From an uncultured Chloroflexia bacterium (lineage in GTDB: Bacteria > Chloroflexota > Anaerolineae > Anaerolineales > Villigracilaceae): a DNA stretch of 64,000 nucleotides. How positions within the stretch are numbered: the stretch's first letter is position 1; each line of letters opens with the position of its first letter. A program made the translations under genes and the position numbers. Where the stretch lies: assembly GCA_963817265.1 (NCBI GenBank), contig CAWFNU010000017.1, forward strand, positions 10,511 through 74,510. The letters run 5' to 3'. Below the pieces are notes generated by a model. That model did not search any database and had not been told where the DNA came from. It was given only the letters and a program-made list of their open reading frames with translations. Shown in pieces: positions 1 through 64,000 of the stretch.

Positions 1-287
1 CGGAGACTGCGAATTTGTCTAGTCTAAGCGAGTTTGCCAGGCACAGGATATCCTTCGGCCAATCCAGAATTCGGCGGTCAGGCTGAAACGTGGATAATCC
101 ATACCCTGGGCGATCCACACAAATCAGATGCACACCCAGTCGGGAAGATATCGCATCAGGTGGGCGGAAGAAACGCGATCCTGGAGTGCCATGGAAGAAA
201 AACACTGGCGCTCCTTGTAAATCGCCAAACTCAGCATACCCGAGCGTTCGGCCATCTTCTAGCTTGATTGAATTCATTGAACCAGAA
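1..287 (-). CDS. alpha/beta-hydrolase fold protein, N-terminal fragment (gene continues past the left edge)
   Basis: Own translation of the minus strand from the ATG at ~287 gives MNSIKLEDGRTLGYAEFGDLQGAPVFFFHGTPGSRFFRPPDAISSRLGVHLICVDRPGYGLSTF... The HGxPGS oxyanion loop and DRPGYG are typical of proline-iminopeptidase/epoxide-hydrolase-type alpha/beta hydrolases. It is not in the ORF track because it has no stop in the window. The plus-strand ORFs 34..267 and 90..305 are its shadows. Confidence 0.7.
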
Positions 288-294
288 ACCCAGT

Positions 295-2868
295 TTATAG
301 CTTGACCTTCTCTTCGGTAAGTTTCCTGGCCTCCGCCATTGCTTCGGGCCGGTTGCTGATGGGAAAATGGTTATTTATCGGGCTGATGCGTGCTCCCAGC
401 GCGGTTGGTTCATAAATACCCCAGCGTGTCAGCCAGCGCACACTACCGGTCAAGGAAACTGCATCCTGCAACTCGGCAAGAGTATCCTTATCCCATCCGC
501 CAAATAGTCCGTACAGGAACATGTAAATTGGGAAACTCGGCAGGATCCCAATGAAAAAGATCAACACGCTGGTGATCTGATCGCCTTTCCAAAGGAAACG
601 ATTGATGCCCAACAAAACACAATAGTGGGTGGCTCCAGCGAGCAATGGCGCCACAAGCGATTGCCAGATATAGAAGCGTTGTGGGAAACATATTTTATGG
701 TTGATCAAATACGCAGCAAAACCTTTAGAAAACAATCCTACAAAATAAGCAATGATCAATCCCGTCACTTGGAACCGTGCCAGCAGGAACCAGGCTAGTA
801 CCACCCGGATAACCTGTTCTGAAAATACCAGGATGGATTTGAGCCAGGGCTTGTTGGATCCCAATTGCACATTGTCACCTACCCAGGATGGGAACTGGAC
901 AGCTCCCCAGATGGTGAGTGGGATCACATAGATGGCAGCCCGCTGGAATTCTATGCCGGTGGAGCCAAGGATGAATTTGGGTGCTACAGCCAGCAGGACG
1001 GCGCCAATAAAAGCGCTGGTGAGGCCGTTGTACTTATACGCCATCACGCTGTAATACTGGCTCAAAACGCGTTTCCCGTGGGAAATGGCCTCGGAAATGG
1101 CCGGCATAACCCCATCATTGAGTGTTTGGGTCACATTGAAGGCAAAAATGAAGTTTTGTGCCAACCCCCAGTTCCCCCAGATTTCGGCGTAATTGATCAA
1201 GCGTGTCTGGGTAATGGCGATTTCCATGGCCTGCCCGAAAGACCAGGCAGCCGAGCCAAGCATTTCAAACACCCCAAACTTGAAACTGGTCTTGACCACC
1301 TCCCAGTCAAAATGCGCTAGAAAAAGGATGCGGGCGTTGTATCCCACTCTACGGTAAAGGTAAAGTCCAAGCAGGAAGGACAACAATTCTCCTGCGTATG
1401 CCGCGATCCCCATGCCGAGCAATCCGCCCATGGCTCCCCCAAAGATTGGGTGGGCGCGGCCCCAGGCGAACATGATTGAGACGAACACTGGTTGGACCAG
1501 CATCGGCAGGACAACGTTCAAGGCGATATCCAGAAGACGGCTGTAGTCCAGGCGCTGGAAGCCGGTTAGCGCATGCCTCATCACCTGGTAAAACCCAGGG
1601 ATTTGTATGAAGGAATGGATGATCACGCTCCAGGCGTATAAGGCATACGCCGAGCGGGGAGCAACTGTGCTCGCCAGGGAAATTACCAATGCCACCTGGA
1701 CTGCTCCCGAAAGCGCCTGCCACCAAACAAACACCTGTCCGTATTGGATGCCTTTCCTGGGATCGTTTACGCGATGTTCCGAAAGGAATTTTATGAAGGC
1801 AATGCTTGTCCCCATGTCAAAAAAGAACCATGCCAGATTGAAGAATTGGGTTACCCGTCCCCAAATGCCCAACGCCTGGGCAGAGGGGAGAATATAGGTG
1901 GGCAGGATCAGGTTTTGGTAGATGATCAGCGGGATGAAGAAGATAAGCCCAATGCTCAGGGCAACTAAAAACCCTCCCAAAGGGCGATGAAATCCAACCT
2001 CTTCCCATTCGGTTTTTGCCTCTCGCACCTCGAAACTGGTGCGGTCAGAGACAATTTTATCCAGCTCCTCAGGATGCTTAAGGCTGTATCTTCGCACGAG
2101 GACGAAGGCCCCGAAGGTGGTGACAATCATTATTCCCATAATGATGAGCAGGATGTTCCGATCGAAATTATGAGGAACGGGTGAGGCGGGGTAGTCTGCG
2201 AAGGAAAGCGGAGTCTGTCCAGCAGCCCGAAGGGCAAGGTGATAGATAAGATAGTTAAAATACCCCCATTCTTGAATTTGAGGGTTGTATGAGGCTGTTT
2301 TTTGGGTTTGCGGGTCGGTATAATTAGTCAGGTAGGCGTTGACAAAAAAGATATTTGGCTTGTTTCCGGTCCACAAAATCCAGTCCCCGCTCTCGTAAGC
2401 GGTTACTAGCGGTTGAATAGAAGAATGCGGTGTAAGCACCTGCATCCGTTCCCGTACCTGGGGGGCTCCGTTCCAAATGATTTGCGTAACGAGTGGGTCG
2501 CTAATTTTTATTTCAGTCAGGCTGACGGCAGTGGTCATTTCGGAAAGTGCGACCGGTACACCACTGATTTCTTCAACGTCTCTGGGAGACATCCCGGGAC
2601 CAAGAATGAGCACCAGCCCTGCACCACGCTGGACCTGTTTGGCGATCAAGGCTGGATCAGGGATGATCCCGTTCACTATAAGAACATCTGCCTGGGCTGG
2701 ATCGCTGACAATTGAGAATGTTGCCTGCGGAGCTAGCGTCAGGGCGATATAGACGCTATTGTCTTGCGGACCGGCATAATAAACCCGGATCGTACCGCTG
2801 GCTGATGCAGGCAGGACAATACTAAAAAGGACAAGCACGCTGAGCGAAAGGATGAGAAAACGACGCAT
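295..2868 (-). CDS. large integral membrane protein: exported N-terminal domain fused to a MOP/Wzx-like polysaccharide-flippase-type multi-TM domain
   Basis: The track ORF is 295..2925 (876 aa). I prefer the internal ATG at 2868 (MRRFLILSLSVLVLFSIVLPASA, signal-like), which has AGGAG about 7 nt upstream and clears the upstream gene. About 250 aa of soluble exported domain are followed by at least 12 hydrophobic helices. The flippase assignment is a fold-level guess. Confidence 0.55.
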   Translation of the reverse strand: MRRFLILSLSVLVLFSIVLPASASGTIRVYYAGPQDNSVYIALTLAPQATFSIVSDPAQADVLIVNGIIPDPALIAKQVQRGAGLVLILGPGMSPRDVEEISGVPVALSEMTTAVSLTEIKISDPLVTQIIWNGAPQVRERMQVLTPHSSIQPLVTAYESGDWILWTGNKPNIFFVNAYLTNYTDPQTQKTASYNPQIQEWGYFNYLIYHLALRAAGQTPLSFADYPASPVPHNFDRNILLIIMGIMIVTTFGAFVLVRRYSLKHPEELDKIVSDRTSFEVREAKTEWEEVGFHRPLGGFLVALSIGLIFFIPLIIYQNLILPTYILPSAQALGIWGRVTQFFNLAWFFFDMGTSIAFIKFLSEHRVNDPRKGIQYGQVFVWWQALSGAVQVALVISLASTVAPRSAYALYAWSVIIHSFIQIPGFYQVMRHALTGFQRLDYSRLLDIALNVVLPMLVQPVFVSIMFAWGRAHPIFGGAMGGLLGMGIAAYAGELLSFLLGLYLYRRVGYNARILFLAHFDWEVVKTSFKFGVFEMLGSAAWSFGQAMEIAITQTRLINYAEIWGNWGLAQNFIFAFNVTQTLNDGVMPAISEAISHGKRVLSQYYSVMAYKYNGLTSAFIGAVLLAVAPKFILGSTGIEFQRAAIYVIPLTIWGAVQFPSWVGDNVQLGSNKPWLKSILVFSEQVIRVVLAWFLLARFQVTGLIIAYFVGLFSKGFAAYLINHKICFPQRFYIWQSLVAPLLAGATHYCVLLGINRFLWKGDQITSVLIFFIGILPSFPIYMFLYGLFGGWDKDTLAELQDAVSLTGSVRWLTRWGIYEPTALGARISPINNHFPISNRPEAMAEARKLTEEKVKL

Positions 2869-2882
2869 GAATTTTCTCCTAG

Positions 2883-3773
2883 TCAAATGGCTCTTCCTGT
2901 CTCCGTCCGAGCAGGAATCCAGCAACGATGGTTAGGGTGGTTCCCAGCAAAATGTAGAAAACAGATATCGAACTTGGGGGGGTAGAGTCCAAAAATAAAA
3001 AAATATACCAAAATTGGCGCGATCTGGATGGGTACCTGGGCTACCGGCACAACATTACTGGCTTGCGCGTACTTAAAAGCGAGTTGATTTTGCCAGGTGA
3101 TGACCCCGGCACACATTATTAGGATGATCGCAGCAATGAAAAAGATGATGGATTGGGAAGCAGTACTGTGCCCATACAGGACTAGCACGATCAATGCCAA
3201 CAGAGGGTTGATCCAGAAGTCTGACAGGCAGGACAGGAATCCATTTGCTAGGGCAATCAACATCCCCTTGCGGTTTTTTATGCGGGGTGGCAGGCTTCGG
3301 GCAGTGATACTGAAAGCCAAAAAAACGATGGTAAATAGGGCGATCCTTTGCAGCGCATTTGGGTCCGCAAGCATGGTCCTGACCTGGGATGAATTAATTG
3401 CCAGCCTGCTTAAACCGAGGCAAATGATGCCAAGGATCATTAACGCGATCCCAATCTTCTCGGAGAAATTCAAGGTCTCCAGGTTCATCCGTACCGAGCC
3501 TATCGCTAAAACGATCAATCCACTGGCCATCAGCCCGGGAGTCAATGCTGGACCGATCGTGCTTTGCGCCAGCATATATGCAGCAGTCCCCCCACCCAAC
3601 CCAAAAATCACTCCCGACAGCCATACTGGGCTTTTCACCAGCCGGCGGAAAAACCCATGTTCGCGATCTTTTCGAATTTGATTGACGGCGCGTTTTTCAA
3701 GGAGCTGTCCAAACTGCGTTAGGATACCGCCGAAAATTCCGAGCGCTACACCCGCCAGGTAATGCAAACCCAT
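2883..3773 (-). CDS. DMT-superfamily permease (NIPA/EamA-like); probable frameshift near the 3' end
   Basis: Multi-TM ORF with a NIPA-like pattern (..SPVWLSGVIFGLGGGTAAYMLAQSTIGPALTPGLMASGLIVLAIG..LETLNFSEKIG..). The last ~30 residues of the track ORF (KFDICFLHFAGNHPNHRCWIPARTETGRAI) are non-membrane-like. An alternative frame entered at a G7/C7 run (~2976-2982) reads SISVFYILLGTTLTIVAGFLLGRRQEEPFD* and ends at ~2879. Confidence 0.6.
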   Translation of the reverse strand: MGLHYLAGVALGIFGGILTQFGQLLEKRAVNQIRKDREHGFFRRLVKSPVWLSGVIFGLGGGTAAYMLAQSTIGPALTPGLMASGLIVLAIGSVRMNLETLNFSEKIGIALMILGIICLGLSRLAINSSQVRTMLADPNALQRIALFTIVFLAFSITARSLPPRIKNRKGMLIALANGFLSCLSDFWINPLLALIVLVLYGHSTASQSIIFFIAAIILIMCAGVITWQNQLAFKYAQASNVVPVAQVPIQIAPILVYFFIFGLYPPKFDICFLHFAGNHPNHRCWIPARTETGRAI

Positions 3774-3776
3774 CGG

Positions 3777-5133
<1,357 letters not shown>

Positions 5134-5537
5134 TCACTCCATAGGAAAATAGGGATTCCCGCGCTACCTCCCAGGGATGGTAGTCCGGGTCGGAGAAATA
5201 TCCGCAGGAACAGCCCCAAAAAGGTTCGGTGGCGGGTTTGAGGATGGCAGTACCAAAAGCCGGTGCGTGCTCGATAACCTAGTTTACTATTTCTTTGCTC
5301 GAGACGTTGTGAGCCAGTGTAACCCCCACCAAAATGTGCGCGTTCTGGTGGGATACGAGCATCTTCAGCCAAGGGGTCGGAGGGATATAAAGCTTGCCAG
5401 GTGCTAGCGAATTGAAAGAAGGCTATTCCTTCACCCTCTTGAATATTATTTGGGAGTTTAAGACCAGGTCGGAAATTATTAATGGTTCGCTGCGGGTCCA
5501 CCAACCCTAGGGGGTTGATGTTGATTCGTGGTTCCAT
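5134..5537 (-). pseudogene. VOC/glyoxalase-family protein, disrupted (frameshifts plus an in-frame TAG); 3' end uncertain (5120-5136)
   Basis: The N-terminus from the track ORF is MEPRININPLGLVDPQRTINNFRPGLKLPNN..GIAFFQFASTWQALYPSDPLAEDARIPPERAHF. Own translation in another frame, entered near a C5/G5 run at ~5323, gives GVTLAHNVSSKEIVN-TAG-VIEHAPAFGTAILKPATEPFWG..GYFSDPD.HPWEVA.NPYFPME. This matches the glyoxalase-like family pattern. The tail of the track ORF is out of frame. Confidence 0.5.
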
Positions 5538-5653
5538 GGGGTAAGGATACTGGAAAAATGCATTTCACACAAGCGAGAGAAACACGATTCAAATGATTGG
5601 GCATTTATGACTGTGCGCTTATAGCAATTATTCCATGACTGTCGGTTGCGAAC

Positions 5654-6697
5654 ATGGGTATAATTATCTTCATGACGAACCCGTCCAAACGCGTCCTCGA
5701 CCCGGAACCGAAACCTGACGATCGGCTGGATCAGACCCTCCGTCCGCAGTTGCTTTCCGACTTGATCGGCCAGGATCAAGTGAAGGAAAACCTTGCCATC
5801 CTGATTGCGGCTGCCCGACAGCGGGGAGAGGCACTCGACCACGTTTTGTTTTATGGGCCTCCGGGCCTTGGTAAGACTACCCTGGCACACGTTGTGGCAA
5901 ATGAGATGAACGTCAACATTAAAATTACCTCTGGACCAGCGATTGAACGGGCGGGGGATCTGGCTGCCATCCTGACTAATCTGCGTGCCGGAGATGTTCT
6001 GTTTATTGATGAAGTTCACCGCCTGGGAAAAGCTGTGGAAGAGATCTTGTATCCGGCCATGGAAGATTATGCACTGGATATCATTATCGGCAAAGGACCT
6101 CGAGCGCGTTCCATCCGTTTAAAATTGCCGCGTTTCACCGTGGTGGGTGCCACCACCCGTCTGGCACTGATGACCGCCCCTTTGCGGGCACGCTTTGGAG
6201 CTGTCTACCGCCTCGATTACTATGATATCCAGGCGATGAAAGCGATCGTTCGGCGCGCCATTGGCAAGTTGAAGCTGGATGCCAACGAGGGCGGGGTGGA
6301 AGAGATCGCCCGCCGTGCACGCGGTACACCGCGTGTGGCACTTCGCCTCTTGCGACGAGTACGGGATTTCGCGCAGGTTCGTTCTGATGGTACTGTAACA
6401 CGCGCTGGTGCAAAAGATGCACTTGACCTGCTCCAGGTGGATCCACTCGGTCTGGATGACCTGGATCGGCGGGTACTGAAGACCATTATTCAAAAATACA
6501 GCGGAGGCCCTGTAGGTTTGAATACCATTGCCGCTGCCATCAGCGAGGAGCCTGAAACGATTATGGATGTGGTCGAACCCTACCTCCTGCAGTTGGGCTT
6601 CCTCGACCGCACCCCGCAGGGCAGGGTAGCGACCAAAGCCGCTTACGAACACTTGGGGGTGGAATTCACCGAAACAGTTCAACCAAAACTTATTTAA
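5654..6697 (+). CDS. ruvB: Holliday junction branch-migration helicase RuvB
   Basis: [19 protein letters not shown], Walker [12 protein letters not shown], Walker [10 protein letters not shown], sensor ATTR and the C-terminal winged helix are all present. An alternative start at 5672 (MTNPSK) is possible. Confidence 0.95.
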
Positions 6698-6825
6698 ACT
6701 GGGGGAATATTGATACAAAGATCAAAATTTCTGGAACTTGGTCTTAATCTATTCCATCATTTCTATCTAAACTTGGGTCAAATCCATGTTGGAGTTAAAC
6801 TTCTGTCGAAAAGGATTGGAGTTCT

Positions 6826-7839
6826 TTGAAAACCTCCGATTTTGATTATGTTTTACCCCCCTCCTATATTGCCCAGACTCCCGCCGAGCCGCGTGATTCG
6901 TCGCGTCTGCTCGTTTTAAACCGGTTTACCGGGGATATCGAGCATCGGTTATTCCGGGATATTTGTCGATATCTGAATCCCGGCGATTTAATGGTTGTAA
7001 ACCGGACGCGCGTCATCCCGGCACGGATCTTTGCCCGCAAGCCAACTGGAGGAAATGTCGAAATCCTGCTCCTCCATCGGGATGATTCCCTGACATGGGA
7101 ATGTCTGGTGGGTGGCAAAGGCTTGTCGGTTGGCAAGCTCATCACGATTGAGAAAGGTCCTGCGGCGGAGATTATCGAGGTGCTGGATGGTTCCCGACGT
7201 CGGGTCCGATTTTCCGATCCGATTGAACCTTATTTTCCAAAAGTGGGTAACGTCCCGCTTCCACCTTACATACATGAACCGCTCAGGGACCCTGAGCGCT
7301 ACCAGACGGTCTTTGCACGCGATCCTGGCTCTGTGGCCGCACCTACTGCCGGATTGCACTTCACTCCGCGATTGATGGATGAGCTCGGGTCAGAGGGTAT
7401 TCAATTTGCCGAAGTGACATTGCATGTTGGGTTGGACACCTTTGCACCGGTCACGGAAGAAGACCCTGAGCAGCACCAGATCCATACCGAATGGTGTGAA
7501 ATTCCTCCTGCCACGGTGGAAGCCATCACTCGGACACATGAATCAGGGGGGCGAATTATTGCTGTTGGAACGACATCAGTTCGAACCCTTGAAACTGCTG
7601 CCAGAGCAGGAAAAAGTGGCATCCTTTCCTTTAGCGGTCCGACAAATTTATATATTCTGCCAGGGTTCAAGTTCGAAATTGTGGATGCGATGATCACCAA
7701 TTTCCATCTTCCCAAATCCACGTTACTAATGCTGGTCAGCTCCTTTGCCGGAAGGGAAAATATTCTTCACGCATATGAAATCGCCAAACGTGAGCATTAT
7801 CGTTTCTATTCATTTGGGGATGCGATGTTTATTTCTTAA
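6826..7839 (+). CDS. queA: S-adenosylmethionine:tRNA ribosyltransferase-isomerase QueA
   Basis: TTG start with an upstream GGAG. Motifs are FDYVLPPSYIAQTPAEPRDSSRLLV, PLPPYI, AAPTAGLHFT, VGTTSVRTLE and HYRFYSFGDAMFI. Confidence 0.93.
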   Translation: MKTSDFDYVLPPSYIAQTPAEPRDSSRLLVLNRFTGDIEHRLFRDICRYLNPGDLMVVNRTRVIPARIFARKPTGGNVEILLLHRDDSLTWECLVGGKGLSVGKLITIEKGPAAEIIEVLDGSRRRVRFSDPIEPYFPKVGNVPLPPYIHEPLRDPERYQTVFARDPGSVAAPTAGLHFTPRLMDELGSEGIQFAEVTLHVGLDTFAPVTEEDPEQHQIHTEWCEIPPATVEAITRTHESGGRIIAVGTTSVRTLETAARAGKSGILSFSGPTNLYILPGFKFEIVDAMITNFHLPKSTLLMLVSSFAGRENILHAYEIAKREHYRFYSFGDAMFIS

Positions 7840-8783
7840 ACGGGAATTGCCCGTTTGTTTGAAGGCAATTCAGGCAACACTCCCACGGCTCGGTCGTATT
7901 GATCAGCCAGGATCTTTTTCCCCATCAGCTCACCATATTCAACCAGTTTTGGGATTTGCCGAGGATCATCCAGGGGGAGTGATTCTTTCAAGTCCACTTG
8001 GAACCGGCGGAAATCCAAATCGCGGAAAAAAGTGTCCACCAGGTGGACTTGCTGGTCATCAGCAGAGGTCAGGAACGCGTCCAGGGTCGGGGTGATCCAA
8101 TCCCAGGCCATAAATCGTTCTGGTTGACCCGGTTTGATTTTGGATGGGTCTCGACCAGTTCCCAGGCTGATGAGCGTTGTCTCCTCAGGGTTCCATTTTA
8201 AACAAAACTGTGCTTCGTAGGCTGCCAGGTAGCATGGGTTTGCATACGAGCCAACCCCACCATCCACGTATCGCCCTGCAACAACTGGGAAATAAGTTGG
8301 GATGGAACTGGATGCTAATACCGCCCGGATGACCGGCCAGTATTTGTATTCCCGCTTCCATGGTTTTACGAAACAGGTCTTGTTCGCGATCAGGTCGAAA
8401 GTGGTGATAACCACGTCTGTTTGCGGGTTTGCAGTCCAAAAATCTCCCATTTTCCTGTCGCCAAGGTGTTCTCGCAGGGCGTTAATGAGCGGTTCATTTG
8501 GAAACCGGAAACGCGTCAGGGGCCAGAAGAATGTGCGCCAGGTCTTTTTAAAAATGGTTTCACCGAGGCTGATATAAAGTTCATGCATTTGGGCAGCGGT
8601 CAACCCGACCCCGATCCCAGCGGATATGATTGATCCGGTCGATGTCCCCGCAGCCAGGCGGAAGATTTCATGCACGGTTTTACCGAGGGCTGTTTCCAGT
8701 CGCGCCAGTGCTTTGGTTACAATGATGCCCCGTATCCCGCCCCCGTCTATCGCGATCGCAACATTTTTTCGGAATGGTTTCAT
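7836..8783 (-). CDS. patatin-like phospholipase
   Basis: Oxyanion motif DGGGIRG, nucleophile elbow GTSTG and catalytic D-G-G (VDGGVGSYANP). It is convergent with queA and overlaps it by 4 nt. Confidence 0.88.
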   Translation of the reverse strand: MKPFRKNVAIAIDGGGIRGIIVTKALARLETALGKTVHEIFRLAAGTSTGSIISAGIGVGLTAAQMHELYISLGETIFKKTWRTFFWPLTRFRFPNEPLINALREHLGDRKMGDFWTANPQTDVVITTFDLIANKTCFVKPWKREYKYWPVIRAVLASSSIPTYFPVVAGRYVDGGVGSYANPCYLAAYEAQFCLKWNPEETTLISLGTGRDPSKIKPGQPERFMAWDWITPTLDAFLTSADDQQVHLVDTFFRDLDFRRFQVDLKESLPLDDPRQIPKLVEYGELMGKKILADQYDRAVGVLPELPSNKRAIPV

Positions 8784-8908
8784 GTCATCCTCCTTTGATA
8801 TTGATAAGTGTAGCGCTTTTTAACCAAATCTCATAGTTCCCACCTCAACCCGGATAAGAACTGGGTAACACATTAATAAATTAACTTGTACTAAGGTAGA
8901 ATCTGGTT

Positions 8909-9571
8909 GTGAATCTTCAGGCTCTCAATGCGGAAATTGTGTCCTGCCGGCTCTGTCCACGGTTGGTGGAATGGCGTGAACGAGTGGCACGCGAAAAGAG
9001 ACGTGCCTATTTGGATTTGGACTACTGGGGGAAACCGGTGCCCGGATTTGGCGACGAGAATGCCCGTGTCTTTGTGGTTGGGTTGGCTCCGGGGGCGCAC
9101 GGCTCCAATCGGACCGGGAGACAATTCACCGGAGATGCCTCGGGGGACTTCCTGTACCCGGCTCTATATCGCGCCGGGTTTGCCTCCCAGCCAAACTCGG
9201 TTTCCCGTGTTGACGGGTTGACCCTCACCGATCTTTACACGGCTCCTATTTGCCGGTGTGCACCCCCAGATAATAAACCGACCCCTCGGGAAATGGCAAA
9301 CTGCCAGCCATACTTGGAGTGGGAATTTGAAGCGATTCATCCCAGGATCGTGGTGGCTTTGGGACGGGTGGCGCATGAAGGCATCCTGCGAATTTTTTCC
9401 ATCCCGGGTAAACCTATGCCATTTGCCCACCTGGCAATATTTAATCTTCCTCACGTCATAAAAGAGGTTTGTTCTTATCATCCTAGCCGTCAAAATACTC
9501 AAACCGGTCGTTTGACAATAGATATGTTTGACCAGGTTTGGCAAGTCGTTAAAAAGCTTTTGGAAAGCTAA
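8909..9571 (+). CDS. uracil-DNA glycosylase, family 5 (UDGb)-like, Fe-S cluster type
   Basis: N-terminal CRLCPRL cysteines. Motif 1 is GLAPGAHGSNRTGRQFTGD (A-P-G-A instead of the family-4 GEAPG) and the C-terminal motif is HPS. Confidence 0.8.
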   Translation: MNLQALNAEIVSCRLCPRLVEWRERVAREKRRAYLDLDYWGKPVPGFGDENARVFVVGLAPGAHGSNRTGRQFTGDASGDFLYPALYRAGFASQPNSVSRVDGLTLTDLYTAPICRCAPPDNKPTPREMANCQPYLEWEFEAIHPRIVVALGRVAHEGILRIFSIPGKPMPFAHLAIFNLPHVIKEVCSYHPSRQNTQTGRLTIDMFDQVWQVVKKLLES

Positions 9572-9621
9572 GAGCAAACATTAAATAAGTTACAATACGC
9601 ATAGTCCCGTAGGAGAACCAG

Positions 9622-10917
9622 ATGCGTGCGGTGGATATCATCATAAAAAAGCGCCAAAAACAGGAATTAACCAGCGAGGAGATTGGTTATTTTGTGGAAG
9701 GTTTTACGCGTGGCGATATTCCTGATTATCAGGTGGCTGCTTGGGCTATGGCAGTCTTGCTGAACGGAATGACCTCCCGTGAAACGACCGAATTAACCCT
9801 GGCGATGGCTCACTCTGGGGAAATCCTGGACCTCTCCGGGGTGGTGGATATAGCCATGGACAAGCATTCTTCGGGAGGAGTGGGGGATAAAACCAGCTTG
9901 GTCGTTCTTCCGGTTGTGGTTGCCTGCGGGCTTCCTGTTGGTAAGATGTCGGGGCGCGGGTTGGGCTTCAGTGGCGGGACGCTGGATAAAATGGAATCCA
10001 TTCCCGGTTACCGGGTGGACTTGACGACCGAGGAGTTCAAGAAACAACTTAAAGAAGATGGGATTGTCCTCTCCGGTCAGTCCTTGGATCTTGCTCCGGC
10101 AGATGGGAAATTATATGCCTTGCGGGATGTGACCGGTACTGTGCAATCCATCCCGCTCATCGCTTCATCGATTATGAGTAAAAAAATTGCTGCAGGTGCT
10201 CAGGCTATCGTTCTGGATGTCAAAGTTGGGCTGGGTGCGTTCATGGAGACACTTGATGAGGCTCGGCAGCTCGCATCGCTCATGACGGAAATTGGCGAGT
10301 TGGCTGGACGAAAAGTGGTGACCCTATTGTCGGATATGAACCAACCGCTGGGTGAGGCAGTGGGAAATTCACTGGAAGTGATCGAGGCGATCAACACCTT
10401 GCACGATAATGGACCTTTGGATTTCAGGGAGCATTGTCTGCATGTTAGCGCGCATATGCTGGTCTTGGGGAAGCGTGCTCCTGACTTAGAGGTAGGTCGC
10501 CATATGGGGGAGGAGGCGCTTATTTCGGGTGCGGCGTTCGATAAATTCCGGTTGTTGGTCAGCGCCCAGGGAGGCGATGTTTCATACCTCGATGATCCCG
10601 GAAAATTTCCCTCGGCGAAATATATCGAAACTGTGGTCGCAGATCGGACCGGCAACTTGTCCCGGGTTGATGCACGCCTGATTGGGGAAGCCTCCGTGGC
10701 TCTTGGTGCGGGTCGTGCCATTAAAGGAGACCCAGTGGATCATGCTGTCGGCCTTATTATCCATCAAAAGGTGGGAAATCAAGTTACAAAAGGGGAAAAA
10801 TTATATACCATGTATGCAAACGACCCTGCAAAGTTGACCGTTGCTAGGGAAAGTCTCAAATCAGCGATCGGATGGAGCGAAACCCCGGTTGTCCCGTTTC
10901 CTCTTTTTTATAAATAA
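9622..10917 (+). CDS. pdp: pyrimidine-nucleoside (thymidine) phosphorylase
   Basis: DKHSSGGVGDK, SGRGLGFSGGTLDK, LYALRDVT and SIMSKK, with full-length three-domain architecture (431 aa). Confidence 0.92.
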   Translation: MRAVDIIIKKRQKQELTSEEIGYFVEGFTRGDIPDYQVAAWAMAVLLNGMTSRETTELTLAMAHSGEILDLSGVVDIAMDKHSSGGVGDKTSLVVLPVVVACGLPVGKMSGRGLGFSGGTLDKMESIPGYRVDLTTEEFKKQLKEDGIVLSGQSLDLAPADGKLYALRDVTGTVQSIPLIASSIMSKKIAAGAQAIVLDVKVGLGAFMETLDEARQLASLMTEIGELAGRKVVTLLSDMNQPLGEAVGNSLEVIEAINTLHDNGPLDFREHCLHVSAHMLVLGKRAPDLEVGRHMGEEALISGAAFDKFRLLVSAQGGDVSYLDDPGKFPSAKYIETVVADRTGNLSRVDARLIGEASVALGAGRAIKGDPVDHAVGLIIHQKVGNQVTKGEKLYTMYANDPAKLTVARESLKSAIGWSETPVVPFPLFYK

Positions 10918-11007
10918 GCCGGGTGGATATGGAGGTTGGCAGATAGTAGAAGAAAATGGAATTGCGTAATCGTAAAGATTAGTGCATAATAGAGTCAGGA
11001 GTGCGCC

Positions 11008-14000
11008 ATGTCCAAAGTTGCTTTGCGTGTATACAATCGTGAAATAGAAACGATGATTGAGGGCGGAAAACTAGATGAGGCGGTAGCACATTGCCAGAAT
11101 ATCCTAAAAACGTTTCCCATGCACGTCGAGACATACAAGCTGTTGGGGAAAAGTTTTCTCGAGGCTCGTCGCTACACGGATGCGGCTGATATTTTCCAGC
11201 GAACTTTGATGGCGGTTCCCGATGATTTCGTAGCCCATGTTGGAATGAGTATTATTCGTGACGACGAAGGGAAGCTTGATGACGCAATTTGGCACATGGA
11301 ACGTGCCTTTGAAGACCAGCCTTCCAATTTAGCGATCCAGAGTGAATTGCGCCGTCTGTATGGAAGGCGGGATGGTATTGAACCACCCAAGATCCGATTA
11401 AGCCGGGATGCGCTCGCCAATATGTATGCCCAAGGGGGGCTTTATCATCAAGCCATTGCAGAGATCCGTGCCGTGCTCGCGTTGGACCCTGATCGATCTG
11501 ATCTTCAGGTAATGTTGGCGCGAGCGTATTATCGTGCCGGACAAAAGGTGGAAGCCGCTGAAGTGGCAGCCAACCTGCTCAAGAATTATGCTTATTGCCT
11601 GGATGCCCTACGGGTGTTGGTGGATGTGCTCCCGGAGGAGTCGCAAACTGAGAACACCCAGGTATATCGTCAGCGTTTGCATTTGCTCGATCCTTATTCT
11701 TCATTTGTCACCGGATCCGTCTTTGGTTCTGATCAAGTAGGCGATGGGTCAGTTACTGTGGACCGATTGGAGTATGTTGCAGGTGCTGCCCCAGCTTCCC
11801 TGCAGCCGAACTGGGCTGCTACTTTGGGGATTAAGCTGGGAGAAGAAAAACCTGGTGAGCCGATCCCACCCTGGGTGACTCCCATCACAGACGAAAAACC
11901 TCCTGCTGCTCCAAAAGATATCCCTGAAGTCGCATTAACTCCTTCAAGCGACGAAAATTCCATCCCAGATTGGATGCAGAGCGTCGGGTGGAAAGAATCA
12001 AGCGGGAATGTCCCAGAAGCACCTCCGGAAAAAATCGTTGAAAAACCAGCAGTGCCTCTGGAAAAGGGTGATATGCCCGATTGGTTAAAATCCATGGAAC
12101 CCCAGGCAATCTCCTCCGAAAGTCCTGGACCCGAACCAATGCCTCCTTTCCCATCCTCACCAGAAGCGGGAGGAGTCCCCGAATGGCTCTCCGGGCTTGG
12201 GACGATTAAGGCAGTGGATGCCCAACCGGAATCTCCTATCTCTCTCCCTCCAGAATCTCCAAAGGATACCAATATATTCCCAGATTGGTTAAAGGAAATG
12301 GAGCCGGAAGGTGGTCTGCCCTCTGCCCAGACAATTCCCCAGGAAAAGATGGGAGAACCTGGTCGCGTGGATTTTGCTGTTCCAGAACAATCCGTCGCAC
12401 CTTCTCCAGAAATTCTGGAGTCTCCCGCGCCTCAAGCGTCGATGCCTGAATTGGGCGAGGACGCACCCTTACCGCCAATAGGTGAAGCCAAACCACTGAT
12501 TATTGAGGATGACACATTGGGTTGGCTGGAAAGTTTAGCTGCCAAACAGAGGGTTAAGGAAGAAGAACTTCTGATTAAGCCCGAAAATCGGACTGGTGAT
12601 ATACCTGCTTGGTTGCGCCCGGATGGCGAACAGGCACCTGTTCAGATCCCTCCGGAACCATCCGCCTCCTTGACCGAGACGCTTCCACTAGAACCGTTTC
12701 CCCTCCCGGGACAAGACTTGGTGGAAGCAACGCCTGAAACAGTGGAAGAAATTTCTTCGGTCGACGCAGTTGTAGAACCAGTACAACCACAAAATGTCTT
12801 CCAGGACGACAAGCCCGCGTGGTTGGCTGGTGCACCGGCAGTTGAGGAAATTACCCCGCCGGTAGAACAGGAACCCCAACCCACCCCCCCTGCTGAAGAA
12901 ATTCCAAGCAATGATCCTTCGGTGGTTCCTCCCGCACCGCTCAACATTGTTGAAGATCGGGAGGCATGGCTTAAAGACCTCGCAATCACTGAGCCGGAAC
13001 TCAAAGCGGAAGGGCTGCCTCCTCTTCCAGGTACAAGAATGGAAGAAATCCCACCCGTTGAACATGCAGATGAATCTTCACAACCTTTCAGCACAGAGGC
13101 TGACACGGAAACTTGGTTGCAAGGATTGGCACAGGTGGATCAACATGCTGAGCCTGAAGACTCACAGCCACGGTCAATAGGATCAACGGATGAAAGTTTT
13201 CCGGTAGCTTTGCCTGAATTCTGGACCTATCCATCCAATAACTGACGATGAAAGTCCTAATGTGGTTCTGGAAGACCTTGGAAGCTTGCCTGATAATGTC
13301 GAATTGGATGAATTTCAGCCACAAACCATTCTCCCCGCTGCCGAGGTTCCCGCTGTGGAACCTGAAATTACTACTGTCGAGCCGTTTAGGATCGATGTCG
13401 AAAGGGGGGCTGGCAGGAAGATTTGGCAACCCCAGAACCTGAGCCCGAAGTAGAAGAAACTAAGCCTCAATCCGCGACCTCCTCAAATCAAGTTTTTCCA
13501 AGTGAACCTGCAATTTCTCCCACTCCACCTTTCAACGTTGGAGATGATACCGACGCTTGGTTGGAAGGGTTGCCTCTGCCAGAAATAAAAACTGCACCGG
13601 TCGAAATTCCAGCTGCTCCCGTCGATCAGCCTGCTGCGCCGCCCGAATGGATTCAGAGGTCCACCCCGGAACCACCAGCTCAGGAGCATACACCAGCAGC
13701 TGAAAGCTCTATCGCACCGATGGAGGAGGATATTACAATAACCTCCTGGTTGAATAAGCATGATGTTGAAGCTGCACTTGGGAAAGCCCGGTCAGAAGCA
13801 CAGGTGGCACCCGCACAAGAATCACCTGCCAATGATTTGCCTGATTGGTTGAAGGAATCTGAACCGGTTAGTCCACTGGAAATAGAGAAAAAACCAGATG
13901 AAAAAATGCCTGAATGGCTTAGTGAGACCGTCCATTTGCCCGATCTTGGAGAGCTAAAAGTCCCCGCCTCGCCCAAGCCTTCCGAAGTGGAATTGCCTCC

Positions 14001-14454
14001 CCGGGTTGAGGATTCTATTCCGGTTTCCGTAACTCTGGCACCGACAAATTCGGTTGAATGGGTACCGGTTGAGGAAATACCTCCTCAGACCCCAGCTCTT
14101 CCAACCGAAGTGACTCCGATCGAACCGGTCCAAGAACCTCCGATCCAGCGTCAGATCCTGGGAGGAACCGGCATGCTTTCTCGTGTTCCCCTCGATGACA
14201 AGGATGCTGAATTTCTTGCGGCTGCCCAGACCGCACTGGATTCCAAGCAAATAAAAGAATCCATGCAAGCCTATTTGAAGCTCATCAAAAAAAATCGCTT
14301 GCTGGATGAGGTCATCCACGATTTGCGTGAAGCGATTTATCGGTTCCCGATCGATGTCAGTATCTGGCAAATGTTAGGAGATGCCTCAATGCGAGCAAAC
14401 CGCCTCCAGGATGCATTGGACGCATATACAAAAGCAGAAGAGCTGCTAAGATAA
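11008..14454 (+). pseudogene. giant TPR protein with a Pro/Glu-rich core carrying W-acidic repeats; reading frame broken twice (~13235 and ~13405)
   Basis: Track ORFs 11008..13245, 13262..13453 and 13423..14454 are in frames 0, 1 and 0 and share the same composition and repeat motif. There are N-terminal TPRs (residues ~20-230) and a C-terminal TPR-like end (SIWQMLGDASMRANRLQDALDAYTKAEELL). The second shift falls in a G6 run. Confidence 0.75.
11950..13925 (+). repeat. array of about 15 short coding repeats (hydrophobic-P-[DE]-W-[LMI]-x) spaced by 25-50 aa of P/E/A-rich linker
   Basis: Motifs seen in the translation: IPDWMQS, MPDWLKSMEP, VPEWLSGL, FPDWLKEMEP, LGWLESL, IPAWLRPD, KPAWLAGA, EAWLKDL, ETWLQGL, PEFWTY, DAWLEGL, PEWIQRS, TSWLNKH, LPDWLKESEP, MPEWLSET. 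Some copies are also similar at the DNA level (cc.gattggtt.aa...atgga.cc). Confidence 0.8.
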
Positions 14455-14547
14455 AATATATCTAATCGATTTCCAGAGAAGTCGTTTTGGAATTGGAAGA
14501 GGAGGGGGCGCATGGGGCGGGTCGGGATATCCGCCATGGTAAAATCA

Positions 14548-14576
14548 GATCTCGAGACCATACTTGTCTCGAGATC
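14548..14576 (+). terminator. perfect 11-bp stem / 7-nt loop hairpin between the TPR gene and ndk (terminator or processing/attenuator stem)
   Basis: gatctcgagac-catactt-gtctcgagatc followed by atttctt. The U-tail is weak and the hairpin sits only ~22 nt before the ndk ATG. Confidence 0.35.
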
Positions 14577-14598
14577 ATTTCTTGAAACGGAGAATAAC

Positions 14599-15053
14599 AT
14601 GGAAAGATCGCTCGTGCTTGTCAAACCCGACGGTGTCCAACGTGGACTGATCGGGGAAGTGATAGCCGTCTGGAACGCCGCGGTTTGATGCTTGTCGCGG
14701 CAAAATTTCTACAGGTCAGCCAGGAACTGGCTGAAACACATTATGCCATTCATAAAGGCAAACCATTTTATGACCTCTTGATCGAATATATTACTTCTGC
14801 ACCGGTCATGGCAATGGTCTGGGATGGACCTAATGCAGTGGCTGCCATCCGCCAGACGATGGGTGCCACCCGTCCTACTGAGGCTGCACCCGGGTCGTTG
14901 CGTCATGATTTTGCCCTGGAGATTGGTCGAAACCTGACCCATGCTTCGGATACGCTGGAAAATAGTGAAAAAGAGGTCGCGTTGTGGTTTAAACCCGATG
15001 AATTGATCGATTGGAAACGCGATACAGACCGGTGGATTTTTGAGAAGAGTTAG
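14599..15053 (+). pseudogene. ndk: nucleoside-diphosphate kinase, one frameshift (~14660)
   Basis: Own translation from the ATG at 14599 gives MERSLVLVKPDGVQRGLIGEVIA, then premature termination. Track ORF 14685..15053 continues it (..LVAAKFLQVSQELAETHYAIHKGKPFYDLLIEYITSAPVMAMVWDGPNAV..RNLTHASD). Restoring one C (gcc-cgt) gives VIARLERRGLMLVAAKF. Confidence 0.9.
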
Positions 15054-15192
15054 GGTTTTTATTCCATTTTATTTTGATTTATTTAATTCCCAATTTACCA
15101 TATTATACACGCTCGAAAAATGGATATCAATATATAATTAAATTAACAAATAGCAACGTATATCCCATCTATCATTACAGAAGGAGTATCTC

Positions 15193-15842
15193 ATGACCGA
15201 AGAATTATTCAAGAAAATGGCACAAAGCGTCCTGGATGGAGATTCTGATGCTGCCACCGCCCTGGCAAAGCAGGCAATTGCTGAGGGGGTTGATCCACTG
15301 GAGGCCATTACCAAAGGTTTTGTGACGGGTGTCAACAAGGTGGGCGAAAGTTTTGCCTGCGGGCAGGCCTTTTTGCCTGAACTGGTGATGGCTGGCGAAG
15401 CCATGAAAGCAGCAGTTTCCACACTGGAACCGGAAATGCAAAAACGGGGGGTTGAGCGCACGATGCTTGGAAAGGTCGTTCTGGCAACTGTTGAAGGGGA
15501 TATTCACGAAATCGGTAAATCGCTGGTTGGAACAATGCTCTCAGCTTCCGGTTTTCAGGTTTATGACCTGGGCGTGGATGTTCCAGCGGCAAGATCATTG
15601 CCAAGGTCCAGGAAGTGGATGCCGATCTTGTCGGCTTGAGCGCACTGTTGACGACCACGATGGTCAAGCAAAAGGAAGTGATCGACGAACTGGATAAGCT
15701 GGGATTGCGCAAGAAGGTCAAAGTGATGGTGGGCGGTGCACCAGTGACCCGCGATTGGGTTCAAAAAATTGAAGCAGACGGATACTCCGAAGACGCAATC
15801 GGGGCAGTCGGGCTGGCAAAACAACTGGTTGGCGCTGCATAA
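15193..15842 (+). pseudogene. cobalamin-binding corrinoid protein (MttC/MtbC/MtgC-like), one frameshift (~15590)
   Basis: AAGGAG RBS. The N-terminal helical cap (B12-binding_2-like) is followed by a B12-binding Rossmann domain with DxHxxG (GDIHEIGK), SxL (SALLTTTM) and GG (VMVGGAP). The gene is split between track ORFs 15193..15639 and 15615..15842. Confidence 0.85.
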
Positions 15843-15862
15843 GCGGACCTGGATGACCTACC

Positions 15863-17314
15863 ATGTCGAAAACGATCAAATCGATCACCAACCCGAAACT
15901 GCGATTGGAAATATTAACCCCGCAGGAAGTCAAAAAAATCCATGATGCCACCCTATGGATCATCGAAAAAGTTGGCGTGCGTTTCCCATCCAAACGCGCT
16001 CTGGATATCTGGGCTGCCCACGGTGCTGAGGTGGATCGCGAGAAAATGATCGTGCGTGCCAAGGCGGAACTGATCGAAAAAGCCTTGAAAACGTGTCCAC
16101 CGGTTTATTCGCTGGCAGCACGTGACCCGCAGCAGGATTTGCCGCTGGATGGAAACCATGTCTTTGTTGGCACGGATGGTTGCGGTGTGGAAGTGATCGA
16201 TATCAACACCGGAGAACGCCGGACTTCCTGCCTGCAAGATGTGCGCGATATTTCCCGCATCGCCGATGCGACCGAGGAAGTGGCTTTCCACTGGGTACCG
16301 GTCTCTGCGCAGGATATGCCTCCCGAAACGCGCGGCCTGCATGAGATCAAGGCCATTTGGGAAAATTCCACCAAGCACGTCCAGACCGAATCCATTTATA
16401 ACGAACGGGAAGCCCGCGCTGCCATTGAAATGGCAGCTCTGATCGCCGGCGGAAAGGACAAATTACGCCAACGCCCGGTCCTTTCACTTGATGCAGTGCT
16501 CCGCTCCTCCGCTCGGACATGATGGCGGCAGCCTGGATGCAGCGCTGGTGGCTGCAGAATACGGTCTTCCCACCGGGTTCATGACCATGGCAGCCAACCT
16601 GACCACCGGTCCAGCCACGCTGGCGGGCAACCTGGCGGTCGGAAATGCGGAGGTGATCGCCGGTACCGCCTTATCCAGCTGGCTTACCCGGGTGCGCCGG
16701 TCTTTTATGCCGCGGCTCAAACCGCCTCCGATCTGCGGACAGGTGCCTATACCGGCGGTGGTCCGGAGGATTTCCTCTACGGAGCAGCCACCAATGTGCT
16801 TTCCGATTTCTATAATATCCCGCTCTCGATGGGTTCGTTTGCCACCGGTGCAAAAGAACCAAACTGGCAGGCCGGCATTGAGAACAGCCTGTCCACGTTC
16901 ATGGCAAGCATTGTCATGTCGGATATGCTTCTGGGTGTGGGATTCCTGCATGGAAGCCGCATCTGGTCGTTTGCTGAGATGATGATGGATTGCGAGATTT
17001 TCTCCATCATCCGCAAGACGATGCAAGGCATTGTCGTGGATGATGAGACCCTGGCGCTCGATACGATTGCTGCCGTTGGTCCGGGGGCAATTTCCTGTCA
17101 CAGAAGCACACTCTCAAGCACATGCGCGAGCTGTTCCTGCCGCAATTCATGGACCGGCGTCCATTTAATGAATGGGAAGCGAAGAAAGACGATGCCCGCG
17201 ATTGGGCACTGGCGAAAGCTCGCAAAACGTTGGAGACACACCAACCTGATCCGCTTGATGAAAAAATCAGCACTGAAATGGCGAAAGATCATTTCATCGC
17301 TGGAGAAAAAATGA
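15863..17314 (+). pseudogene. MttB-superfamily (trimethylamine-methyltransferase-like, non-pyrrolysine) methyltransferase, paralog 1; at least 3 frameshifts
   Basis: Pieces lie in track ORFs 15863..16522, 16488..16982, 16796..17314 and 17122..17541. Stitched, they read ..RPVLSL.MQCSAPPLGHDGGSLDAALVAAEYGLPTGFMTMAANLTTGPATLAGNLAVGNAEVIAGTAL.IQLAYPGAPVFYAAAQTASDLRTGAYTGGGPEDFLYGAATNVLSDFYNIPLSMG..VGPGGNFLSQKHTLKHMRELF.. (~480 aa). One break is a missing G in a G-run (~17093). None of the breaks is an amber codon. Confidence 0.85.
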
Positions 17315-18775
17315 CTGCCCTGCAGCCAAAACTTGAACTCCTGACATATGACTTGATTGCCCGCATCCTGGATGAAGCTTTCCAGTTAATGCAAAAACCA
17401 GGGATTAAAGTCCAATCGTCTGAAGCGCGTGATTTGTTGATTAAGGCCGGGGCGACGGCTGACGGGAGAAGTGGTCAAGATCCCGGAGAAAATTGTTCGC
17501 AAGGCACTGGATACTGTCCCGGCGGAATTCCATCTATATGACCGGAGTGGCAATCCCAAGGTCCATTATGGGGGCAACTCAGTCCACTTTGATCCCGGTT
17601 CATCGGGAGTGCATATTCTCGATCCAGATACGCTGGAGCATAAGACCTCCTATACCGCCGATCTGGTGCGGATGGTCAAGGTGACGGAGATGCTCCCGCA
17701 GTACGACGCCCAGTCCACGGCTATCGTATGTAATGAAGTCCCCAAAGCCATTGGTGATTTATATCGGCTTTATCATTGTCCTGTTGTTTTCGAAAAAACC
17801 GATCGTGACCGGATCGTTTTCCCTGCAAACCCTGGGCACAATGATTGATATGCTGGCAATTTTCTCGGGAGGTCGCCAGTCTCTGGCGGAGAAACCACAG
17901 GCGGTTTTTGATGTATGTCCATCACCTCCACTGATCTGGAGCGATTTTGGTGCTGGAAATCTTATCGAATTGGCCCGCGAAGGGTTCCTGCAGAACTTAT
18001 CTCGATGCCGTTGGCCGGAGCAGCTGCTCCGGTGACCTTGCTGGGCTCGGTGGTTCAGCATGCTGCCGAAAGTTTAAGCGGAATCGCCATCCACCAGCTT
18101 GCCAATCCCGGTGCTCCCATCGTGTGGGGAGGTGCGCCGGCAATATTCGATATGCGCCATGGCACCACTCCGATGGGCGCAATTGAGACAGCCATGATCG
18201 ATGCTGCATATGCACAGGTTGGCAAGTCGCTCAATCTGCCAACCCATGCCTATCTTGGTGCTTCTGACGCCAAGATAGTGGATGCCCAGGCTGGGATTGG
18301 AAAGCGGTATTACTGCCCTGGTTGGAGCGCTGGCTGGGATTAATATGATCTCGGGGGCAGGGATGCTCGATTTCCTGGCCTGTCAAAGCCCGGAAAAACT
18401 GGTGGTGGATGCGGAAGGGATTGCCATGGCCCAGCGTCTGTTGGCCGGGATCGAGGTCCGTACAGAGACGCTGGCAACTGCTCTTTTCGAAGGGATCAAT
18501 TTCAAAGGTGACTTCCTCAAGCAAAAGGTGACTCGTGAGTTATTTTCCAAGGAACAATACCTCCCCTCGGCAGTGATCGACCGGGAATCCAATCGCGGCT
18601 GGCAGGCAGCGGGAAGTCTCGATACCTTTGCCCGTGCAAAAATTCGAGTTGCTGAACTGATCGCATGCTTATCATCGTCCAGATTATCCTCCAGAACATG
18701 AACTCAAATTGCGGACGATGGTGGAGAACTCAGGCTCACAAAGCTGGCATGCAGGATCTCCCCCGATTGGAATAA
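17311..18775 (+). pseudogene. MttB-superfamily methyltransferase, paralog 2; at least 5 frameshifts
   Basis: Pieces lie in track ORFs 17122..17541 (from M64, MTALQPKLELLTYDLIARILDEAFQLM), 17471..17848, 17733..18035, 17915..18343 and 18282..18701. Stitched, they read ..CPSPPLIWSDFGAGNLIELAREG.PAELISMPLAGAAAPVTLLGSVVQHAAESLSGIAIHQLANPGAPIVWGGAPAIFDMRHGTTPMG..DAQAG.ESGITALVGALAGINMISGAGML.. The end at ~18775 comes from own translation (..TQAHKAGMQDLPRLE*). Confidence 0.8.
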
Positions 18776-18780
18776 TCATC

Positions 18781-18826
18781 ATGCGTCATCAGAACGAATG
18801 GCAGTTGTTCTGGTGGCGCATTTTTT
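18781..18826 (+). terminator. rho-independent terminator closing the corrinoid/MttB1/MttB2 unit
   Basis: 15-bp stem (atgcgtcatcagaac / gttctggtggcgcat, with two G-U pairs), a 10-nt loop, then a T6 run. Confidence 0.75.
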
Positions 18827-18874
18827 GCTAATATGTATATACAGATGACCCGTTTTCTAACCTAGGAGGAAGGG

Positions 18875-20576
18875 ATGAATAAAAAATCAATTCTGTACGC
18901 TTGTTTTTCTGTCATGGTTGCAGCCAGTATGCTCCTCAGCGGTTGTGGAGGCGCTACTGCAACTCCCGTTGTGCCGGGGAACACCCCACAGGTTCCTCAG
19001 CCTTCCCAGACAGCAGTCCCGGAAAAGAAGGTTGCTACGCTCATTTTCACCCAGGAATTTGACAACCTTGCCCCTCTGTACAGCAGCATGTGGTTCGTCT
19101 GGACAACCTGGCAAATGTTTGATCACTGGGCATGGGAATTCGATTCCAACAACGAACCTTTCCCACGTCCTGGTGACTGAAATTCCCAGCATTGAAAACG
19201 GCGGAGTCAGCGCGGACGGAACCGTGATCACCATGCATTTGCGAAATGATATTAAATGGTCGGATAACGTCCCATTAACTGCCGAGGATTTCATCTTTAC
19301 CTGGCAGATGGCGGTCAGCCCTCAGAACACAGTTGCCACTACCTATCCATATGACATGATTTCAACCGTGGAAGCCCCTGATCCTCAAACAGTGGTAGTT
19401 ACCTTCTCCGAACCGTTTGCCCCCTGGTTGGCGAACCTTTGGCATGGGATCCTGCCTGCCCATATCCTGAGCCCTGTTTACGAGGCGGACGGAACCATAG
19501 ACAATGCTAAATGGATAAAACAACCGACTGTCGGCTGTGGCCCATATAATTTTGCGGAATGGGAGTCGGGTAGTTATGCCCGTTTCGTGCGTAATGATAA
19601 TTATTGGGGCACTCCAGCCAAGATCGATGAGATCTTCATCCGCTTCGTTCCCGATGACGCCTCACAGACAGCGGCGTTAAAAGCCGGGGATGCCGATTTG
19701 GGAACCTTTATTTCGTATAGTGATGTACCCGCGCTTCAAGATGAAGGTCTGAAGATTGTCATCGAGCCAAGTGGTTACAACGAGTTTATGTTTTTCACGC
19801 TCAATGCCCAGAAGAATAACCCCGGATTGCAGGACGTCAGGGTGCGGAAAGCGATTGCTCTCGCAATTAATCGTGATGGGATCAATCGCGATTTACATTT
19901 TAGTTTAACCAAAACACCTGCTAGTTTTTGGGATGCATTGCCCTATTATAACAACCCTCCCCTTACACCCTACCCATATGATCCAGCACAGGCGAAAAGT
20001 TTGCTGGACGAAGCTGGTTGGGTAGATAGTAATGGGGACGGTGTTCGCGAAAAGGATGGCGTAAAGCTTGAGATCTCGCATGCTACTACCATCCGGGAAG
20101 ATCGGCAGGATGTCCAGGCTGTCATGCAGCAGAACCTGGCTGACGTCGGGATCAAACTGGATGTGAATCCTGTGGATGATACCCTGTTTTTTGCGAGCTA
20201 TGCTGATAATGGTCCAGCTGCCAGGGGCGATTACGACATCCAGGAGTGGTCTGATGGTCCCCTGTTCCCGGATCCGGATATTTATTACTGGTTGTGCGAC
20301 CAGATCCCTACGGATGCAAACCCCACCGGGGAAAACTGGTTCTATATTTGCGATGAACAACTTGACGCCCTGATCAAGCAGCAGTCCACGCAGGTTGATC
20401 CAGTGGCAAGGCAGGCCACAATTTCGCAGATCAACCAACTCTTCTATGATAAAGTCTATATTATCGGCATGTGGCAGGATCCGGATGTTTATGCGCTCGG
20501 TTCACGTCTGCAAAATGTAAAATTCTCCGGCGTGACTATGTTCTACAATATTGCCGAGTGGGATCTCGTTCCATAA
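18875..20576 (+). pseudogene. ABC transporter substrate-binding lipoprotein, family 5 (Dpp/Opp/nickel/opine type), one frameshift (~19165)
   Basis: GGAGG RBS and a lipobox signal (MNKKSILYACFSVMVAASMLLSGC). Track ORF 18875..19180 supplies the N-terminus and the real frame continues in 18918..20576 (..HVLVTEIPSIENGGVSADGTVITMHLRNDIKWSD..GCGPYNFAEWESGSYARFVRNDNYWG..). Confidence 0.85.
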
Positions 20577-20597
20577 CCAATCCAATGCATAGAAATT

Positions 20598-20627
20598 ATG
20601 AGGAGCCGGATATCACCGGCTCCTCAT
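20598..20627 (+). terminator. strong hairpin immediately after the SBP gene (partial terminator / mRNA-stabilising stem)
   Basis: A perfect 12-bp stem atgaggagccgg / ccggctcctcat with a 6-nt loop, followed by ttc. Such stems are commonly found between SBP and permease genes. Confidence 0.5.
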
Positions 20628-20661
20628 TTCACCTCCCAATGTTTTACTTGGAAGGCGCAAT

Positions 20662-21693
20662 ATGACTCGCTATATCATCAAACGGCTACTCCAGGGCATC
20701 CCTCTGCTATTTATCATCAGTGTGGTTTTATTTGCTTTAATGATGAGCACGGGGGATCCTGTCGCCACCATGGGAGGACGGCGGGTTACTCGTGCTGACG
20801 ATTATGAGCGGCTTAAGCGGCAATTGGGGCTTGATAAACCAATTTATGTTCAGTATGTCTACTGGCTGGTAGGCAATACTTGGGCCAAAACCGACCTTAA
20901 TGGAGATGGAGTGGCTGAAACACCAGGCACTCGTTTGGGCATCCTGCGCGGAGATTTCGGGAACTCATTGGTCGACCGCATGCCAGTCATGCAGGTGATT
21001 GGTGCACGGATTCCGAACACGCTAATCTTGATGTTGTCTGGTGAATTGATCGTCATCCTGGGTGCTTTGGTCGTTGGGGTTTACTCTGCATTAAGGCAGT
21101 ATTCTGTATTGGACCACGTATTGACAGCGTTATCATTCATCGGGTATTCTATGCCGATCTTTTTCATTGCTTTGATTCTCATGTTCATATTTGCTGTGCA
21201 ATTTAAAAAATGGGATCTACCTTATCTCCCAACGGTCGGTATGTTCGATCCTCAGGTCGGCAAAACATTCTTGCAGGTGATTTATCACATGATCCTTCCT
21301 GTGATCAGCATGTCGGTGGTCAGTCTGGCTTCCTACAGCCGCTACATTCGCAGTACTATGCTCGATGTGCTAAATCAGGATTATATCCGCACAGCTAGGT
21401 CCAAGGGTTTACCGCGCCGTTCGGTTGTATTTGTGCACGCCCTTAAGAACGCTTCCCTTCCCATTGCCACCATTGTTGGTTTGGATCTACCCTTCCTGCT
21501 GGGAGGGGCGGTCGTAACCGAGCGTATTTTTGCCTGGCCGGGCATGGGACGACTTTTCCTGGATCATGTCAACCGGGCTGATACACCGGTTGTCATGGGT
21601 AGCCTCATGCTTGTCGCAGTAGCCGTGATAGTATTCCAGATCATCACCGATATTGTTTATGCCTGGCTGGATCCGCGCATCCGGTACGATTGA
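20662..21693 (+). CDS. ABC transporter permease (DppB/OppB-like)
   Basis: 343 aa with 6 TM helices. BPD-transporter EAA loop (YIRTARSKGLPRRSVVFVHALKNA) and the N-terminal MTRYIIKRLLQ motif typical of DppB/OppB. Confidence 0.9.
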   Translation: MTRYIIKRLLQGIPLLFIISVVLFALMMSTGDPVATMGGRRVTRADDYERLKRQLGLDKPIYVQYVYWLVGNTWAKTDLNGDGVAETPGTRLGILRGDFGNSLVDRMPVMQVIGARIPNTLILMLSGELIVILGALVVGVYSALRQYSVLDHVLTALSFIGYSMPIFFIALILMFIFAVQFKKWDLPYLPTVGMFDPQVGKTFLQVIYHMILPVISMSVVSLASYSRYIRSTMLDVLNQDYIRTARSKGLPRRSVVFVHALKNASLPIATIVGLDLPFLLGGAVVTERIFAWPGMGRLFLDHVNRADTPVVMGSLMLVAVAVIVFQIITDIVYAWLDPRIRYD

Positions 21694-21706
21694 TTAAAAC
21701 GGCATT

Positions 21707-22654
21707 ATGGAAACAACCCCCTCACAAATTGCTATCCTGACCCCGGATGATCTGGAAACCCCTCCGCTCAGTCTTGGCCAACTGGCGTGGCGGCGGTTCA
21801 AGCGTCATATACCTGCCATCTTTGGCTTGGTCGTGCTGATCATGCTCGTACTGTATGCCCTGGGGGGCACTTTGTTTATCTCCGAGAAATATGCCAATTA
21901 TAATGACCCCAGTTTGCGTCTGCAGGCTCCCTCCACGATCCATCCCTTTGGCACCGATTCTATCGGACGGGATGTTCTGGCTCGTACAATTTATGGGGGT
22001 CAGATCTCGTTGCTCATCGGCTTGACGGCGGTTATAGTTGAAACATTGTTGGGCATCCTGGTGGGAGCCTTGGCTGGATATTACGGTGGCTTGGTGGATA
22101 GCATCCTGATGCGCATCACCGAAGCCATGCTGAATATTCCTGAAATCTTCCTGTTGATTGTGATGGCTAAGTATTTCGGTGGCAAGATCCCTGAAGTGGA
22201 CCTCTTCGGTCGCACCTTTAGTGGAAGTGTGGTCGTCATTGTTCTTATTATTGGGCTTACCTCTTGGATGTATCTTGCACGGATTGTTCGCGCTCAGTTC
22301 CTCTCGCTGAAGGAGAATGAGTTCGTACTGGCGGCTCGGGCGACAGGTACTCGCAATATTGACATTATCTTTCGCCATATCTTGCCAAATAGCATCGCCC
22401 CCATAGTGGTCTCTGCCACCTTGGGTGTTGCCAATGCCATCCTTGCCGAGGCATATATCAGTTTCTTGGGTCTGGGCGTACAACCGCCCACCGCTACCTG
22501 GGGGAATATGCTCGACGGTGCAAATAACTATCTTGACACAGCTCCCTGGCTGTGGTTTTTCCCTGGCTTATTGATATTATTGACAGTTCTTAGTATAAAT
22601 TTCTTGGGCGATGGTTTGCGTGACGCTCTCGACCCCCGCAGCCGGACGGTCTGA
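21707..22654 (+). CDS. ABC transporter permease (DppC/OppC-like)
   Basis: 315 aa. OppC N-terminal pattern (LAWRRFKRH), PFGTDSIGRDVLAR and the EAA loop (FVLAARATGTRNIDIIFRHILPN). Confidence 0.9.
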   Translation: METTPSQIAILTPDDLETPPLSLGQLAWRRFKRHIPAIFGLVVLIMLVLYALGGTLFISEKYANYNDPSLRLQAPSTIHPFGTDSIGRDVLARTIYGGQISLLIGLTAVIVETLLGILVGALAGYYGGLVDSILMRITEAMLNIPEIFLLIVMAKYFGGKIPEVDLFGRTFSGSVVVIVLIIGLTSWMYLARIVRAQFLSLKENEFVLAARATGTRNIDIIFRHILPNSIAPIVVSATLGVANAILAEAYISFLGLGVQPPTATWGNMLDGANNYLDTAPWLWFFPGLLILLTVLSINFLGDGLRDALDPRSRTV

Positions 22655-22658
22655 ACGA

Positions 22659-23648
22659 ATGGCGACTCTTCTAGACGTTAAAGACCTAAGGACACTCTTC
22701 CATACACCCGAAGGGACCGTGTATGCAGTCAATGGGATTTCCTTCCATGTGGACGAGGGGGAAACCCTGGCTGTGGTAGGGGAGAGTGGTTGCGGGAAAT
22801 CGGTAAGCATGCTATCAGTCCTTCAATTGATCCTGGTTCCTCCTGGAGAGATTGCTGGTGGCGTGGTAATGTACCGTGGTCACGATCTCCTTAAAAATTC
22901 CGAGCGCGAGATGGAAGACATCCGCGGTCAGGAAATCGCAATGATTTTCCAGGATCCGATGACATCCCTAAATCCAGTATTGACGATCGGCAGGCAGATC
23001 ACGGAATCATTGCGGGTTCATAAGGGGATGGACCAGAAAGATGCTGATGCCAGGGCTGTGGAATTGCTGGAATTGGTCGGCATTTCAGATCCCTCCCGTT
23101 GCTTGGGCGATTACCCTCACCAGTTCTCCGGCGGGATGCGCCAGCGGGTGATGATAGCCATGGCGCTTTCATGCAACCCAAGCTTGTTGATCGCTGACGA
23201 GCCGACTACCGCGCTGGATGTAACCATTCAAGCTCAGATCGTTGAGCTGGTCACCAGGATCCGCGAAAAGGTCGGCATGGCGGTCATCTGGATTACGCAT
23301 GACCTGGGTGTGGTAGCCGGGATTGCCGACCGGGTAATGGTGATGTATGCCGGGTTTATTGTTGAGGAAGCCGGTGTGAACGCATTATACGAAAACCCAT
23401 GCCACCCCTATACCAGCGCATTATTGGGGGCTCTTCCGCGCGTCGATCGTCGTCGCGATCGGAGGCTTAAATCGATTCCCGGTGCGCCGCCCAGCCTTCT
23501 GGTGGAACCGCATGGCTGTCCATTTTCAACTCGCTGTGAATATGTCATTGAGCGGTGCAAAACCGAAAACCCATCCTTGACCTCGGTCGGAAAAAACAAC
23601 CACAACATTGCTTGTTGGGTTGACATCCATACTGGAGCACCGCGATGA
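22659..23648 (+). CDS. ABC transporter ATP-binding protein (DppD/OppD-like)
   Basis: The track ORF starts at 22611, but the ATG at 22659 ([10 protein letters not shown]) follows the stop of the permease. Walker A GESGCGKS, signature FSGGMRQR, Walker [13 protein letters not shown], and the oligopeptide C-terminal domain (HPYT..C.F..RC). Confidence 0.9.
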
Positions 23649-24630
23649 GTGGTACTAAACCACTGGTCGTGGTCGAAAACCTGACCAAGCACTTCCCGGT
23701 GACTCCGCGGCATTGTCTTTCAGCACAAGGTGGGGGCAGTCCGTGCAGTGGATGGAATTTCATTCTCCATCGAAAAGGGAGAGACTCTCGGTCTGGTGGG
23801 TGAAAGTGGATGTGGTAAGACCACTGCCGGACGGACGTTGCTGGGACTTTATCCGGCAACATCAGGGGTGGTCACGATTGACGGGCATGATGTTCGTTCT
23901 GCCAGGGGCGGGGAAATGCTCGTCATCCGCAGAAAAGCGCAGATGATTTTTCAGGATCCATACGCTTCGCTAAACCCGCGTTGGACGGTCCATTCCATCG
24001 TAAGCGAACCCCTGCGTGTGCATCATTTATTTAAAACCGAGGCGGAGCGCGTTGAACGGGTTCAGGAGTTGATGGGCTTGGTTGGTTTAAGCGGGCGATC
24101 TAATAAACCGGTTTCCTCATGAATTCTCAGGGGGACAGCGTCAGCGCATCGGCATAGCTCGCGCCCTGGCTTCTGACCCCCGGTTTATTGTATGCGACGA
24201 ACCGATCTCGGCCTTGGATGTTTCCATCCAGGCGCAGGTTGTCAACTTGCTTGAAGATCTGCAGGATCGTCTTGGGCTGACCTATTTATTTATCGCTCAC
24301 GATCTCAGCATGGTTCGCCATATTTGCGACCGGGTGGCAGTCATGTACTTGGGAATAATGGCTGAATTAGGCGATCGGAACGAGCTGTACGAGCATCCGC
24401 TCCACCCATATACGAGGGCGCTTCTTTCTGCAGTTCCTGTCCCTGATCCAAGGAAAGATCACGCTCGACAGCGAATTATCCTGGCTGGGGATGTCCCTAG
24501 CCCGATCAACCCACCCTCCGGTTGCCGCTTTCACCCGCGTTGTCCGCTCGTGTCAGAGCTCTGCAGTCACGCGATTCCACAGTGGCGGCTGGCCGCGCCC
24601 AATCACTGGGTCGCCTGCCATAACGTCTGA
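23645..24630 (+). pseudogene. ABC transporter ATP-binding protein (DppF/OppF-like), two frameshifts (~23705, ~24095)
   Basis: The ATG overlaps the oppD-like stop (ATGA). Own translation gives [20 protein letters not shown]... Track ORF 23730..24122 continues it ([31 protein letters not shown]..), then 24214..24630 and its upstream frame ([44 protein letters not shown]). Confidence 0.88.
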
Positions 24631-24647
24631 AGGAAAGATGAAGGGCC

Positions 24648-26432
24648 ATGATTGACCTAGGGGTTTTATTGCGCGTTCCGTGTGTTGAGGTGGAGATGGG
24701 CTTCGATGTTTCGCCTGGCGGCGAAAACGTAGCCTTTTCTTGGAATCCGGGAGGCGAATGGGAGATATTCGAGACCGAATTAATAGGTAAAGCAAATCCC
24801 CGTCCAATTTCACGTGGACCGGGAGGAAAATTTCATCCGCGCTACTCGCCCGATGGTCGTTATTTGGCCTACACAGTTGATTTTGACGGTAGTGAAGCCT
24901 ATCATCTCGTCGTCCATGATCTGGGTACTGGGGAAGAGCGCGACCTCACTCCTCACAACAATTGTTCATTGCAAGCTGATTTCTCCTGGTCTCCGGATGG
25001 AAAATTCCTGGCTTTTATTTCTGATCAATCCGGCCAGTTTGATACTTACATAATTCCCTCTGGAGGGGGAGAGGCCCAACTCGTGCTGGATGCTGGCTAC
25101 CCGGCTTGGAAAGTGCGTTGGTCTCCCGACGGCTCTAGGTTGGCCGTCACGGTCGAAGCAGGGGGCATAGATTTTGGGACCTATATCGTCAAGGCTGATG
25201 ATGGCAGCGAAGTGTGCAGGATTTCCGACGCCAATGGGCCGATCGATGCCGGTCAGACTTCATGGTCTCCTGACGGTTCAAAACTGGCTTTTACTTCGGA
25301 TGTTTATGGCTTTAACAATATCGGCATTTATGATTTATCCACCCACATGATAAACTGGCTGACCGATGGGGGAGGGGAAAAGCAATTTCCTGTCTGGTCG
25401 CCGGATGGTTCACAGCTCGCATACGTTTTCAATCTGAGTACTATTTCTTGGTTGGTGGTCCAAAAACTTGGGGGACCTCCGCAGATGAATCAAGTTGAAC
25501 CAGGAGTCCATTACCATCCTCACTTCACCCCCGAAGGGAAACATGTCATCTTTGTTTTCGACAATCCATGCCACCCGGATGATTTATGGTCTTTTTCACT
25601 GGAAGATCGGTCTTTTTCCCAAATAACTCATTCTCTGCCCCATGAGTTGGTTGATGTCTCATTTGTCATGCCACAGGAGATTACTTATCCGGGGTTGGAT
25701 GGTACCCCCGTCCCTGGGTTGCTTTTCAAGCCGGATGGAGGAAAACCTGGTCCCGCAGCAATCCTTATCCATGGTGGGCCGGATTGGTTTTTTGAGATGA
25801 CTTGGTACCCCCTGATGGCACACATGGCGTCGCGTGGCTGGGTCGTGCTTGTACCGAATTACCGCGGCTCCACCGGCTATGGACGTGCCTGGCAGGAAGC
25901 CAGTCGTTTCGATTTCGGTGGTGTTGACAACGATGACATCGCTGCTGGGGCTCATTATCTCCTGCAGAACGGTTTGGCTGATCCGGGACGGATCGGGATT
26001 ACTGGTCGTAGTCACGGTGGATACCTCACCATGACCTGCTTGACGAAATACCCGCATCTTTGGGCGGTGGGATCCGCGGTTGTCCCTTTCATTAATTGGT
26101 TCACCAATCATAAATATATTCGCCCGGATCTTCAGCATTGGGATTATGAGAATTTTGGCAACCCGGAAGATGACCACGATTTGTGGGTCGAACGGTCACC
26201 CTATTTTTTTCTGGATAAAATTTCTGCTCCTGTTCAGTTGATCGCAGGCAGGCAGGACCAGCGCTGTCCGGTTACTGACTCCATTGAAGCTCATGCGCTC
26301 CTCCAGGAAATGGGGAAGTCGGTCGAGCTGGTGGTTTACGAAGACGAAGGGCATACCTTTTTGAAATTGGAAAATATCTTGGATTCAGAGCATCGTCGTG
26401 TGGAATTCCTGGCGAAATATTTGGAGAAGTAA
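24648..26432 (+). CDS. S9-family serine peptidase (prolyl oligopeptidase / acylaminoacyl-peptidase type) with N-terminal beta-propeller
   Basis: Repeated propeller blades (SP/SWSPDG), a catalytic GxSxGG (GRSHGGY), and downstream D (GRQDQRCP) and H (EDEGHTF). No signal peptide is evident. Confidence 0.85.
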   Translation: MIDLGVLLRVPCVEVEMGFDVSPGGENVAFSWNPGGEWEIFETELIGKANPRPISRGPGGKFHPRYSPDGRYLAYTVDFDGSEAYHLVVHDLGTGEERDLTPHNNCSLQADFSWSPDGKFLAFISDQSGQFDTYIIPSGGGEAQLVLDAGYPAWKVRWSPDGSRLAVTVEAGGIDFGTYIVKADDGSEVCRISDANGPIDAGQTSWSPDGSKLAFTSDVYGFNNIGIYDLSTHMINWLTDGGGEKQFPVWSPDGSQLAYVFNLSTISWLVVQKLGGPPQMNQVEPGVHYHPHFTPEGKHVIFVFDNPCHPDDLWSFSLEDRSFSQITHSLPHELVDVSFVMPQEITYPGLDGTPVPGLLFKPDGGKPGPAAILIHGGPDWFFEMTWYPLMAHMASRGWVVLVPNYRGSTGYGRAWQEASRFDFGGVDNDDIAAGAHYLLQNGLADPGRIGITGRSHGGYLTMTCLTKYPHLWAVGSAVVPFINWFTNHKYIRPDLQHWDYENFGNPEDDHDLWVERSPYFFLDKISAPVQLIAGRQDQRCPVTDSIEAHALLQEMGKSVELVVYEDEGHTFLKLENILDSEHRRVEFLAKYLEK

Positions 26433-26467
26433 TAGAGGCTGGTGCCGTTGAATGTTGGAGAAAATCG

Positions 26468-27881
26468 ATGATCCATCTTTCTGTATTTGACGAAATTGAA
26501 GTCGAAGCCATTCATCAGGCAAGCCTGCATATCCTCTGGGAGACTGGGGTGGTATTGACCGAACCGCAGAGTTTGAGTCTCCTGACGGATGCGGGAGCCA
26601 GGATAAAAGATTCGCGTCTCTGTATTCCTCCTGATTTGGTGGAAAAATGCATCTCTCAATCGGGTAGGAAGACGATCATCCGCGGGCGAGGTGGGGCGGT
26701 TAAAACTCTTGGTGACGGAAACCTGTATTTCCACAACCTGGGAGGCGCGCCTCAGGTATTTGACTCGCAGTTTGGAACGCGTCGACTTGCAGTTGTCCAG
26801 GACGTGCGGGATGCGACTCGATTGCTGGATGCGCTTGAGAATTGTCATACCGTCACTCCATTCTTCACGCCGACTGAAGTTCCAGGGGGGTTAATGTCAT
26901 TGGCAATGTACCGCCATGCATTGCCATTTACCATGAAACCACTTCAGGGCCCGGGTGTGCAATTGGCGGCCGAAGTCCGATTCGCGGTAAAAATGGCAGA
27001 AGTGATTGGTTCTCCGGCAGAAACCTTGACTTTATCACTTTCTCCGGTCAGCCCACTTACTATTCCTGAACATGAGGCAGTTGCGATTATGGAAATTGCC
27101 CGCCTTGGGATCGCGTTTGCACCGCTACCCTGTCCAACCGCGGGCACAACAGCACCGTTCTCGATTGCTGGAGCCATAACCCAGCAAAACGCTGAGATTT
27201 TGGCTTCCCTGGTGTTGGCTGAGCTTGTTCACCCGGGCTTGCCGATCATTTATTGCGGACGGCTGGCAATGATGGAGCCTCGAACCGGGTTATCAGTCTG
27301 GGGTGGGGTGGAAATGGGATTGGCTTCCGCTGGCACAGTGCAAATGGGACATCGTTACGGGTTGCCAGTCAACGTCTATGGTTTTTCAACGAATGCGCAT
27401 AGCATAGATGCCCAGGACGGTTTTGAACGGGCGTTGAATGCGGCCATTCCTGCCCTGGCAGGAGCAGATGAATTATCCGGAATCGGGGAAATGGAGGCCG
27501 GGGTGATGGGTTCGTTTGCACAGATGGTCGCAGATAACGAATTTGCAGGCAGCATTTCCCGGCTCCGGAAAGGGATTGCAGCAGACGCGGATGCACTGGC
27601 TGTGGAAGTGGTTGCTGCATGCTATGAACTCCACCCGTAATTACCTGGGCCAGAAACACACGATGAAATATCTAAAGTCAGGCGAAGTTTTCCTGACGAA
27701 ACTTGCGGAACGCGGTTCTTGGGAAGGGTGGGAAAAAACTGGACGGGTGGGATTGGTTGAACGGGCAACCATTGAAGCGCAGCGCATTTTACGTGAACAT
27801 CAAGTCCCCCCGCTCGAGTTTGCTCAGGAACGTGAATTGGATGCACTGATGGTGGCTGCTGGGCAGGAATTATTAAAATAG
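26468..27881 (+). pseudogene. MttB-superfamily methyltransferase, divergent paralog 3, one frameshift (~27620)
   Basis: Track ORF 26468..27640 (..LSLSPVSPLTIPEHEAVAIMEIARLGIAFAPLPCPTAGTTAPFSIAGAITQQNAEILASLVLAELVHPGLPIIYCG..) continues in 27516..27881 (..NYLGQKHTMKYLKSGEVFL..). Total about 471 aa. No in-frame TAG. Confidence 0.75.
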
Positions 27882-27924
27882 GTCCTCACAAGACTATTTT
27901 TGGATCAGGAAAGTTAGGTGAAAA

Positions 27925-29103
27925 ATGCTAGAAAAAGCGCGTGCAATGCAGGATGAATTAACCGTATGGCGGCGGGATTTTCACATGCACCCGGAACTCG
28001 GATTCAAGGAAACGCAAACCTCTGCCAAAGTAGCCGAAATCTTGGAAAAGTTAGGATATCGCCTCAAGCGTGGTGTCGGGCGGACCGGTGTGGTGGCAGA
28101 GTTGGGAAATGGTAAGCCTCTTGTCGCCATTCGTGCTGACATGGATGCGCTGCCGCTCCAGGAAACCAACCAGGTGCCCTATGCGTCACAGAATCCAGGG
28201 GTAATGCATGCTTGTGGGCATGACGGACACATGGCGATGGGGCTTGGTGCCGCGGCGTTACTGAGCAAGGAAAAATTTAATGGAACAGTCAGGTTTCTGT
28301 TCCAACCTTCAGAAGAGGTGGGAGATCAAGATGGCTTGAGTGGTGCAGCGCGCATGATCCAGGATGGTGCTATGCAAGGTGTGGAATTTATTATTGCCTT
28401 GCATGTTGAACCTGGTACCCGTGCTGGAGCTATCCGTATCGGGTCCGGACCTGCTTCCGGTGGAGTCGATTCTTGGTTTGGGGAGATCATTGGCAAGGGA
28501 GGCCATGGCGCCCACCCCCACCAGACCATAGACCCTTTCCATATAGCCTCTCATGTAATCTTGGCGATTAATGGGATTATTTCGCGCCGCGTTGATCCTT
28601 TTGATCCTGCGGTCGTGAGCATTGGTTCTCTTCATGGTGGATTTACGGATAATGTCATTCCGGAGCGGGTAAAATTAACTGGTACGCTCCGTTACACGGA
28701 AAAACGGGTCCAGGAACTACTCCATGCAGAGATCCGACGTGCCTTTGAAATATCCCGCCCCTTGGGAGGTGATTACGACCTAAAATTCGAGATTGGTACT
28801 CCCCCCATGATCAATTCTGTGGAAGCTTCCGACCTGGTTGCAGCGGTTGCAGTTGACCTGCTAGGTAGGGAAAATGTCCTTTCCTGGAAAAATGAATTGG
28901 GTGCAGAGGATTTTGGCAATTTTATGGAACTTGCCCCGGGTGCCATGTTTACCCTGGGAACCGGCAGTGATAAATTCCATTGCCTGCTGCATAATCCGGA
29001 TTTCGACTTGGATGAAAGTTGTCTCCCTGTTGGCGCGGCCATTCTTGCAGAAACAGCTTTAAGATTCCTGAAAAAACGGGAAGAAAATCGCATCAGGGAC
29101 TAA
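27925..29103 (+). CDS. M20D-family amidohydrolase (N-acyl-amino-acid / hippurate hydrolase type)
   Basis: FHMHPELGFKE, ADMDALP, MHACGHDGH and FQPSEE, with a dimerisation-lid domain. 392 aa. Confidence 0.85.
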   Translation: MLEKARAMQDELTVWRRDFHMHPELGFKETQTSAKVAEILEKLGYRLKRGVGRTGVVAELGNGKPLVAIRADMDALPLQETNQVPYASQNPGVMHACGHDGHMAMGLGAAALLSKEKFNGTVRFLFQPSEEVGDQDGLSGAARMIQDGAMQGVEFIIALHVEPGTRAGAIRIGSGPASGGVDSWFGEIIGKGGHGAHPHQTIDPFHIASHVILAINGIISRRVDPFDPAVVSIGSLHGGFTDNVIPERVKLTGTLRYTEKRVQELLHAEIRRAFEISRPLGGDYDLKFEIGTPPMINSVEASDLVAAVAVDLLGRENVLSWKNELGAEDFGNFMELAPGAMFTLGTGSDKFHCLLHNPDFDLDESCLPVGAAILAETALRFLKKREENRIRD

Positions 29104-29166
29104 TTATAAAAAAAATTAACAATATTGATCGCTTTATCCCTTCGATAACCATCCATAGGAGTTCTT

Positions 29167-30039
29167 ATGCACACAATATTAAGATCTGCTACCAGAGAAG
29201 TCATCATTGGAATTGACCGTCCTTTCGTCATGATTGGAGAAAAGATCAACCCTACTGGGCGGAAGAAGCTCGCCGCCGCATTATCTGAGGGCAACTTGGA
29301 TGTTGCCCGTCAATTGGCGGAGAGTCAGGTAGCCTGGGGAGCAGATGTGCTGGATATTAATGTTGGTGTCCCTGGGTTGGATGAAGTCGCTGTGGTACGG
29401 AAATTATTGGAAATGCTGGCTCCGATTGTGGATGTACCCTTCTGCCTGGATTCTGCCAATCCATTGGTGCTGGCGGCGGGCTTGGCTGCCGTTCCTGGCA
29501 AGCCGCTGGTCAACTCGGTTAGCGGTGAAGAGAAAAAGCTGGAAACGGTCCTTCCCCTCGTAAAAGACCGCGGCGCTGCTGTCATTGGATTGACCATGGA
29601 TGACAACGGCATACCCAAAACTCCCGAGGAACGCCTGGCTGTGGCAGAGAAGATTATCGAGCGGGCGGCAAAGATGGGTATCCCAGCCGAAGATATTATT
29701 ATCGATCCGCTGGTTCTGACGGTCGGGTCGGATAGTAAGGCCGCCATGGTGACGCTCCAGACCGTGGAATTACTGCGTAAGGAATTCGGAGTAAATATCA
29801 ACTTGGGAGCCAGCAATGTCTCCTTTGGCTTACCCGATCGTCCGACCATTAACCAGGCCTTCCTGACCCTCGCCATTCAACTGGGCGCAACCTGCTCGAT
29901 CACCGACCCGTCAAAACTGGGCGCAACAGTAAAGGCTGCTGACATGTTGCTTGGAAGGGATGACAACTCTATACATTACCTTAAATATTTCCGCGCTGCC
30001 GAGAAGCTGAGGGCCGCCGAAGCAGAAAAAACAGCATAA
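29167..30039 (+). CDS. pterin-binding methyltetrahydrofolate:corrinoid methyltransferase (MtgA/MtrH/AcsE-like MT2 component)
   Basis: DHPS-like TIM barrel with IGEKINPTG, ADVLDINVG, LDSANP, VNSVSGEE and GASNVSFGLPDR. Confidence 0.8.
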   Translation: MHTILRSATREVIIGIDRPFVMIGEKINPTGRKKLAAALSEGNLDVARQLAESQVAWGADVLDINVGVPGLDEVAVVRKLLEMLAPIVDVPFCLDSANPLVLAAGLAAVPGKPLVNSVSGEEKKLETVLPLVKDRGAAVIGLTMDDNGIPKTPEERLAVAEKIIERAAKMGIPAEDIIIDPLVLTVGSDSKAAMVTLQTVELLRKEFGVNINLGASNVSFGLPDRPTINQAFLTLAIQLGATCSITDPSKLGATVKAADMLLGRDDNSIHYLKYFRAAEKLRAAEAEKTA

Positions 30040-30060
30040 AGAAATCGAAAGAAAATTAAA

Positions 30061-30105
30061 AATCCTCTTCGGTCAATTTTGAACTGAAGGGGATTTTGAT
30101 TTTAC
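30061..30105. terminator. bidirectional terminator between the methyltransferase operon (+) and the LysE gene (-)
   Basis: 10-bp stem aatcctcttc / gaaggggatt (one G-U pair) with a 15-nt loop, flanked by an A-run upstream and ttgatttt downstream. Confidence 0.55.
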
Positions 30106-30122
30106 AAAGTCGATTGTTCGTC

Positions 30123-30737
30123 CTACCAGAAGGTTCTAATTCCCGACCATATTTCGTATAGCCCAAAAATCGTCAATGCCATGGCTGATATGCCTACCAG
30201 TCCCCGGCTGATTCTTGGTCCAATTTTTCCAGCGGCTGAGAATAGTAGCATGATCCCCAGCGTGACAAAAATTAGCACAGAGTAAAACCCGACTAGTAGA
30301 GCGATTCCGTTCCTGGGAGCTTCGCGCCATCCCCTTATCAATAATGGCCCCATGACCAGGCTCCAACCTAGGTATGGGGCCGGGTTCAGCAGGTTAACCA
30401 TGGCAGCTTTGAAAACGGTTTTTTGGGTTGATTCGATTTCATTCGTTTCCTCCCGTTTGTAATTTCGCCAATTCCTATAAGCCCCAAAGGCCAGGTAAAG
30501 GAGGAATACACCCCCTCCAATCTGCAGTGCTTGGACCAGCCAGCCTGGCATGCGGCTCAAAAAAACCAAGACTAATAGAATGATTGGCCCATCGCTAAGT
30601 AAGGGGGCAAAGGCTGCTGGTATGGTCCGCAACCAACCATTCGTCAGAGTCCGTGATATGAGGAAAGTTAGAAATGGCCCTGGCTGTACTGCTGCAGCAA
30701 ATGCAAAAGTCATCCCAAGGATCAGGTAAGCTGTCAA
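30123..30737 (-). CDS. LysE/RhtB-family amino-acid exporter
   Basis: 204 aa with 6 TM helices. The N-terminus (ILGMTFAFAAAVQPGPFLTFLISRTL) is characteristic of the LysE family. Confidence 0.8.
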   Translation of the reverse strand: MTAYLILGMTFAFAAAVQPGPFLTFLISRTLTNGWLRTIPAAFAPLLSDGPIILLVLVFLSRMPGWLVQALQIGGGVFLLYLAFGAYRNWRNYKREETNEIESTQKTVFKAAMVNLLNPAPYLGWSLVMGPLLIRGWREAPRNGIALLVGFYSVLIFVTLGIMLLFSAAGKIGPRISRGLVGISAMALTIFGLYEIWSGIRTFW

Positions 30738-30865
30738 ATGAATGGATATCCTAGCAAATTGTCCTTTGAAATTCTCAGGGTTTGCTTAATTTCGTTGCAT
30801 TATTATCGAGGAATAGCAGACAACCCTTTATGCGTACGCTCATCACTCTATTCTTGCTAAATACT

Positions 30866-31666
30866 TTATGGTGTTGGCGTGACCAGGGAAGCATCTAGGC
30901 AGCCTTGTGGGAAGGAAATATTGATAGGTTGGTTAACCTGGGTTAGCTCAATAGAAATCTCTTCATGCAGCACGTCAGTCTGAGGATCGATGCTGGTTTC
31001 CAGAACCAGAATATATTTCACAATATATTGCCCATCGATCGCCAACCAATAGTCTCCTTGATTGGCATTCACCTTGGCTCCCGAAGTAACTCCAAGACCT
31101 GAAACATGAAATGAAAAATGGTTTGAAGGGATTCCGTTCATTGTCTCTTGCGCTACGAAAGATGGGGTATCGATCAAGGGAGTAAAGCCCAACATGTTCG
31201 ATAAAATATCCATCATTTCTGCCTGGTTTGCAGGCATGTTGGTCCAGCTCCAATCTTCTCCCGATCCGGAACATTGATCATTTCCGATCCGGTAGATATT
31301 GCTATCGGAATTATTGGGATCGCCCCCTGTTGCATCAACACCAGACATTGTGATACGGGTGTAAGAAGCACCCAGTTCTTTGTCATGCTGTGTTTCAATA
31401 ATAGTTGAGCTTGACTGGGCTGGATCTGGGCCGGTGGATTTGATGGTAACGGTCATCTGGTAGCTGTTCAGGCTTCCCAAGCCATCATTAATGCTGACCG
31501 GGTTGGCAGGGGGAGTGGAGACTGGTATATTCCCAGGCGGCTGGACTCCATTCCCTTGCGGGGTTGTGCCGGGTGGCTTTGGTGTATTACTAGTACTGGT
31601 ACCCAGGTTGCAGGCTACGGCAACTATGAAAAGGATGACAAGAAAAATTACAATCCGAGCTTTCAT
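30866..31666 (-). CDS. secreted lipoprotein of unknown function
   Basis: Signal plus lipobox (MKARIVIFLVILFIVAVAC), a P/T/G-rich linker, then a ~200-aa beta-rich domain. I recognised no family. Confidence 0.6.
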   Translation of the reverse strand: MKARIVIFLVILFIVAVACNLGTSTSNTPKPPGTTPQGNGVQPPGNIPVSTPPANPVSINDGLGSLNSYQMTVTIKSTGPDPAQSSSTIIETQHDKELGASYTRITMSGVDATGGDPNNSDSNIYRIGNDQCSGSGEDWSWTNMPANQAEMMDILSNMLGFTPLIDTPSFVAQETMNGIPSNHFSFHVSGLGVTSGAKVNANQGDYWLAIDGQYIVKYILVLETSIDPQTDVLHEEISIELTQVNQPINISFPQGCLDASLVTPTP

Positions 31667-31986
31667 AGGTTTCTCCTTTGAATTATTCTAAATTCACTTA
31701 CTGAACTAGGTTCCAGAAACCCGACGCTTAAGTGCTTTCATTCAATACAGATGTAAAAATCATATGGGGTATTCTTTGATCGTTTGCATAATGTTCTACG
31801 ATTAATTATATCCTTATATATTATTGACTGGGTCTCTTTCAAATATTGTGCAGCACGCTTAAGAATGTGCTTAAATCAATCATTTTACATAGCCATTCCA
31901 GATTTGAATGAGTAGGAAATTTGATGGAATATTAATAGGAGCAACTTGCTTGATAATAGTGCATCTAATATATAATAGTAAACTGA

Positions 31987-32951
<965 letters not shown>

Positions 32952-32968
32952 TTATTACAATGATTATG

Positions 32969-32999
32969 AAGGCGGCAGTGACACTGCCGTCTTTATTTT
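32969..32999 (+). terminator. rho-independent terminator after trxB
   Basis: Stem aaggcggcag / ctgccgtctt (one mismatch), loop tgaca, tail tatttt. Confidence 0.65.
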
Positions 33000-33098
33000 G
33001 TTAAGATATTTATATGATAAGTGTGTGACAAAGGGTACTATCAGTTATAAGGTTTATTTTGTAGTATAACTCTAATAATCCAAGCCTAAGGAGGATCT

Positions 33099-34038
<940 letters not shown>

Positions 34039-34076
34039 CGTCTGCTGCAGGACTATTTCGCAGCGACACCCAGAAA

Positions 34077-35392
34077 ATGGAGGCTAAAATGATTCTGCAC
34101 GAGAAACTCTCAGCTCAACTTCCCGCCTGGCGGGAACGTGTCAAGACACTTGTCAAGGAACATGGCGATAAAGTCATTGACCAGGTGACCATCGGCCAGG
34201 TATACGGCGGGATGCGCGACATCAAGTCCATGGTGACGGATATCTCATTCGTGGACCCAGCTACCGGGATCAAATTCCGGGGCATGTCCATTCCTGAAGT
34301 GTTGGAGAAACTACCCAAGCCAGATGGAGCAGCCATCCCCTACGTTGGTGGGCTTTTTTATCTCCTGCTCATTGGTGAAATCCCCACCAAGGCCCAGGCC
34401 GAAGAAGTGGAAGCTGAATGGGCGAAACGATCGCCCATCCCAGCCCATGTCTTTACGATGCTGCGGGCCATGCCCAAGAGATACGCACCCGATGGTGTTG
34501 TTCTCGCAGGCGGTGCTGGCATTACAGAGTGGTTCGAAGTTTAACAAGGCCTATCATGCTGGCGTCAAGAAAGATATGTACTGGGAATCGACCCTGGAAG
34601 ATGCTCTCGACCTGACCGCCAAATTACCAACCATTGCGGCATTCATCTACCGATTGAAATATGGTGACGGCAAGAGAACCCAAATACGATCCAAAACTGG
34701 ATTATGGCGCCAACTTTGCCAAGATGCTGGGCGTAAAGGATCAGAAGGGTTATGCAGAACTCTCCCGTCTGTACTTCATCCTGCATTCAGACCATGAGTC
34801 TGGCAATGTCAGCGCCCACACCACGCACCTGGTTGGTTCAGCACTCTCGGATGCATATTATGCCTTCTCAGCCGGTCTCAACGGCTTGGCTGGACCGTTA
34901 CACGGTCTTGCCAACCAGGAGTGCCTGGGCTGGTTGATCGACGTGCGCGATAAGTTTGGCGGCGTTCCACCCCGCGAAGATCTGTACAAGTTTGCCTGGG
35001 ATACACTAAATGGTGGCAAAGTCATCCCCGGTTACGGGCACGCAGTCCTGCGCGTCACCGATCCGCGCTTCACCGCACAACTGGAATTTGCCAAAGCACG
35101 CTTCCCGGAAGATACACTCATCCGGCTGGCGGAACTGGTCTATGATGTGGTTCCGGCGGTGCTCAAGGAACAAGGCAAAGCCAAGAATCCAGCTCCCAAT
35201 GTGGATGCCATCTCCGGCACGCTGCAGTATTATTATGGCGTCCGCGAGTTTGACTTCTACACGGTGTTATTCGGAGTTGGACGTGCCCTGGGTGTGATGC
35301 CCAACCTGGTTTGGGCGCGGGCTTTGGGTCAACCCATCGAGCGACCCAAGTCCCTGACGACGGCGATGCTGGAAGAATTGGCAAAGAAGTAA
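34077..35392 (+). pseudogene. gltA: citrate synthase (type I, eukaryote-like), two frameshifts (~34470, ~34670)
   Basis: Pieces lie in track ORFs 34077..34544, 34324..34797 and 34661..35392. Motifs are [37 protein letters not shown] and NVD. Confidence 0.92.
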
Positions 35393-35450
35393 GTCAGCTG
35401 ATTTTCACGCTTAGGTAGCAGATGCATAGGTTGGAATTGATTCGAAAAAA

Positions 35451-35490
35451 GCTTCCGAAATCGTCATGATTTCGGAAGCATTTCTGTTAT
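35451..35490. terminator. bidirectional terminator between gltA (+) and mgsA (-)
   Basis: 12-bp stem gcttccgaaatc / gatttcggaagc with a 5-nt loop, an A6 run upstream and atttctgttatt downstream. Confidence 0.75.
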
Positions 35491-35504
35491 TAAAGATATA
35501 GATG

Positions 35505-35991
35505 TCAATAAATGTGAATTCTATTTCGTTCAATTAATCCATCGGATCGACGGTTGGCGGCATATCTTTCCAGATCCGGAGTAGGATGCTCATACTCCTC
35601 CCCCATCAAGGGGAGAGGAAATAATGAAATCCGCAGTGGACCGGTTGCAGGCAGTGGGGATGTTGTAGAGCACAGCCAGGCGCAGCAGAGCCTTGATATC
35701 GGGATCATGGGGTTGAGGTTCAAGGGCGTCCCAGAAGAAAATCAGCATATCAATCGTATCCTCGGCGATAGCAGCGCCGGTTTGCTGGTCACCTCCCAGG
35801 GGACCGGAAAAGAAGCGGGTGATCGGGAGATCCAGTTCCCTGCGAGAACAGGTCGCCGGTCGTCCCTGTGGCAAAAAGAAATGGCGTGATAATGTCTCGC
35901 GGTTGAAGCAAGCCCAGTCTAGCAGTTCGGCTTTTTTATTGTCGTGAGCCACCAGGGCAATGCGTTTTCTTTCAGCAATTACTTTCATCAT
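35505..35991 (-). pseudogene. mgsA: methylglyoxal synthase, at least 3 frameshifts (two of them mutually compensating)
   Basis: Track ORF 35590..35991 gives IALVAHDNKK..SGPLGGDQQ..IDMLIFFWD..PHDPDIKALLRLAVLYNIP. The expected ATGTTG motif appears only in an alternative frame (FATGTTGDLFS, ~35839-35877). The C-terminus continues in track ORF 35505..35723 (..SSPLMGEEYEHPTPDLERY..). Confidence 0.88.
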
Positions 35992-36069
35992 CGAGCCTCC
36001 TTTTAAGACTTTATGGCGCGCGTGGCGATGTAAGCCGGGTGATATTTACTGAGAGGTGAATCTGGGCAA

Positions 36070-36788
36070 TCATCTTCGTAAAAACCGGTGATGGACAAAC
36101 CCGGCATCGGTTTGACCAGCGATCAGATCTGTGAGGCTATGACCAAATTCGAGTGGAATGCCTTCTTCGATACAGATGTCCAATTCTTCCGGTTCCATGT
36201 CTTTCAGGTCGGAATACGGAATGGCGTATCTTACCTGCAAAGCTTTCTGTTCGTCTGCATGCGTTCCAAACATGTAATAGACCGGGTTGGCAAAACCAGC
36301 CAGCAGCAACGCCGCCATGCCGAAGGACGCGAAAGGCTTCCTGCCAGACCGGGCGAACTTCGGGACAGAAGACATTGGAGACCGGATGGAAGACCAGGTC
36401 GAAGGTTTCGTCCGAAAAAGCAGACAGGTCGCGCATGTCCCCTTCGACTGTGCGGATTTTCAATCCTTCACGAGCGGCCACCTGGCGGTCACGCTCCAAT
36501 TGCGCGGGAGAATTGTCAAAGATGGTGACATTGGCTCCAAGCGCAGCGAATACCGGACCCTGTTGCCCACCTCCACATGCCAAGACCAAGCAGGTCCAGA
36601 CCCCTGGAAAGGTGGGAACCAATCGCTTGGCACGGGTTTGGTTTCGGTCAACAAGACGGAGAAATCCCCTACCGGGCTGCAGCGATGGTTTGCGGATCCA
36701 CCGGGATGGTAAATTTATTGTTTTTATCCACCTGCCGGTTCCAAGCATAGCGATTGTAATCGCGGACATTGAGGGTTGGTTTGGGCAT
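36070..36788 (-). pseudogene. class I SAM-dependent methyltransferase, at least 3 frameshifts
   Basis: Own translation of the N-terminus gives MPKPTLNVRDYNRYAWNRQVDKNNKFTIPVDPQTIAAAR (GGAG RBS). Track ORFs 36460..36654, 36137..36820 (motif I VLACGGGQQGPVFAALGANVTIFDNS; DLVFHPVSNVF) and 36070..36375 (LLLAGFANPVYYMF..) continue it. Confidence 0.75.
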
Positions 36789-36871
36789 AATTTTCTCCGG
36801 TGGATATTATACACCGGCAAAAAATCCCCCGCGAGGGAACCCGCGGGGAATGGTTTTCTGAATTCAAAGTG

Positions 36872-38023
36872 TTATTTTGTTGGTGTGGCGACTGGTCCAG
36901 CACCGCTCCAACCAAAGACCCGCATTACAGAAGCTGCCCCGGCAGTTGACCAGATTGGATTTCCCTGATCATCGGTACCTGTCTGGCGAACGGCGACCAC
37001 CCACCAACGCATGATTGGGAATTGTTGTCCTGCGGTCGGAAGGTTACCGGGACGATGAATTTGGTATCGGTAACGTATTCGAGTCAAGTTTCGTCCGGTA
37101 CCACCGGTGACGACTTCCACAATTACCTGATAGCGTTCATTATCACGCAGAGCACCCACCGAAGCCCATTGCAGGGTCACAGTGTCGGTCGCAAGGGTAA
37201 ACGTATCACCGTTGGCGGGCAGAAGCAGGTTGGGGGCCGGATAAGGAGGCGGTGTGGTTGGTGTGGGTGAGGGACCGGCGTGGCAGCACGCATGCACAAG
37301 CGGAATGATCAACTGGGTATCGGTAAAGACATTATCTGTGCTCAACCCGTTCCAATCTTTGATGGCTTGCATCGAAACGCCATAACTAGTGGCAATCGTG
37401 CTAAGAGTGTCGTTGGCCTGGACAGTATAGTAGCAGTCTGGCAGGCAGCGCGGGTTGCAGCAGCCGGATTCCAGGGTCGCGGTAGGGTGGCGGTGGAGGT
37501 GTGGGCGTTGGACGTGGCACCAGGATGGTTTGTCCGACTTGCAGATCAGTGCAGTTGCTGTTCAGGTTATTTAAACTGACAATGGCTGGCACGGAGGAAC
37601 CAATACAAGCTGGCAATGGAAATGCACGAATCTCCCGCCTTGACAATATATTCATCGGCGGTTCAGGGGTAAGGGTGGGAGTCTCGGTTGGGATAAGAGT
37701 CTCAGTCGGTGTGGGTGTGATCGTGACCGTATCAGTGGGGCTGGGAACAGGCGGTACTATCCGGGAGCTTTCCGGTGCCTTTCAATGTGACGAACAAGAG
37801 CCAGTGCACCAACAACCAGAAAGATTGCCAGCAAGCCCAGCGCTACCGGCAGGCTCAAAGTCACTTCCGGCATACGTGCCCCCTGGACAGTTTTTTCAGA
37901 TTTTGCTTTTTGTTTGGGAGTGGCGCTGAATTCGGTGCCGCATACAACACAGCGAGTGGCATTTTCGGCCAGCCGCGTACCACAGGTGGGGCAGAGTTTG
38001 GTAGGGGTTGTTTCAGGACTCAT
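36872..38023 (-). pseudogene. zinc-ribbon / TM / tandem LysM protein with a C-terminal beta-rich domain, at least 3 frameshifts
   Basis: MSPETTPTKLCPTCGTRLAENATRCVVCG plus a TM helix (LPVALGLLAIFLVVGALAL) in track ORF 37757..38284. LysM-like segments are ..VPAIVSLNNLNSNCTDLQVGQTILVP (37401..37655) and ..YYTVQANDTLSTIATSYGVSMQAIKDWNGLSTDNVFTDTQLIIP (own translation plus 36872..37372). P/T linkers separate the modules. Confidence 0.7.
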
Positions 38024-38170
38024 AGTTCGGGGATTATACCATGAGGAGAATAATCGTGACAAAAGGAGATTATCCGACCATTGCGCATAGGAATATTTGG
38101 AAAAATGTATGTTCATCAATATGTCCAAGCTATAAGCAATGAGAAAGGATCGAGTTTCGTGTGCGTTATA

Positions 38171-39076
38171 ATGTCTCACGTCATGGAGTGACAACTTTGC
38201 TCTATATAAAACCATGCTACTAATTCGCCGGTTCGAAGAACGATTGCTGTCGGAATTCTCGACCGGCAAATTGGTTGGCACCACCCATGCCTATATCGGC
38301 CAGGAAGCAGATGCGGCAGGGATTTTTTCCGTTACAGATGCCAGATGATGTTGTTTTCAGCAACCACCGCTGTCACGGTCACTTTCTGGCTTACGGGGGG
38401 GACCCATATCTCTGGCAGCCGAACTGATGGGAAAAGCAACCGGCCTGGTGGGTGGAAGGGGTGGCAGCCAGCATATCCATTGGCGGAATTTCTACTCGAA
38501 CGGAATCCAGGGTGGAATCAACTCCAGTCGCAACAGGGATGGCGCTTGCTGAGAAAGTCCGCGAAACCGGCAAGATCGTTCTTGTTTTCATCGGTGATGG
38601 AACACTTGGAGAAGGGTACTCTTTATGAGAGCCTGAACATTGCATCACTGTGGAAACTTCCCATCTTTTCGTGCTCGAGGATAATCATTATGCCCAAACA
38701 ACACCGGTCGAAAAAGGTGTGGCTGGTTCCATGTCAGGACGATTTACAGCATTCGGGATTCCAGTCTGGGAACGCGAGTCAACTGACGTCTTGGAAATTC
38801 AATCTGCAGCTTACGAAAGAGTGAATTCGGTCCGCTCAGGAGCTGGACCTGCGAGCTTAATATTGCACACGTATCGTTTCTCTGCCCACAGCAAGGGTGA
38901 CGATCCGCGATCACCCGAGGAACTTGACCGCATTCGCAAGTTCGATCCTTTAAAGTCCAAAGACCACGACTGACGGCTGAAGAGCGCAATAAGCAGAAAC
39001 CGAAGTAACCGACGTAATTAATGATGCCTTTAATCGGGCAGATGCTGATCCCATTCCTCGGTTGGAAATCCGACCC
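38171..39076 (+). pseudogene. TPP-dependent 2-oxoacid (pyruvate/acetoin-type) dehydrogenase E1 alpha subunit, heavily frameshifted; boundaries approximate
   Basis: Hand-stitched across frames: MLLIRRFEERLLSEFSTGKLVGTTHAYIGQEADAAG..DDVVFSNHRCHGHFLAYGGDP..AELMGKATGLVGGRGGSQH..VLVFIGDGTLGEG..YESLNIASLWKLPILFVLEDNHYAQTTP..HTYRFSAHSKGDDPRSPEEL. Only fragments appear in the track (38345..38824, 38650..38973). Confidence 0.75.
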
Positions 39077-40064
39077 ATGCCACAGTGTTGGATCGTCTCT
39101 AAACTACGCCCTACATCACTCCATGGAGAATGATGAGCGTGTCTTATTATCGGAGAAGACATCCTCGATCCATACGGAGGTGCATTCAAGGTGACGCGCG
39201 GACTGTCCACGAAATATCCCGACCGCGTTCTAACCACTCCCATCTCTGAAGCTGCAATTGTCGGCGTGGCGACTGGCATGGCATTGCGTGGTTTGCTCCC
39301 GGTGGTCGAGATCATGTTCGGTGATTTCATGACTCTGATAGCGATCAGTTGGTCAACCATGCCTCCAAGTTCCGCTGGATGTATAACAATCAGGTGCGCG
39401 TTCCAATCGTGGTTCGTACCCCGATGGGTGGAAGGCGAGGTTATGGTCCAACCCACAGCCAATCACTGGAAAAGATGTTCCTGGGTGTACCCGGCTTGAA
39501 AGTAGTTGCTCCCAATACCCTGGGCGATCCAGCCGAAATGCTTGCTGCTGCCATTGCTGATGACGATCCGGTGTTATTTATTGAGCACAAATTATTGTAT
39601 TTGCGCCATTTCTGGAGATGGGAAAAGGGGATCTGATTGATTTTCAAGTGGAACAAACCGGGGAACCATATCCAACTATTCGATTCGAACTACGACCGAT
39701 TCCCGATTGACCATTGCCTGCTACGGTTACAATTTCGAATTAGCCCGAGCAGCTGCACTTGACTTATGATGGAACATGAGATTTTTTCGGAGATCATCTT
39801 TTCTCTCAACTCAGTCCATTTGTAATGGAACCACTATTCTCATCTTTGGAAAGGACGGGGAAATTGCTCACCATCGAAGAAGGGACATTATCTCTTGGCT
39901 GGGGGGCAGAAGTGGCGGCTCGTGCAGTCGAAAGGATGACCGGATTCCAAATCCGGCGGGTGGCTGCGCTCGATTTACCGATTGCCAACGCGAAAAGTTT
40001 GGAAGACATCATCCTTCCTTCAGTGCAGGGTATTGTAAATGCGGCTCTTACTTTTACTTCATAA
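39077..40064 (+). pseudogene. 2-oxoacid dehydrogenase E1 beta subunit, frameshifted; start approximate
   Basis: ..[77 protein letters not shown].. (39191..39499), [68 protein letters not shown] (39349..39636), and the C-terminal domain ..TIEEGTLSLGWGAEVAARAVE.. (39825..40064). Confidence 0.8.
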
Positions 40065-40099
40065 TCATATGATTTACATCGTGTTGCTTGTGGTGAAAA

Positions 40100-40537
40100 A
40101 TGATCAAATCCGAAATCCTCGTCCCTTTGCTTAATGCCAATGAACCAGAAGCAATGGGTTATGAATTCACATAAATGATAGACAAGCCGTTGAAAAAGGT
40201 ACTCTCTTATTTAGATTGAAACCACCAAGGCATCGTCTGATATCGAAGCGTCGGCATCCGGATTCGTCCTGCTGGCGAAAGAAGGCGATATCCTCGCAGT
40301 GGGAGAACGTTTGGCTGTGATCACAGACGCATAGATGAACGAATCGAATTCAAGAACTTTGAAGAAGGCTCCAAACAATTCGGAAACCTCCGTATTACCA
40401 ATCCCGCTCAAAAACTGGCTGAAGTCCTAGAGATAGACATTACCACACTGCCCACTGACCAATTAGTGACGGAAAAGGTAATTCGACAGTATTCTGGGGA
40501 AAAGGAAACCCTTTCCGCGGATTTTCCCATTTCATAA
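40100..40537 (+). pseudogene. lipoyl(biotinyl)-type domain followed by a peripheral-subunit-binding-like segment (E2 N-terminal half without a catalytic core), frameshifted
   Basis: Own translation gives MIKSEILVPLLNANEPEA.., ..VEKGTLLFRLETTKASSDIEASASGFVLLAKEGDILAVGERLAVITDA (the E-T-T-K-A context of the lipoyl-lysine), then DERIEFKNFEEGSKQFGNLRITNPAQKLAEVLEIDITTLPTDQLVTEKVIRQY. It ends at a TAA (~40535) that is in frame with the next gene. Confidence 0.55.
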
Positions 40538-41183
40538 ACGCCATATATTCTCATTTATGGTGCTGGCGGACATGCCAAGTCTGTAATGGAAATGGTAATA
40601 CAAAAAAAAATGTATACAATTGCTGGGATAATCGATGATGATCATCGCTTACAAGGGGAGCCATGTTCTTGGTATTCCAGTATTAGGAACACGAGCATTC
40701 CTTAGTGCGATAATCGAGCGAGGGTGAATCTGGCTGCCAACGGAGTTGGGGGAATAATCGATATTGGGCTACGTAAAAGTATATTTCAACTCCTGGAAAG
40801 CACAGGATTTTCACTTCCTGAGCTTAACCCATCCAAGAGCAACAGTTGAACCTAGTGCAAATATCGAGGATGGCGTGCAAATCTTTGCAAATGCTTATAT
40901 TGGTTCGGAAGCAACCCTACATTCGTGGTGCATGATTAATACCAACGCAGTAGTGTCTCACGATTGTGTGATCGGTCCATATTCTCATATTGCACCCGGT
41001 GCTTTACTGGCGGGGCATGTCCATATTGGCGAGCGGACCCTTATTGGAATGGGAGTGACAACATCGATTGGAGTAAAAATTGGTTCCGGAGTGCGCATAG
41101 GGAATGGCGCAATTATCCTGGCGGATGTGCCGGATAAAATGGTGGTTCAAGCCGGTCGATATTGGGTTGGGAAAGCAAATTAG
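40538..41183 (+). pseudogene. NeuD/PglD-family hexapeptide-repeat (left-handed beta-helix) acyltransferase, frameshifted; no own start codon visible
   Basis: Own translation right after the TAA gives TPYILIYGAGGHAKSVMEMVIQKK.YTIAGIIDDD..VLGIPVLG (NeuD N-terminal domain). Track ORF 40764..41183 gives the LbH repeats (IEDGVQIFANAYIGSEATLHSWCMINTNAVVSHDCVIGPYSHIAPGALLAGHVHIGERTLIGMGVTTSIGVKIGSGVRIGNGAIILADVP). Confidence 0.7.
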
Positions 41184-41195
41184 AATTATAGAAAT

Positions 41196-41225
41196 AAAAG
41201 TGGTCGTCGATGGACGACCACTTTT
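41196..41225. terminator. bidirectional terminator (perfect 13-bp stem)
   Basis: aaaagtggtcgtc-gatg-gacgaccactttt. The A/T runs on both sides serve the convergent genes 40538..41183 (+) and 41251..42084 (-). Confidence 0.8.
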
Positions 41226-41250
41226 ATTATTTCTTGACTTCTTTGTTAAC

Positions 41251-42084
41251 TTAAATGGTGGCTTGCAGCCAAGTATTCAGGTCATTGAACATCGTGAGAC
41301 GTTCCGGCTCATTGTGTACTTCATGGAACAATCCTTCATAAATCTTGAGGGTTTTGTTTTTGGAACTGACCTTATCATAAAGGAGCTTTGCGCCAGTGGG
41401 GTCGACGATCCGGTCTGCACTCCCCTGCAGAATGAATAGTGGTATGGAGATTTTGGCTCCCTCTTCATTCACTCGTATCATGGCACGCAGCATTCCCGCT
41501 GAAATACAAGCTGTAATTTTGCCATGGAAGACTAACGGATCATTGTTGTAGGCAGCAACAACCTCAGGATCATGCGACAGGCTGGATGTGTCCAGTGCCA
41601 GAATACCTGTCCTGGGCGCGACCGCAGAAAGGACCTTGCCCAGGGTAATCGTTATTTGTGAAATGTTTTCCGGGATTTTTACAGGCGGAGCAGATATGAT
41701 TGCTCCCTTGAAACTTGCTTGATGGTCGAGCAAGTGGAACAAGGTAATAAGTGCTCCCAGACTATGGCCGTAAATAAAGACCGGTTTTCCTGGGTGTCGG
41801 TCTGGGATCATCTCAAAATAAATTTGGACCGGCTCGGTGAAATCTTCAAAGCGCTTGATGAATTCCCGTTCACCGCTTGATTTTCCGTGCCCAATATGAT
41901 CGAATCCGTAGACTGCATAACCAAGCGGAACGAAGTGGTCAACTACGTTTATATACCTTCCGCAATATTCTCCCACCCCATGGACGATCAAGATAATTGC
42001 TTTTTCATCTCCTTCAGGGAGCCAGGCCTGGTAATAATTGCTCGAATTGCGAACCCCATTAAAATTGCCGTCTTTCCGATTCAT
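41251..42084 (-). CDS. alpha/beta hydrolase (lysophospholipase / monoacylglycerol-lipase type)
   Basis: The track ORF runs to 42132. The ATG at 42084 (MNRKDGNFNG) has AGGAG upstream and avoids overlap with the upstream gene. HGVGEYCGRY, nucleophile elbow GHSLGA, and C-terminal D and H (GLFHEVHNEPE). Confidence 0.8.
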   Translation of the reverse strand: MNRKDGNFNGVRNSSNYYQAWLPEGDEKAIILIVHGVGEYCGRYINVVDHFVPLGYAVYGFDHIGHGKSSGEREFIKRFEDFTEPVQIYFEMIPDRHPGKPVFIYGHSLGALITLFHLLDHQASFKGAIISAPPVKIPENISQITITLGKVLSAVAPRTGILALDTSSLSHDPEVVAAYNNDPLVFHGKITACISAGMLRAMIRVNEEGAKISIPLFILQGSADRIVDPTGAKLLYDKVSSKNKTLKIYEGLFHEVHNEPERLTMFNDLNTWLQATI

Positions 42085-42106
42085 TCGTCTCCTTTGGATA
42101 ACCTTA

Positions 42107-42940
42107 TTAAATCGTATTAGCGAGAAAATCATGATGTTTCACCCGCATACCTCTTTCCGCGGTTTTCAATAGCCAAGTCTTCAATTCAGGGATATTTTCA
42201 CTTAATCGGGCAGCTGCGATGACGGGTAACCAGCAACGATATTCTTTTTCCCCTCCAGGTCGCAGTAGAAAATACGTGCGAAGATAAACCGAATGGAATA
42301 ACTTAACAAGAATCTTCATTGGGAATTGGGGGATTTGAGGGCTGGCTGTTGCTCCTAGGATAATGATTGAGGTACGAGCGAGATCAGCAAGTGGATTCCC
42401 TAGCGATGCGTCAATCCAATCGATGATAATGGTATGTTTGGGTGATAGCAGTATATTACCTGGATGAAAGTCACCATGACAAATTGAATCCCCTATAGGC
42501 AGGTCGGAAAAAGCGGTGAGAAAATATTTCTTAAGTGATTCTGACAGGCAGTTTCCTCTACGTAGTTTATTTTCTAGTCTGTGGTGCTGCAGGGGGAGAT
42601 CGGGTCGAAGTGCATTGGCGTGCATATTTGAATGTAAACGGGCAGTATTTTCTGCGAGTGAGATTACCCTCCAGGGCTGTTTTTGCATAACCTCCCACAT
42701 ATTTTGTCCCCCTATGCGTTCGTACAAAAGTCCATTTCGTCCATTAACGTTCAAGATGTCTCCCACTGCGGGTACCGGTAATCCTGATTCATGGACATGC
42801 TTTGCGATCTTTTGCTCAAATTTAATGTCCTCCAATTCAAACCAATTATGGAACAATTTGAGCACCCATCCATCGTTCCAGGAGTAAATCTCAGCAGTGC
42901 GTCCGATCGCAATAGGCTTGCCCAGATCTGTTGAGATCAT
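42107..42940 (-). CDS. phosphotransferase-family kinase (APH / choline-kinase fold)
   Basis: The track ORF runs to 43027. The start at 42940 (MISTDLGKPIAIGRTAEIY) overlaps the upstream stop (ATGA). Catalytic loop HGDFHPGNILL and IIDWIDASLGNPLADL. Confidence 0.75.
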   Translation of the reverse strand: MISTDLGKPIAIGRTAEIYSWNDGWVLKLFHNWFELEDIKFEQKIAKHVHESGLPVPAVGDILNVNGRNGLLYERIGGQNMWEVMQKQPWRVISLAENTARLHSNMHANALRPDLPLQHHRLENKLRRGNCLSESLKKYFLTAFSDLPIGDSICHGDFHPGNILLSPKHTIIIDWIDASLGNPLADLARTSIIILGATASPQIPQFPMKILVKLFHSVYLRTYFLLRPGGEKEYRCWLPVIAAARLSENIPELKTWLLKTAERGMRVKHHDFLANTI

Positions 42941-43833
42941 AAATACGCCCGGACAAATTCCCCGATTTTTTCTATGGCCTGATGCGATTCGGGAACATAG
43001 GGCGCAAATCCCTGGAAAACATGCCACATCCCTGCCCAGGTTTCCATGGTGACGTTTACACCTGCTTCATGCGCTTTTTGTTCCAATCGGAAAGAATCAT
43101 CAAAAAGGATCTCTTCCGAACCGACCTGGATAAAAGTGGGAGGAAGTTTGTGGAGATCGGCAAAGAGGGGAGATATGTAAGGGTGGGTCAATGGAAGACC
43201 ATTGGCGTATATCTTTACCAGCCAGCTGTCATCGTTCAATTGCAGGAGCGGGTCCCGGTTTGCTCGCTTCTGAATGGATTCTCCTGAGAATGTCAGATCG
43301 GTCCAGGGGGAAAGTAAAAATAAAGCAGCAGGCATTTTTTCCTGATGATCGCGGAGGGATAGTGCCGTTGCGAGGGAAAGTCCTCCACCAGCCGAATCAC
43401 CCCCAATTGCGATATGCTCGGGCGAGAAACCTTTTTCCAGAAGCCAGCGATAAGCATTAAGCGCATCGTCCAGCGCGGCAGGGAATGGGTTTTCAGGGGC
43501 GAGTCGATAATCGATCAACAAAAGACGTGCTTGGCTTGCCCTGGCAATATTTCCAGCGAGTCCACGATGGGTGGAGGGGGAACAGATCACATAAGCACCA
43601 CCATGCAGGTAAAGAATGGCGCGCCCGGAAACAACATCGTCTGGCTCGATCCATTCAGATGGGACTCCATTTGCCGAAACTGATGTGAGACAGACCCCGC
43701 GTGGTACACGAATGGCACGCCTGGCTGCTGAGTCGATCCTTCTGCGGCGGACCTGAACCGGAAGATTACCTAACAACGCGTCTTTTGTGTCCCGCATGAT
43801 GCGCTGAACTATTCGGCTTCGAAAGCTCGCCAC
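42937..43833 (-). CDS. alpha/beta-hydrolase fold-3 (hormone-sensitive-lipase-like) esterase
   Basis: YLHGGAY (HGG oxyanion motif), nucleophile elbow GDSAGG, and C-terminal D/H (..GMWHVFQ). Confidence 0.82.
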   Translation of the reverse strand: MASFRSRIVQRIMRDTKDALLGNLPVQVRRRRIDSAARRAIRVPRGVCLTSVSANGVPSEWIEPDDVVSGRAILYLHGGAYVICSPSTHRGLAGNIARASQARLLLIDYRLAPENPFPAALDDALNAYRWLLEKGFSPEHIAIGGDSAGGGLSLATALSLRDHQEKMPAALFLLSPWTDLTFSGESIQKRANRDPLLQLNDDSWLVKIYANGLPLTHPYISPLFADLHKLPPTFIQVGSEEILFDDSFRLEQKAHEAGVNVTMETWAGMWHVFQGFAPYVPESHQAIEKIGEFVRAYL

Positions 43834-43840
43834 AATACTC

Positions 43841-44443
43841 CTAAGAGTTGTAATAAGGGTGAATTAAACTTAGTAATGATGGAAGCAGCCTCTTGTAACT
43901 ATAATCATTTTCTGAGACATCTAATCGAATGAGATGGTCCGATGATAGTGAGGAAACCCAGCTATCAAGGAAAGAAGAGAGTAATTGGTCGTCTCCCGCA
44001 TCGGCGATATTTATCCGTTTTCGCTTTGAAAGCCTTTTGGAGATGACATCTTGCGTGGCAGTCAAGTAAATAATCAAATCGGGCTGAGGCAGAAAAGCAC
44101 GGACCAATTCATAGAAACGTTTACACATATTAAATTCCGCCTCAGTCAGCCATTTACGGTATAGAAAAAGACGAGTAAATCCGTGAAAATCCATGTCCAA
44201 CCCCCCATCCATCAAGCCAGTATAAGTCGATTTTCGTATGAGCCGTTCTTGTTCAGCTCGAAGCAAAAGGTAATCAATTTGATTGGAAAGAGCATAATGA
44301 GGATCTTTCTTAAAAGCTTGCTGGAAAGGCCTGGTTTCGTGTTGTTCTAGTCCAACATTGAAAAACCTTTGTTTGGAAAGAGCTTTAACCAATGTCGTTT
44401 TACCGACTCCTGTGGTGCCGACTACCACGATAATTTTACCCAT
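43841..44443 (-). CDS. deoxynucleoside kinase family protein
   Basis: P-loop GTTGVGKTT, with dNK-like spacing of the QIDYLLLR, DGGLDMD and RLSKRKR (LID) segments. 200 aa. Confidence 0.65.
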   Translation of the reverse strand: MGKIIVVVGTTGVGKTTLVKALSKQRFFNVGLEQHETRPFQQAFKKDPHYALSNQIDYLLLRAEQERLIRKSTYTGLMDGGLDMDFHGFTRLFLYRKWLTEAEFNMCKRFYELVRAFLPQPDLIIYLTATQDVISKRLSKRKRINIADAGDDQLLSSFLDSWVSSLSSDHLIRLDVSENDYSYKRLLPSLLSLIHPYYNS

Positions 44444-44466
44444 TTTTGGATGTCACTACCCCATAA

Positions 44467-45675
44467 CTAATGTTTTCGTGCTGCAGCAAGGGCAGCAGTG
44501 ACCTGCTCGATATGCGATAGGGTGTGCGATTCAAGCTCGAGCACTTGGACAGCATTTAGAAAATAACTGGCTTTTCGATCAATAAATGATTTTGGTAGTG
44601 CAGCAAGAAAACCGACCATCTCGTCTGAAAGGCGTTTCAGCTCATCCAGCATTTGTTTGAAACTGCCATATGCCGTCACTGTAGCGTTGATATGAGCAGG
44701 CAGGTTACCGCCCCAATCATCGGCGAGGCGCTCATATCCCCCAACTGCATCATCCAGGTTGGAGATCCAGCCACGTTCGGTATGAATGAGATGTGCCAAA
44801 GTCTGTTTAGCGCTCCATTCCCCAGGAGCAGGTTCCCGATCTGCTTCAGCTTCTGTGGCGCCTTTGAAACAGTCCTGCAACCGGTGAAGAGTGTCGTCAT
44901 ATTTTTGGCGCACCTTTTTGGCCAATTCGACAGGTTGCCAGGAAACATCCGGGACTGGTCGTTTTGTCAGTTCCATTATCACAGAATGTTTCTGTGGGCC
45001 TCGGTAGTAGATTACCTCTACTTTATCCCCGCCTTTTTTCCCAGCCAGCGCTGCAACGAAACTTCCATAATCATTGGTAAGAGGCTTTCCGTTCAACTCG
45101 ATCAGCACGTCATCTTTGCATAGACCGGCAGCAAATGCGCCCATCCCCTCACGTACATCATCCAACCGACATCCTTGGATAACAGGCACCTTCAAGTTCC
45201 TGGCAATTTCCGGGTTAAAATCACTAATGTTTATCCCCAGCATAGGGCGATCGAATGTGCGTTTATCGAGCCCGGTCTCAAGGACTGAGGCCAGGTTGGG
45301 GAGGGTGGAATCCCATTCTGTCTTAAAACCCTTCGCACGCTCTACCCATTCTTCTCCATCTGGTACTATATGGGTTAACGTGACAAGAGTACCCCCATCT
45401 TTGGGAGTAAGGGAAACTGTCACATTCGTAGCAGCGGGTTCAAACCTGGCGAACCATTTAAATGTTACGGATTTATTTTCTTCCAAGGATACATATTCCC
45501 CAGCCGAGTAAAAATCGCCATGCCACCAAAGATACATACGTCCTCCTGGGCGGGGAGCAACGGTGGCAAAATCACATAACCATTCATGCAACGCCTCCGC
45601 GTGTGTGAGGGCATAATAGACCTGTGAAGGCTGAGCTTTAATCAATAGCTCCGAAGTAACATTTATAGTCATGAT
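44467..45675 (-). CDS. three-domain fusion: SRPBCC (AHSA1-like) + PDZ + DinB-like four-helix bundle
   Basis: The track ORF runs to 45714. The ATG at 45675 (MTINVTSELLIKAQPSQVYYALT) has GAAGGAGAGG upstream. The SRPBCC domain spans ~1-150. The PDZ-like segment is GINISDF..GCRLDDVREGMGAFAAGLCKDDVLIELNGKPL. The C-terminal DinB-like part is WSAKQTLAHLIHTE...HTLSH. Confidence 0.6.
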   Translation of the reverse strand: MMTINVTSELLIKAQPSQVYYALTHAEALHEWLCDFATVAPRPGGRMYLWWHGDFYSAGEYVSLEENKSVTFKWFARFEPAATNVTVSLTPKDGGTLVTLTHIVPDGEEWVERAKGFKTEWDSTLPNLASVLETGLDKRTFDRPMLGINISDFNPEIARNLKVPVIQGCRLDDVREGMGAFAAGLCKDDVLIELNGKPLTNDYGSFVAALAGKKGGDKVEVIYYRGPQKHSVIMELTKRPVPDVSWQPVELAKKVRQKYDDTLHRLQDCFKGATEAEADREPAPGEWSAKQTLAHLIHTERGWISNLDDAVGGYERLADDWGGNLPAHINATVTAYGSFKQMLDELKRLSDEMVGFLAALPKSFIDRKASYFLNAVQVLELESHTLSHIEQVTAALAAARKH

Positions 45676-45683
45676 CCTCTCCT

Positions 45684-46127
45684 TCAAATTTGATTTGCTG
45701 GATTCTTTAGCCATTCAGAAATATCCCTAAAATGCTCTTCCTCATGCTCACATAACATAATCATAAGATTTGCTGGAGTAGACTCCTCTCCCCAGGGAAC
45801 AATAAATGGACTTTCCAACATGTTTTTTGGGATTTGTTCAATAATATTTCGCAGTTTTTGTCGGGTACTTCGCCATTCCTTAAGTATTTGTTCTTCAGTA
45901 TATTCCCAGCGAGAAGAAATGGATACAGCGTTGTACTCATCGAGACTTTTAATATTGGGATTTGTCGATGGTTTATTATCAATATAAGCACGCAGCGAAT
46001 CGATTACCGCATCGTCCCAACCAGTTAAATGTGCTAAAACTGCTTTGATGGTCCAGCCTGGATAGAGTTGTTTTGTGGGGTCGATACGTGGGAGGAGAAC
46101 TTCTGTTTGATTGCGTGTCTCGTCCAT
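45684..46127 (-). CDS. DinB/ClbS-like four-helix-bundle protein
   Basis: 147 aa. WTIKAVLAHLTGWD and the C-terminal CEHEEEHFRDI fit the metal-binding histidine pattern of DinB-type bundles. Confidence 0.5.
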   Translation of the reverse strand: MDETRNQTEVLLPRIDPTKQLYPGWTIKAVLAHLTGWDDAVIDSLRAYIDNKPSTNPNIKSLDEYNAVSISSRWEYTEEQILKEWRSTRQKLRNIIEQIPKNMLESPFIVPWGEESTPANLMIMLCEHEEEHFRDISEWLKNPANQI

Positions 46128-46319
46128 GAGATGGAGCAGGTAATATCAATTCTGAACAGGCATTCCGTTCTCCTGAAGGCTTTATATATTTTACACCCTG
46201 CAAGTTTATTCAGTGACAACTTGGGGTACCCCACGTGTATAATCAGGAAGTTGAAGTGCTCCTTTTAATCTATTATATTGTGAGTTAATTTCTCATGTAA
46301 ATTCTTACATGTGTGATCT

Positions 46320-46985
46320 GTGCAATGGGCATATATGTTAGCAATATCTGAATTCGAAACAAAGCTTTCTCCTTGTCAACTTATTATTTTCCGGGAATTA
46401 TCCAATCCACTGGCTATACAGGCTTATCTGGATAGCATTCCTTATGTTGCGGAAGACCTGGATCGTTCGCCTTTACGGGTATTAACCGACAGGCAAGCTC
46501 ATTGCTTGGATGGAGGGATTTTTGCTGCTCTGGCTCTTGCTCGCATTGGTCACCGCCCGCTCATTGTAGATCTTGTTCCGGAATTTGGCGAGGACGACGA
46601 TCATGTTTTAGCATTATTCCAACAACTTGGCAAATGGGGGTGCATCGCCAAATCAAACTATGCCTTCCTGCGTTTCCGCGAGCCGGTATATCGGAATCTT
46701 CGTGAATTGGTTATGACTTATTTCGAGTGTTATACCAATAATAATAAGCAGAAAACCTTGCGTGGCTATACTCGTCCCCTGGACCTTTCAGTATTTTCTC
46801 AGGATTGGATGTGGAATGAAGGGGGGATTGCAGAAATTTCTCGCCGGTTGTATCGCCGAAAACCCGTTCGCTTGGTTTCACAGGAGGATGCTGCCAACTT
46901 GTCCTTATCCGATGACCGATTTTATAAAGCGAACACCCTGGGAACAAACTTTGACTGGGTTTTTGGTGTGCGTGACAATCCATAG
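46320..46985 (+). CDS. transglutaminase-like cysteine-protease-fold protein (hypothetical)
   Basis: There is a candidate Cys-His-Asp arrangement (..RQAHCLDGGIFAALAL....DDDHVLALF..). The start is uncertain (GTG 46320 or ATG 46335). Confidence 0.4.
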   Translation: MQWAYMLAISEFETKLSPCQLIIFRELSNPLAIQAYLDSIPYVAEDLDRSPLRVLTDRQAHCLDGGIFAALALARIGHRPLIVDLVPEFGEDDDHVLALFQQLGKWGCIAKSNYAFLRFREPVYRNLRELVMTYFECYTNNNKQKTLRGYTRPLDLSVFSQDWMWNEGGIAEISRRLYRRKPVRLVSQEDAANLSLSDDRFYKANTLGTNFDWVFGVRDNP

Positions 46986-47170
46986 ATCACCCGGAATTAC
47001 AGATTATAGTTACTCAATAATTTCATGCCATCGCGAAACCTCAGTTTTGTGTTGGAAAACCAAGGCGGTAAGGATTTGGAAACCCATAAAATTAAAAATT
47101 CCTGAGTGACAAAAAGTTGCTGACACTTTTCCAATTTCCAAGAAATATCTACAAGGTCGGGGCACTTAAT

Positions 47171-48567
47171 CTAGAAATCCTGACCCAAAAGGATTCCACT
47201 CCAGGGAGGAAGGCTCAAGGATATTTTTCCTCCACGGACGGAATAATTCCCACTATTGATTAGGTCCTGGAAAATTTGTCCTTCCTTGCACCCAACAGTG
47301 GAGCACGGAAGCTCTATCTGGGTCGTCCCGTGTTGGCGTTCAATGCGACAAGCACCTTTTCTTCGCCCAGTGTGCGTGCAAACGCGAATAATCTGTCATC
47401 GGCAAGTAGATGAACATAATTACCGCGGCGAAGGCAGGGGGTTCGTTTTCTCAATGCAATGAGCGATTTTACCCAGGTATATAGGTCCTGATTCCAGTCA
47501 GCTTCATTCCATGGGAATGCCCGCCTCGAATCTGGGTCTTTTCCCCCCTCCATGCCAATCTCGTCACCATAATAAATTCCTGGTGCCCCGGGGAACGCCA
47601 TCTGAAACAGAAATGCAATTTTTACCTTTTCGACAGACCCACCGACAATAGTTTTAAATCGCTCCGTATCGTGGCTGTCAAGTGGGACATACATTGCTAG
47701 TAGGTTTTCTGTGGGATACGTCTTGATCAGGGTGTTGATGCGATCATTGAATTGAATGGCACTTTCCCGGCCCTGGAGCAATCCCACCAGTGCATCCCGC
47801 ACTGGGTAATTCGTTAAACCATCAAAGTGTTTATCGTTAGCCCAGCGCGGATTTACATCCCAGATTTCCCCCAGAAGGTACGCGTCCCGGTTTCCAGATC
47901 GTACCACCCTACGGAACTCTGCCCAGAAATCATCATCATCAATCTCATTGGGGACATCCAACCGCCAACCGTCAATACCCTGATCGATCCAATACCGCGC
48001 GACATTAAATATGTAATTGCGGACATGGTTATTAGCAGTATTGAGTTTTGGAAGAGATTTATGGTTCCACCAGCCCTCGTAGTTTATTTGTTTCCTTTCA
48101 TCGTATGCATCCAACGGGAGTTCTTTGATATGGAACCAGTCTTTGTAAGCGGAATGTTCTCCATTTTCAAGGACGTCCACAAATGCAAAAAAGCCGCGCC
48201 CAACATGATTGAAGACACCATCAAGTACCAAACGAATTTCATTTTTATGGAGGGTATCAACCAGCACGCGAAAATCTGTCAATGTGCCGAGTTTGGGGTC
48301 TATCTGGTAGTAATCGCTGGTATTATATCGGTGGGTGGAAGGTGAGGAAAATATCGGGTTCAGATATATCGCGGTGATACCCAGGTCAAGTAAGTAATCA
48401 ATACGCTGGATAATGCCACGCAAGTCTCCTCCTTGAAATCCCCATAAAGTGGGTGCTGACCCCCACTTTTGAAGATTTGGAGGGTCATTTTCTGGATCTC
48501 CATTTGCAAACCGATCAGGGAATATTTGATAGAAAATTGCATCTTGAATCCAATAGGGAGTCGACAT
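47171..48567 (-). pseudogene. GH13 alpha-amylase-family enzyme (neopullulanase / cyclomaltodextrinase-like), frameshift before the C-terminal domain (~47320)
   Basis: The track ORF is 47314..48642 and the likely start is 48567 (MSTPYWIQDAIFYQIFPDRFANGD). GH13 regions are DGVFNHVG, GWRLDVPNEI, LLGEIW and LDSHDTERF. The ORF stops at ..VALNANTGRPR*, but the next frame continues as GTTQIELPCSTVGCKEGQIFQDLINSGNYSVRGGKISLSLPPWSGILLGQDF* (typical C-terminal beta-sandwich) and ends at ~47171. Confidence 0.85.
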
Positions 48568-48694
48568 TAAAATATTCCTTTGACCAATTTTAGAATGGCC
48601 GAATTTTACCGCAAATAAGAAACCCGGTATCTGTGAAGACACCGGGTGCTTCCACTATATCCAAGGCCAATAATTAACTGGTAAACGAGTGCCG

Positions 48695-49825
48695 TTAACC
48701 GCCAACTGAGACACCAATTAGCTTTCCAATCCCGAAGGTAATAATTGCAGCTAATAGACCAATGATCACCTGGCGGGATCCTGAATAAATGACATTCCTC
48801 CCAGTCATTAGGGTAATTGATGCACCCACCAGGAACAGGGCAATGGCACTCACTCCCATACTGGTATAAACAGCGATATTTCCTGTCAAAAAAGCAAAAG
48901 GTAGTAATGGGAAGAGAGCTCCCACTGCAAATAGGAAAAAGGATGTGATCGCAGCTACATATGCTGAGCCACCTAGTTCTTGTGGGTCAATGCTAAGTTC
49001 TTCTCGTGCAAGGGTATCGAGGATCGAATTTTGATCCGTAGCCATGATTGCAGCAGAAAGCTCACGGGCACGTGCTTCGGTTAATCCTTTGGCCTGGTAA
49101 ATGAGTGCTAATTCTTCCTGCTCTTCTGCGGGATTATTTTCAAGCTCTTCCTTCTCGATTTTAATTTGGTGGGCATATAGCTCACGCGAACTTTGTACTG
49201 ACAACCATTCTCCAAGGGCCATTGATCCAGCTCCCGCCAGCAGACCAGCGAATCCCGCGATAAACACATCGTGGCTGTTCAGATTGGCGCCCGCCACACC
49301 CATCACAAGGCTGAGGATCGATACTAATCCGTCGTTTGAACCCAAAACAGCTGCCCTAAGAGCATTACCCCCACCTGACTTATGCCGGCCTTCCATTTGA
49401 GCAACTATTCCCCCTGAAATCCCGCTAGTACTTTTTCCCGCCATCGTTAACAAACGGGCATGCGATTTCTCGTCAGAGGACATTCCATTTGCTTCCGCCT
49501 CCGGTTGGTTGTCGTAAGCTAAGCTGTCAGCCCGTTCGTTATTCGTTATCGTGGGGAGAACAAACTGGGGACCAAATCTCTTCGCTAGGAAAGCAAGGAT
49601 TCGAGCCCGTAAGCTTGGCGTGCGTGGCGATAAAATTATCCCGGCATCTTTTAATCGTTTTTCCCATGCTGACGCGTGTTTGTCTTCGCTGGATGCTAAT
49701 CGCATGTATAACTCTGATAACTTCTCTTGTTTCTCCGCATCTGCCAAGGCATGGTACAAGAATGCCCCATCAATTTCTTTTTGTAAGTTGGCTAAAAAAC
49801 GAGAATTATCATTTGTATTGGACAT
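48695..49825 (-). CDS. VIT1/CCC1-family iron/manganese transporter with an N-terminal ferritin-like (erythrin) domain
   Basis: The N-terminal four-helix ferritin-like region is EIDGAFLYHALADAE..EDKHASAWE. The VIT1 core is NALRAAVLGSNDGLVSILSLVMGVAGA, with C-terminal TM helices. Confidence 0.8.
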   Translation of the reverse strand: MSNTNDNSRFLANLQKEIDGAFLYHALADAEKQEKLSELYMRLASSEDKHASAWEKRLKDAGIILSPRTPSLRARILAFLAKRFGPQFVLPTITNNERADSLAYDNQPEAEANGMSSDEKSHARLLTMAGKSTSGISGGIVAQMEGRHKSGGGNALRAAVLGSNDGLVSILSLVMGVAGANLNSHDVFIAGFAGLLAGAGSMALGEWLSVQSSRELYAHQIKIEKEELENNPAEEQEELALIYQAKGLTEARARELSAAIMATDQNSILDTLAREELSIDPQELGGSAYVAAITSFFLFAVGALFPLLPFAFLTGNIAVYTSMGVSAIALFLVGASITLMTGRNVIYSGSRQVIIGLLAAIITFGIGKLIGVSVGG

Positions 49826-50083
49826 ATCTCCCTTTCATTTTCGGGAATAATTAATCCCTCTAGTCTGCTCTTCAAATGGAATGGATTGTCAGATACATCT
49901 AGGTATGGGTATCAGCATGAAAATTGAAAGCTTCCTGATTTTATCCAAGCTAATAATTTTACCTTAATTAAACAGCGACACATATGCTTAAGAAGGACAC
50001 AAAAAAAGCGACACCATAAATTTGAAATATCCCAAATTTGATGGAATATCAATTCCGTGGAAACGATAATAATAATATTCGCA

Positions 50084-51073
50084 TTACATTATTCGGTGGG
50101 ATAAATCTGCCAGCTTGGCCAGCTCTTCATCAGAAAGCGTGAAGCCCATAGCACCAGCACTTTCTTCCGCTTGGAGAGCTTTTGTTGCACCTGGAATCGT
50201 CACAACTAACTCCCCGTTAAAGGTGATCAACCAATTCAATGCAACTTGGGCAACGGTGCCGGTATGGGTCGAGGCGATCTCTTCCATCAAGTTGATAAGC
50301 GGACGTGTCCGCTCGATATCTTTCTTGATTCCTGCCTTACGCCAGCCAGGCATGTGGTCAAGGAGTCCTGGGTTCTTGTGATACTTCCCTGTTAACAGCC
50401 CACGAGCCACTGGTGTGTAAGCAATGATGGTAATCCCTAATTCCTTGGCTGTATCAAGTATCCCATTCGTTTCGATTTGCCGGCTCAATAAACTGTACCG
50501 TACCTGATTGACTGCCAGTGGAATTCCTCGTTTCGCCAGTGCTGAATGCGCTCTCCTCATTCTGGACGAACTGAAGTTGCTCACCCCCACCGAGCGGATT
50601 TTTCCTGCTTCTAACAAATCAGCCATTGCATTCATTTCTGCTTCAGGTGACGAAAAACTATATGGTTGGTGAATCATATAATTACCGATGCTGTAACCGT
50701 CCAAAAAATATAACCGGTCTTTAATGGTATGAGAAATATTACCAGCTGTTCTAAAAAGTGGCATCCATTTTGTGGCAATGACAACCTCTGTGTCAGATTT
50801 CCCTGCGGCTTTAAGACCGGTTGCTAATGATTGTTCTGACACTCCTGATCCATACATTTCCGCTGTGTCGAACCAATTGATCCCTCCATCCAGCGCCGCT
50901 TTGATAATGTCATTTTTTTCTTCCTGGGGGATTACCGGGAACATGCTTCCTATCAATCCGCCTCCCCCCGCCAACTCCATCACGCCTAAACCGATCGGCG
51001 TGACGAGGATGTCCGTTTTTCCTAAGTGTCGCAATTGCATCTTTCTATTTATTTCCATTTTATATTCCACCAT
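50084..51073 (-). CDS. aldo/keto reductase
   Basis: LGLGVMEL, WFDTAEMYG, IHQP and VGVSNF. The start is ambiguous (51073, 51058 or 51040). Confidence 0.88.
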   Translation of the reverse strand: MVEYKMEINRKMQLRHLGKTDILVTPIGLGVMELAGGGGLIGSMFPVIPQEEKNDIIKAALDGGINWFDTAEMYGSGVSEQSLATGLKAAGKSDTEVVIATKWMPLFRTAGNISHTIKDRLYFLDGYSIGNYMIHQPYSFSSPEAEMNAMADLLEAGKIRSVGVSNFSSSRMRRAHSALAKRGIPLAVNQVRYSLLSRQIETNGILDTAKELGITIIAYTPVARGLLTGKYHKNPGLLDHMPGWRKAGIKKDIERTRPLINLMEEIASTHTGTVAQVALNWLITFNGELVVTIPGATKALQAEESAGAMGFTLSDEELAKLADLSHRIM

Positions 51074-51090
51074 GAATCCCTCTGCTAATG

Positions 51091-51142
51091 TTTTCCAGCC
51101 TCCCCCAAAATCCGATCAGATAGTTGGGGAGGGGCTGGAAAA
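51091..51142. other. long imperfect hairpin between the ABC operon and the AKR gene (possible terminator)
   Basis: ttttccagcctccccc ... ggggaggggctggaaaa forms a ~15-bp GC-rich stem with one bulge and a ~19-nt loop. No clear U-tail beyond the A/T ends of the stem. Confidence 0.4.
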
Positions 51143-51172
51143 GTGATTGACGTAGGTGAATTCTCTTTCAAC

Positions 51173-53065
51173 TTATATTTCTTTGCCTTCGAACTGACTG
51201 TTGTAAAGCTCTGCATAGAATCCTTTTTTCGCCAGCAATTTCGTGTGCTTCCCTTGTTCAACGATATCTCCATCTTTCATGACCAGGATCCAGTCCGCGT
51301 CGCGAATTGTGGAAAGACGGTGGGCGATGATAAAACTGGTCCGCCCCTTCATCAAGGTATCCATTGCTTTTTGAATCTGGATCTCGGTATGTGTGTCGAC
51401 TGAACTTGTGGCTTCATCCAGGATTAAGATTTTGGGATCTGCTAGAAAAGCACGGGCGATCGTCATTAGCTGCATTTGACCCTGGGAAATATTGGAGGTC
51501 TCCTCATTGATTACCATGTTGTAGCCCTCTGGCAAAGTTCGGACAAAATGGTCAACCCTCGCAGCTTTGGCAGCATTTATTACATCTTCATCGGAAGCAT
51601 TCGAGCGACCATAGCGGATATTTTCCATGATGGGTCCGTTATAGAGCCAGGTATCCTGCAACACCATGCCAAACATGCAGCGCAAATCGCCACGGGTGAA
51701 ATCCTTGATATTATGACCATCCACCAGGATTTCTCCGGTGTTGACGTCATAGAAGCGCATGAGCAATTTAACCATGGTGGTTTTACCCGCGCCAGTGGGA
51801 CCTACAATAGCGATCTTCTGGCCGGGTTCTGCATAAAAAGTAAAGTCATTGATGATGATCTTGTCCGGGTTATAACCGAAGTGAACGTTCTTAAAATCCA
51901 CACGCCCTTCCACCTTATCCACCTTGACCGGGGTTAGGGTGTCGGGTATTTCTTCCGGTTCAGCCAGGAACTGGAACACGCGCTCAGCAGCGGCCATTGT
52001 TTGCTGAAGAATGTTGGAAATGTTGGCAATTTGAGAGATTGGTTGTGTATACGATCGAACATATTGGATAAATGCCTGGATATCTCCGATGGTAATGGTT
52101 CCGTTGACAGCCAGGTAGCCGCCTAAAATGCAAATTGCTACATACCCCAGGTTGCCGACGAAATTCATGATTGGGAATAATAGACCGGTAAGGAACTGCG
52201 ATTTCCACGCAGAGTCAAAGAGGGTTCCGTTGATTTGATCAAATTGCTCAACGCTCTTCGCTTCCCCGTTAAAGGCTTTCATCACTACGTGCCCGCCATA
52301 CATTTCTTCAACATGACCGTTTATGTGTCCTAGGTAATCCTGCTGGCGTTTAAAAAAGACCTGTGACTTTCCAACGATCAATCCAATGATGCCAAAGGAC
52401 AAGGGAAGAATCGCCAATGCTACCAGGGTCATTTGCCAACTGATGGTGAACATCATCACAATTATCCCGACCACGGTGGCGATGGATGTAATGATTTGAG
52501 TTAAGCTCTGGTTAAGGGTCTGACTTACCGTGTCAACATCATTGGTTATCCTGGAGAGCACTTCGCCGTGACTTGTGCTGTCAAAATACTTCAATGGCAT
52601 CCGGTTGATCTTTTCAGCGATGTCCTTACGGAAGCGGTATGTAATATTCATAGCTACGTTGGACATGATCCAACCTTGCCCATAACTAAGCATCGCAGAC
52701 ACCACGTAAAGTAATAAGATCTCTACAATGATGTTACCGATATACACAAAATCGACCGAGCCTGTTCCAGCGATCTGGGCCATCACCCCCTCGAAAAGCT
52801 TGGTGGTGGCATTCCCAAGAATCTTTGGTCCGATAATCATCGCCGCTGTTGAAGCGATAGCAAGCAGCCAGATGAATAATATTAAAACGCGGTATCTCCC
52901 CAGGTATCGAACCAGTTTGGTCAAGGTGCCTTTGAAATCACGAGGTTTCTCCCCCCTTCTCATCATAGCCATCGGGCCGCCGCCCATCGGACCGCGTCCG
53001 CCCATCGGGCCACGCTCTCCCGCAGGGGGGGTATTGGTAGGTGGATTGCTGCTATGCATGTTCAT
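51173..53065 (-). CDS. ABC exporter, fused TMD-NBD half transporter (multidrug/lipid type), subunit B
   Basis: 630 aa with 6 TM helices. Walker A GPTGAGKTT, signature ISQGQMQL, Walker B ILILDEATSSVD and an H-loop. The Gly/Pro-rich N-terminal tail is unusual. It overlaps the upstream partner by 4 nt. Confidence 0.9.
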   Translation of the reverse strand: MNMHSSNPPTNTPPAGERGPMGGRGPMGGGPMAMMRRGEKPRDFKGTLTKLVRYLGRYRVLILFIWLLAIASTAAMIIGPKILGNATTKLFEGVMAQIAGTGSVDFVYIGNIIVEILLLYVVSAMLSYGQGWIMSNVAMNITYRFRKDIAEKINRMPLKYFDSTSHGEVLSRITNDVDTVSQTLNQSLTQIITSIATVVGIIVMMFTISWQMTLVALAILPLSFGIIGLIVGKSQVFFKRQQDYLGHINGHVEEMYGGHVVMKAFNGEAKSVEQFDQINGTLFDSAWKSQFLTGLLFPIMNFVGNLGYVAICILGGYLAVNGTITIGDIQAFIQYVRSYTQPISQIANISNILQQTMAAAERVFQFLAEPEEIPDTLTPVKVDKVEGRVDFKNVHFGYNPDKIIINDFTFYAEPGQKIAIVGPTGAGKTTMVKLLMRFYDVNTGEILVDGHNIKDFTRGDLRCMFGMVLQDTWLYNGPIMENIRYGRSNASDEDVINAAKAARVDHFVRTLPEGYNMVINEETSNISQGQMQLMTIARAFLADPKILILDEATSSVDTHTEIQIQKAMDTLMKGRTSFIIAHRLSTIRDADWILVMKDGDIVEQGKHTKLLAKKGFYAELYNSQFEGKEI

Positions 53066-55302
53066 GCCAACTCCTCTTTGCTCAATTGCGACAGGGCAAT
53101 GCCGCGATATATTTCACAGTCCTTCATTAGTTCATCATGGGAACCTTTACCAACAATATTGCCTTCATCTAACACGATAATCTGCTCCGCATTCTTGATT
53201 GTGGCAATTCGTTGAGTTACGATCATCATTGTGCTCGATCCGGTATGTTCCTTGAGCGCTTTTCGTAAAGCTGCATCGGTCTTAAAATCCAAAGCTGAAA
53301 AGCTGTCGTCAAAGATATAAATGGGAGCTTTCTTAACCAGGGCGCGCGCAATTGCGAGGCGTTGCTTTTGACCACCGGAGACATTCATTCCACCCTGTGC
53401 CACTTCGGTCTGCATTCCTTCTGGATTGGTCGAGATGAATTCGGTTGCCTGTGCAATGGTGGCTGCGGAATTTAGTTCATCATCGCTGGCGTTTTCATCA
53501 CCATATAATAAATTGCTTTCAATAGTCCCGGAGAATAGAGTCCCTTTCTGAGGGACATATCCAATCTTTTCCCGCAAGTCAAATTGGGTCACTTGGCGAA
53601 TGTCGGTGTCATCAATCAAAACAGATCCATCTGTAACATCGTAAAAACGGGGAATCAAACTGACGATTGTAGATTTTCCTGAACCTGTTGTTCCAATTAA
53701 TGCAGTTGTTTGACCAGGCTGGGCAGTGAAACTGATATTATGTAATACATCTTCTTCTGCCCCTGGATATCGGAATGAGACGTTTCGGAATTCGACCGTC
53801 CCTCTAAAAGGTTCGGTGAAATGGCTTGGAGATTGTGGATCATTTATGACGGGTTCGGTCTCCAGAACATCTGCAATTCGATCACCAGAAACTGATGCTC
53901 TTGGTAAAATAATGAACATCATCGCCAGCATAAGGAATGCAAAAACGATCTGCATGGCATATTGCATGAAAGCCATCATATCCCCCACTTGCATTGATGA
54001 TTGCGCCACCTGGTGCGCCCCCACCCAGATTATCAGCAACGTCACTCCGTTCATAACCAGCATCATCACGGGCATCATTACGACCATTACCCGGTTAATA
54101 AATAGGCTATTACTTGTCAAATCCTTATTGGCTTTATCAAAACGAGTCTCCTCGAATCCCTGCATGTTGAATGCACGGATAACCATCATCCCCGACAAAT
54201 TTTCTCGGGTCACCAGGTTGAGCCTGTCAATAAGACTCTGAATGATCTTGAATTTAGGTAATGCTATGGCGAATACGGTCAGGATCATGCCAAGAAGTAC
54301 AATGACTGCCAAAGCGATGATCCACCACATATTGGCACTTTTTCCAATGGCTCGGATTACACCGCCAATCCCGATTATGGGCGCATAGAAAACCATTCGC
54401 ATCATCATAATGACGACCATTTGGATCTGTGTAATATCGTTGGTAGATCTGGTGATTAGCGAAGCTGTCGAGAATTTGTCAAACTCCGTACTGGAAAAAC
54501 TTTCAACTTTTTTAAAGACATTCTTACGAAGATCGCGCGCAAGCCCGGCAGCTGTACGTGCTGCCAGGTAGCCCACAATGATCGTACAAGTCCCGGAGAG
54601 TAATGTCACTAGCAACATTAGAAATCCGATATGATAAATATAGTTGGATGAAAGCTTGCCGGTATCCATCCCTATGGCTACGTATTCGGCTTTCACTGGT
54701 GTGACAGCCGCTTGGACGATCATGCTATTACCCAGCGCGGTGAATTTTGCATCAAAAGTACTGCTTATTTGTATAATTTGCGCTGCTGGAAGCTGCGCTA
54801 GTATGGAAAATATATCCACACTGGCTGGTAGCTTCGTCAGGTCGAATCCTAACCCAGAAGCCATCGCTGCTGCTTTTGAGGGGTCTGTCAGGACTTGTTG
54901 AATTCCCGAAACGATCAGGAAAGCTTTTCCCATAATGGGATTCATCCAGGTCGTTTCTGCAGCATTGATCTTGTTAAGGACATAAATGGGCTCCTGAGCA
55001 AGCAGGGGGTACACCTTTACCATGCTGGCAAAATCAGGAGAATTTTTATCTACCAGGGTGTAATCGGATAACACCCTGGTCTTATCGACAACGCTCATAA
55101 AGATTGTTAGCTTGTTCATTTCTGTTTGGCGGACCGCCACAGGTATGGCATTTGCTACGCCTCCCTGCTGAATGCCAACATTAACGATACTCGACAAATA
55201 ATCGGGTAGTGCAAGATCAGCATTGGCTTGCACAAATAGTAAGGCGATTGCGAACAAAATGAGAAATATATAGGGTTTTAAGTATTTTACTAATCGAAAC
55301 AT
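53062..55302 (-). CDS. ABC exporter half transporter, subunit A, with a ~190-aa insertion between TM1 and TM2
   Basis: 746 aa. Walker A GTTGSGKST, signature VSGGQKQR and Walker B IYIFDDSFSALD. Residues ~35-220 between the first two hydrophobic helices are non-membrane. Confidence 0.88.
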   Translation of the reverse strand: MFRLVKYLKPYIFLILFAIALLFVQANADLALPDYLSSIVNVGIQQGGVANAIPVAVRQTEMNKLTIFMSVVDKTRVLSDYTLVDKNSPDFASMVKVYPLLAQEPIYVLNKINAAETTWMNPIMGKAFLIVSGIQQVLTDPSKAAAMASGLGFDLTKLPASVDIFSILAQLPAAQIIQISSTFDAKFTALGNSMIVQAAVTPVKAEYVAIGMDTGKLSSNYIYHIGFLMLLVTLLSGTCTIIVGYLAARTAAGLARDLRKNVFKKVESFSSTEFDKFSTASLITRSTNDITQIQMVVIMMMRMVFYAPIIGIGGVIRAIGKSANMWWIIALAVIVLLGMILTVFAIALPKFKIIQSLIDRLNLVTRENLSGMMVIRAFNMQGFEETRFDKANKDLTSNSLFINRVMVVMMPVMMLVMNGVTLLIIWVGAHQVAQSSMQVGDMMAFMQYAMQIVFAFLMLAMMFIILPRASVSGDRIADVLETEPVINDPQSPSHFTEPFRGTVEFRNVSFRYPGAEEDVLHNISFTAQPGQTTALIGTTGSGKSTIVSLIPRFYDVTDGSVLIDDTDIRQVTQFDLREKIGYVPQKGTLFSGTIESNLLYGDENASDDELNSAATIAQATEFISTNPEGMQTEVAQGGMNVSGGQKQRLAIARALVKKAPIYIFDDSFSALDFKTDAALRKALKEHTGSSTMMIVTQRIATIKNAEQIIVLDEGNIVGKGSHDELMKDCEIYRGIALSQLSKEELA

Positions 55303-55412
55303 GGTCGGGGTAACTCCTTATAACAGGTTCTCAAGTTTATTTTCCAGCACGTGTTCTCTGGCTTGATGTTTGAATACTTAGGTTTATATTTGTAGGGGGA
55401 TTAATAATCTAA

Positions 55413-55865
55413 TTACTCATTCGTCTTTCGCGCAGCCTCAGTAAGGAGGGTAAGCGCTGAAATTATCATATTTTGTTGTTCTGGCATAAGTGCATTTGTG
55501 AGACCTTCTATCCATTTACTTCGCGCTTCGATTCCTTGCTCAATTAATGTGCGACCTTTTGGAGTGACTGCTAGCTGTTTAGCACGACGGTCTTCAGGAT
55601 CTTCCGTCCTTTTAATTAACCCCATTTGTACCAATCGGTCTACAGCCTGGCTGGCTGCCGCATTGGTAACCCCAAGTTGTTGTCCTACATCCGAGACACT
55701 AATACTTCCATGATGGACCAGGGGCATTAGGATACTGATTTGGGAAAACGATAAACCCGAGAGTTCCATGAACCGTCTAAAATCTCGCATGGAGCGGTGC
55801 ATAAAAACCTCAGACCATTCCCGAATCACTTCAATAAATACATTAGATGACGACATAATAAACAT
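55413..55865 (-). CDS. MarR-family transcriptional regulator
   Basis: 150 aa. A winged helix-turn-helix (LSFSQISILMPLVHHGSISVSDVGQQLGVTNAAASQAVDRLVQMGLIKRTEDPEDRR). It heads the ABC operon. Confidence 0.88.
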   Translation of the reverse strand: MFIMSSSNVFIEVIREWSEVFMHRSMRDFRRFMELSGLSFSQISILMPLVHHGSISVSDVGQQLGVTNAAASQAVDRLVQMGLIKRTEDPEDRRAKQLAVTPKGRTLIEQGIEARSKWIEGLTNALMPEQQNMIISALTLLTEAARKTNE

Positions 55866-56041
55866 CCCTGAATAGTTAAGAATGATTGAATATATCTCTA
55901 TGCAAGATATTTGTCAAGTAAGTTGACTCAGCAATATAAATAAACTCGCCGAAAATGGTTATATGTACAACTAAATATATAAGGGAATAGTTTTCCCAGA
56001 AAAATATTTTGCAAAAGTCTTTACTTGTTCAGTGATGGAAA

Positions 56042-56941
56042 TTATTCGGAAAGAGGAATTAATAGTAATGGGATTTGGGTCCGGCGCGCCACACCAGCAG
56101 TCACGCTCCGATTCCAGAATGCATCAAGACCAACCCGCCCATGAGTGCCAAAAATAATTAGGTTTTCCCCATTTTTTTCACCAGTTTTGGCTATAACTGT
56201 CACGGGATCCCCGCGTGCGATCTCAGCAGTGGCGGAGAGATTTTCTTTTTTGAACTCCTCTAGGTGAGTTTGGAAATGCTCTTGAGCGATCTCTTCTGCT
56301 ATATCGAGATACGCGGTGGTAGTGGCCGGCATGAGATTTCCGGAAGCTGCATGTTCACCGGAGAGCGTGCCTAGGGTGGGAATGACACATAGCAGATCGA
56401 GTTGGGCTTTAAAAGCCTTGGCCAATTGTTTGGCAATAGGGATGGCTTTATCGTGGGCGGACTCATTATCAAGCGGGATAAGGAAACGTTTTAACTTGAA
56501 TGGGGTGGGGATCTCCGTCGGCTTAATCAACATCACTGGAGTTCCACTCGCAGCTGCCACCTGTTGGGGAATGTTCCCAAAAAACAAATCGTGCATGCCA
56601 CTATTTCCATGAGCACACAGGAGGATCAGGTCGGGCTGAAACTCGTCTGCGGAATGATCGACTATGCTGCGCGCTACATCTGCAGACGCTGCTGTATGGA
56701 CATGCCAATCAACGGTGGCTTTGGGGGAAAAAGCTTTACTGGCAATTTCTGCCAGGTAGGCATCTGCTTCAGCTGGGTTGGTCAGGTGTCGCTCGCGGTG
56801 AACTTCTTCAGGCGCATCAACCTCGATCACATGCAAAAGGGTAACAGGTGCTTTAAGAGTTTTTGCCAGGGAAGCTGCAGCAGGCAGGGTTGCTTCAGCT
56901 AATTTTGAACCGTCCAGGGGAACTAGAATGTGTTTGAACAT
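56042..56941 (-). CDS. tandem universal stress protein (two UspA domains)
   Basis: The track ORF runs to 56995. The ATG at 56941 (MFKHILVPLDGS) lies just after the mntH stop. Two Usp repeats are present, each ending in a G-2x-G-9x-G(S/T)-like motif (HGNSGMHDLFFGNI / GTHGRVGLDAFWNRSV). Confidence 0.85.
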   Translation of the reverse strand: MFKHILVPLDGSKLAEATLPAAASLAKTLKAPVTLLHVIEVDAPEEVHRERHLTNPAEADAYLAEIASKAFSPKATVDWHVHTAASADVARSIVDHSADEFQPDLILLCAHGNSGMHDLFFGNIPQQVAAASGTPVMLIKPTEIPTPFKLKRFLIPLDNESAHDKAIPIAKQLAKAFKAQLDLLCVIPTLGTLSGEHAASGNLMPATTTAYLDIAEEIAQEHFQTHLEEFKKENLSATAEIARGDPVTVIAKTGEKNGENLIIFGTHGRVGLDAFWNRSVTAGVARRTQIPLLLIPLSE

Positions 56942-56945
56942 AACC

Positions 56946-58262
56946 TTATTTCCCGAAGAATGTTGTATACAGCAGGAAGAAATTGAGAGCGACAATCAGA
57001 CTGGCTGAAAGGCTGGCAAGAAAGGTGGTGAATCGATTATTGACCAATGCACCCATCAAGCTCTTATTACTCGTGAAAAGTACGAGAGGGATCACTGCAA
57101 ACGGCAGTCCAAATGAGAGTACCACCTGGCTGATAACTAAAGTGCGGGTTGGGTCCAGTCCGATGAAGATTACTATCAATGAAGGGATGATGGTCACGAT
57201 CCGGCGAATCCAGGGTGGTATATGGAATTGCAAAAATCCCTGCATGATGACTTGCCCTGCCATCGTTCCAACCGACGATGATGAGAGACCGGAAGCAAGT
57301 AGCGCCACTCCAAATACAATTCCGGCAGCGCGACCTAGCAATGGCTGGAGGGTCAAGTAGGCTTCTTCAAGCGTCCCAACGCTTGCGCCTCCAATATGGA
57401 AGGCAGCTGCAGATGTGATCAGCATGGCGGCATTTACAGAACTGGCGATGACCATGGCTATCACCACATCGATGATCTCGAAATGAAACAAGCGTCTTTG
57501 TTGTTCTGTTTTTTTGACTACCACCCGTCCTTGGGTTAACGCCGAGTGGAGAAAGATCGCGTGTGGCATGACTGTGGCTCCCAGGATGCCTGCTCCTAGG
57601 AGGATACTCTCGGAGTTAGTAAAGTGAGGAATGAAAGTACTGTGAGCGATGGAGGGCCAGTCCGGGTGTCCAAGGAACAATTCAATAACATAACCGATTG
57701 CTATGATCGCCAGGAAACCGGTGATGACCGCTTCGAGTGGGCGAAAACCAAACCTTTCAAGACTGAGGATGACAAATGTGATTACAGCTGTCAGTAATCC
57801 GGCTATCCAAAGTGGTAGTCCGAATAGTAGGTTAAGTGCGACAGCAGCTCCCAGGAACTCTGCTAGGTCTGTGGCCATTGCGACAAGTTCCATCAGGATC
57901 CACATGACAATAACGATGGGGTGGGGGAAGTGCTCGCGACATTGTTCCGCCAGGTTTTTGCCTGTTGCAATGCCTAGTTTTGCAGAAAGCGCTTGAAGAA
58001 GCATTGCCATCAGATTGCTGCCTAAAATCACCCATAGAAGCTCGTAACCAAATTTTGCACCCCCCTGTATGTTAGTCGCGAAATTACCTGGGTCCACATA
58101 AGCAATGCTGGCAATAAAGGCTGGCCCAAGAAACGGCATTAAGCGGGTAAACCAATTCTTTTTACTTCGACCTGATAGGACGGCTTTCGCGTCGCGCGTC
58201 GTTGATTCGGTTTGTGATAGTTTACCCCGATGCGATTTTGAAGATTTGTTCGACGAAGCCAT
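56946..58262 (-). CDS. mntH: Nramp-family divalent metal (Mn2+/Fe2+) transporter
   Basis: The track ORF runs to 58313 and the likely start is 58262 (MASSNKSS). The DPGN motif (AYVDPGNFATNIQGG) and MPH motif (ATVMPHAIFLHS) are present, with 11 TM helices. Confidence 0.9.
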   Translation of the reverse strand: MASSNKSSKSHRGKLSQTESTTRDAKAVLSGRSKKNWFTRLMPFLGPAFIASIAYVDPGNFATNIQGGAKFGYELLWVILGSNLMAMLLQALSAKLGIATGKNLAEQCREHFPHPIVIVMWILMELVAMATDLAEFLGAAVALNLLFGLPLWIAGLLTAVITFVILSLERFGFRPLEAVITGFLAIIAIGYVIELFLGHPDWPSIAHSTFIPHFTNSESILLGAGILGATVMPHAIFLHSALTQGRVVVKKTEQQRRLFHFEIIDVVIAMVIASSVNAAMLITSAAAFHIGGASVGTLEEAYLTLQPLLGRAAGIVFGVALLASGLSSSSVGTMAGQVIMQGFLQFHIPPWIRRIVTIIPSLIVIFIGLDPTRTLVISQVVLSFGLPFAVIPLVLFTSNKSLMGALVNNRFTTFLASLSASLIVALNFFLLYTTFFGK

Positions 58263-58463
58263 ATTAAGAATTGTACTCGAAATTATTAATTTTCCAACCC
58301 GGATGGTTTTCAAAGGAATTGTACGGAAACATATTCAGCAAAAAACACTCGTTTAAATTCTCTCCAGGTGATCATTGAGTTTTACAGAATTATTGTGGAA
58401 AAATAAAAAAAATTATGGTTATTCGTTAGTAAAATGATAAAAAATCAACCTTAAATTCGTGCC

Positions 58464-58492
58464 ATTCTGTTCTTTTTATTTTAGAACAGAAT
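58464..58492. promoter_or_regulatory. perfect 10-bp inverted repeat with a 9-nt AT spacer in the AT-rich region upstream of mntH (candidate operator, or terminator of the upstream gene)
   Basis: attctgttct-ttttatttt-agaacagaat. It lies ~200 nt upstream of the mntH start and ~100 nt downstream of the stop of gene 58590..59357. Confidence 0.3.
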
Positions 58493-58589
58493 CATGTTTC
58501 TTGTTTTCTCAACGACCTATCTTCCCTGATAAATATTCCAAACTAGAACGATAATTCAATATGGTAATTATCAGTCATCACTTAAATAT

Positions 58590-59357
58590 TTAGAGTGGAT
58601 TAGAAATGGGAAAAGGCTGGTTTAGTAATGCTGTAACCACAATTGCTGCATGGTCTGCAGCAATTCTTGAATTTTGAATTATTTGGCGGGATAGAAAAAG
58701 GATTTTTGGGTGCCTGATAACCATTTGAAACAACTTACCAATTCTTAGATCGTAATTATCATTCAAGGCTCCTTCGAGATCCATGGGAATTGGTGATCGG
58801 GGGCCGTCGCTAATTGAACGGATTGATACCAGGGGAATCCCCAATTCTTCGGAAATTTCCGCAATCCCAGCTGTTTCCATTTCTAAAACCGGGTGAGGTA
58901 ATTTTTCGGTGTCCTGGAGACTGAGTTGTGCTCCCCTGGTAGTAATGGTAGTCCCGATTACTAAGTGCCCTCCTGAATTTTCCGTAGCTTGGCTGGCCGC
59001 AGTCCATGCTGAGTCCGACAAGGTTGCAAGAATATGTGACTGGCCTACCTGACCATTTTCCAATGAAGAGGCACTGCTGGCAATGACAACATCCCCAATT
59101 TGCAGGTTCAGGTTTGTTGCCCCTGCTATGCCGAATGAGATTAGTAGGTGCGGATGAACTTCATTTATCATGATACGAGTCGCTGCCCTGGCTCTTTTAA
59201 AACCCATACCAAAAGTAATTAAGACGCACCTTCGGTTCCCAAAATGGAATTGAAAACCTTGGTAAGGTCCAATAGATATGTGTTTCCAAGTTGATATTCT
59301 ACTGAGTAGTGCTCTGCTTTCCTGCCGCATCGCAGCCATCAATCCTATTGTTTCCAT
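58590..59357 (-). CDS. PNP/UDP-1 family phosphorylase/nucleosidase (MtnN / MqnB / HpnG-like)
   Basis: 255 aa. The fold pattern is GIAGA..(I)GDVV.., EMETAG and SIRSISD. Substrate is not assignable by eye. Confidence 0.6.
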   Translation of the reverse strand: METIGLMAAMRQESRALLSRISTWKHISIGPYQGFQFHFGNRRCVLITFGMGFKRARAATRIMINEVHPHLLISFGIAGATNLNLQIGDVVIASSASSLENGQVGQSHILATLSDSAWTAASQATENSGGHLVIGTTITTRGAQLSLQDTEKLPHPVLEMETAGIAEISEELGIPLVSIRSISDGPRSPIPMDLEGALNDNYDLRIGKLFQMVIRHPKILFLSRQIIQNSRIAADHAAIVVTALLNQPFPISNPL

Positions 59358-59535
59358 TTACCAATTCCCATTATTAAGTTGGAATATATAGTTATCTTGT
59401 TGGTGATTGTTATGGAAACAGAGTTTCCGTCTTCAACTCTCTGAATTACATATTTTTGTGTTGGCTGAATATTACCACTCAAACAATAATTCTTTGAGAA
59501 AAACAGGAAGCCAATTTATTTTTGATATTTTGGTA

Positions 59536-61672
59536 ATGGAACCCCCCATGAATTTTCCAACTTGCATGTACAATTACCCCATGGCATATTTTGCATTATC
59601 AATCTTCCTGTCAGCATTCCTTTTGTTTCAGATACAACCGATGATCGCCCGGATCATCCTTCCTTGGTTTGGTGGTACATCCGCCGTCTGGTCCACAGTT
59701 CAGATGTTTTTTCAAGTGTTACTGACTGGTGGATATGCTTATGCCAATTGGTTGGTAGGGAAAAGTCGCAGGCGTGAAATTGTGCATATTGTGCTACTAG
59801 GAATTTCCGTTGCCGTAATTTTGGTATTTGGATTAGTTTGGAAATCGCCCATTACACCAGATGCCAACTGGAAGCCGGTGCAATCGGGTTTTCCGGTTTG
59901 GGAAATCTGCAAAATTCTTCTTGTTTCAGTCGGATTGCCTTATTTCCTTATTTCGACCAATAGCCCCTTGATCCAAGCTTGGTTCCATAGAAAATATCCT
60001 GAGAAGACTGCTTACCGGCTTTATGCACTATCCAATGTAGCATCTTTCCTTGGATTGGTTACTTACCCTGTATTAATTGAGCCGTATTTGACACTTGCTT
60101 GGCAAGGTCGACTCTGGTCTCTGATGTATTTGGCTTCCGCTGGGCTGGCTGGATTTGGGGTAATTAAATCATTAAAGCAAATCAGGATTCCTCAATCTCC
60201 CAATCAATCTGCCACATTGGGTACCAGCCCGGGATTATCTATTCGTGACCATTGCTTGTGGATTATTCTGGCTGCCATTGCTTCCATCTTATTGTTGGCG
60301 ACCACCAGTCAGATTACCCAGGAAGTCGCAGTTATCCCTTTCTTGTGGGTCCTTCCCCTTACTATTTACTTGTTCTCATTCATCTTGGCATTCTCAGGCG
60401 AACGCTGGTACTCTCGCCAGGTATACTTGGTACTATTTTTTGTCGGAACTTTGCTGGTAGGGTGGGCCCTTGGACGAACAGACTCCTTGGCCATTACTGC
60501 CCAGATTGGAATTTACTCCTTCGGATTATTTGTAGCATGCATGGTCTGCCATGGTGAGTTATATCGTATCCGGCCTCACCCAATGCACTTGACTCGCTTT
60601 TATTTATTGGTTTCGGTGGGTGGAGCTTTGGGAGGAATATTTATCAATTTTCTCGCTCCCTTTATCTTTAAAGGGTACTGGGAGTTGTCACTTGGCTACA
60701 CATTATGTTGGGTTCTATTCCTGGTTATTACTTTCGTATACCAAATAAATACCAGAAAACGTTGGGTATTCGTCACAAATAGTGTCTTGCTTTTGAGTAT
60801 GGTCCTTGTTTCCGGAGTGCGTTCATTCCAGCAGATTAAGTCCGATGTTGGAAATGACCTCTTTATCGAACGCAATTACTATGGGGTGGTTCGGGTACGC
60901 TTGCTGGATGCTGGCAATCCCTCAGCGCAACGGTATACACTCGTACATGGTGTCACGATCCATGGGTATCAATTTCTTTCTGATCAAAAACGTCATATCG
61001 CAACTGCTTATTTTGGTGATACCAGCGGGGGAGGTCTCTCGATCCTAAACTATCCCAGGAGGGGAAGTGGAATGCGAGTGGGAATATTGGGTCTTGGGAT
61101 CGGTACTCTCGCCACATACGGTCTACCAGGGGATGTGTATCGGTTTTATGAGATCAATCCGCTGGTAATAGATCTGGCAAAGGGGCAGGGAGGTTATTTT
61201 AGTTATCTTTCCGATTGCCAGGCGAAAGTTGAAATTGTTCCTGGTGATGCCCGGCTATCTTTGGAAAATGAACTTGCCACAAGCGGATCTCAAAATTATG
61301 ATGTGTTGGTGCTGGATGTCTTCTCAAGTGATTCCATTCCCGTGCATTTATTGGATGAAGAATCCTTTAATCTCTATTTACATCATCTCCGTCCGGATGG
61401 GATCTTGGCAGTTCAGTATTTCGAATCGCCACCTTGATCTGGTGCCGGTGGTTTGGACTCTTGCTGATTATTTTGGATTGGAGCGCATATTAATTTCCGA
61501 CCCCGGTTTGGCTCCGGATACTTTTCCATCTCTTTGGATGCTGCTTGCGCATGACGCAAGCTTGCTGGCTATTCCGGATCTGAAAGCTCATGCCACTCCT
61601 ATGGAAGGTTATGTTTCTCCAGCCATGTTGTGGACAGATGATTATAGTAACTTATTTAAGATTTTGAAATGA
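59536..61672 (+). pseudogene. membrane-embedded spermidine-synthase-like protein (multi-TM N-terminal domain + aminopropyl/methyltransferase-fold C-terminal domain), one frameshift (~61415)
   Basis: The track ORF 59407..61437 has about 12 TM helices (..FLLFQIQPMIARIILPWFGGTSAVWST..) followed by YGVVRV..LVHG.T.HG..VGILGLGIGTLA..FYEINP..VLVLDVFSSDSIP. The C-terminus continues in 61229..61672 (..ISNRHLDLVPVVWTLADYFG..LWTDDYSNLF). The start is uncertain (59536-59581). Confidence 0.7.
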
Positions 61673-61708
61673 GAATTGTGGAGAGCTGATTTGTGTCATT
61701 CTTGGACT

Positions 61709-62643
61709 TCACCTGATAAATTTATCGCTTTCTTCATCTAGGGCTCTTACTTCTTCTGGCGTTAACCTCCACCCAATTGCACCGCTGTTTTCTTCCGCTT
61801 GTTTAGCAGTTTTTGCTCCTGGAATGGGAAGCGCACCCTTACAAATTATCCAATTTAAAGCTACCTGACTTGGAGTTTTACCTTGGTGTCCTTTCCCGAT
61901 TTCAGTCATCAAAGCAATCAACTCTGGAAGAGATTTCATTTTACTAGCAGCCTGGCGCGAACGTAACCCAGGTGGAGGCGATTCAAGGGTATATTTGCCA
62001 GTGAGTAATCCCTTTGCAAGAGGAGAATACGCAATAAGCCGCACGTTTAACTCTTTGCAGCGATCCAGGAGGCCGTTCTTTTCCACTATCTTATTAAGCA
62101 AGTGATACTCCACTTGGTTTGAGGCCAGTGGGATTTGTATTTCGATAAAATGGAGTATGCCCTCTGCATTTGCATCTTGCTGTAATTTGAGACGCCAACC
62201 GTGCGCGCCTTGCCGGATTTAACGACTTGAGCTAGCGCTTCTACCCAGAATTCAACCGGCAAGGGTGGAAATGGCCAGTGTATTTGGTAAAGGTCCACGC
62301 AATCCAACCCAAGTCGTTCAAGGCTGTTATCCAGGGAACGGATTAACGCACCTTGGTTGAGCCTCCACGGATAGGGCATGAATTTGGTTGCAACAAAAAC
62401 GGGGGTCTGGGTGGATTTTAAGAATTGTCCAAGAAATCTCTCTGAGCGCCCCCCTCCATAGACTTCAGCGGTATCCATTAACGTTACTCCTGCCGCCACG
62501 GAAACCTGGAACGCCTGTTCAATATCAGTCTCTGCATATCCATGACCAAAATTCCACAGGGTGCGGTCTCCCCACGACCAGGTTCCTAATCCCAATTCGG
62601 CTTGACGGAGGTTTGGCTTTTCGTTTATCGATGGCCCATACAT
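61709..62643 (-). pseudogene. aldo/keto reductase, one frameshift (~62120)
   Basis: Track ORF 62086..62643 (LGTWSWGD, MDTAEVYG, YQIHWP, VGVSNY) is continued by 61709..62113 (..NQVEYHLL in the joined frame, IAYSPLAKGLLTGKY, IPGAKT..QAEEN). Confidence 0.88.
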
Positions 62644-62835
62644 GATCGCCTCCTTTAGAAAAGGCTTCGCGATTGTATCATGGACGCTGGTCAGAGAGCA
62701 TAAATCGGGTTACAATCAACCTAATAAATTTTGGAACTTAGTGGCCGCGAACCCCGTCCCCGTTACTTATTCAGTTTCAATTTCGACGAATTATCCTGAA
62801 TAAATAAAATATTAATCGGAAACTCGGAGGGGGGC

Positions 62836-63585
62836 ATGTTGGCACTCTCTGTGTTCCGCAAGGTTTGTATGAATCACAACCTGGAAAGAAATCGAGAAGA
62901 ACCTCCGGCTGCACTCGTGCAGCGGTTTGATCTTCCTTTCAAAAACCTGCTCTTGGTGACACGCGCCCTGACCCACCGTTCCTACGTCAATGAACACCCG
63001 GAAGCCATTGAGGATAATGAACGATTGGAATTTCTAGGTGATGCAGTTCTTGATTTTGTTGCTGGAGCTTGGCTTTATAACCATTTTCCCGAAATGGCTG
63101 AAGGTGAGCTTACTCGCTTACGCTCAGCCCTTGTTTGTACTGAGCAATTAGCTGAGTTTGCCCGCGCTTTCGACCTGGGATCTGCCATGCGTCTTGGGCA
63201 TGGGGAAGACAATGCGGGAGGCCGTCAGAAAGAGGTGCTCTTATGTGCGACATTTGAAGCGTTGATTGGAGCATTATTTTTGGAAAGCGATATCCCCACC
63301 ATCCAGGGGTTGATTCACCCGATGTTGGAGAAGGTCACTGAACGAATAATTCTATCTTCTGATTCTCGTGATCCTAAAAGCCGTTTGCAGGAATGGTCAC
63401 AGGGCCAGAAATTGGGTATCCCGAAGTATATATCCGTAACTGTAAGCGGCCCCGATCACCAACGGATATTTGAAATCGAAGTGCAAATTAATGGCACAGC
63501 CTATGGACGGGGTATTGGGCACAATAAGCAGATAGCGGAACGCGCCGCAGCCCAGGCTGCGCTGGATCATATTGAAAATCAATAA
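62836..63585 (+). CDS. rnc: ribonuclease III
   Basis: GGAGGGG RBS. The RNase III signature is NERLEFLGDAVLD, with a catalytic E in ..TFEALIGALFL and a C-terminal dsRBD (KSRLQEW..GPDHQRIFEIEV..G.G.NKQIAERAAAQAAL). Confidence 0.93.
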   Translation: MLALSVFRKVCMNHNLERNREEPPAALVQRFDLPFKNLLLVTRALTHRSYVNEHPEAIEDNERLEFLGDAVLDFVAGAWLYNHFPEMAEGELTRLRSALVCTEQLAEFARAFDLGSAMRLGHGEDNAGGRQKEVLLCATFEALIGALFLESDIPTIQGLIHPMLEKVTERIILSSDSRDPKSRLQEWSQGQKLGIPKYISVTVSGPDHQRIFEIEVQINGTAYGRGIGHNKQIAERAAAQAALDHIENQ

Positions 63586-63605
63586 TCGGAACCACTAATT
63601 ATCCC

Positions 63606-64000
63606 ATGCCCTTACGCTTAAGATCTCTTGATTTACAAGGTTATAAGACCTTCGCGGCCAAAACCAGGTTTGAATTTGCTGAAGGTATAACTGCCATTGT
63701 CGGTCCAAACGGGTCCGGAAAATCCAATATTGCTGATGCTCTACGTTGGGTGTTGGGGGAGCAAACTTTTAGCCTTTTACGCGCGAAAAAAACCGAAGAT
63801 ATGATCTTCACCGGATCCGAACAACGTTCACGAGCTGGGATGGCCTCGGCAGGAATTTGTTTAACAACGAAGATGGCTGGCTCCCAGTGGATTTCACGGA
63901 AGTTGGATTGTCGCGGCGGGCCTACAGGGATGGGCGCAATGAATATTTGCTTAATAACCAACACGTTCGGTTGAAAGATATTAATGAATTATTTGCACAG
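63606..64000 (+). pseudogene. smc: chromosome segregation protein SMC, N-terminal fragment (runs off the right edge), one frameshift (~63850)
   Basis: LDLQGYKTFA..FEFAEGITAIVGPNGSGKSNIADALRWVLGEQ (Walker A). After ..RAGMASA the homologous frame switches (own translation: EFVFNNEDGWLPVDFTEVGLSRRAYRDGRNEYLLNNQHVRLKDINELF). Confidence 0.9.

Follow-up and report, generated by a model that had tools for sequence, protein, structure and literature searches.

The gene for a non-Pyl MttB-family methyltransferase (MttB3) is kept between genes for an S9 serine peptidase and an M20 amidohydrolase in over 50 genomes at the species level, with MttB3 identities as low as 62%. The locus studied here occupies positions 15193-30105 of a 64 kb window, the whole stretch of DNA that was analyzed, from an uncultured Chloroflexia bacterium (Anaerolineales, Villigracilaceae; GCA_963817265.1, contig CAWFNU010000017.1, positions 10,511-74,510, forward strand). 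It encodes a corrinoid protein, three divergent non-Pyl MttB proteins, a Dpp/Opp-type ABC importer, the S9 and M20D hydrolases and a methyl-corrinoid:tetrahydrofolate (THF) methyltransferase (Table 1). The reading that we favor, with about even confidence, is a catabolic cluster conserved in Anaerolineales that would import an amide- or peptide-linked methylated amine, hydrolyze it and then pass a methyl group to THF in a corrinoid-dependent demethylation. If so, Anaerolineales, which are common in soil and sludge, would draw methyl groups from a methylated, peptide-like compound. Our literature searches found no published description of this wiring, in line with a preliminary description of the locus. 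The MttB identities of that description held up, and the neighborhood is conserved; its single transcription unit did not hold up, and the importer is not a fixed part of the system.

Gene content and transcription units

Genes were assigned by Pfam and NCBIfam profile searches and by PDB matches, with a predicted structure for MttB3, and every gene of the preliminary description was found at its coordinates on the plus strand. The corrinoid protein, whose DxHxxG motif reads GDIHEIG, scores 228 bits against TIGR02370 (cut-off 215). MttB1 and MttB2, whose stop and start codons overlap in ATGA, score 434 and 371 bits against TIGR02369, below the cut-off of 525, and their top PDB matches are MtgB (9yce, 251 bits) and MttB (7xcl, 199 bits), respectively. 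The AlphaFold model of MttB3 (pLDDT 97) has TM-scores of 0.92-0.94 against MtgB and MttB. Membership of all three paralogs in the MttB superfamily is thus borne out by the PF06253 HMM and, for MttB3, also by structure. The Pyl-equivalent position (Pyl334 of 7xcl) is Ala in MttB2 and Ser in MttB3. No in-frame stops are left after frame repair, and the MttB genes therefore have no UAG/Pyl codon. The THF methyltransferase (MT2) scores 291 bits against PRK07535 (cut-off 259).

Table 1. Features of the locus, with positions numbered along the window
Feature	Coordinates	Strand	Basis
Corrinoid (cobalamin-binding) protein, MtgC/MttC-like	15193..15842	+	B12-binding_2 1e-20 and B12-binding (Pfam)
MttB1, non-Pyl MttB-family methyltransferase	15863..17314	+	482 aa once 4 indels are repaired; PF06253 (MTTB) fragments
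MttB2, non-Pyl MttB-family methyltransferase	17311..18775	+	486 aa once 6 indels are repaired; PF06253 fragments
Intrinsic terminator or attenuator hairpin 3′ of MttB2	18781..18826	+	Scan; 17-bp stem and T-run
Family-5 solute-binding lipoprotein (SBP), Dpp/Opp/Nik-type	18875..20576	+	SBP_bac_5 5e-84; one indel at 19166
Perfect 12-bp palindromic hairpin	20598..20627		Scan; directly 3′ of the SBP gene
ABC permease, DppB/OppB-like	20662..21693	+	BPD_transp_1 6e-43 and BPD_transp_1_N
ABC permease, DppC/OppC-like	21707..22654	+	OppC_N and BPD_transp_1
ABC ATPase, DppD/OppD-like	22659..23648	+	ABC_tran and oligo_HPY; ORF open from 22611
ABC ATPase, DppF/OppF-like	23645..24630	+	ABC_tran and oligo_HPY fragments; 327 aa after repair
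Cytoplasmic S9 serine peptidase, PD40 beta-propeller	24648..26432	+	Peptidase_S9 7e-48 and PD40
MttB3, non-Pyl MttB-family methyltransferase	26468..27881	+	470 aa; PF06253 3e-58; one inserted base at 27619/27620
Cytoplasmic M20D amidohydrolase, N-acyl-amino-acid amidohydrolase/carboxypeptidase type	27925..29103	+	Peptidase_M20 and M20_dimer
Pterin-binding methyl-corrinoid:THF methyltransferase, MtgA/MeTr-type (MT2)	29167..30039	+	Pterin_bind 5e-31
Imperfect hairpin followed by a T-rich stretch	30061..30105		Read by eye; between the convergent MT2 and LysE genes

The lipoprotein signal of the SBP ends in the lipobox LSGC. Among solved structures the SBP is closest to AppA, peptide-binding proteins and NikA, with 121 bits at most, and no equivalog threshold was reached in the NCBIfam search. 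The hairpin 3′ of its gene may, for instance, set how much SBP is made relative to the membrane components. The first ATPase aligns over its full length with a 329-aa orthologue in L002.

The nearest solved structures of the S9 protein (8wt1, 5l8s, 1ve6, 4hxe, 5yzm, 7px8) are all acylamino-acid-releasing enzymes (AARE), and we call it AARE-like on matches of 100-160 bits, S9 and M20D both being broad families. Its HGGP, GRSHGG and EGH motifs and the Asp of GRQDQRCP are kept in at least 97% of 55 orthologues. A score of 352 bits against TIGR01891 (cut-off 154) places the M20 protein in M20D, while its CpsA-like score of 340 bits is below the cut-off of 500. ILL2, YxeP and N-acyl-Gln aminoacylase are its PDB matches, and MHACGHD and other conserved motifs are retained across 61 orthologues. 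Neither hydrolase has a signal-peptide-like N-terminus as read from the sequence, as was reported before.

The terminator said to close unit 1 (corrinoid protein, MttB1 and MttB2) was called by the scan at 18781-18821 plus a T-run; it is conserved in nine relatives, with compensatory changes in five of 14 pairs. Because it follows MttB2, the cluster is not one transcription unit in the window's clade, contrary to the suggestion that MttB, corrinoid and MT2 genes share a transcript with the importer and hydrolases: the corrinoid gene sits in unit 1, separated by the terminator from the unit with the importer, hydrolases, MttB3 and MT2. At 30061, where a further terminator had been proposed, the imperfect hairpin and T-rich stretch can be seen by eye, but the terminator scan made no call. 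The reported lack of a RamA-type activase was reproduced, as tblastn and Pfam searches of large ORFs found no RamA/RACo homologue in the 64 kb window; the window also contains no regulator. Among related loci, 18 have a RACo-type activase within 10 kb of the cluster and 22 have a GntR/FCD regulator 5′ of the corrinoid gene, which fits an inducible, functional catabolic system.

Conservation across related loci

We compared 80 related loci from species-representative genomes, with MttB3 identities of 62-100%; all but two short contigs are labelled Chloroflexota, mostly Anaerolineales. The S9 gene is the immediate 5′ neighbor of MttB3 in 53 of 64 loci (median gap 36 nt), and the M20 gene is the immediate 3′ neighbor in 54 of 69 (median gap 44 nt). 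Flank synteny (LysE, Mdh and others) is retained in only about 12 of the 80 loci, and the S9-MttB3-M20 neighborhood, whose conservation had been left to be checked, is kept well beyond it. In variant loci the slots beside MttB3 hold other enzymes: a second S9 replaces M20 (five loci), an M3 oligoendopeptidase F takes the S9 position (L052), and beta-lactamase/S12-type, Ntn/C45-type and DUF2817/M14-like enzymes also occur, as does a secreted S9-like lipoprotein (nine loci).

Three different family-5 SBP importers and non-homologous peptidases recur beside MttB3 and its 37-42% relatives. One relative (P0126, 42% identical to MttB3) is preceded by SBP_bac_5 and two Opp-type permeases and another (P0133, 37%) by an OppC permease; a third (P0132, 38%) is found where three MttB3-clade paralogs cluster with genes for an M19 dipeptidase and an alanine racemase. 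Of seven distant MttB3-clade members that were sampled, three have no peptide-related neighbors, and the contig of a fourth is too short to show any.

The importer cannot be upheld as a fixed part of the system, since 24 of the 50 loci with a visible MttB2-to-MttB3 stretch lack it. Elsewhere, family-5 SBP importers of distinct sequence subfamilies are found in no fewer than three places around the core: between MttB2 and S9 (21 loci), 3′ of M20 (four) or 5′ of the regulator (one). The earlier statement that known systems are paired with BCCT or ProU-type transporters was only partly right, as MtcB and MtyB adjoin MFS transporters (PMC8604678). The cluster adjoins a PhnD-type ABC system in L037 and, in L021, a PotD-like system accompanied by a fourth MttB.

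Binding pockets and possible functions

MtgB binds glycine betaine through Y97, R312, H348 and F356, and R312 is conserved in all characterized members, whose substrates are acidic quaternary amines (PMC13080624). In alignments at just 22-31% identity, the residues at these positions are G/S/L/S in MttB1, S/H/S/L in MttB2 and G/N/S/G in MttB3, each set being conserved within its own orthologue group. They differ from those of all characterized MttB enzymes, including the loss of R312; Arg occupies this position in only nine of the 130 nearest 50%-cluster representatives. Since the binding residues for glycine betaine or acidic quaternary amines are kept in no MttB paralog of the locus, the predicted pockets speak against a system that uses free glycine betaine.

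In the catabolic pathway that we favor, a small peptide-like compound would be taken up by the Dpp/Opp-type importer, or by another route in genomes without an importer in the cluster. The AARE-like S9 enzyme and M20D would then release or trim the methylated moiety in the cytoplasm. MttB3, with or alongside MttB1 and MttB2, would demethylate the freed methylammonium compound, with the Co(I) corrinoid protein as methyl acceptor, and the pterin-binding enzyme would hand the methyl group to THF, with a RamA/RACo-type activase encoded elsewhere in the genome reductively reactivating the corrinoid protein. We infer this substrate class, the order of steps and the division of labor among the three MttB paralogs; a betainylated peptide, an N-acyl amino acid or an opine may be the substrate, and the paralogs might cover three different methylated products, as was suggested before. 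Acylpeptide hydrolase and aminoacylase are reportedly an established pair in the breakdown of N-blocked peptides (Perrier et al. 2005, as listed in the references of PMC3898105), and the hydrolytic step might mirror their action. A substrate-preparing accessory enzyme inside an MttB cluster has precedent in the kinase MthK of the choline system (PMC12155760).

It is also possible, though we think it improbable, that importer, S9 and M20 serve peptide scavenging in a protein-fermenting organism and that the MttB, corrinoid and MT2 proteins use free methylated amines brought in by other transporters, the adjacency reflecting shared regulation for feeding on dead biomass and no shared substrate. 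The frequent absence of the importer, the PhnD-type and PotD-like systems beside some clusters, the terminator that splits the cluster in the window's clade and the generic nature of the two hydrolase families would all be compatible with this. Against it stand the gaps of about 40 nt on either side of MttB3 in more than 50 genomes with differing flanks, the repeated recruitment of non-homologous peptidases beside MttB3-clade genes in unrelated contexts, and pocket residues that match no characterized enzyme for free quaternary amines. The order of events could instead be reversed, which we rate equally unlikely: MttB3 would demethylate a methylammonium group still on a peptide or N-acyl compound, such as a trimethylated N-terminal residue or a peptide with trimethyl-lysine, and S9 and M20D would degrade the unblocked product. 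The position of the MttB3 gene between two hydrolase genes agrees with such an order, and the small residues of MttB3 at four MtgB contacts, together with the missing carboxylate-binding Arg, fit a bulkier substrate without a free carboxylate next to the nitrogen (PMC13080624). The characterized non-Pyl MttB enzymes, however, all use small free molecules (PMC13080624, PMC12155760). For a biosynthetic route running backwards, from methyl-THF through the corrinoid protein to an MttB that N-methylates a peptide or amino acid, we see hardly any chance. Corrinoid methyl transfers are reversible in principle, but the combination of importer, two hydrolases and GntR/FCD regulator is that of a catabolic cluster, and the cluster neighbors include no peptide-synthesis genes and LysE as the sole exporter.

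Integrity of the reading frames

Fifteen single-base indels interrupt the genes: one in the corrinoid protein (near 15590; 216 aa once restored by frame-aware alignment), four in MttB1, six in MttB2, one in the SBP, two in the second ATPase (insertions at 23705 and 24099) and one in MttB3, which has an intact homologue at 99% identity (P0001). A short-read contig of 96.9% identity (L087) has intact genes, the second ATPase among them. Relative to it the window has one extra base each at 23705, 24099 and 27619, matching frameshift sites predicted beforehand at 23705, 24099 and 27620. As this contig is intact exactly at three of the sites, the sequence comparison indicates that the 15 indels are most likely assembly errors. 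Decay of the locus in this genome, with MttB1, MttB2 and other frameshifted genes as pseudogenes, seems very unlikely to us even though indel density is higher in unit 1 than in unit 2: unit 1 (15193-18775, 3.6 kb) holds 11 of the 15 indels, ten of them within the 2.9 kb of MttB1 and MttB2. Yet there are no nonsense substitutions after repair, and amino acid identity to orthologues is normal (84-95%). Nearby housekeeping genes (NDK, thioredoxin-reductase-like, Mdh and citrate synthase) are broken in the same way, and other long-contig MAGs of the same series are similarly fragmented in different genes.

Layout, frame repair and transcription units

The cluster comprises twelve genes in two units on the plus strand (window 15193-30105). 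The MttB1 stop and the MttB2 start overlap in an ATGA at 17311-17314, and a convergent LysE gene lies just 3' of the cluster. Gene coordinates and domain calls proposed in the preliminary description proved correct when compared with Pfam and NCBIfam profiles.

Coordinates of features in the window and in related loci (L numbers)
Feature	Sequence	Coordinates	Strand	Remarks
Unit 1	window	15193-18775	+	corrinoid protein, MttB1, MttB2
Unit 2	window	18875-30039	+	nine proteins: substrate-binding protein (SBP), 2 permeases, 2 ATPases, S9, MttB3, M20D, MT2
Hairpin, 17-bp stem and T-run	window	18781-18826		after MttB2; terminator scan
TGCTAATAT	window	18826-18834		candidate promoter
Palindromic hairpin, 12 bp	window	20598-20627		between SBP and first permease genes
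Split housekeeping genes	window	14600-15053, 32002-32948, 33099-34035, 34089-35389
Long ORF, 876 aa	window	295-2925	-	no Pfam match
Long ORF, 676 aa	window	59407-61437	+	no Pfam match
Long ORF, 266 aa	window	30866-31666	-	no Pfam match
Low-GC part	window	~40000-64000
Three-MttB and M19 dipeptidase cluster	L091 (ENA ERZ27247099 k141_770000)	5108-16617		paralogs 34-37% identical to MttB3
Secreted S9-like lipoprotein	L028, L038, L040, L069, L070, L073, L076, L081, L082	L076: 13638-14717
PhnD-type ABC transporter	L037	11057-15534		downstream of cluster
Fourth MttB with importer and activase	L021	13890-21413		immediately 3' of MttB3 cluster

As assembled, the cluster genes are fragmented. Frame-aware protein-to-DNA alignment against intact orthologues restored all of them to full length with 15 single-base indels and no in-frame stops, giving proteins 84-95% identical to their orthologues. 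The genes for NDK, a thioredoxin-reductase-like protein, malate dehydrogenase and citrate synthase are likewise split over two or three reading frames. A short-read contig from JGI, L087, is 96.9% identical across window 21050-28222 and has every gene intact; compared with it, the window has one base too many at 23705, 24099 and 27619, in agreement with the frameshift sites predicted beforehand (23705, 24099 and 27620). Repaired MttB3 is 99% identical to P0001, an intact 470-aa protein. Exact-sequence look-ups of the S9 and M20 window proteins returned no identical sequence on record. Because the housekeeping genes are broken alike, the repaired proteins remain so close to their orthologues and L087 is intact, we read the 15 indels as assembly errors; the entire window is probably an indel-rich assembly built from long reads only. 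Gene decay, the rival explanation for the broken frames, was rejected on the same housekeeping and L087 evidence and since the repaired frames are free of stops.

Nine relatives share the hairpin that follows MttB2, and alignment of the true intergenic sequences revealed compensatory changes at 5 of 14 pairs, so that both the scan and conservation back the terminator earlier proposed to close unit 1. Directly after its T-run stands TGCTAATAT, an extended -10-like sequence that is kept as GCTAnTAT in L003, L006, L007, L010 and L020 and that could drive transcription of the importer-hydrolase unit. In the window's clade, we infer that the importer-S9-MttB3-M20-MT2 unit has its own start and that the corrinoid protein is supplied by the upstream unit. 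The system is therefore not the single transcription unit originally proposed, at least in this clade: MttB3 and MT2 lie in unit 2 with the importer and hydrolases, whereas the corrinoid protein belongs to unit 1, across a conserved terminator. Within unit 2, the perfect palindromic hairpin behind the SBP gene may determine how much SBP is made relative to the membrane components. Neither riboswitches (cobalamin included) nor tRNAs were detected in the window at Rfam gathering thresholds and with ARAGORN, respectively.

Families, folds and binding pockets of the encoded proteins

All three MttB-like proteins match the MTTB profile (PF06253), MttB3 with 3e-58 on a 390-aa fragment and the MttB1 and MttB2 fragments jointly spanning profile positions 20-480. 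After repair they score 434 (MttB1), 371 (MttB2) and 325 bits (MttB3) with TIGR02369, all below the cut-off of 525. Identity is 22-26% from paralog to paralog and 26-32% to MtgB, the glycine-betaine methyltransferase of Desulfitobacterium hafniense. An AlphaFold model of MttB3 based on 71 diverse sequences was accepted (pLDDT 97, pTM 0.94), and one based on 16 close orthologues was discarded (pLDDT 50.7). Foldseek placed the accepted model at TM 0.92-0.94 to 9yce, 2qne and 7xcl, and at 0.92 to MtgB. Because the MttB3 model superposes on MtgB and MttB, membership of the superfamily, suggested earlier for the three ORFs, can be regarded as secure, with profile matches for all three and a predicted MttB/MtgB TIM-barrel fold for MttB3. 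None of the repaired genes contains a UAG (pyrrolysine) codon, and at the position equivalent to Pyl334 MttB1 and MttB2 have Ala and MttB3 has Ser; judged by TIGR02369 score and in-frame UAG, none of the three is a Pyl-type trimethylamine methyltransferase.

A 2026 structural study describes the glycine-betaine site of MtgB, in which Y97 and F356 make cation-pi contacts and R312 and H348 contact the carboxylate (PMC13080624). The R312-type arginine, which forms a salt bridge to the acid group of the substrate, is kept in every functionally known member, and their substrates are all acidic quaternary amines (PMC13080624). At the Y97/R312/H348/F356 positions, as aligned at 26-32% identity, MttB1 has G/S/L/S, MttB2 S/H/S/L and MttB3 G/N/S/G, each pattern being invariant among the aligned orthologues of that paralog. 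The Ser, His or Asn at the R312 position sets the three apart from MtpB, MtcB, MtyB and MthB, going by the published description of those enzymes. Glycine betaine, proline betaine, carnitine, gamma-butyrobetaine and phosphocholine were rejected as candidate substrates because the binding residues are missing; from sequence, MttB1, MttB2 and MttB3 are thus not predicted to act on glycine betaine or the other known substrates.

We scanned 1.84 billion cluster representatives for MttB3 homologues, and 5,445 clusters (50% identity) matched at E up to 0.001. The MttB3 orthologues form a single 50%-identity cluster, beyond which relatives at 46%, 42% and 40% lead into a continuum. Each of the 150 representatives among the matches listed scores at least 199 bits against MttB3, compared with 155-168 bits for MtgB. 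Most of the nearest 130 full-length representatives carry G-[N/D]-x-S-G, and 9 of the 130 have Arg at the R312 position. The pocket signature of the MttB3 clade is G-[N/D]-x-S-G, with no carboxylate-binding arginine.

The corrinoid protein consists of B12-binding_2 and B12-binding domains, scores 228 bits with TIGR02370 (cut-off 215) and, once repaired, reads GDIHEIG at the DxHxxG motif. MT2, a pterin-binding methyl-corrinoid:THF methyltransferase, is of the MtgA/MeTr type (Pterin_bind 5e-31; PRK07535 291 bits, cut-off 259). As stated in the preliminary description, the 64-kb window has no RamA/RACo-type activase, by tblastn with an Anaerolineales RamA-like protein or by Pfam searches of its large ORFs. 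tblastn with Anaerolineales queries also found no copy of the GntR/FCD or Met_synt_B12-like proteins in the window. Eighteen related loci encode a RACo/RamA activase (Fer2, Raco_middle, RACo_C_ter) at most 10 kb from the cluster. Ten loci also encode a small protein that weakly matches Met_synt_B12 and that adjoins the activase in nine of them; in L021 a DUF1638 protein adjoins it.

Judged from their N-termini, both hydrolases lack signal peptides. S9 is a cytoplasmic protein with a PD40 propeller and a Peptidase_S9 domain, and its closest solved structures are acylamino-acid-releasing enzymes (AAREs; 8wt1, 5l8s, 1ve6, 4hxe, 5yzm and 7px8), 8wt1 having been counted among AARE structures before (PMC12485367). 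The motifs HGGP and GRSHGG, the Asp of GRQDQRCP and EGH are kept across 55 orthologues, and S9 appears to have the S9C AARE architecture of propeller plus hydrolase domain, Ser-Asp-His triad and HGGP. M20D scores 352 bits with TIGR01891 (cut-off 154) and 340 bits with the CpsA equivalog, below its cut-off of 500; its closest solved structures are ILL2, YxeP and N-acyl-glutamine aminoacylase. MHACGHD, PSEE and other M20 motifs, which contain the metal ligands, are kept in 61 orthologues.

The importer is of the Dpp/Opp type, with a family-5 (SBP_bac_5) SBP lipoprotein, two permeases of the OppB/C type and two ATPases ending in the oligo_HPY domain. This is the domain set of the Dpp, Opp and App oligopeptide importers, whereas the SBP falls below every NCBIfam equivalog threshold (Opp4A 175 bits, cut-off 650). 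AppA, DppA, NikA and other family-5 proteins are only distant relatives of it, and the family also binds nickel, opines, haem and sugars.

Conservation and variation of the neighbourhood

Sampling each GTDB species by a single genome with an intact MttB3 orthologue gave 80 loci (62-100% identity), in which reference proteins were mapped and all ORFs clustered. All are labelled Chloroflexota, mostly Anaerolineales/Anaerolineae and including Ca. Villigracilis and Brevefilum, apart from two. These exceptions, L051 (1.5 kb, labelled Chthonomonas) and L075 (4.1 kb, labelled Gemmatimonadetes), hold the sole MttB3 orthologues with other labels (66-68% identical), and mis-binning is more likely than horizontal transfer given such very short contigs.

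The common core comprises GntR/FCD regulator, corrinoid protein, MttB1, MttB2, S9, MttB3, M20D and pterin MT2. S9 lies directly upstream of MttB3 in 53 of 64 informative loci (median gap 36 nt) and M20 directly downstream in 54 of 69 (median gap 44 nt). Flank synteny (LysE, thioredoxin-reductase, Mdh and citrate-synthase genes) is retained in only about 12 loci, which argues that the core is kept beyond mere shared ancestry of gene order. The conservation of the neighbourhood in relatives, on which the preliminary description had hinged its proposal, is thus found for S9-MttB3-M20, with differing flanks.

The Dpp-type module is mobile relative to this core. In 21 loci, those of the window's clade, it separates MttB2 from S9; in four it follows M20, and in one it precedes the regulator. 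It is missing from 24 of the 50 loci with the MttB2-to-MttB3 stretch in view. In 12 more loci, where MttB2 is out of view, the module immediately precedes S9 or MttB3. Several genomes that lack the module have MttB2 and S9 overlapping or 2 nt apart. The MttB2-S9 intergenic region of L028, L036, L038 and L043, all importer-free loci, contains GTAGGTCACGTCTAAGACGTGACCTAC, a conserved hairpin with a 13-bp stem and no T-run.

Variant loci and distant relatives provide the most telling evidence for a functional link. In five loci a second S9 peptidase, 25% identical, takes the place of M20 and is tightly fused to MttB3, and in L052 an M3 oligoendopeptidase F occupies the S9 position. Elsewhere, neighbouring genes encode a third S9, a hydrolase of the beta-lactamase/S12 type, an Ntn hydrolase (AAT/C45), a DUF2817/M14-like protein and a secreted S9-like lipoprotein. 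In the variant loci with other hydrolases, a family-5 SBP importer of a different kind is present every time. Among more distant MttB3 homologues, P0126 (42% identical) has an SBP_bac_5 protein and two Opp-type permeases upstream and P0133 (37%) an OppC permease. P0132 (38%) belongs to a cluster that includes three MttB3-clade paralogs and two corrinoid proteins, together with genes for a PocR/AraC regulator, an M19 dipeptidase, alanine racemase and an SSF symporter. Of the homologues P0123, P0125, P0128 and P0130, three have no peptide-related neighbours, and the contig of the fourth is too short.

Several further arrangements were observed. L091, an unrelated contig with a GC content of 0.54, holds a second pairing of three MttB genes (MttB3 clade) with a dipeptidase, built differently from that of the window; its other genes encode a PocR/AraC regulator, an alanine racemase, an SSF symporter and two corrinoid proteins. 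The secreted lipoprotein (~360 aa, with a propeller-free Peptidase_S9-type alpha/beta-hydrolase domain) is encoded in nine loci, mostly right after the pterin methyltransferase gene and several kb further in L038 and L073. Eight of the nine lack a Dpp-type importer in the locus, the exception being L073, where MttB2 is out of view; the protein may pre-process substrate outside the cell. The transporter in L037 is of the Phosphonate-bd type, a context that makes trimethylated aminoethylphosphonate a speculative alternative quaternary amine. The L021 region encodes a fourth, unrelated MttB, a PotD-like ABC importer, DUF1638 and the RamA/RACo activase.

A proposed route and its alternatives

The best-supported reading is that the cluster processes a peptide- or amide-linked methylated amine. 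The compound would be taken in and processed in the cytoplasm by S9 and M20D; an MttB paralog would then demethylate the product onto the corrinoid protein, from which the pterin-binding enzyme would pass the methyl group to THF. We infer the substrate, the order of hydrolysis and demethylation, and the roles of MttB1 and MttB2.

MtgB/MtgC/MtgA likewise combines a non-Pyl MT1, a B12-binding corrinoid protein and a pterin-binding MT2 acting on THF; the window differs in its three MT1 paralogs, with all four glycine-betaine contacts replaced, and in its peptide hydrolases and peptide-type importer. The choline cluster MthB/MthC/MthA of Eubacterium limosum encodes an accessory kinase, MthK, that makes phosphocholine, the true MT1 substrate (PMC12155760). 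This precedent indicates that MttB clusters can encode substrate-preparing enzymes; with S9 and M20D in place of a kinase, it implies by analogy that their role would be hydrolytic release, not activation. Less probably, the same genes could be co-regulated and serve separate functions, an account that the importer-free loci would suit and that the exchange of one hydrolase for another beside MttB3 speaks against. A peptide-bound group might also be demethylated before hydrolysis, which would use the same components in another order. A biosynthetic direction is a further, very unlikely rival. MtcB, MtyB and MtpB of E. limosum (acting on carnitine, gamma-butyrobetaine and proline betaine) are, like MtgB, non-Pyl demethylases feeding THF. 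Those three retain the R312-type arginine (PMC13080624), and MtcB and MtyB adjoin MFS transporters (PMC8604678), whereas the window paralogs lack the arginine and stand beside peptidases and a Dpp-type ABC importer.

The pairing of an S9C-like peptidase with an M20 N-acyl-amino-acid amidohydrolase also recalls the APEH/AARE (S9C) and aminoacylase (M20) pathway, which handles N-acetylated peptides in eukaryotes and archaea. Joint action of an S9C peptidase and an M20 aminoacylase is the established route by which N-blocked peptides are taken apart (Perrier et al. 2005, cited in PMC3898105). Unlike the window, that pathway has no link to corrinoid methyl transfer, and mammalian ACY1 belongs to M20A, the window enzyme to M20D. 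We regard the likeness to the N-blocked-peptide route as a lead.

The MttB superfamily has thousands of members, but only six substrates are known, each a small free amine. The preliminary description knew of no system with such wiring, and in our full-text literature searches no account of MttB genes combined with peptidases or with Opp/Dpp importers came up. The chemistry of corrinoid methyl transfer is of a known kind; what sets this cluster apart is its pocket signature and its wiring to hydrolases and an importer, and the class of substrate is probably new. It is a tentative and rather doubtful proposition that the cluster represents an undescribed Anaerolineales methylotrophy on peptide- or amide-bound methylammonium, with the MttB3 clade as a new MttB substrate class and S9, M20D and the Dpp importer as a dedicated delivery module. 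Candidate donors would be N-terminally trimethylated residues, betaine-capped peptides and N-acyl amino-acid betaines, or trimethyl-lysine or trimethyl-ornithine conjugates from dead biomass. Anaerolineales abound in soils, sediments, activated sludge and digesters. Surveys count Anaerolineae mttB as trimethylamine methyltransferases, and mttB-like genes in Chloroflexota MAGs routinely receive that annotation and are used to infer methylamine or betaine cycling (e.g. PMC11264602). The conserved hydrolase/importer link and the unusual pocket point instead to a peptide-derived methyl-donor pool, which, if confirmed, would bring a further class of substrate into anaerobic one-carbon metabolism and put right a mis-annotation that is widespread. 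The cluster is a defined set of seven to twelve genes and is directly testable in vitro.

Elsewhere in the window, three long ORFs have no Pfam match, and L001 has a 266-aa ORF beside LysE at the position equivalent to the shortest of them. The GC content drops to 0.41-0.49 in the low-GC part, from about 0.51 in the left two-thirds, and the genes there encode assorted hydrolases, an APH-type kinase, multidrug-type ABC exporters, a MarR regulator, Nramp and VIT1.

What the first reader, a model, noticed from the sequence alone, without database searches (positions are those of the whole stretch)
38171..41183. PDH-like E1 alpha/beta followed by a lipoyl + PSBD-like segment that reads straight into a NeuD/PglD-type hexapeptide acyltransferase instead of an E2 catalytic core
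Seen in sequence:
- E1 alpha and E1 beta (TPP-dependent 2-oxoacid dehydrogenase type) come first.
- Next is a ~145-aa ORF with a lipoyl-type domain (..LETTKASSDIEA..) and a helix-rich segment resembling a peripheral-subunit-binding domain.
- Its TAA (~40535) is in frame with, and immediately followed by, a NeuD/PglD-family acyltransferase (ILIYGAGGHAK.. plus LbH repeats). That acyltransferase has no ATG, GTG or TTG start of its own.
- No E3 and no canonical 2-oxoacid-dehydrogenase acyltransferase (CAT-fold) domain is present.
- The unit is bracketed by a divergent promoter region (38.0-38.2 kb) and a perfect terminator (41196).

Established knowledge:
- E2 proteins are built as lipoyl + PSBD + CAT-like core.
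- NeuD/PglD enzymes normally N- or O-acylate amino sugars using acyl-CoA.

Inference:
- This may be a hybrid in which an acyl group made by E1 on a lipoyl arm is handed to an LbH transferase. That would acylate an amine or hydroxyl acceptor without CoA.
- The lipoyl carrier and the transferase may be one polypeptide.

Caveat: this is the most indel-dense stretch of the window, so the module may be decayed or simply badly assembled.
Basis: partly seen in the sequence, partly recalled or inferred. Interest (0 to 1): 0.7.

Follow-up and report, generated by a model that had tools for sequence, protein, structure and literature searches.

The report
Lipoyl-arm acyltransferase replacing the E2 core
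A pyruvate-dehydrogenase-like E1 enzyme is paired with one protein that joins a lipoyl swinging arm to a sugar-type (NeuD/PglD) acyltransferase instead of a normal E2 core; this is a widespread family I found no paper on, it probably acylates amino sugars straight from 2-oxoacids, and the copy in this window is garbled by local sequencing errors.

Summary
The domain content is real: E1 alpha, E1 beta, then lipoyl domain + short PSBD-like segment + PglD_N + hexapeptide (LbH) acyltransferase, ending at a 16-bp hairpin.

The window copy carries about 20 one-base indels plus the TAA at 40535. The same indel-dense block (32.0-40.83 kb) also breaks citrate synthase and malate dehydrogenase, and the flanks are clean. 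This points to bad local assembly, not module decay.

Intact homologues settle the fusion. At least 120 Anaerolineales proteins of 360-385 aa read through the TAA position (Asn/Asp). At least 129 clusters at 50% identity from several phyla share the architecture, with the lipoyl Lys invariant (129/129) and the PerB-His141-equivalent His in 128/129.

E1 lies directly upstream in about 90% of loci: split in Anaerolineales, fused alpha-beta elsewhere. Outside Anaerolineales the pair sits in amino-sugar and nonulosonic-acid clusters (DegT, NeuB, PglF-like, PglC-like). Two loci also encode a lipoate ligase and an E3 in the same operon. No locus examined has a CAT-fold E2 core.

Best reading: E1 loads an acyl group on the lipoyl arm and the LbH domain transfers it to an NDP-amino sugar. 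CoA-independence, the acyl group and the Anaerolineales acceptor are untested. No description was found in ten literature searches or in NCBIfam.

The parts
38161..39070 (+). E1 alpha subunit (TPP-binding, E1_dh); about 7-8 one-base frameshifts in this copy
   Evidence: Pfam E1_dh 3.7e-48. A frameshift-aware alignment to the intact L002 E1 alpha matches 230/296 residues, with shifts at 38337, 38410, 38520, 38617, 38663, 38953 and 38991. The possible GTG start at 38161 comes from the L001 alignment.
39078..40064 (+). E1 beta subunit (Transket_pyr + Transketolase_C); 6-7 one-base frameshifts
   Evidence: Pfam Transket_pyr 1e-34 and Transketolase_C 1.4e-07. Alignment to L002 E1 beta matches 235/327 residues, with shifts at 39144, 39341, 39601, 39675, 39761 and 39799. 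The ORF piece ends at 40064.
40100..41183 (+). Single gene for the lipoyl + PSBD-like + PglD_N + LbH acyltransferase fusion (about 361 aa when repaired)
   Evidence: 87% identical to intact P0001 (370 aa) over 100% of its length. The DNA alignment to the P0001 contig shows 9 indel sites between 40.16 and 40.83 kb and none after. The repaired protein passes TIGR03570 (181.4 vs cutoff 160.8).
40100..40330 (+). Lipoyl domain; lipoyl-lysine codon at 40227-40229 in the motif IETTKAS
   Evidence: Pfam Biotin_lipoyl is above cutoff. The Lys is invariant in 129/129 diverse fusions, motif E-[TS]-[ST]-K. The predicted fold matches solved lipoyl domains, e.g. 3crk_C with TM 0.79.
40388..40492 (+). PSBD-like two-helix segment (LRITNPAQKLAEVLEIDITTLPTDQLVTEKVIRQY), with a loop 3 residues shorter than canonical PSBDs
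   Evidence: The family profile's two best PDB hits are E2 PSBDs (2eq8_C E 0.0015, 1w4i E 0.0032). 13 of 27 members hit Pfam E3_binding. In P0095 the match to the acetoin-dehydrogenase E2 model NF011457 runs through this segment, residues 4-176. The model has helices at 108-116 and 132-141.
40535..40537 (+). In-frame TAA inside the fusion gene; very probably an assembly error
   Evidence: The window reads TCA TAA ACG CCA where the 91%-identical L093 reads TCA AAT AAG CCA. Homologues have Asn or Asp here. It lies inside the indel-dense stretch.
40541..40790 (+). PglD_N nucleotide-binding-type domain (GAGGHAK, IIDDD motifs)
   Evidence: Pfam PglD_N 1.1e-11. It aligns with the same motifs of PglB-ATD (4m98) and PerB (4ea7).
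40830..41180 (+). Left-handed beta-helix acyltransferase domain; catalytic His codon at 40959-40961 (VVSHDC)
   Evidence: Pfam Hexapep 1.6e-19. The PerB H141N and H141A entries align their mutated residue with this His. The His is conserved in 128/129 fusions.
41193..41228 (.). 16-bp perfect hairpin between the fusion gene and the convergent hydrolase gene; terminator-like
   Evidence: Terminator scan. The first 20 bases of the hairpin are also present at the end of L093.

Best explanation
This is a three-gene module (two genes where E1 alpha and beta are fused) that works like a small 2-oxoacid dehydrogenase complex. Its acyl-transfer core is a NeuD/PglD-type left-handed beta-helix enzyme instead of the CAT-fold E2 domain.

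Proposed cycle:
- E1 (TPP) decarboxylates a 2-oxoacid and reductively acylates the lipoyl-lysine of the fusion protein.
- The flexible linker swings the acyl-dihydrolipoyl arm into the LbH active site of the trimer, where it takes the place normally held by acyl-pantetheine.
- The conserved His deprotonates the amine (or hydroxyl) of a nucleotide-sugar-type acceptor bound by the PglD_N domain, and the acyl group is transferred.
- The dihydrolipoyl arm is re-oxidised by an E3. The PSBD-like segment docks E1 and/or E3. E3 and the lipoate ligase are usually encoded elsewhere.

Shown here:
- The architecture and its conservation.
- Invariance of the lipoyl Lys and the catalytic His.
- The tight E1 linkage.
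- Glycan-cluster context outside Anaerolineales.
- Operon-encoded LplA and E3 in two loci.

Inferred:
- Direct transfer without CoA.
- The identity of the acyl group (acetyl from pyruvate, or a rarer group such as glycolyl or propionyl).
- The acceptor in Anaerolineales.

The window's copy is the same gene set seen through a locally error-ridden assembly.
For: - Fusion is real: at least 120 intact homologues with 97-100% coverage (nearly all 99-100%), and at least 129 diverse full-length clusters at 50% identity.
- Lipoyl Lys 129/129; catalytic His 128/129, equivalent to PerB His141.
- The GxGGHxK and DD motifs of the nucleotide-binding domain are kept.
- E1 is directly upstream in 64-65/72 loci and 39/42 loci. 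In the seven gene tables the called E1 and fusion genes overlap by 4-41 nt.
- Anaerolineales E1 alpha/beta are closer to these fused E1s (217-290 bits, 35-47% id) than E1 alpha is to any solved E1 (at most 144 bits).
- L086/L087 place the pair among PglF-like, DegT, PglC-like and GT genes.
- L088, L089, L092, L106, L108, L128 and L130 are NeuB-containing nonulosonic-acid clusters.
- 23 of 34 long metagenome loci hold glycan genes.
- L108 and L121 encode E1ab, LplA, the fusion and E3 in one operon.
- No CAT-fold E2 in any gene table read.
- The linker is disordered and variable in length.
Against: - No biochemical data exist. Transfer from lipoyl directly to an amine by an LbH enzyme has no precedent that I know of.
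- The CoA-binding face of the LbH domain looks as conserved as in PerB and PglB, so a CoA relay or plain acyl-CoA use is not excluded.
- In Anaerolineales the operon has no sugar-pathway neighbours. It lies 3-6 kb from citrate synthase and malate dehydrogenase.
- E3 and LplA are absent from the window and from about 170 of 173 loci.
- 6 of 72 Anaerolineales loci lack E1 within 10 kb.
- The PSBD assignment is statistically weak.
Confidence: 0.55

Rival explanations
1. The LbH domain is a non-homologous replacement of the E2 catalytic core in the strict sense. It passes the acyl group from the lipoyl arm to CoA, so the module is an unusual pyruvate or 2-oxoacid (or acetoin) dehydrogenase that makes acyl-CoA. 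This could hold at least in Anaerolineales, where it is a stand-alone operon.
For: - The Anaerolineales operon has no glycan neighbours and lies near citrate synthase and MDH.
- E1 scores best against PDH E1 models.
- LbH enzymes bind CoA, and a thioester exchange with a His base is chemically the same as the E2 reaction (own knowledge).
- There is a precedent for a non-CAT E2: the N-terminus matches the AcoC model NF011457. To my knowledge AcoC carries an alpha/beta-hydrolase domain instead of a CAT core.
Against: - The nucleotide-sugar-binding PglD_N domain and its motifs are retained and invariant.
- Elsewhere the family is embedded in amino-sugar and nonulosonic-acid clusters, where making acyl-CoA would serve no evident purpose.
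- The neighbouring TCA genes are separated from the operon by oppositely oriented, unrelated genes.
Confidence: 0.2
2. The fusion is an ordinary acyl-CoA-dependent NeuD/PglD sugar acetyltransferase. Its lipoyl/PSBD N-terminus is only a docking, regulatory or vestigial module, and the adjacent E1 does something else.
For: - The LbH part passes the TIGR03570 cutoff.
- It aligns end to end with PglB-ATD and PerB, including the CoA-facing C-terminal coils.
- Sources name it a NeuD-family sugar acetyltransferase.
Against: - The lipoyl Lys is invariant in 129/129 sequences that are only about 33% identical overall.
- E1 is adjacent in about 90% of loci and often overlaps the fusion's start.
- A dedicated lipoate ligase and E3 sit in the operon in L108 and L121.
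- A vestigial domain would not keep this.
Confidence: 0.1
3. The window's copy is a truly decayed pseudogene cluster (about 20 frameshifts and a nonsense codon) rather than an assembly artefact.
For: Frameshifts and the TAA are present in the sequence as given. They are concentrated here while the flanks are clean.
Against: - The same indel-dense block also breaks the thioredoxin-reductase-like gene, malate dehydrogenase, citrate synthase, MGS, a methyltransferase and the LysM gene. Simultaneous decay of these housekeeping genes is unlikely.
- Amino-acid identity to relatives stays at 75-97% between the shifts.
- The block stops abruptly at 40.83 kb inside the gene, and identity to L093 is visibly higher in the indel-free 3' end.
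- The syntenic nanopore-style MAG contig L001 also has a frameshifted E1 alpha.
Confidence: 0.1

Closest known systems
E2 (dihydrolipoamide acyltransferase) of 2-oxoacid dehydrogenase complexes
   Same: - N-terminal lipoyl domain with the modified Lys in a beta-hairpin, a flexible linker and a PSBD-like two-helix segment.
- Encoded directly after E1 alpha/beta.
- An oligomeric (here presumably trimeric) acyltransferase at the C-terminus.
- E3 and LplA are in the operon in L108 and L121.
   Different: - The catalytic domain is a PglD_N + left-handed beta-helix, not the CAT-fold 2-oxoacid_dh domain. There is no DHRxxDG motif.
- The PSBD loop is 3 residues shorter.
- The lipoyl motif is E-T/S-T/S-K rather than E-T/S-D-K.
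- The likely acceptor is an amino sugar, not CoA.
AcoC, the E2 of the acetoin dehydrogenase (acetoin-cleaving) system (NCBIfam NF011457)
   Same: - It is the best-scoring lipoyl-E2 model for the N-terminus. In P0095 the match covers residues 4-176 against profile positions 4-154, i.e. lipoyl domain plus linker/PSBD.
- To my knowledge it is also a case where the lipoyl-PSBD module is joined to a non-CAT catalytic domain (an alpha/beta hydrolase fold). This rests on memory and was not tested here.
   Different: - The C-terminal domain here is LbH, not alpha/beta hydrolase.
- The score (50 bits) is far below the model cutoff (307).
- The genomic context is glycan biosynthesis, not acetoin catabolism.
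NeuD/PglD/PglB-ATD/PerB/VioB nucleotide-sugar N-acetyltransferases (TIGR03570)
   Same: - The C-terminal 200 residues pass the family cutoff.
- They align end to end with 4m98 (2e-36) and 4ea7 (2e-35).
- The catalytic His and the GxGGHxK/DD motifs are conserved.
- In L086/L087 the gene lies with the PglF-, PglE- and PglC-like genes of a bacillosamine-type gene set.
   Different: - Known members are stand-alone proteins of about 200 aa, or fused to a phosphoglycosyl transferase in PglB, and use acetyl-CoA.
- This one carries about 150 N-terminal residues of lipoyl + PSBD-like sequence and is coupled to an E1.
QncN/QncL/QncM (and SclQ1-4): E1-like plus lipoyl/E2-like enzymes that make a glycolicacyl unit for natural products
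   Same: A pyruvate-dehydrogenase/transketolase-type E1 and a lipoyl-bearing acyltransferase are recruited outside central metabolism. They deliver an acyl unit to a biosynthetic acceptor rather than to CoA (PMC6335953, read).
   Different: - There the acyltransferase is described as an E2-type 'acyltransferase catalytic domain' and the acceptor is an ACP.
- Here the transferase is an LbH enzyme and the context is amino-sugar glycans (one locus, L085, is next to an NRPS).

Membership tests
NeuD/PglB/VioB sugar acetyltransferase family (TIGR03570) | Score above the curated family cutoff over the PglD_N + LbH region | tested here: met
   Repaired window protein 181.4 bits against cutoff 160.8; P0095 172.8; P0003 172.3; L108 176.0.
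NeuD/PglB/VioB sugar acetyltransferase family (TIGR03570) | Catalytic histidine of the LbH active site (PerB His141 / PglD His125 position) | tested here: met
   The PerB H141N and H141A PDB sequences place their mutated residue opposite the invariant His of 'SHDC'. The His is present in 128/129 fusions and in the window at 40959-40961.
NeuD/PglB/VioB sugar acetyltransferase family (TIGR03570) | N-terminal nucleotide-binding domain motifs (GxGGHxK, acidic pair after beta-2) | tested here: met
   G161, G163, G164, H165, K167 and D187 are invariant in 42 Anaerolineales sequences. The motifs align with PglB-ATD and PerB. The window reads YGAGGHAK and IIDDD.
NeuD/PglB/VioB sugar acetyltransferase family (TIGR03570) | Uses acyl-CoA as the acyl donor | not testable with these tools
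   Needs an enzyme assay. The fused lipoyl domain and E1 linkage suggest a different donor.
NeuD/PglB/VioB sugar acetyltransferase family (TIGR03570) | Stand-alone two-domain architecture of about 200 aa | tested here: not met
   About 150 extra N-terminal residues (lipoyl + PSBD-like) in all 120 listed hits of 352-387 aa and in at least 129 representative clusters.
E2 component of 2-oxoacid dehydrogenase complexes | Lipoyl domain with conserved lipoyl-lysine | tested here: met
   Pfam Biotin_lipoyl. Best NCBIfam hits for the N-terminus are lipoyl E2s. The fold matches solved lipoyl domains. The Lys is invariant. Actual lipoylation was not tested, but LplA is operon-encoded in L108, L121 and L119.
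E2 component of 2-oxoacid dehydrogenase complexes | Peripheral-subunit-binding domain | tested here: inconclusive
   The top two PDB hits of the segment profile are PSBDs, but at E 0.0015 and 0.0032. 13 of 27 members hit E3_binding, best 3e-4. The window copy has no hit at 0.01. The loop is shortened by 3 residues.
E2 component of 2-oxoacid dehydrogenase complexes | CAT-fold catalytic domain (2-oxoacid_dh, DHRxxDG) | tested here: not met
   No such Pfam hit on the fusion. No DHRxxDG in the six-frame translation of the window. None in the neighbour gene tables.
E2 component of 2-oxoacid dehydrogenase complexes | Operon partnership with E1 (and E3) | tested here: met
   E1 is adjacent in 64-65/72 and 39/42 loci. 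E3 is adjacent only in L108 and L121 and absent from the window.
Heterotetrameric E1 (alpha/beta) of pyruvate dehydrogenase | E1_dh, Transket_pyr and Transketolase_C domains | tested here: met
   for the window; for relatives.
Heterotetrameric E1 (alpha/beta) of pyruvate dehydrogenase | Score above the PDH E1 equivalog/subfamily cutoffs (that is, a true pyruvate dehydrogenase E1) | tested here: not met
   E1 alpha scores 240.9 against cutoff 393.85 (TIGR03182). E1 beta scores 204 against 321 (NF006667). The L108 fused E1 scores 229.5 and 161.8. The substrate is therefore open.
AcoC-type acetoin dehydrogenase E2 (NF011457) | Full-length match including the C-terminal alpha/beta-hydrolase part | tested here: not met
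   Only profile positions 4-154 of 372 match, at 50 bits against cutoff 307.

The most novel reading that the evidence does not exclude
There may be a widespread, so far unnamed class of mini 2-oxoacid-dehydrogenase complexes. In it a PglD/NeuD-type beta-helix transferase has replaced the E2 core and uses the acyl-dihydrolipoyl arm itself, not acyl-CoA, as acyl donor. This would be a CoA-independent route that installs N-acyl groups (possibly unusual ones such as glycolyl or propionyl) on nucleotide-activated amino sugars and nonulosonic acids directly from 2-oxoacids. It would occur in Chloroflexota, Bacteroidota, Gemmatimonadota, Omnitrophota and others.
Probability: 0.5. Interest if true: 0.85.

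Novelty: new variant of a known kind. Interest (0 to 1): 0.72.

Why it matters
- Bacterial sugar N-acylation is, as far as I know, thought to draw on acyl-CoA or acyl-ACP. A lipoyl arm feeding an LbH transferase would be a third donor system.
- It would be a second example, after AcoC (from memory), of the E2 catalytic core being swapped for an unrelated fold.
- It would explain why E1-type genes turn up in polysaccharide and nonulosonic-acid clusters.
- It would point to the origin of rare N-acyl decorations on surface glycans.
- It would add a new client to the lipoylation machinery.
- In practice, thousands of database entries named simply 'NeuD/PglB/VioB family sugar acetyltransferase' or 'hexapeptide transferase' hide this architecture.

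Tried and rejected
- Ten full-text literature searches on lipoyl/NeuD/PglD/hexapeptide/E1/nonulosonic/legionaminic/O-antigen combinations (one search failed on a short term). They found no description of the fusion. Only the QncN/L/M analogy was useful.
- A greedy ORF caller on relatives was misled by antisense shadow ORFs ('cluster 8') and merged ORFs. I replaced it with tblastn probes.
- The 1203-aa protein upstream of the fusion in L044/L045 might have been a PFOR. It is SMC.
- The variable Anaerolineales neighbours (DUF4012, TMEM260-like, LGT, sulfotransferase, P-type ATPase, ThyX) gave no functional lead.
- The conserved 316-aa Pyr_redox_2 gene 6-7 kb upstream is thioredoxin-reductase-like, not an E3.
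- Cluster look-up of ten distant representatives returned no names.
- A plasmid tblastn found only plain LbH acetyltransferases and no fusion.
- The whole-model fold search gave only per-domain matches and low global TM, as expected for a flexible multi-domain model.


Full report
**What is in the window**

Three-frame translation of 38.1-41.3 kb shows recognisable protein sequence that keeps hopping between frames. Hand-repaired translations give clear Pfam hits in this order:
- E1_dh (3.7e-48)
- Transket_pyr (1e-34) + Transketolase_C
- Biotin_lipoyl (8.6e-06, above cutoff)
- PglD_N
- Hexapep (1.6e-19)

A frameshift-aware protein-to-DNA alignment against intact relatives places the genes as follows:
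- E1 alpha at about 38161-39070, with 7-8 shifts.
- E1 beta at about 39078-40064, with 6-7 shifts.
- The last gene at 40100-41183, with 6 net shifts and the in-frame TAA at 40535-40537.

So there is no intact '145-aa ORF'. No in-frame ATG/GTG/TTG follows the TAA before the GAGGHAK motif. A 16-bp perfect hairpin follows the gene at 41193-41228. The only strong promoter-like site at 38.0-38.2 kb is on the minus strand. The window has no E3 and no CAT-fold E2 motif.

**Why the frames are broken**

The window is syntenic with a 2.1-Mb MAG contig (L001). I used that contig's proteins as probes.
- Every gene from 32.0 to 41.2 kb is split over two or more frames: thioredoxin-reductase-like, malate dehydrogenase, citrate synthase, MGS, methyltransferase, LysM, E1 alpha, E1 beta and the fusion. 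The exception is one 164-aa hypothetical gene at 36.9-37.4 kb.
- Genes at 30-32 kb and 41.2-50 kb are single-frame, apart from a break near the end of the amylase gene at about 47.35 kb.

A DNA alignment with the 91%-identical short-read contig L093 shows nine indel sites between 40.16 and 40.83 kb. After that there are none, and identity is visibly higher in the indel-free 3' end. The TAA reads TCA TAA ACG CCA against TCA AAT AAG CCA in L093.

Housekeeping genes broken in the same block, with high residue identity between the breaks, point to a locally poor assembly rather than decay of this module. I cannot prove this without reads.

**One polypeptide**

A database search with the repaired lipoyl-to-LbH sequence returned 1767 hits.
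- All 120 listed hits are 352-387 aa, cover 97-100% of the query (nearly all 99-100%) at 63-87% identity, and all but two carry Biotin_lipoyl as well as PglD_N + Hexapep.
- The best, P0001, reads 'DFPISNKPYILIYGAGGHAK' across the window's stop. L001 has Asp at that position.
- In 42 aligned sequences the lipoyl motif E-T-T-K, the PSBD-like core (T107, A110, L113), GxGGHxK and 'SHDC' are invariant.

**The domains**

- The LbH half passes the NeuD/PglB/VioB cutoff (181.4 vs 160.8 for the repaired window protein).
- It aligns end to end with PglB-ATD (4m98, 2e-36) and PerB (4ea7, 2e-35).
- The PerB H141N and H141A entries put their mutated residue opposite the family's invariant His.
- The N-terminus matches lipoyl E2 models best. 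In P0095 the match to the acetoin-dehydrogenase E2 model (AcoC) runs through residues 4-176.
- A 53-residue profile of the inter-domain segment has E2 PSBDs as its two best PDB hits (E 0.0015 and 0.0032), with a 3-residue shorter loop. 13 of 27 members hit Pfam E3_binding. The PSBD call is therefore plausible but weak.
- An AlphaFold model (pLDDT 76) shows a lipoyl beta-barrel, a disordered linker at residues 89-101, two helices, a Rossmann-like domain and a beta-helix. The parts match solved lipoyl domains and PerB/PglB.

**Distribution**

- Pattern scanning of one genome per GTDB species found 95 relatives. Nearly all are Anaerolineales MAGs.
- An exhaustive profile search of 1.84 billion representatives gave at least 129 full-length fusions among the best 150. 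Their median identity to P0003 is 33%.
- The lipoyl Lys is present in 129/129 and the catalytic His in 128/129.
- A search seeded from the largest distant clade returned fusions that their sources label Gemmatimonadetes, Dokdonia, Polaribacter and Omnitrophota.
- One locus with SASP and SLH genes suggests a spore-forming Firmicute. This is my inference.

**Context**

In Anaerolineales:
- E1 alpha and E1 beta lie directly upstream on the same strand in 64-65 of 72 loci with enough sequence.
- All other neighbours are variable or unrelated, and there are no sugar genes.

In the distant clade:
- E1 is a single alpha-beta fusion of 640-685 aa whose called gene overlaps the start of the fusion gene.
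- L086/L087 hold PglF-like dehydratases, DegT, a PglC-like Bac_transf, epimerases and glycosyltransferases.
- L088, L089 and L092 hold NeuB. L088 and L092 add CMP-sugar synthetases, L088 DegT genes and a plain PglD-like gene, and L089 and L092 a UDP-GlcNAc 2-epimerase-type gene.
- L090 and L091 are glycosyltransferase-rich clusters.
- L085 sits next to an NRPS and a TonB receptor.

In 80 further metagenome loci:
- 72 have the lipoyl-Lys motif.
- E1 is directly upstream in 39 of 42.
- 23 of 34 loci of at least 8 kb contain glycan genes, judged by a small probe set.

Two loci are self-contained:
- L108 encodes E1ab, an LplA-type lipoate ligase, the fusion and an E3 in a row, followed by nonulosonic-acid genes. 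The E3's best model is lipoamide_DH at 390 bits.
- L121 encodes E1ab, the fusion, LplA and E3.
- A third locus, L119, has LplA next to the fusion.

Anaerolineales E1 alpha/beta resemble these fused E1s (217-290 bits). E1 alpha scores at most 144 bits against any solved E1. All E1s score below the PDH E1 cutoffs, so the substrate is open.

**Interpretation**

An invariant lipoyl Lys, an invariant transferase His, a near-obligate E1 partner, an occasional operon-encoded LplA and E3, and the absence of any CAT-fold core all point the same way. The module is a 2-oxoacid-dehydrogenase-type machine whose transfer step is done by a PglD-type enzyme.

The glycan-cluster context and the retained nucleotide-binding domain make an NDP-amino sugar the most likely acceptor. 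The most economical mechanism is direct transfer from the acyl-dihydrolipoyl arm, which resembles acyl-pantetheine.

The rivals are not excluded:
- Transfer to CoA, that is a true E2 analogue. This is most plausible for the stand-alone Anaerolineales operon.
- Ordinary acyl-CoA use with a decorative N-terminus.

The acyl group is unknown.

**Comparison and novelty**

The closest known systems are:
- Canonical E2s: same N-terminal half, different core.
- AcoC: similar N-terminus and, from memory, also a non-CAT core.
- PglD/PerB/VioB: same C-terminal half, but stand-alone and acetyl-CoA dependent.
- QncN/L/M: an E1 plus a lipoyl protein delivering a glycolicacyl unit to an ACP (PMC6335953).

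NCBIfam has no model for the fusion, and sources name it a generic NeuD-family acetyltransferase. Ten literature searches found no description. I rate it a new variant of a known kind. The window's own copy adds nothing beyond membership and is degraded by assembly errors.

Noticed in passing
window 32000-40830: A block of about 9 kb dense in one-base indels. It splits the thioredoxin-reductase-like gene, malate dehydrogenase, citrate synthase, MGS, a methyltransferase and the LysM gene as well as the module. Genes at 30-32 kb and 41.2-50 kb are in single frames, apart from a break near the end of the amylase gene (~47.35 kb). The block ends abruptly inside the fusion gene.
   Followed up: partly
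L001/L005 8066-8848: The syntenic 2.1-Mb MAG contig's own E1 alpha (called as 260 aa) has an out-of-frame C-terminus, so it also carries a frameshift. That public record is not a clean reference either.
   Followed up: partly
window 1-64000: G+C falls from about 0.51-0.54 over most of 1-38 kb (one bin, 30-32 kb, is 0.44) to about 0.41-0.49 in 40-64 kb, although synteny with L001 runs straight through 30-50 kb.
   Followed up: no
L121 5948-8026: A 692-aa protein with a citrate-lyase-ligase C-terminal domain sits directly upstream of E1ab-fusion-LplA-E3. This family acetylates a prosthetic-group thiol. It could be an alternative way to load the arm.
   Followed up: no
L085 1-11110: In an uncultured Dokdonia contig the E1ab + fusion pair follows NRPS genes (AMP-binding, PP-binding, Condensation) and a TonB-dependent receptor, not sugar genes. 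The acceptor there may be a peptide or siderophore amine.
   Followed up: no
window 41151-41180; P0003 residues 357-365: The Anaerolineales clade has an invariant C-terminal tail, QAGRYWVGK. It is absent (gapped) in most of the other 129 fusions.
   Followed up: no
window 37400-38284 (minus strand); cluster 3: A divergently transcribed LysM-domain protein is found just upstream of E1 alpha in 44 Anaerolineales loci. This may be plain synteny or a hint of a cell-wall-linked acceptor.
   Followed up: no
L028, L076: Anaerolineales-like copies (64-71% identity) sit on short contigs of bins labelled Candidatus Fraserbacteria and Thermoleophilia. Binning contamination is the likely cause.
   Followed up: no
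L044, L045, L050, L052, L058, L079: Six Anaerolineales species have the fusion gene without any E1 within 10 kb. Their neighbours are SMC, ThyX, a P-type ATPase and an enolase-superfamily gene. E1 may be elsewhere in the genome or lost.
   Followed up: partly
window 40094-40096: A TGA lies where P0001 has Trp in an N-terminal extension (MSILWWK-MIKSE). Most homologues start at MIKSE, so the real start is probably ATG 40100.
   Followed up: partly
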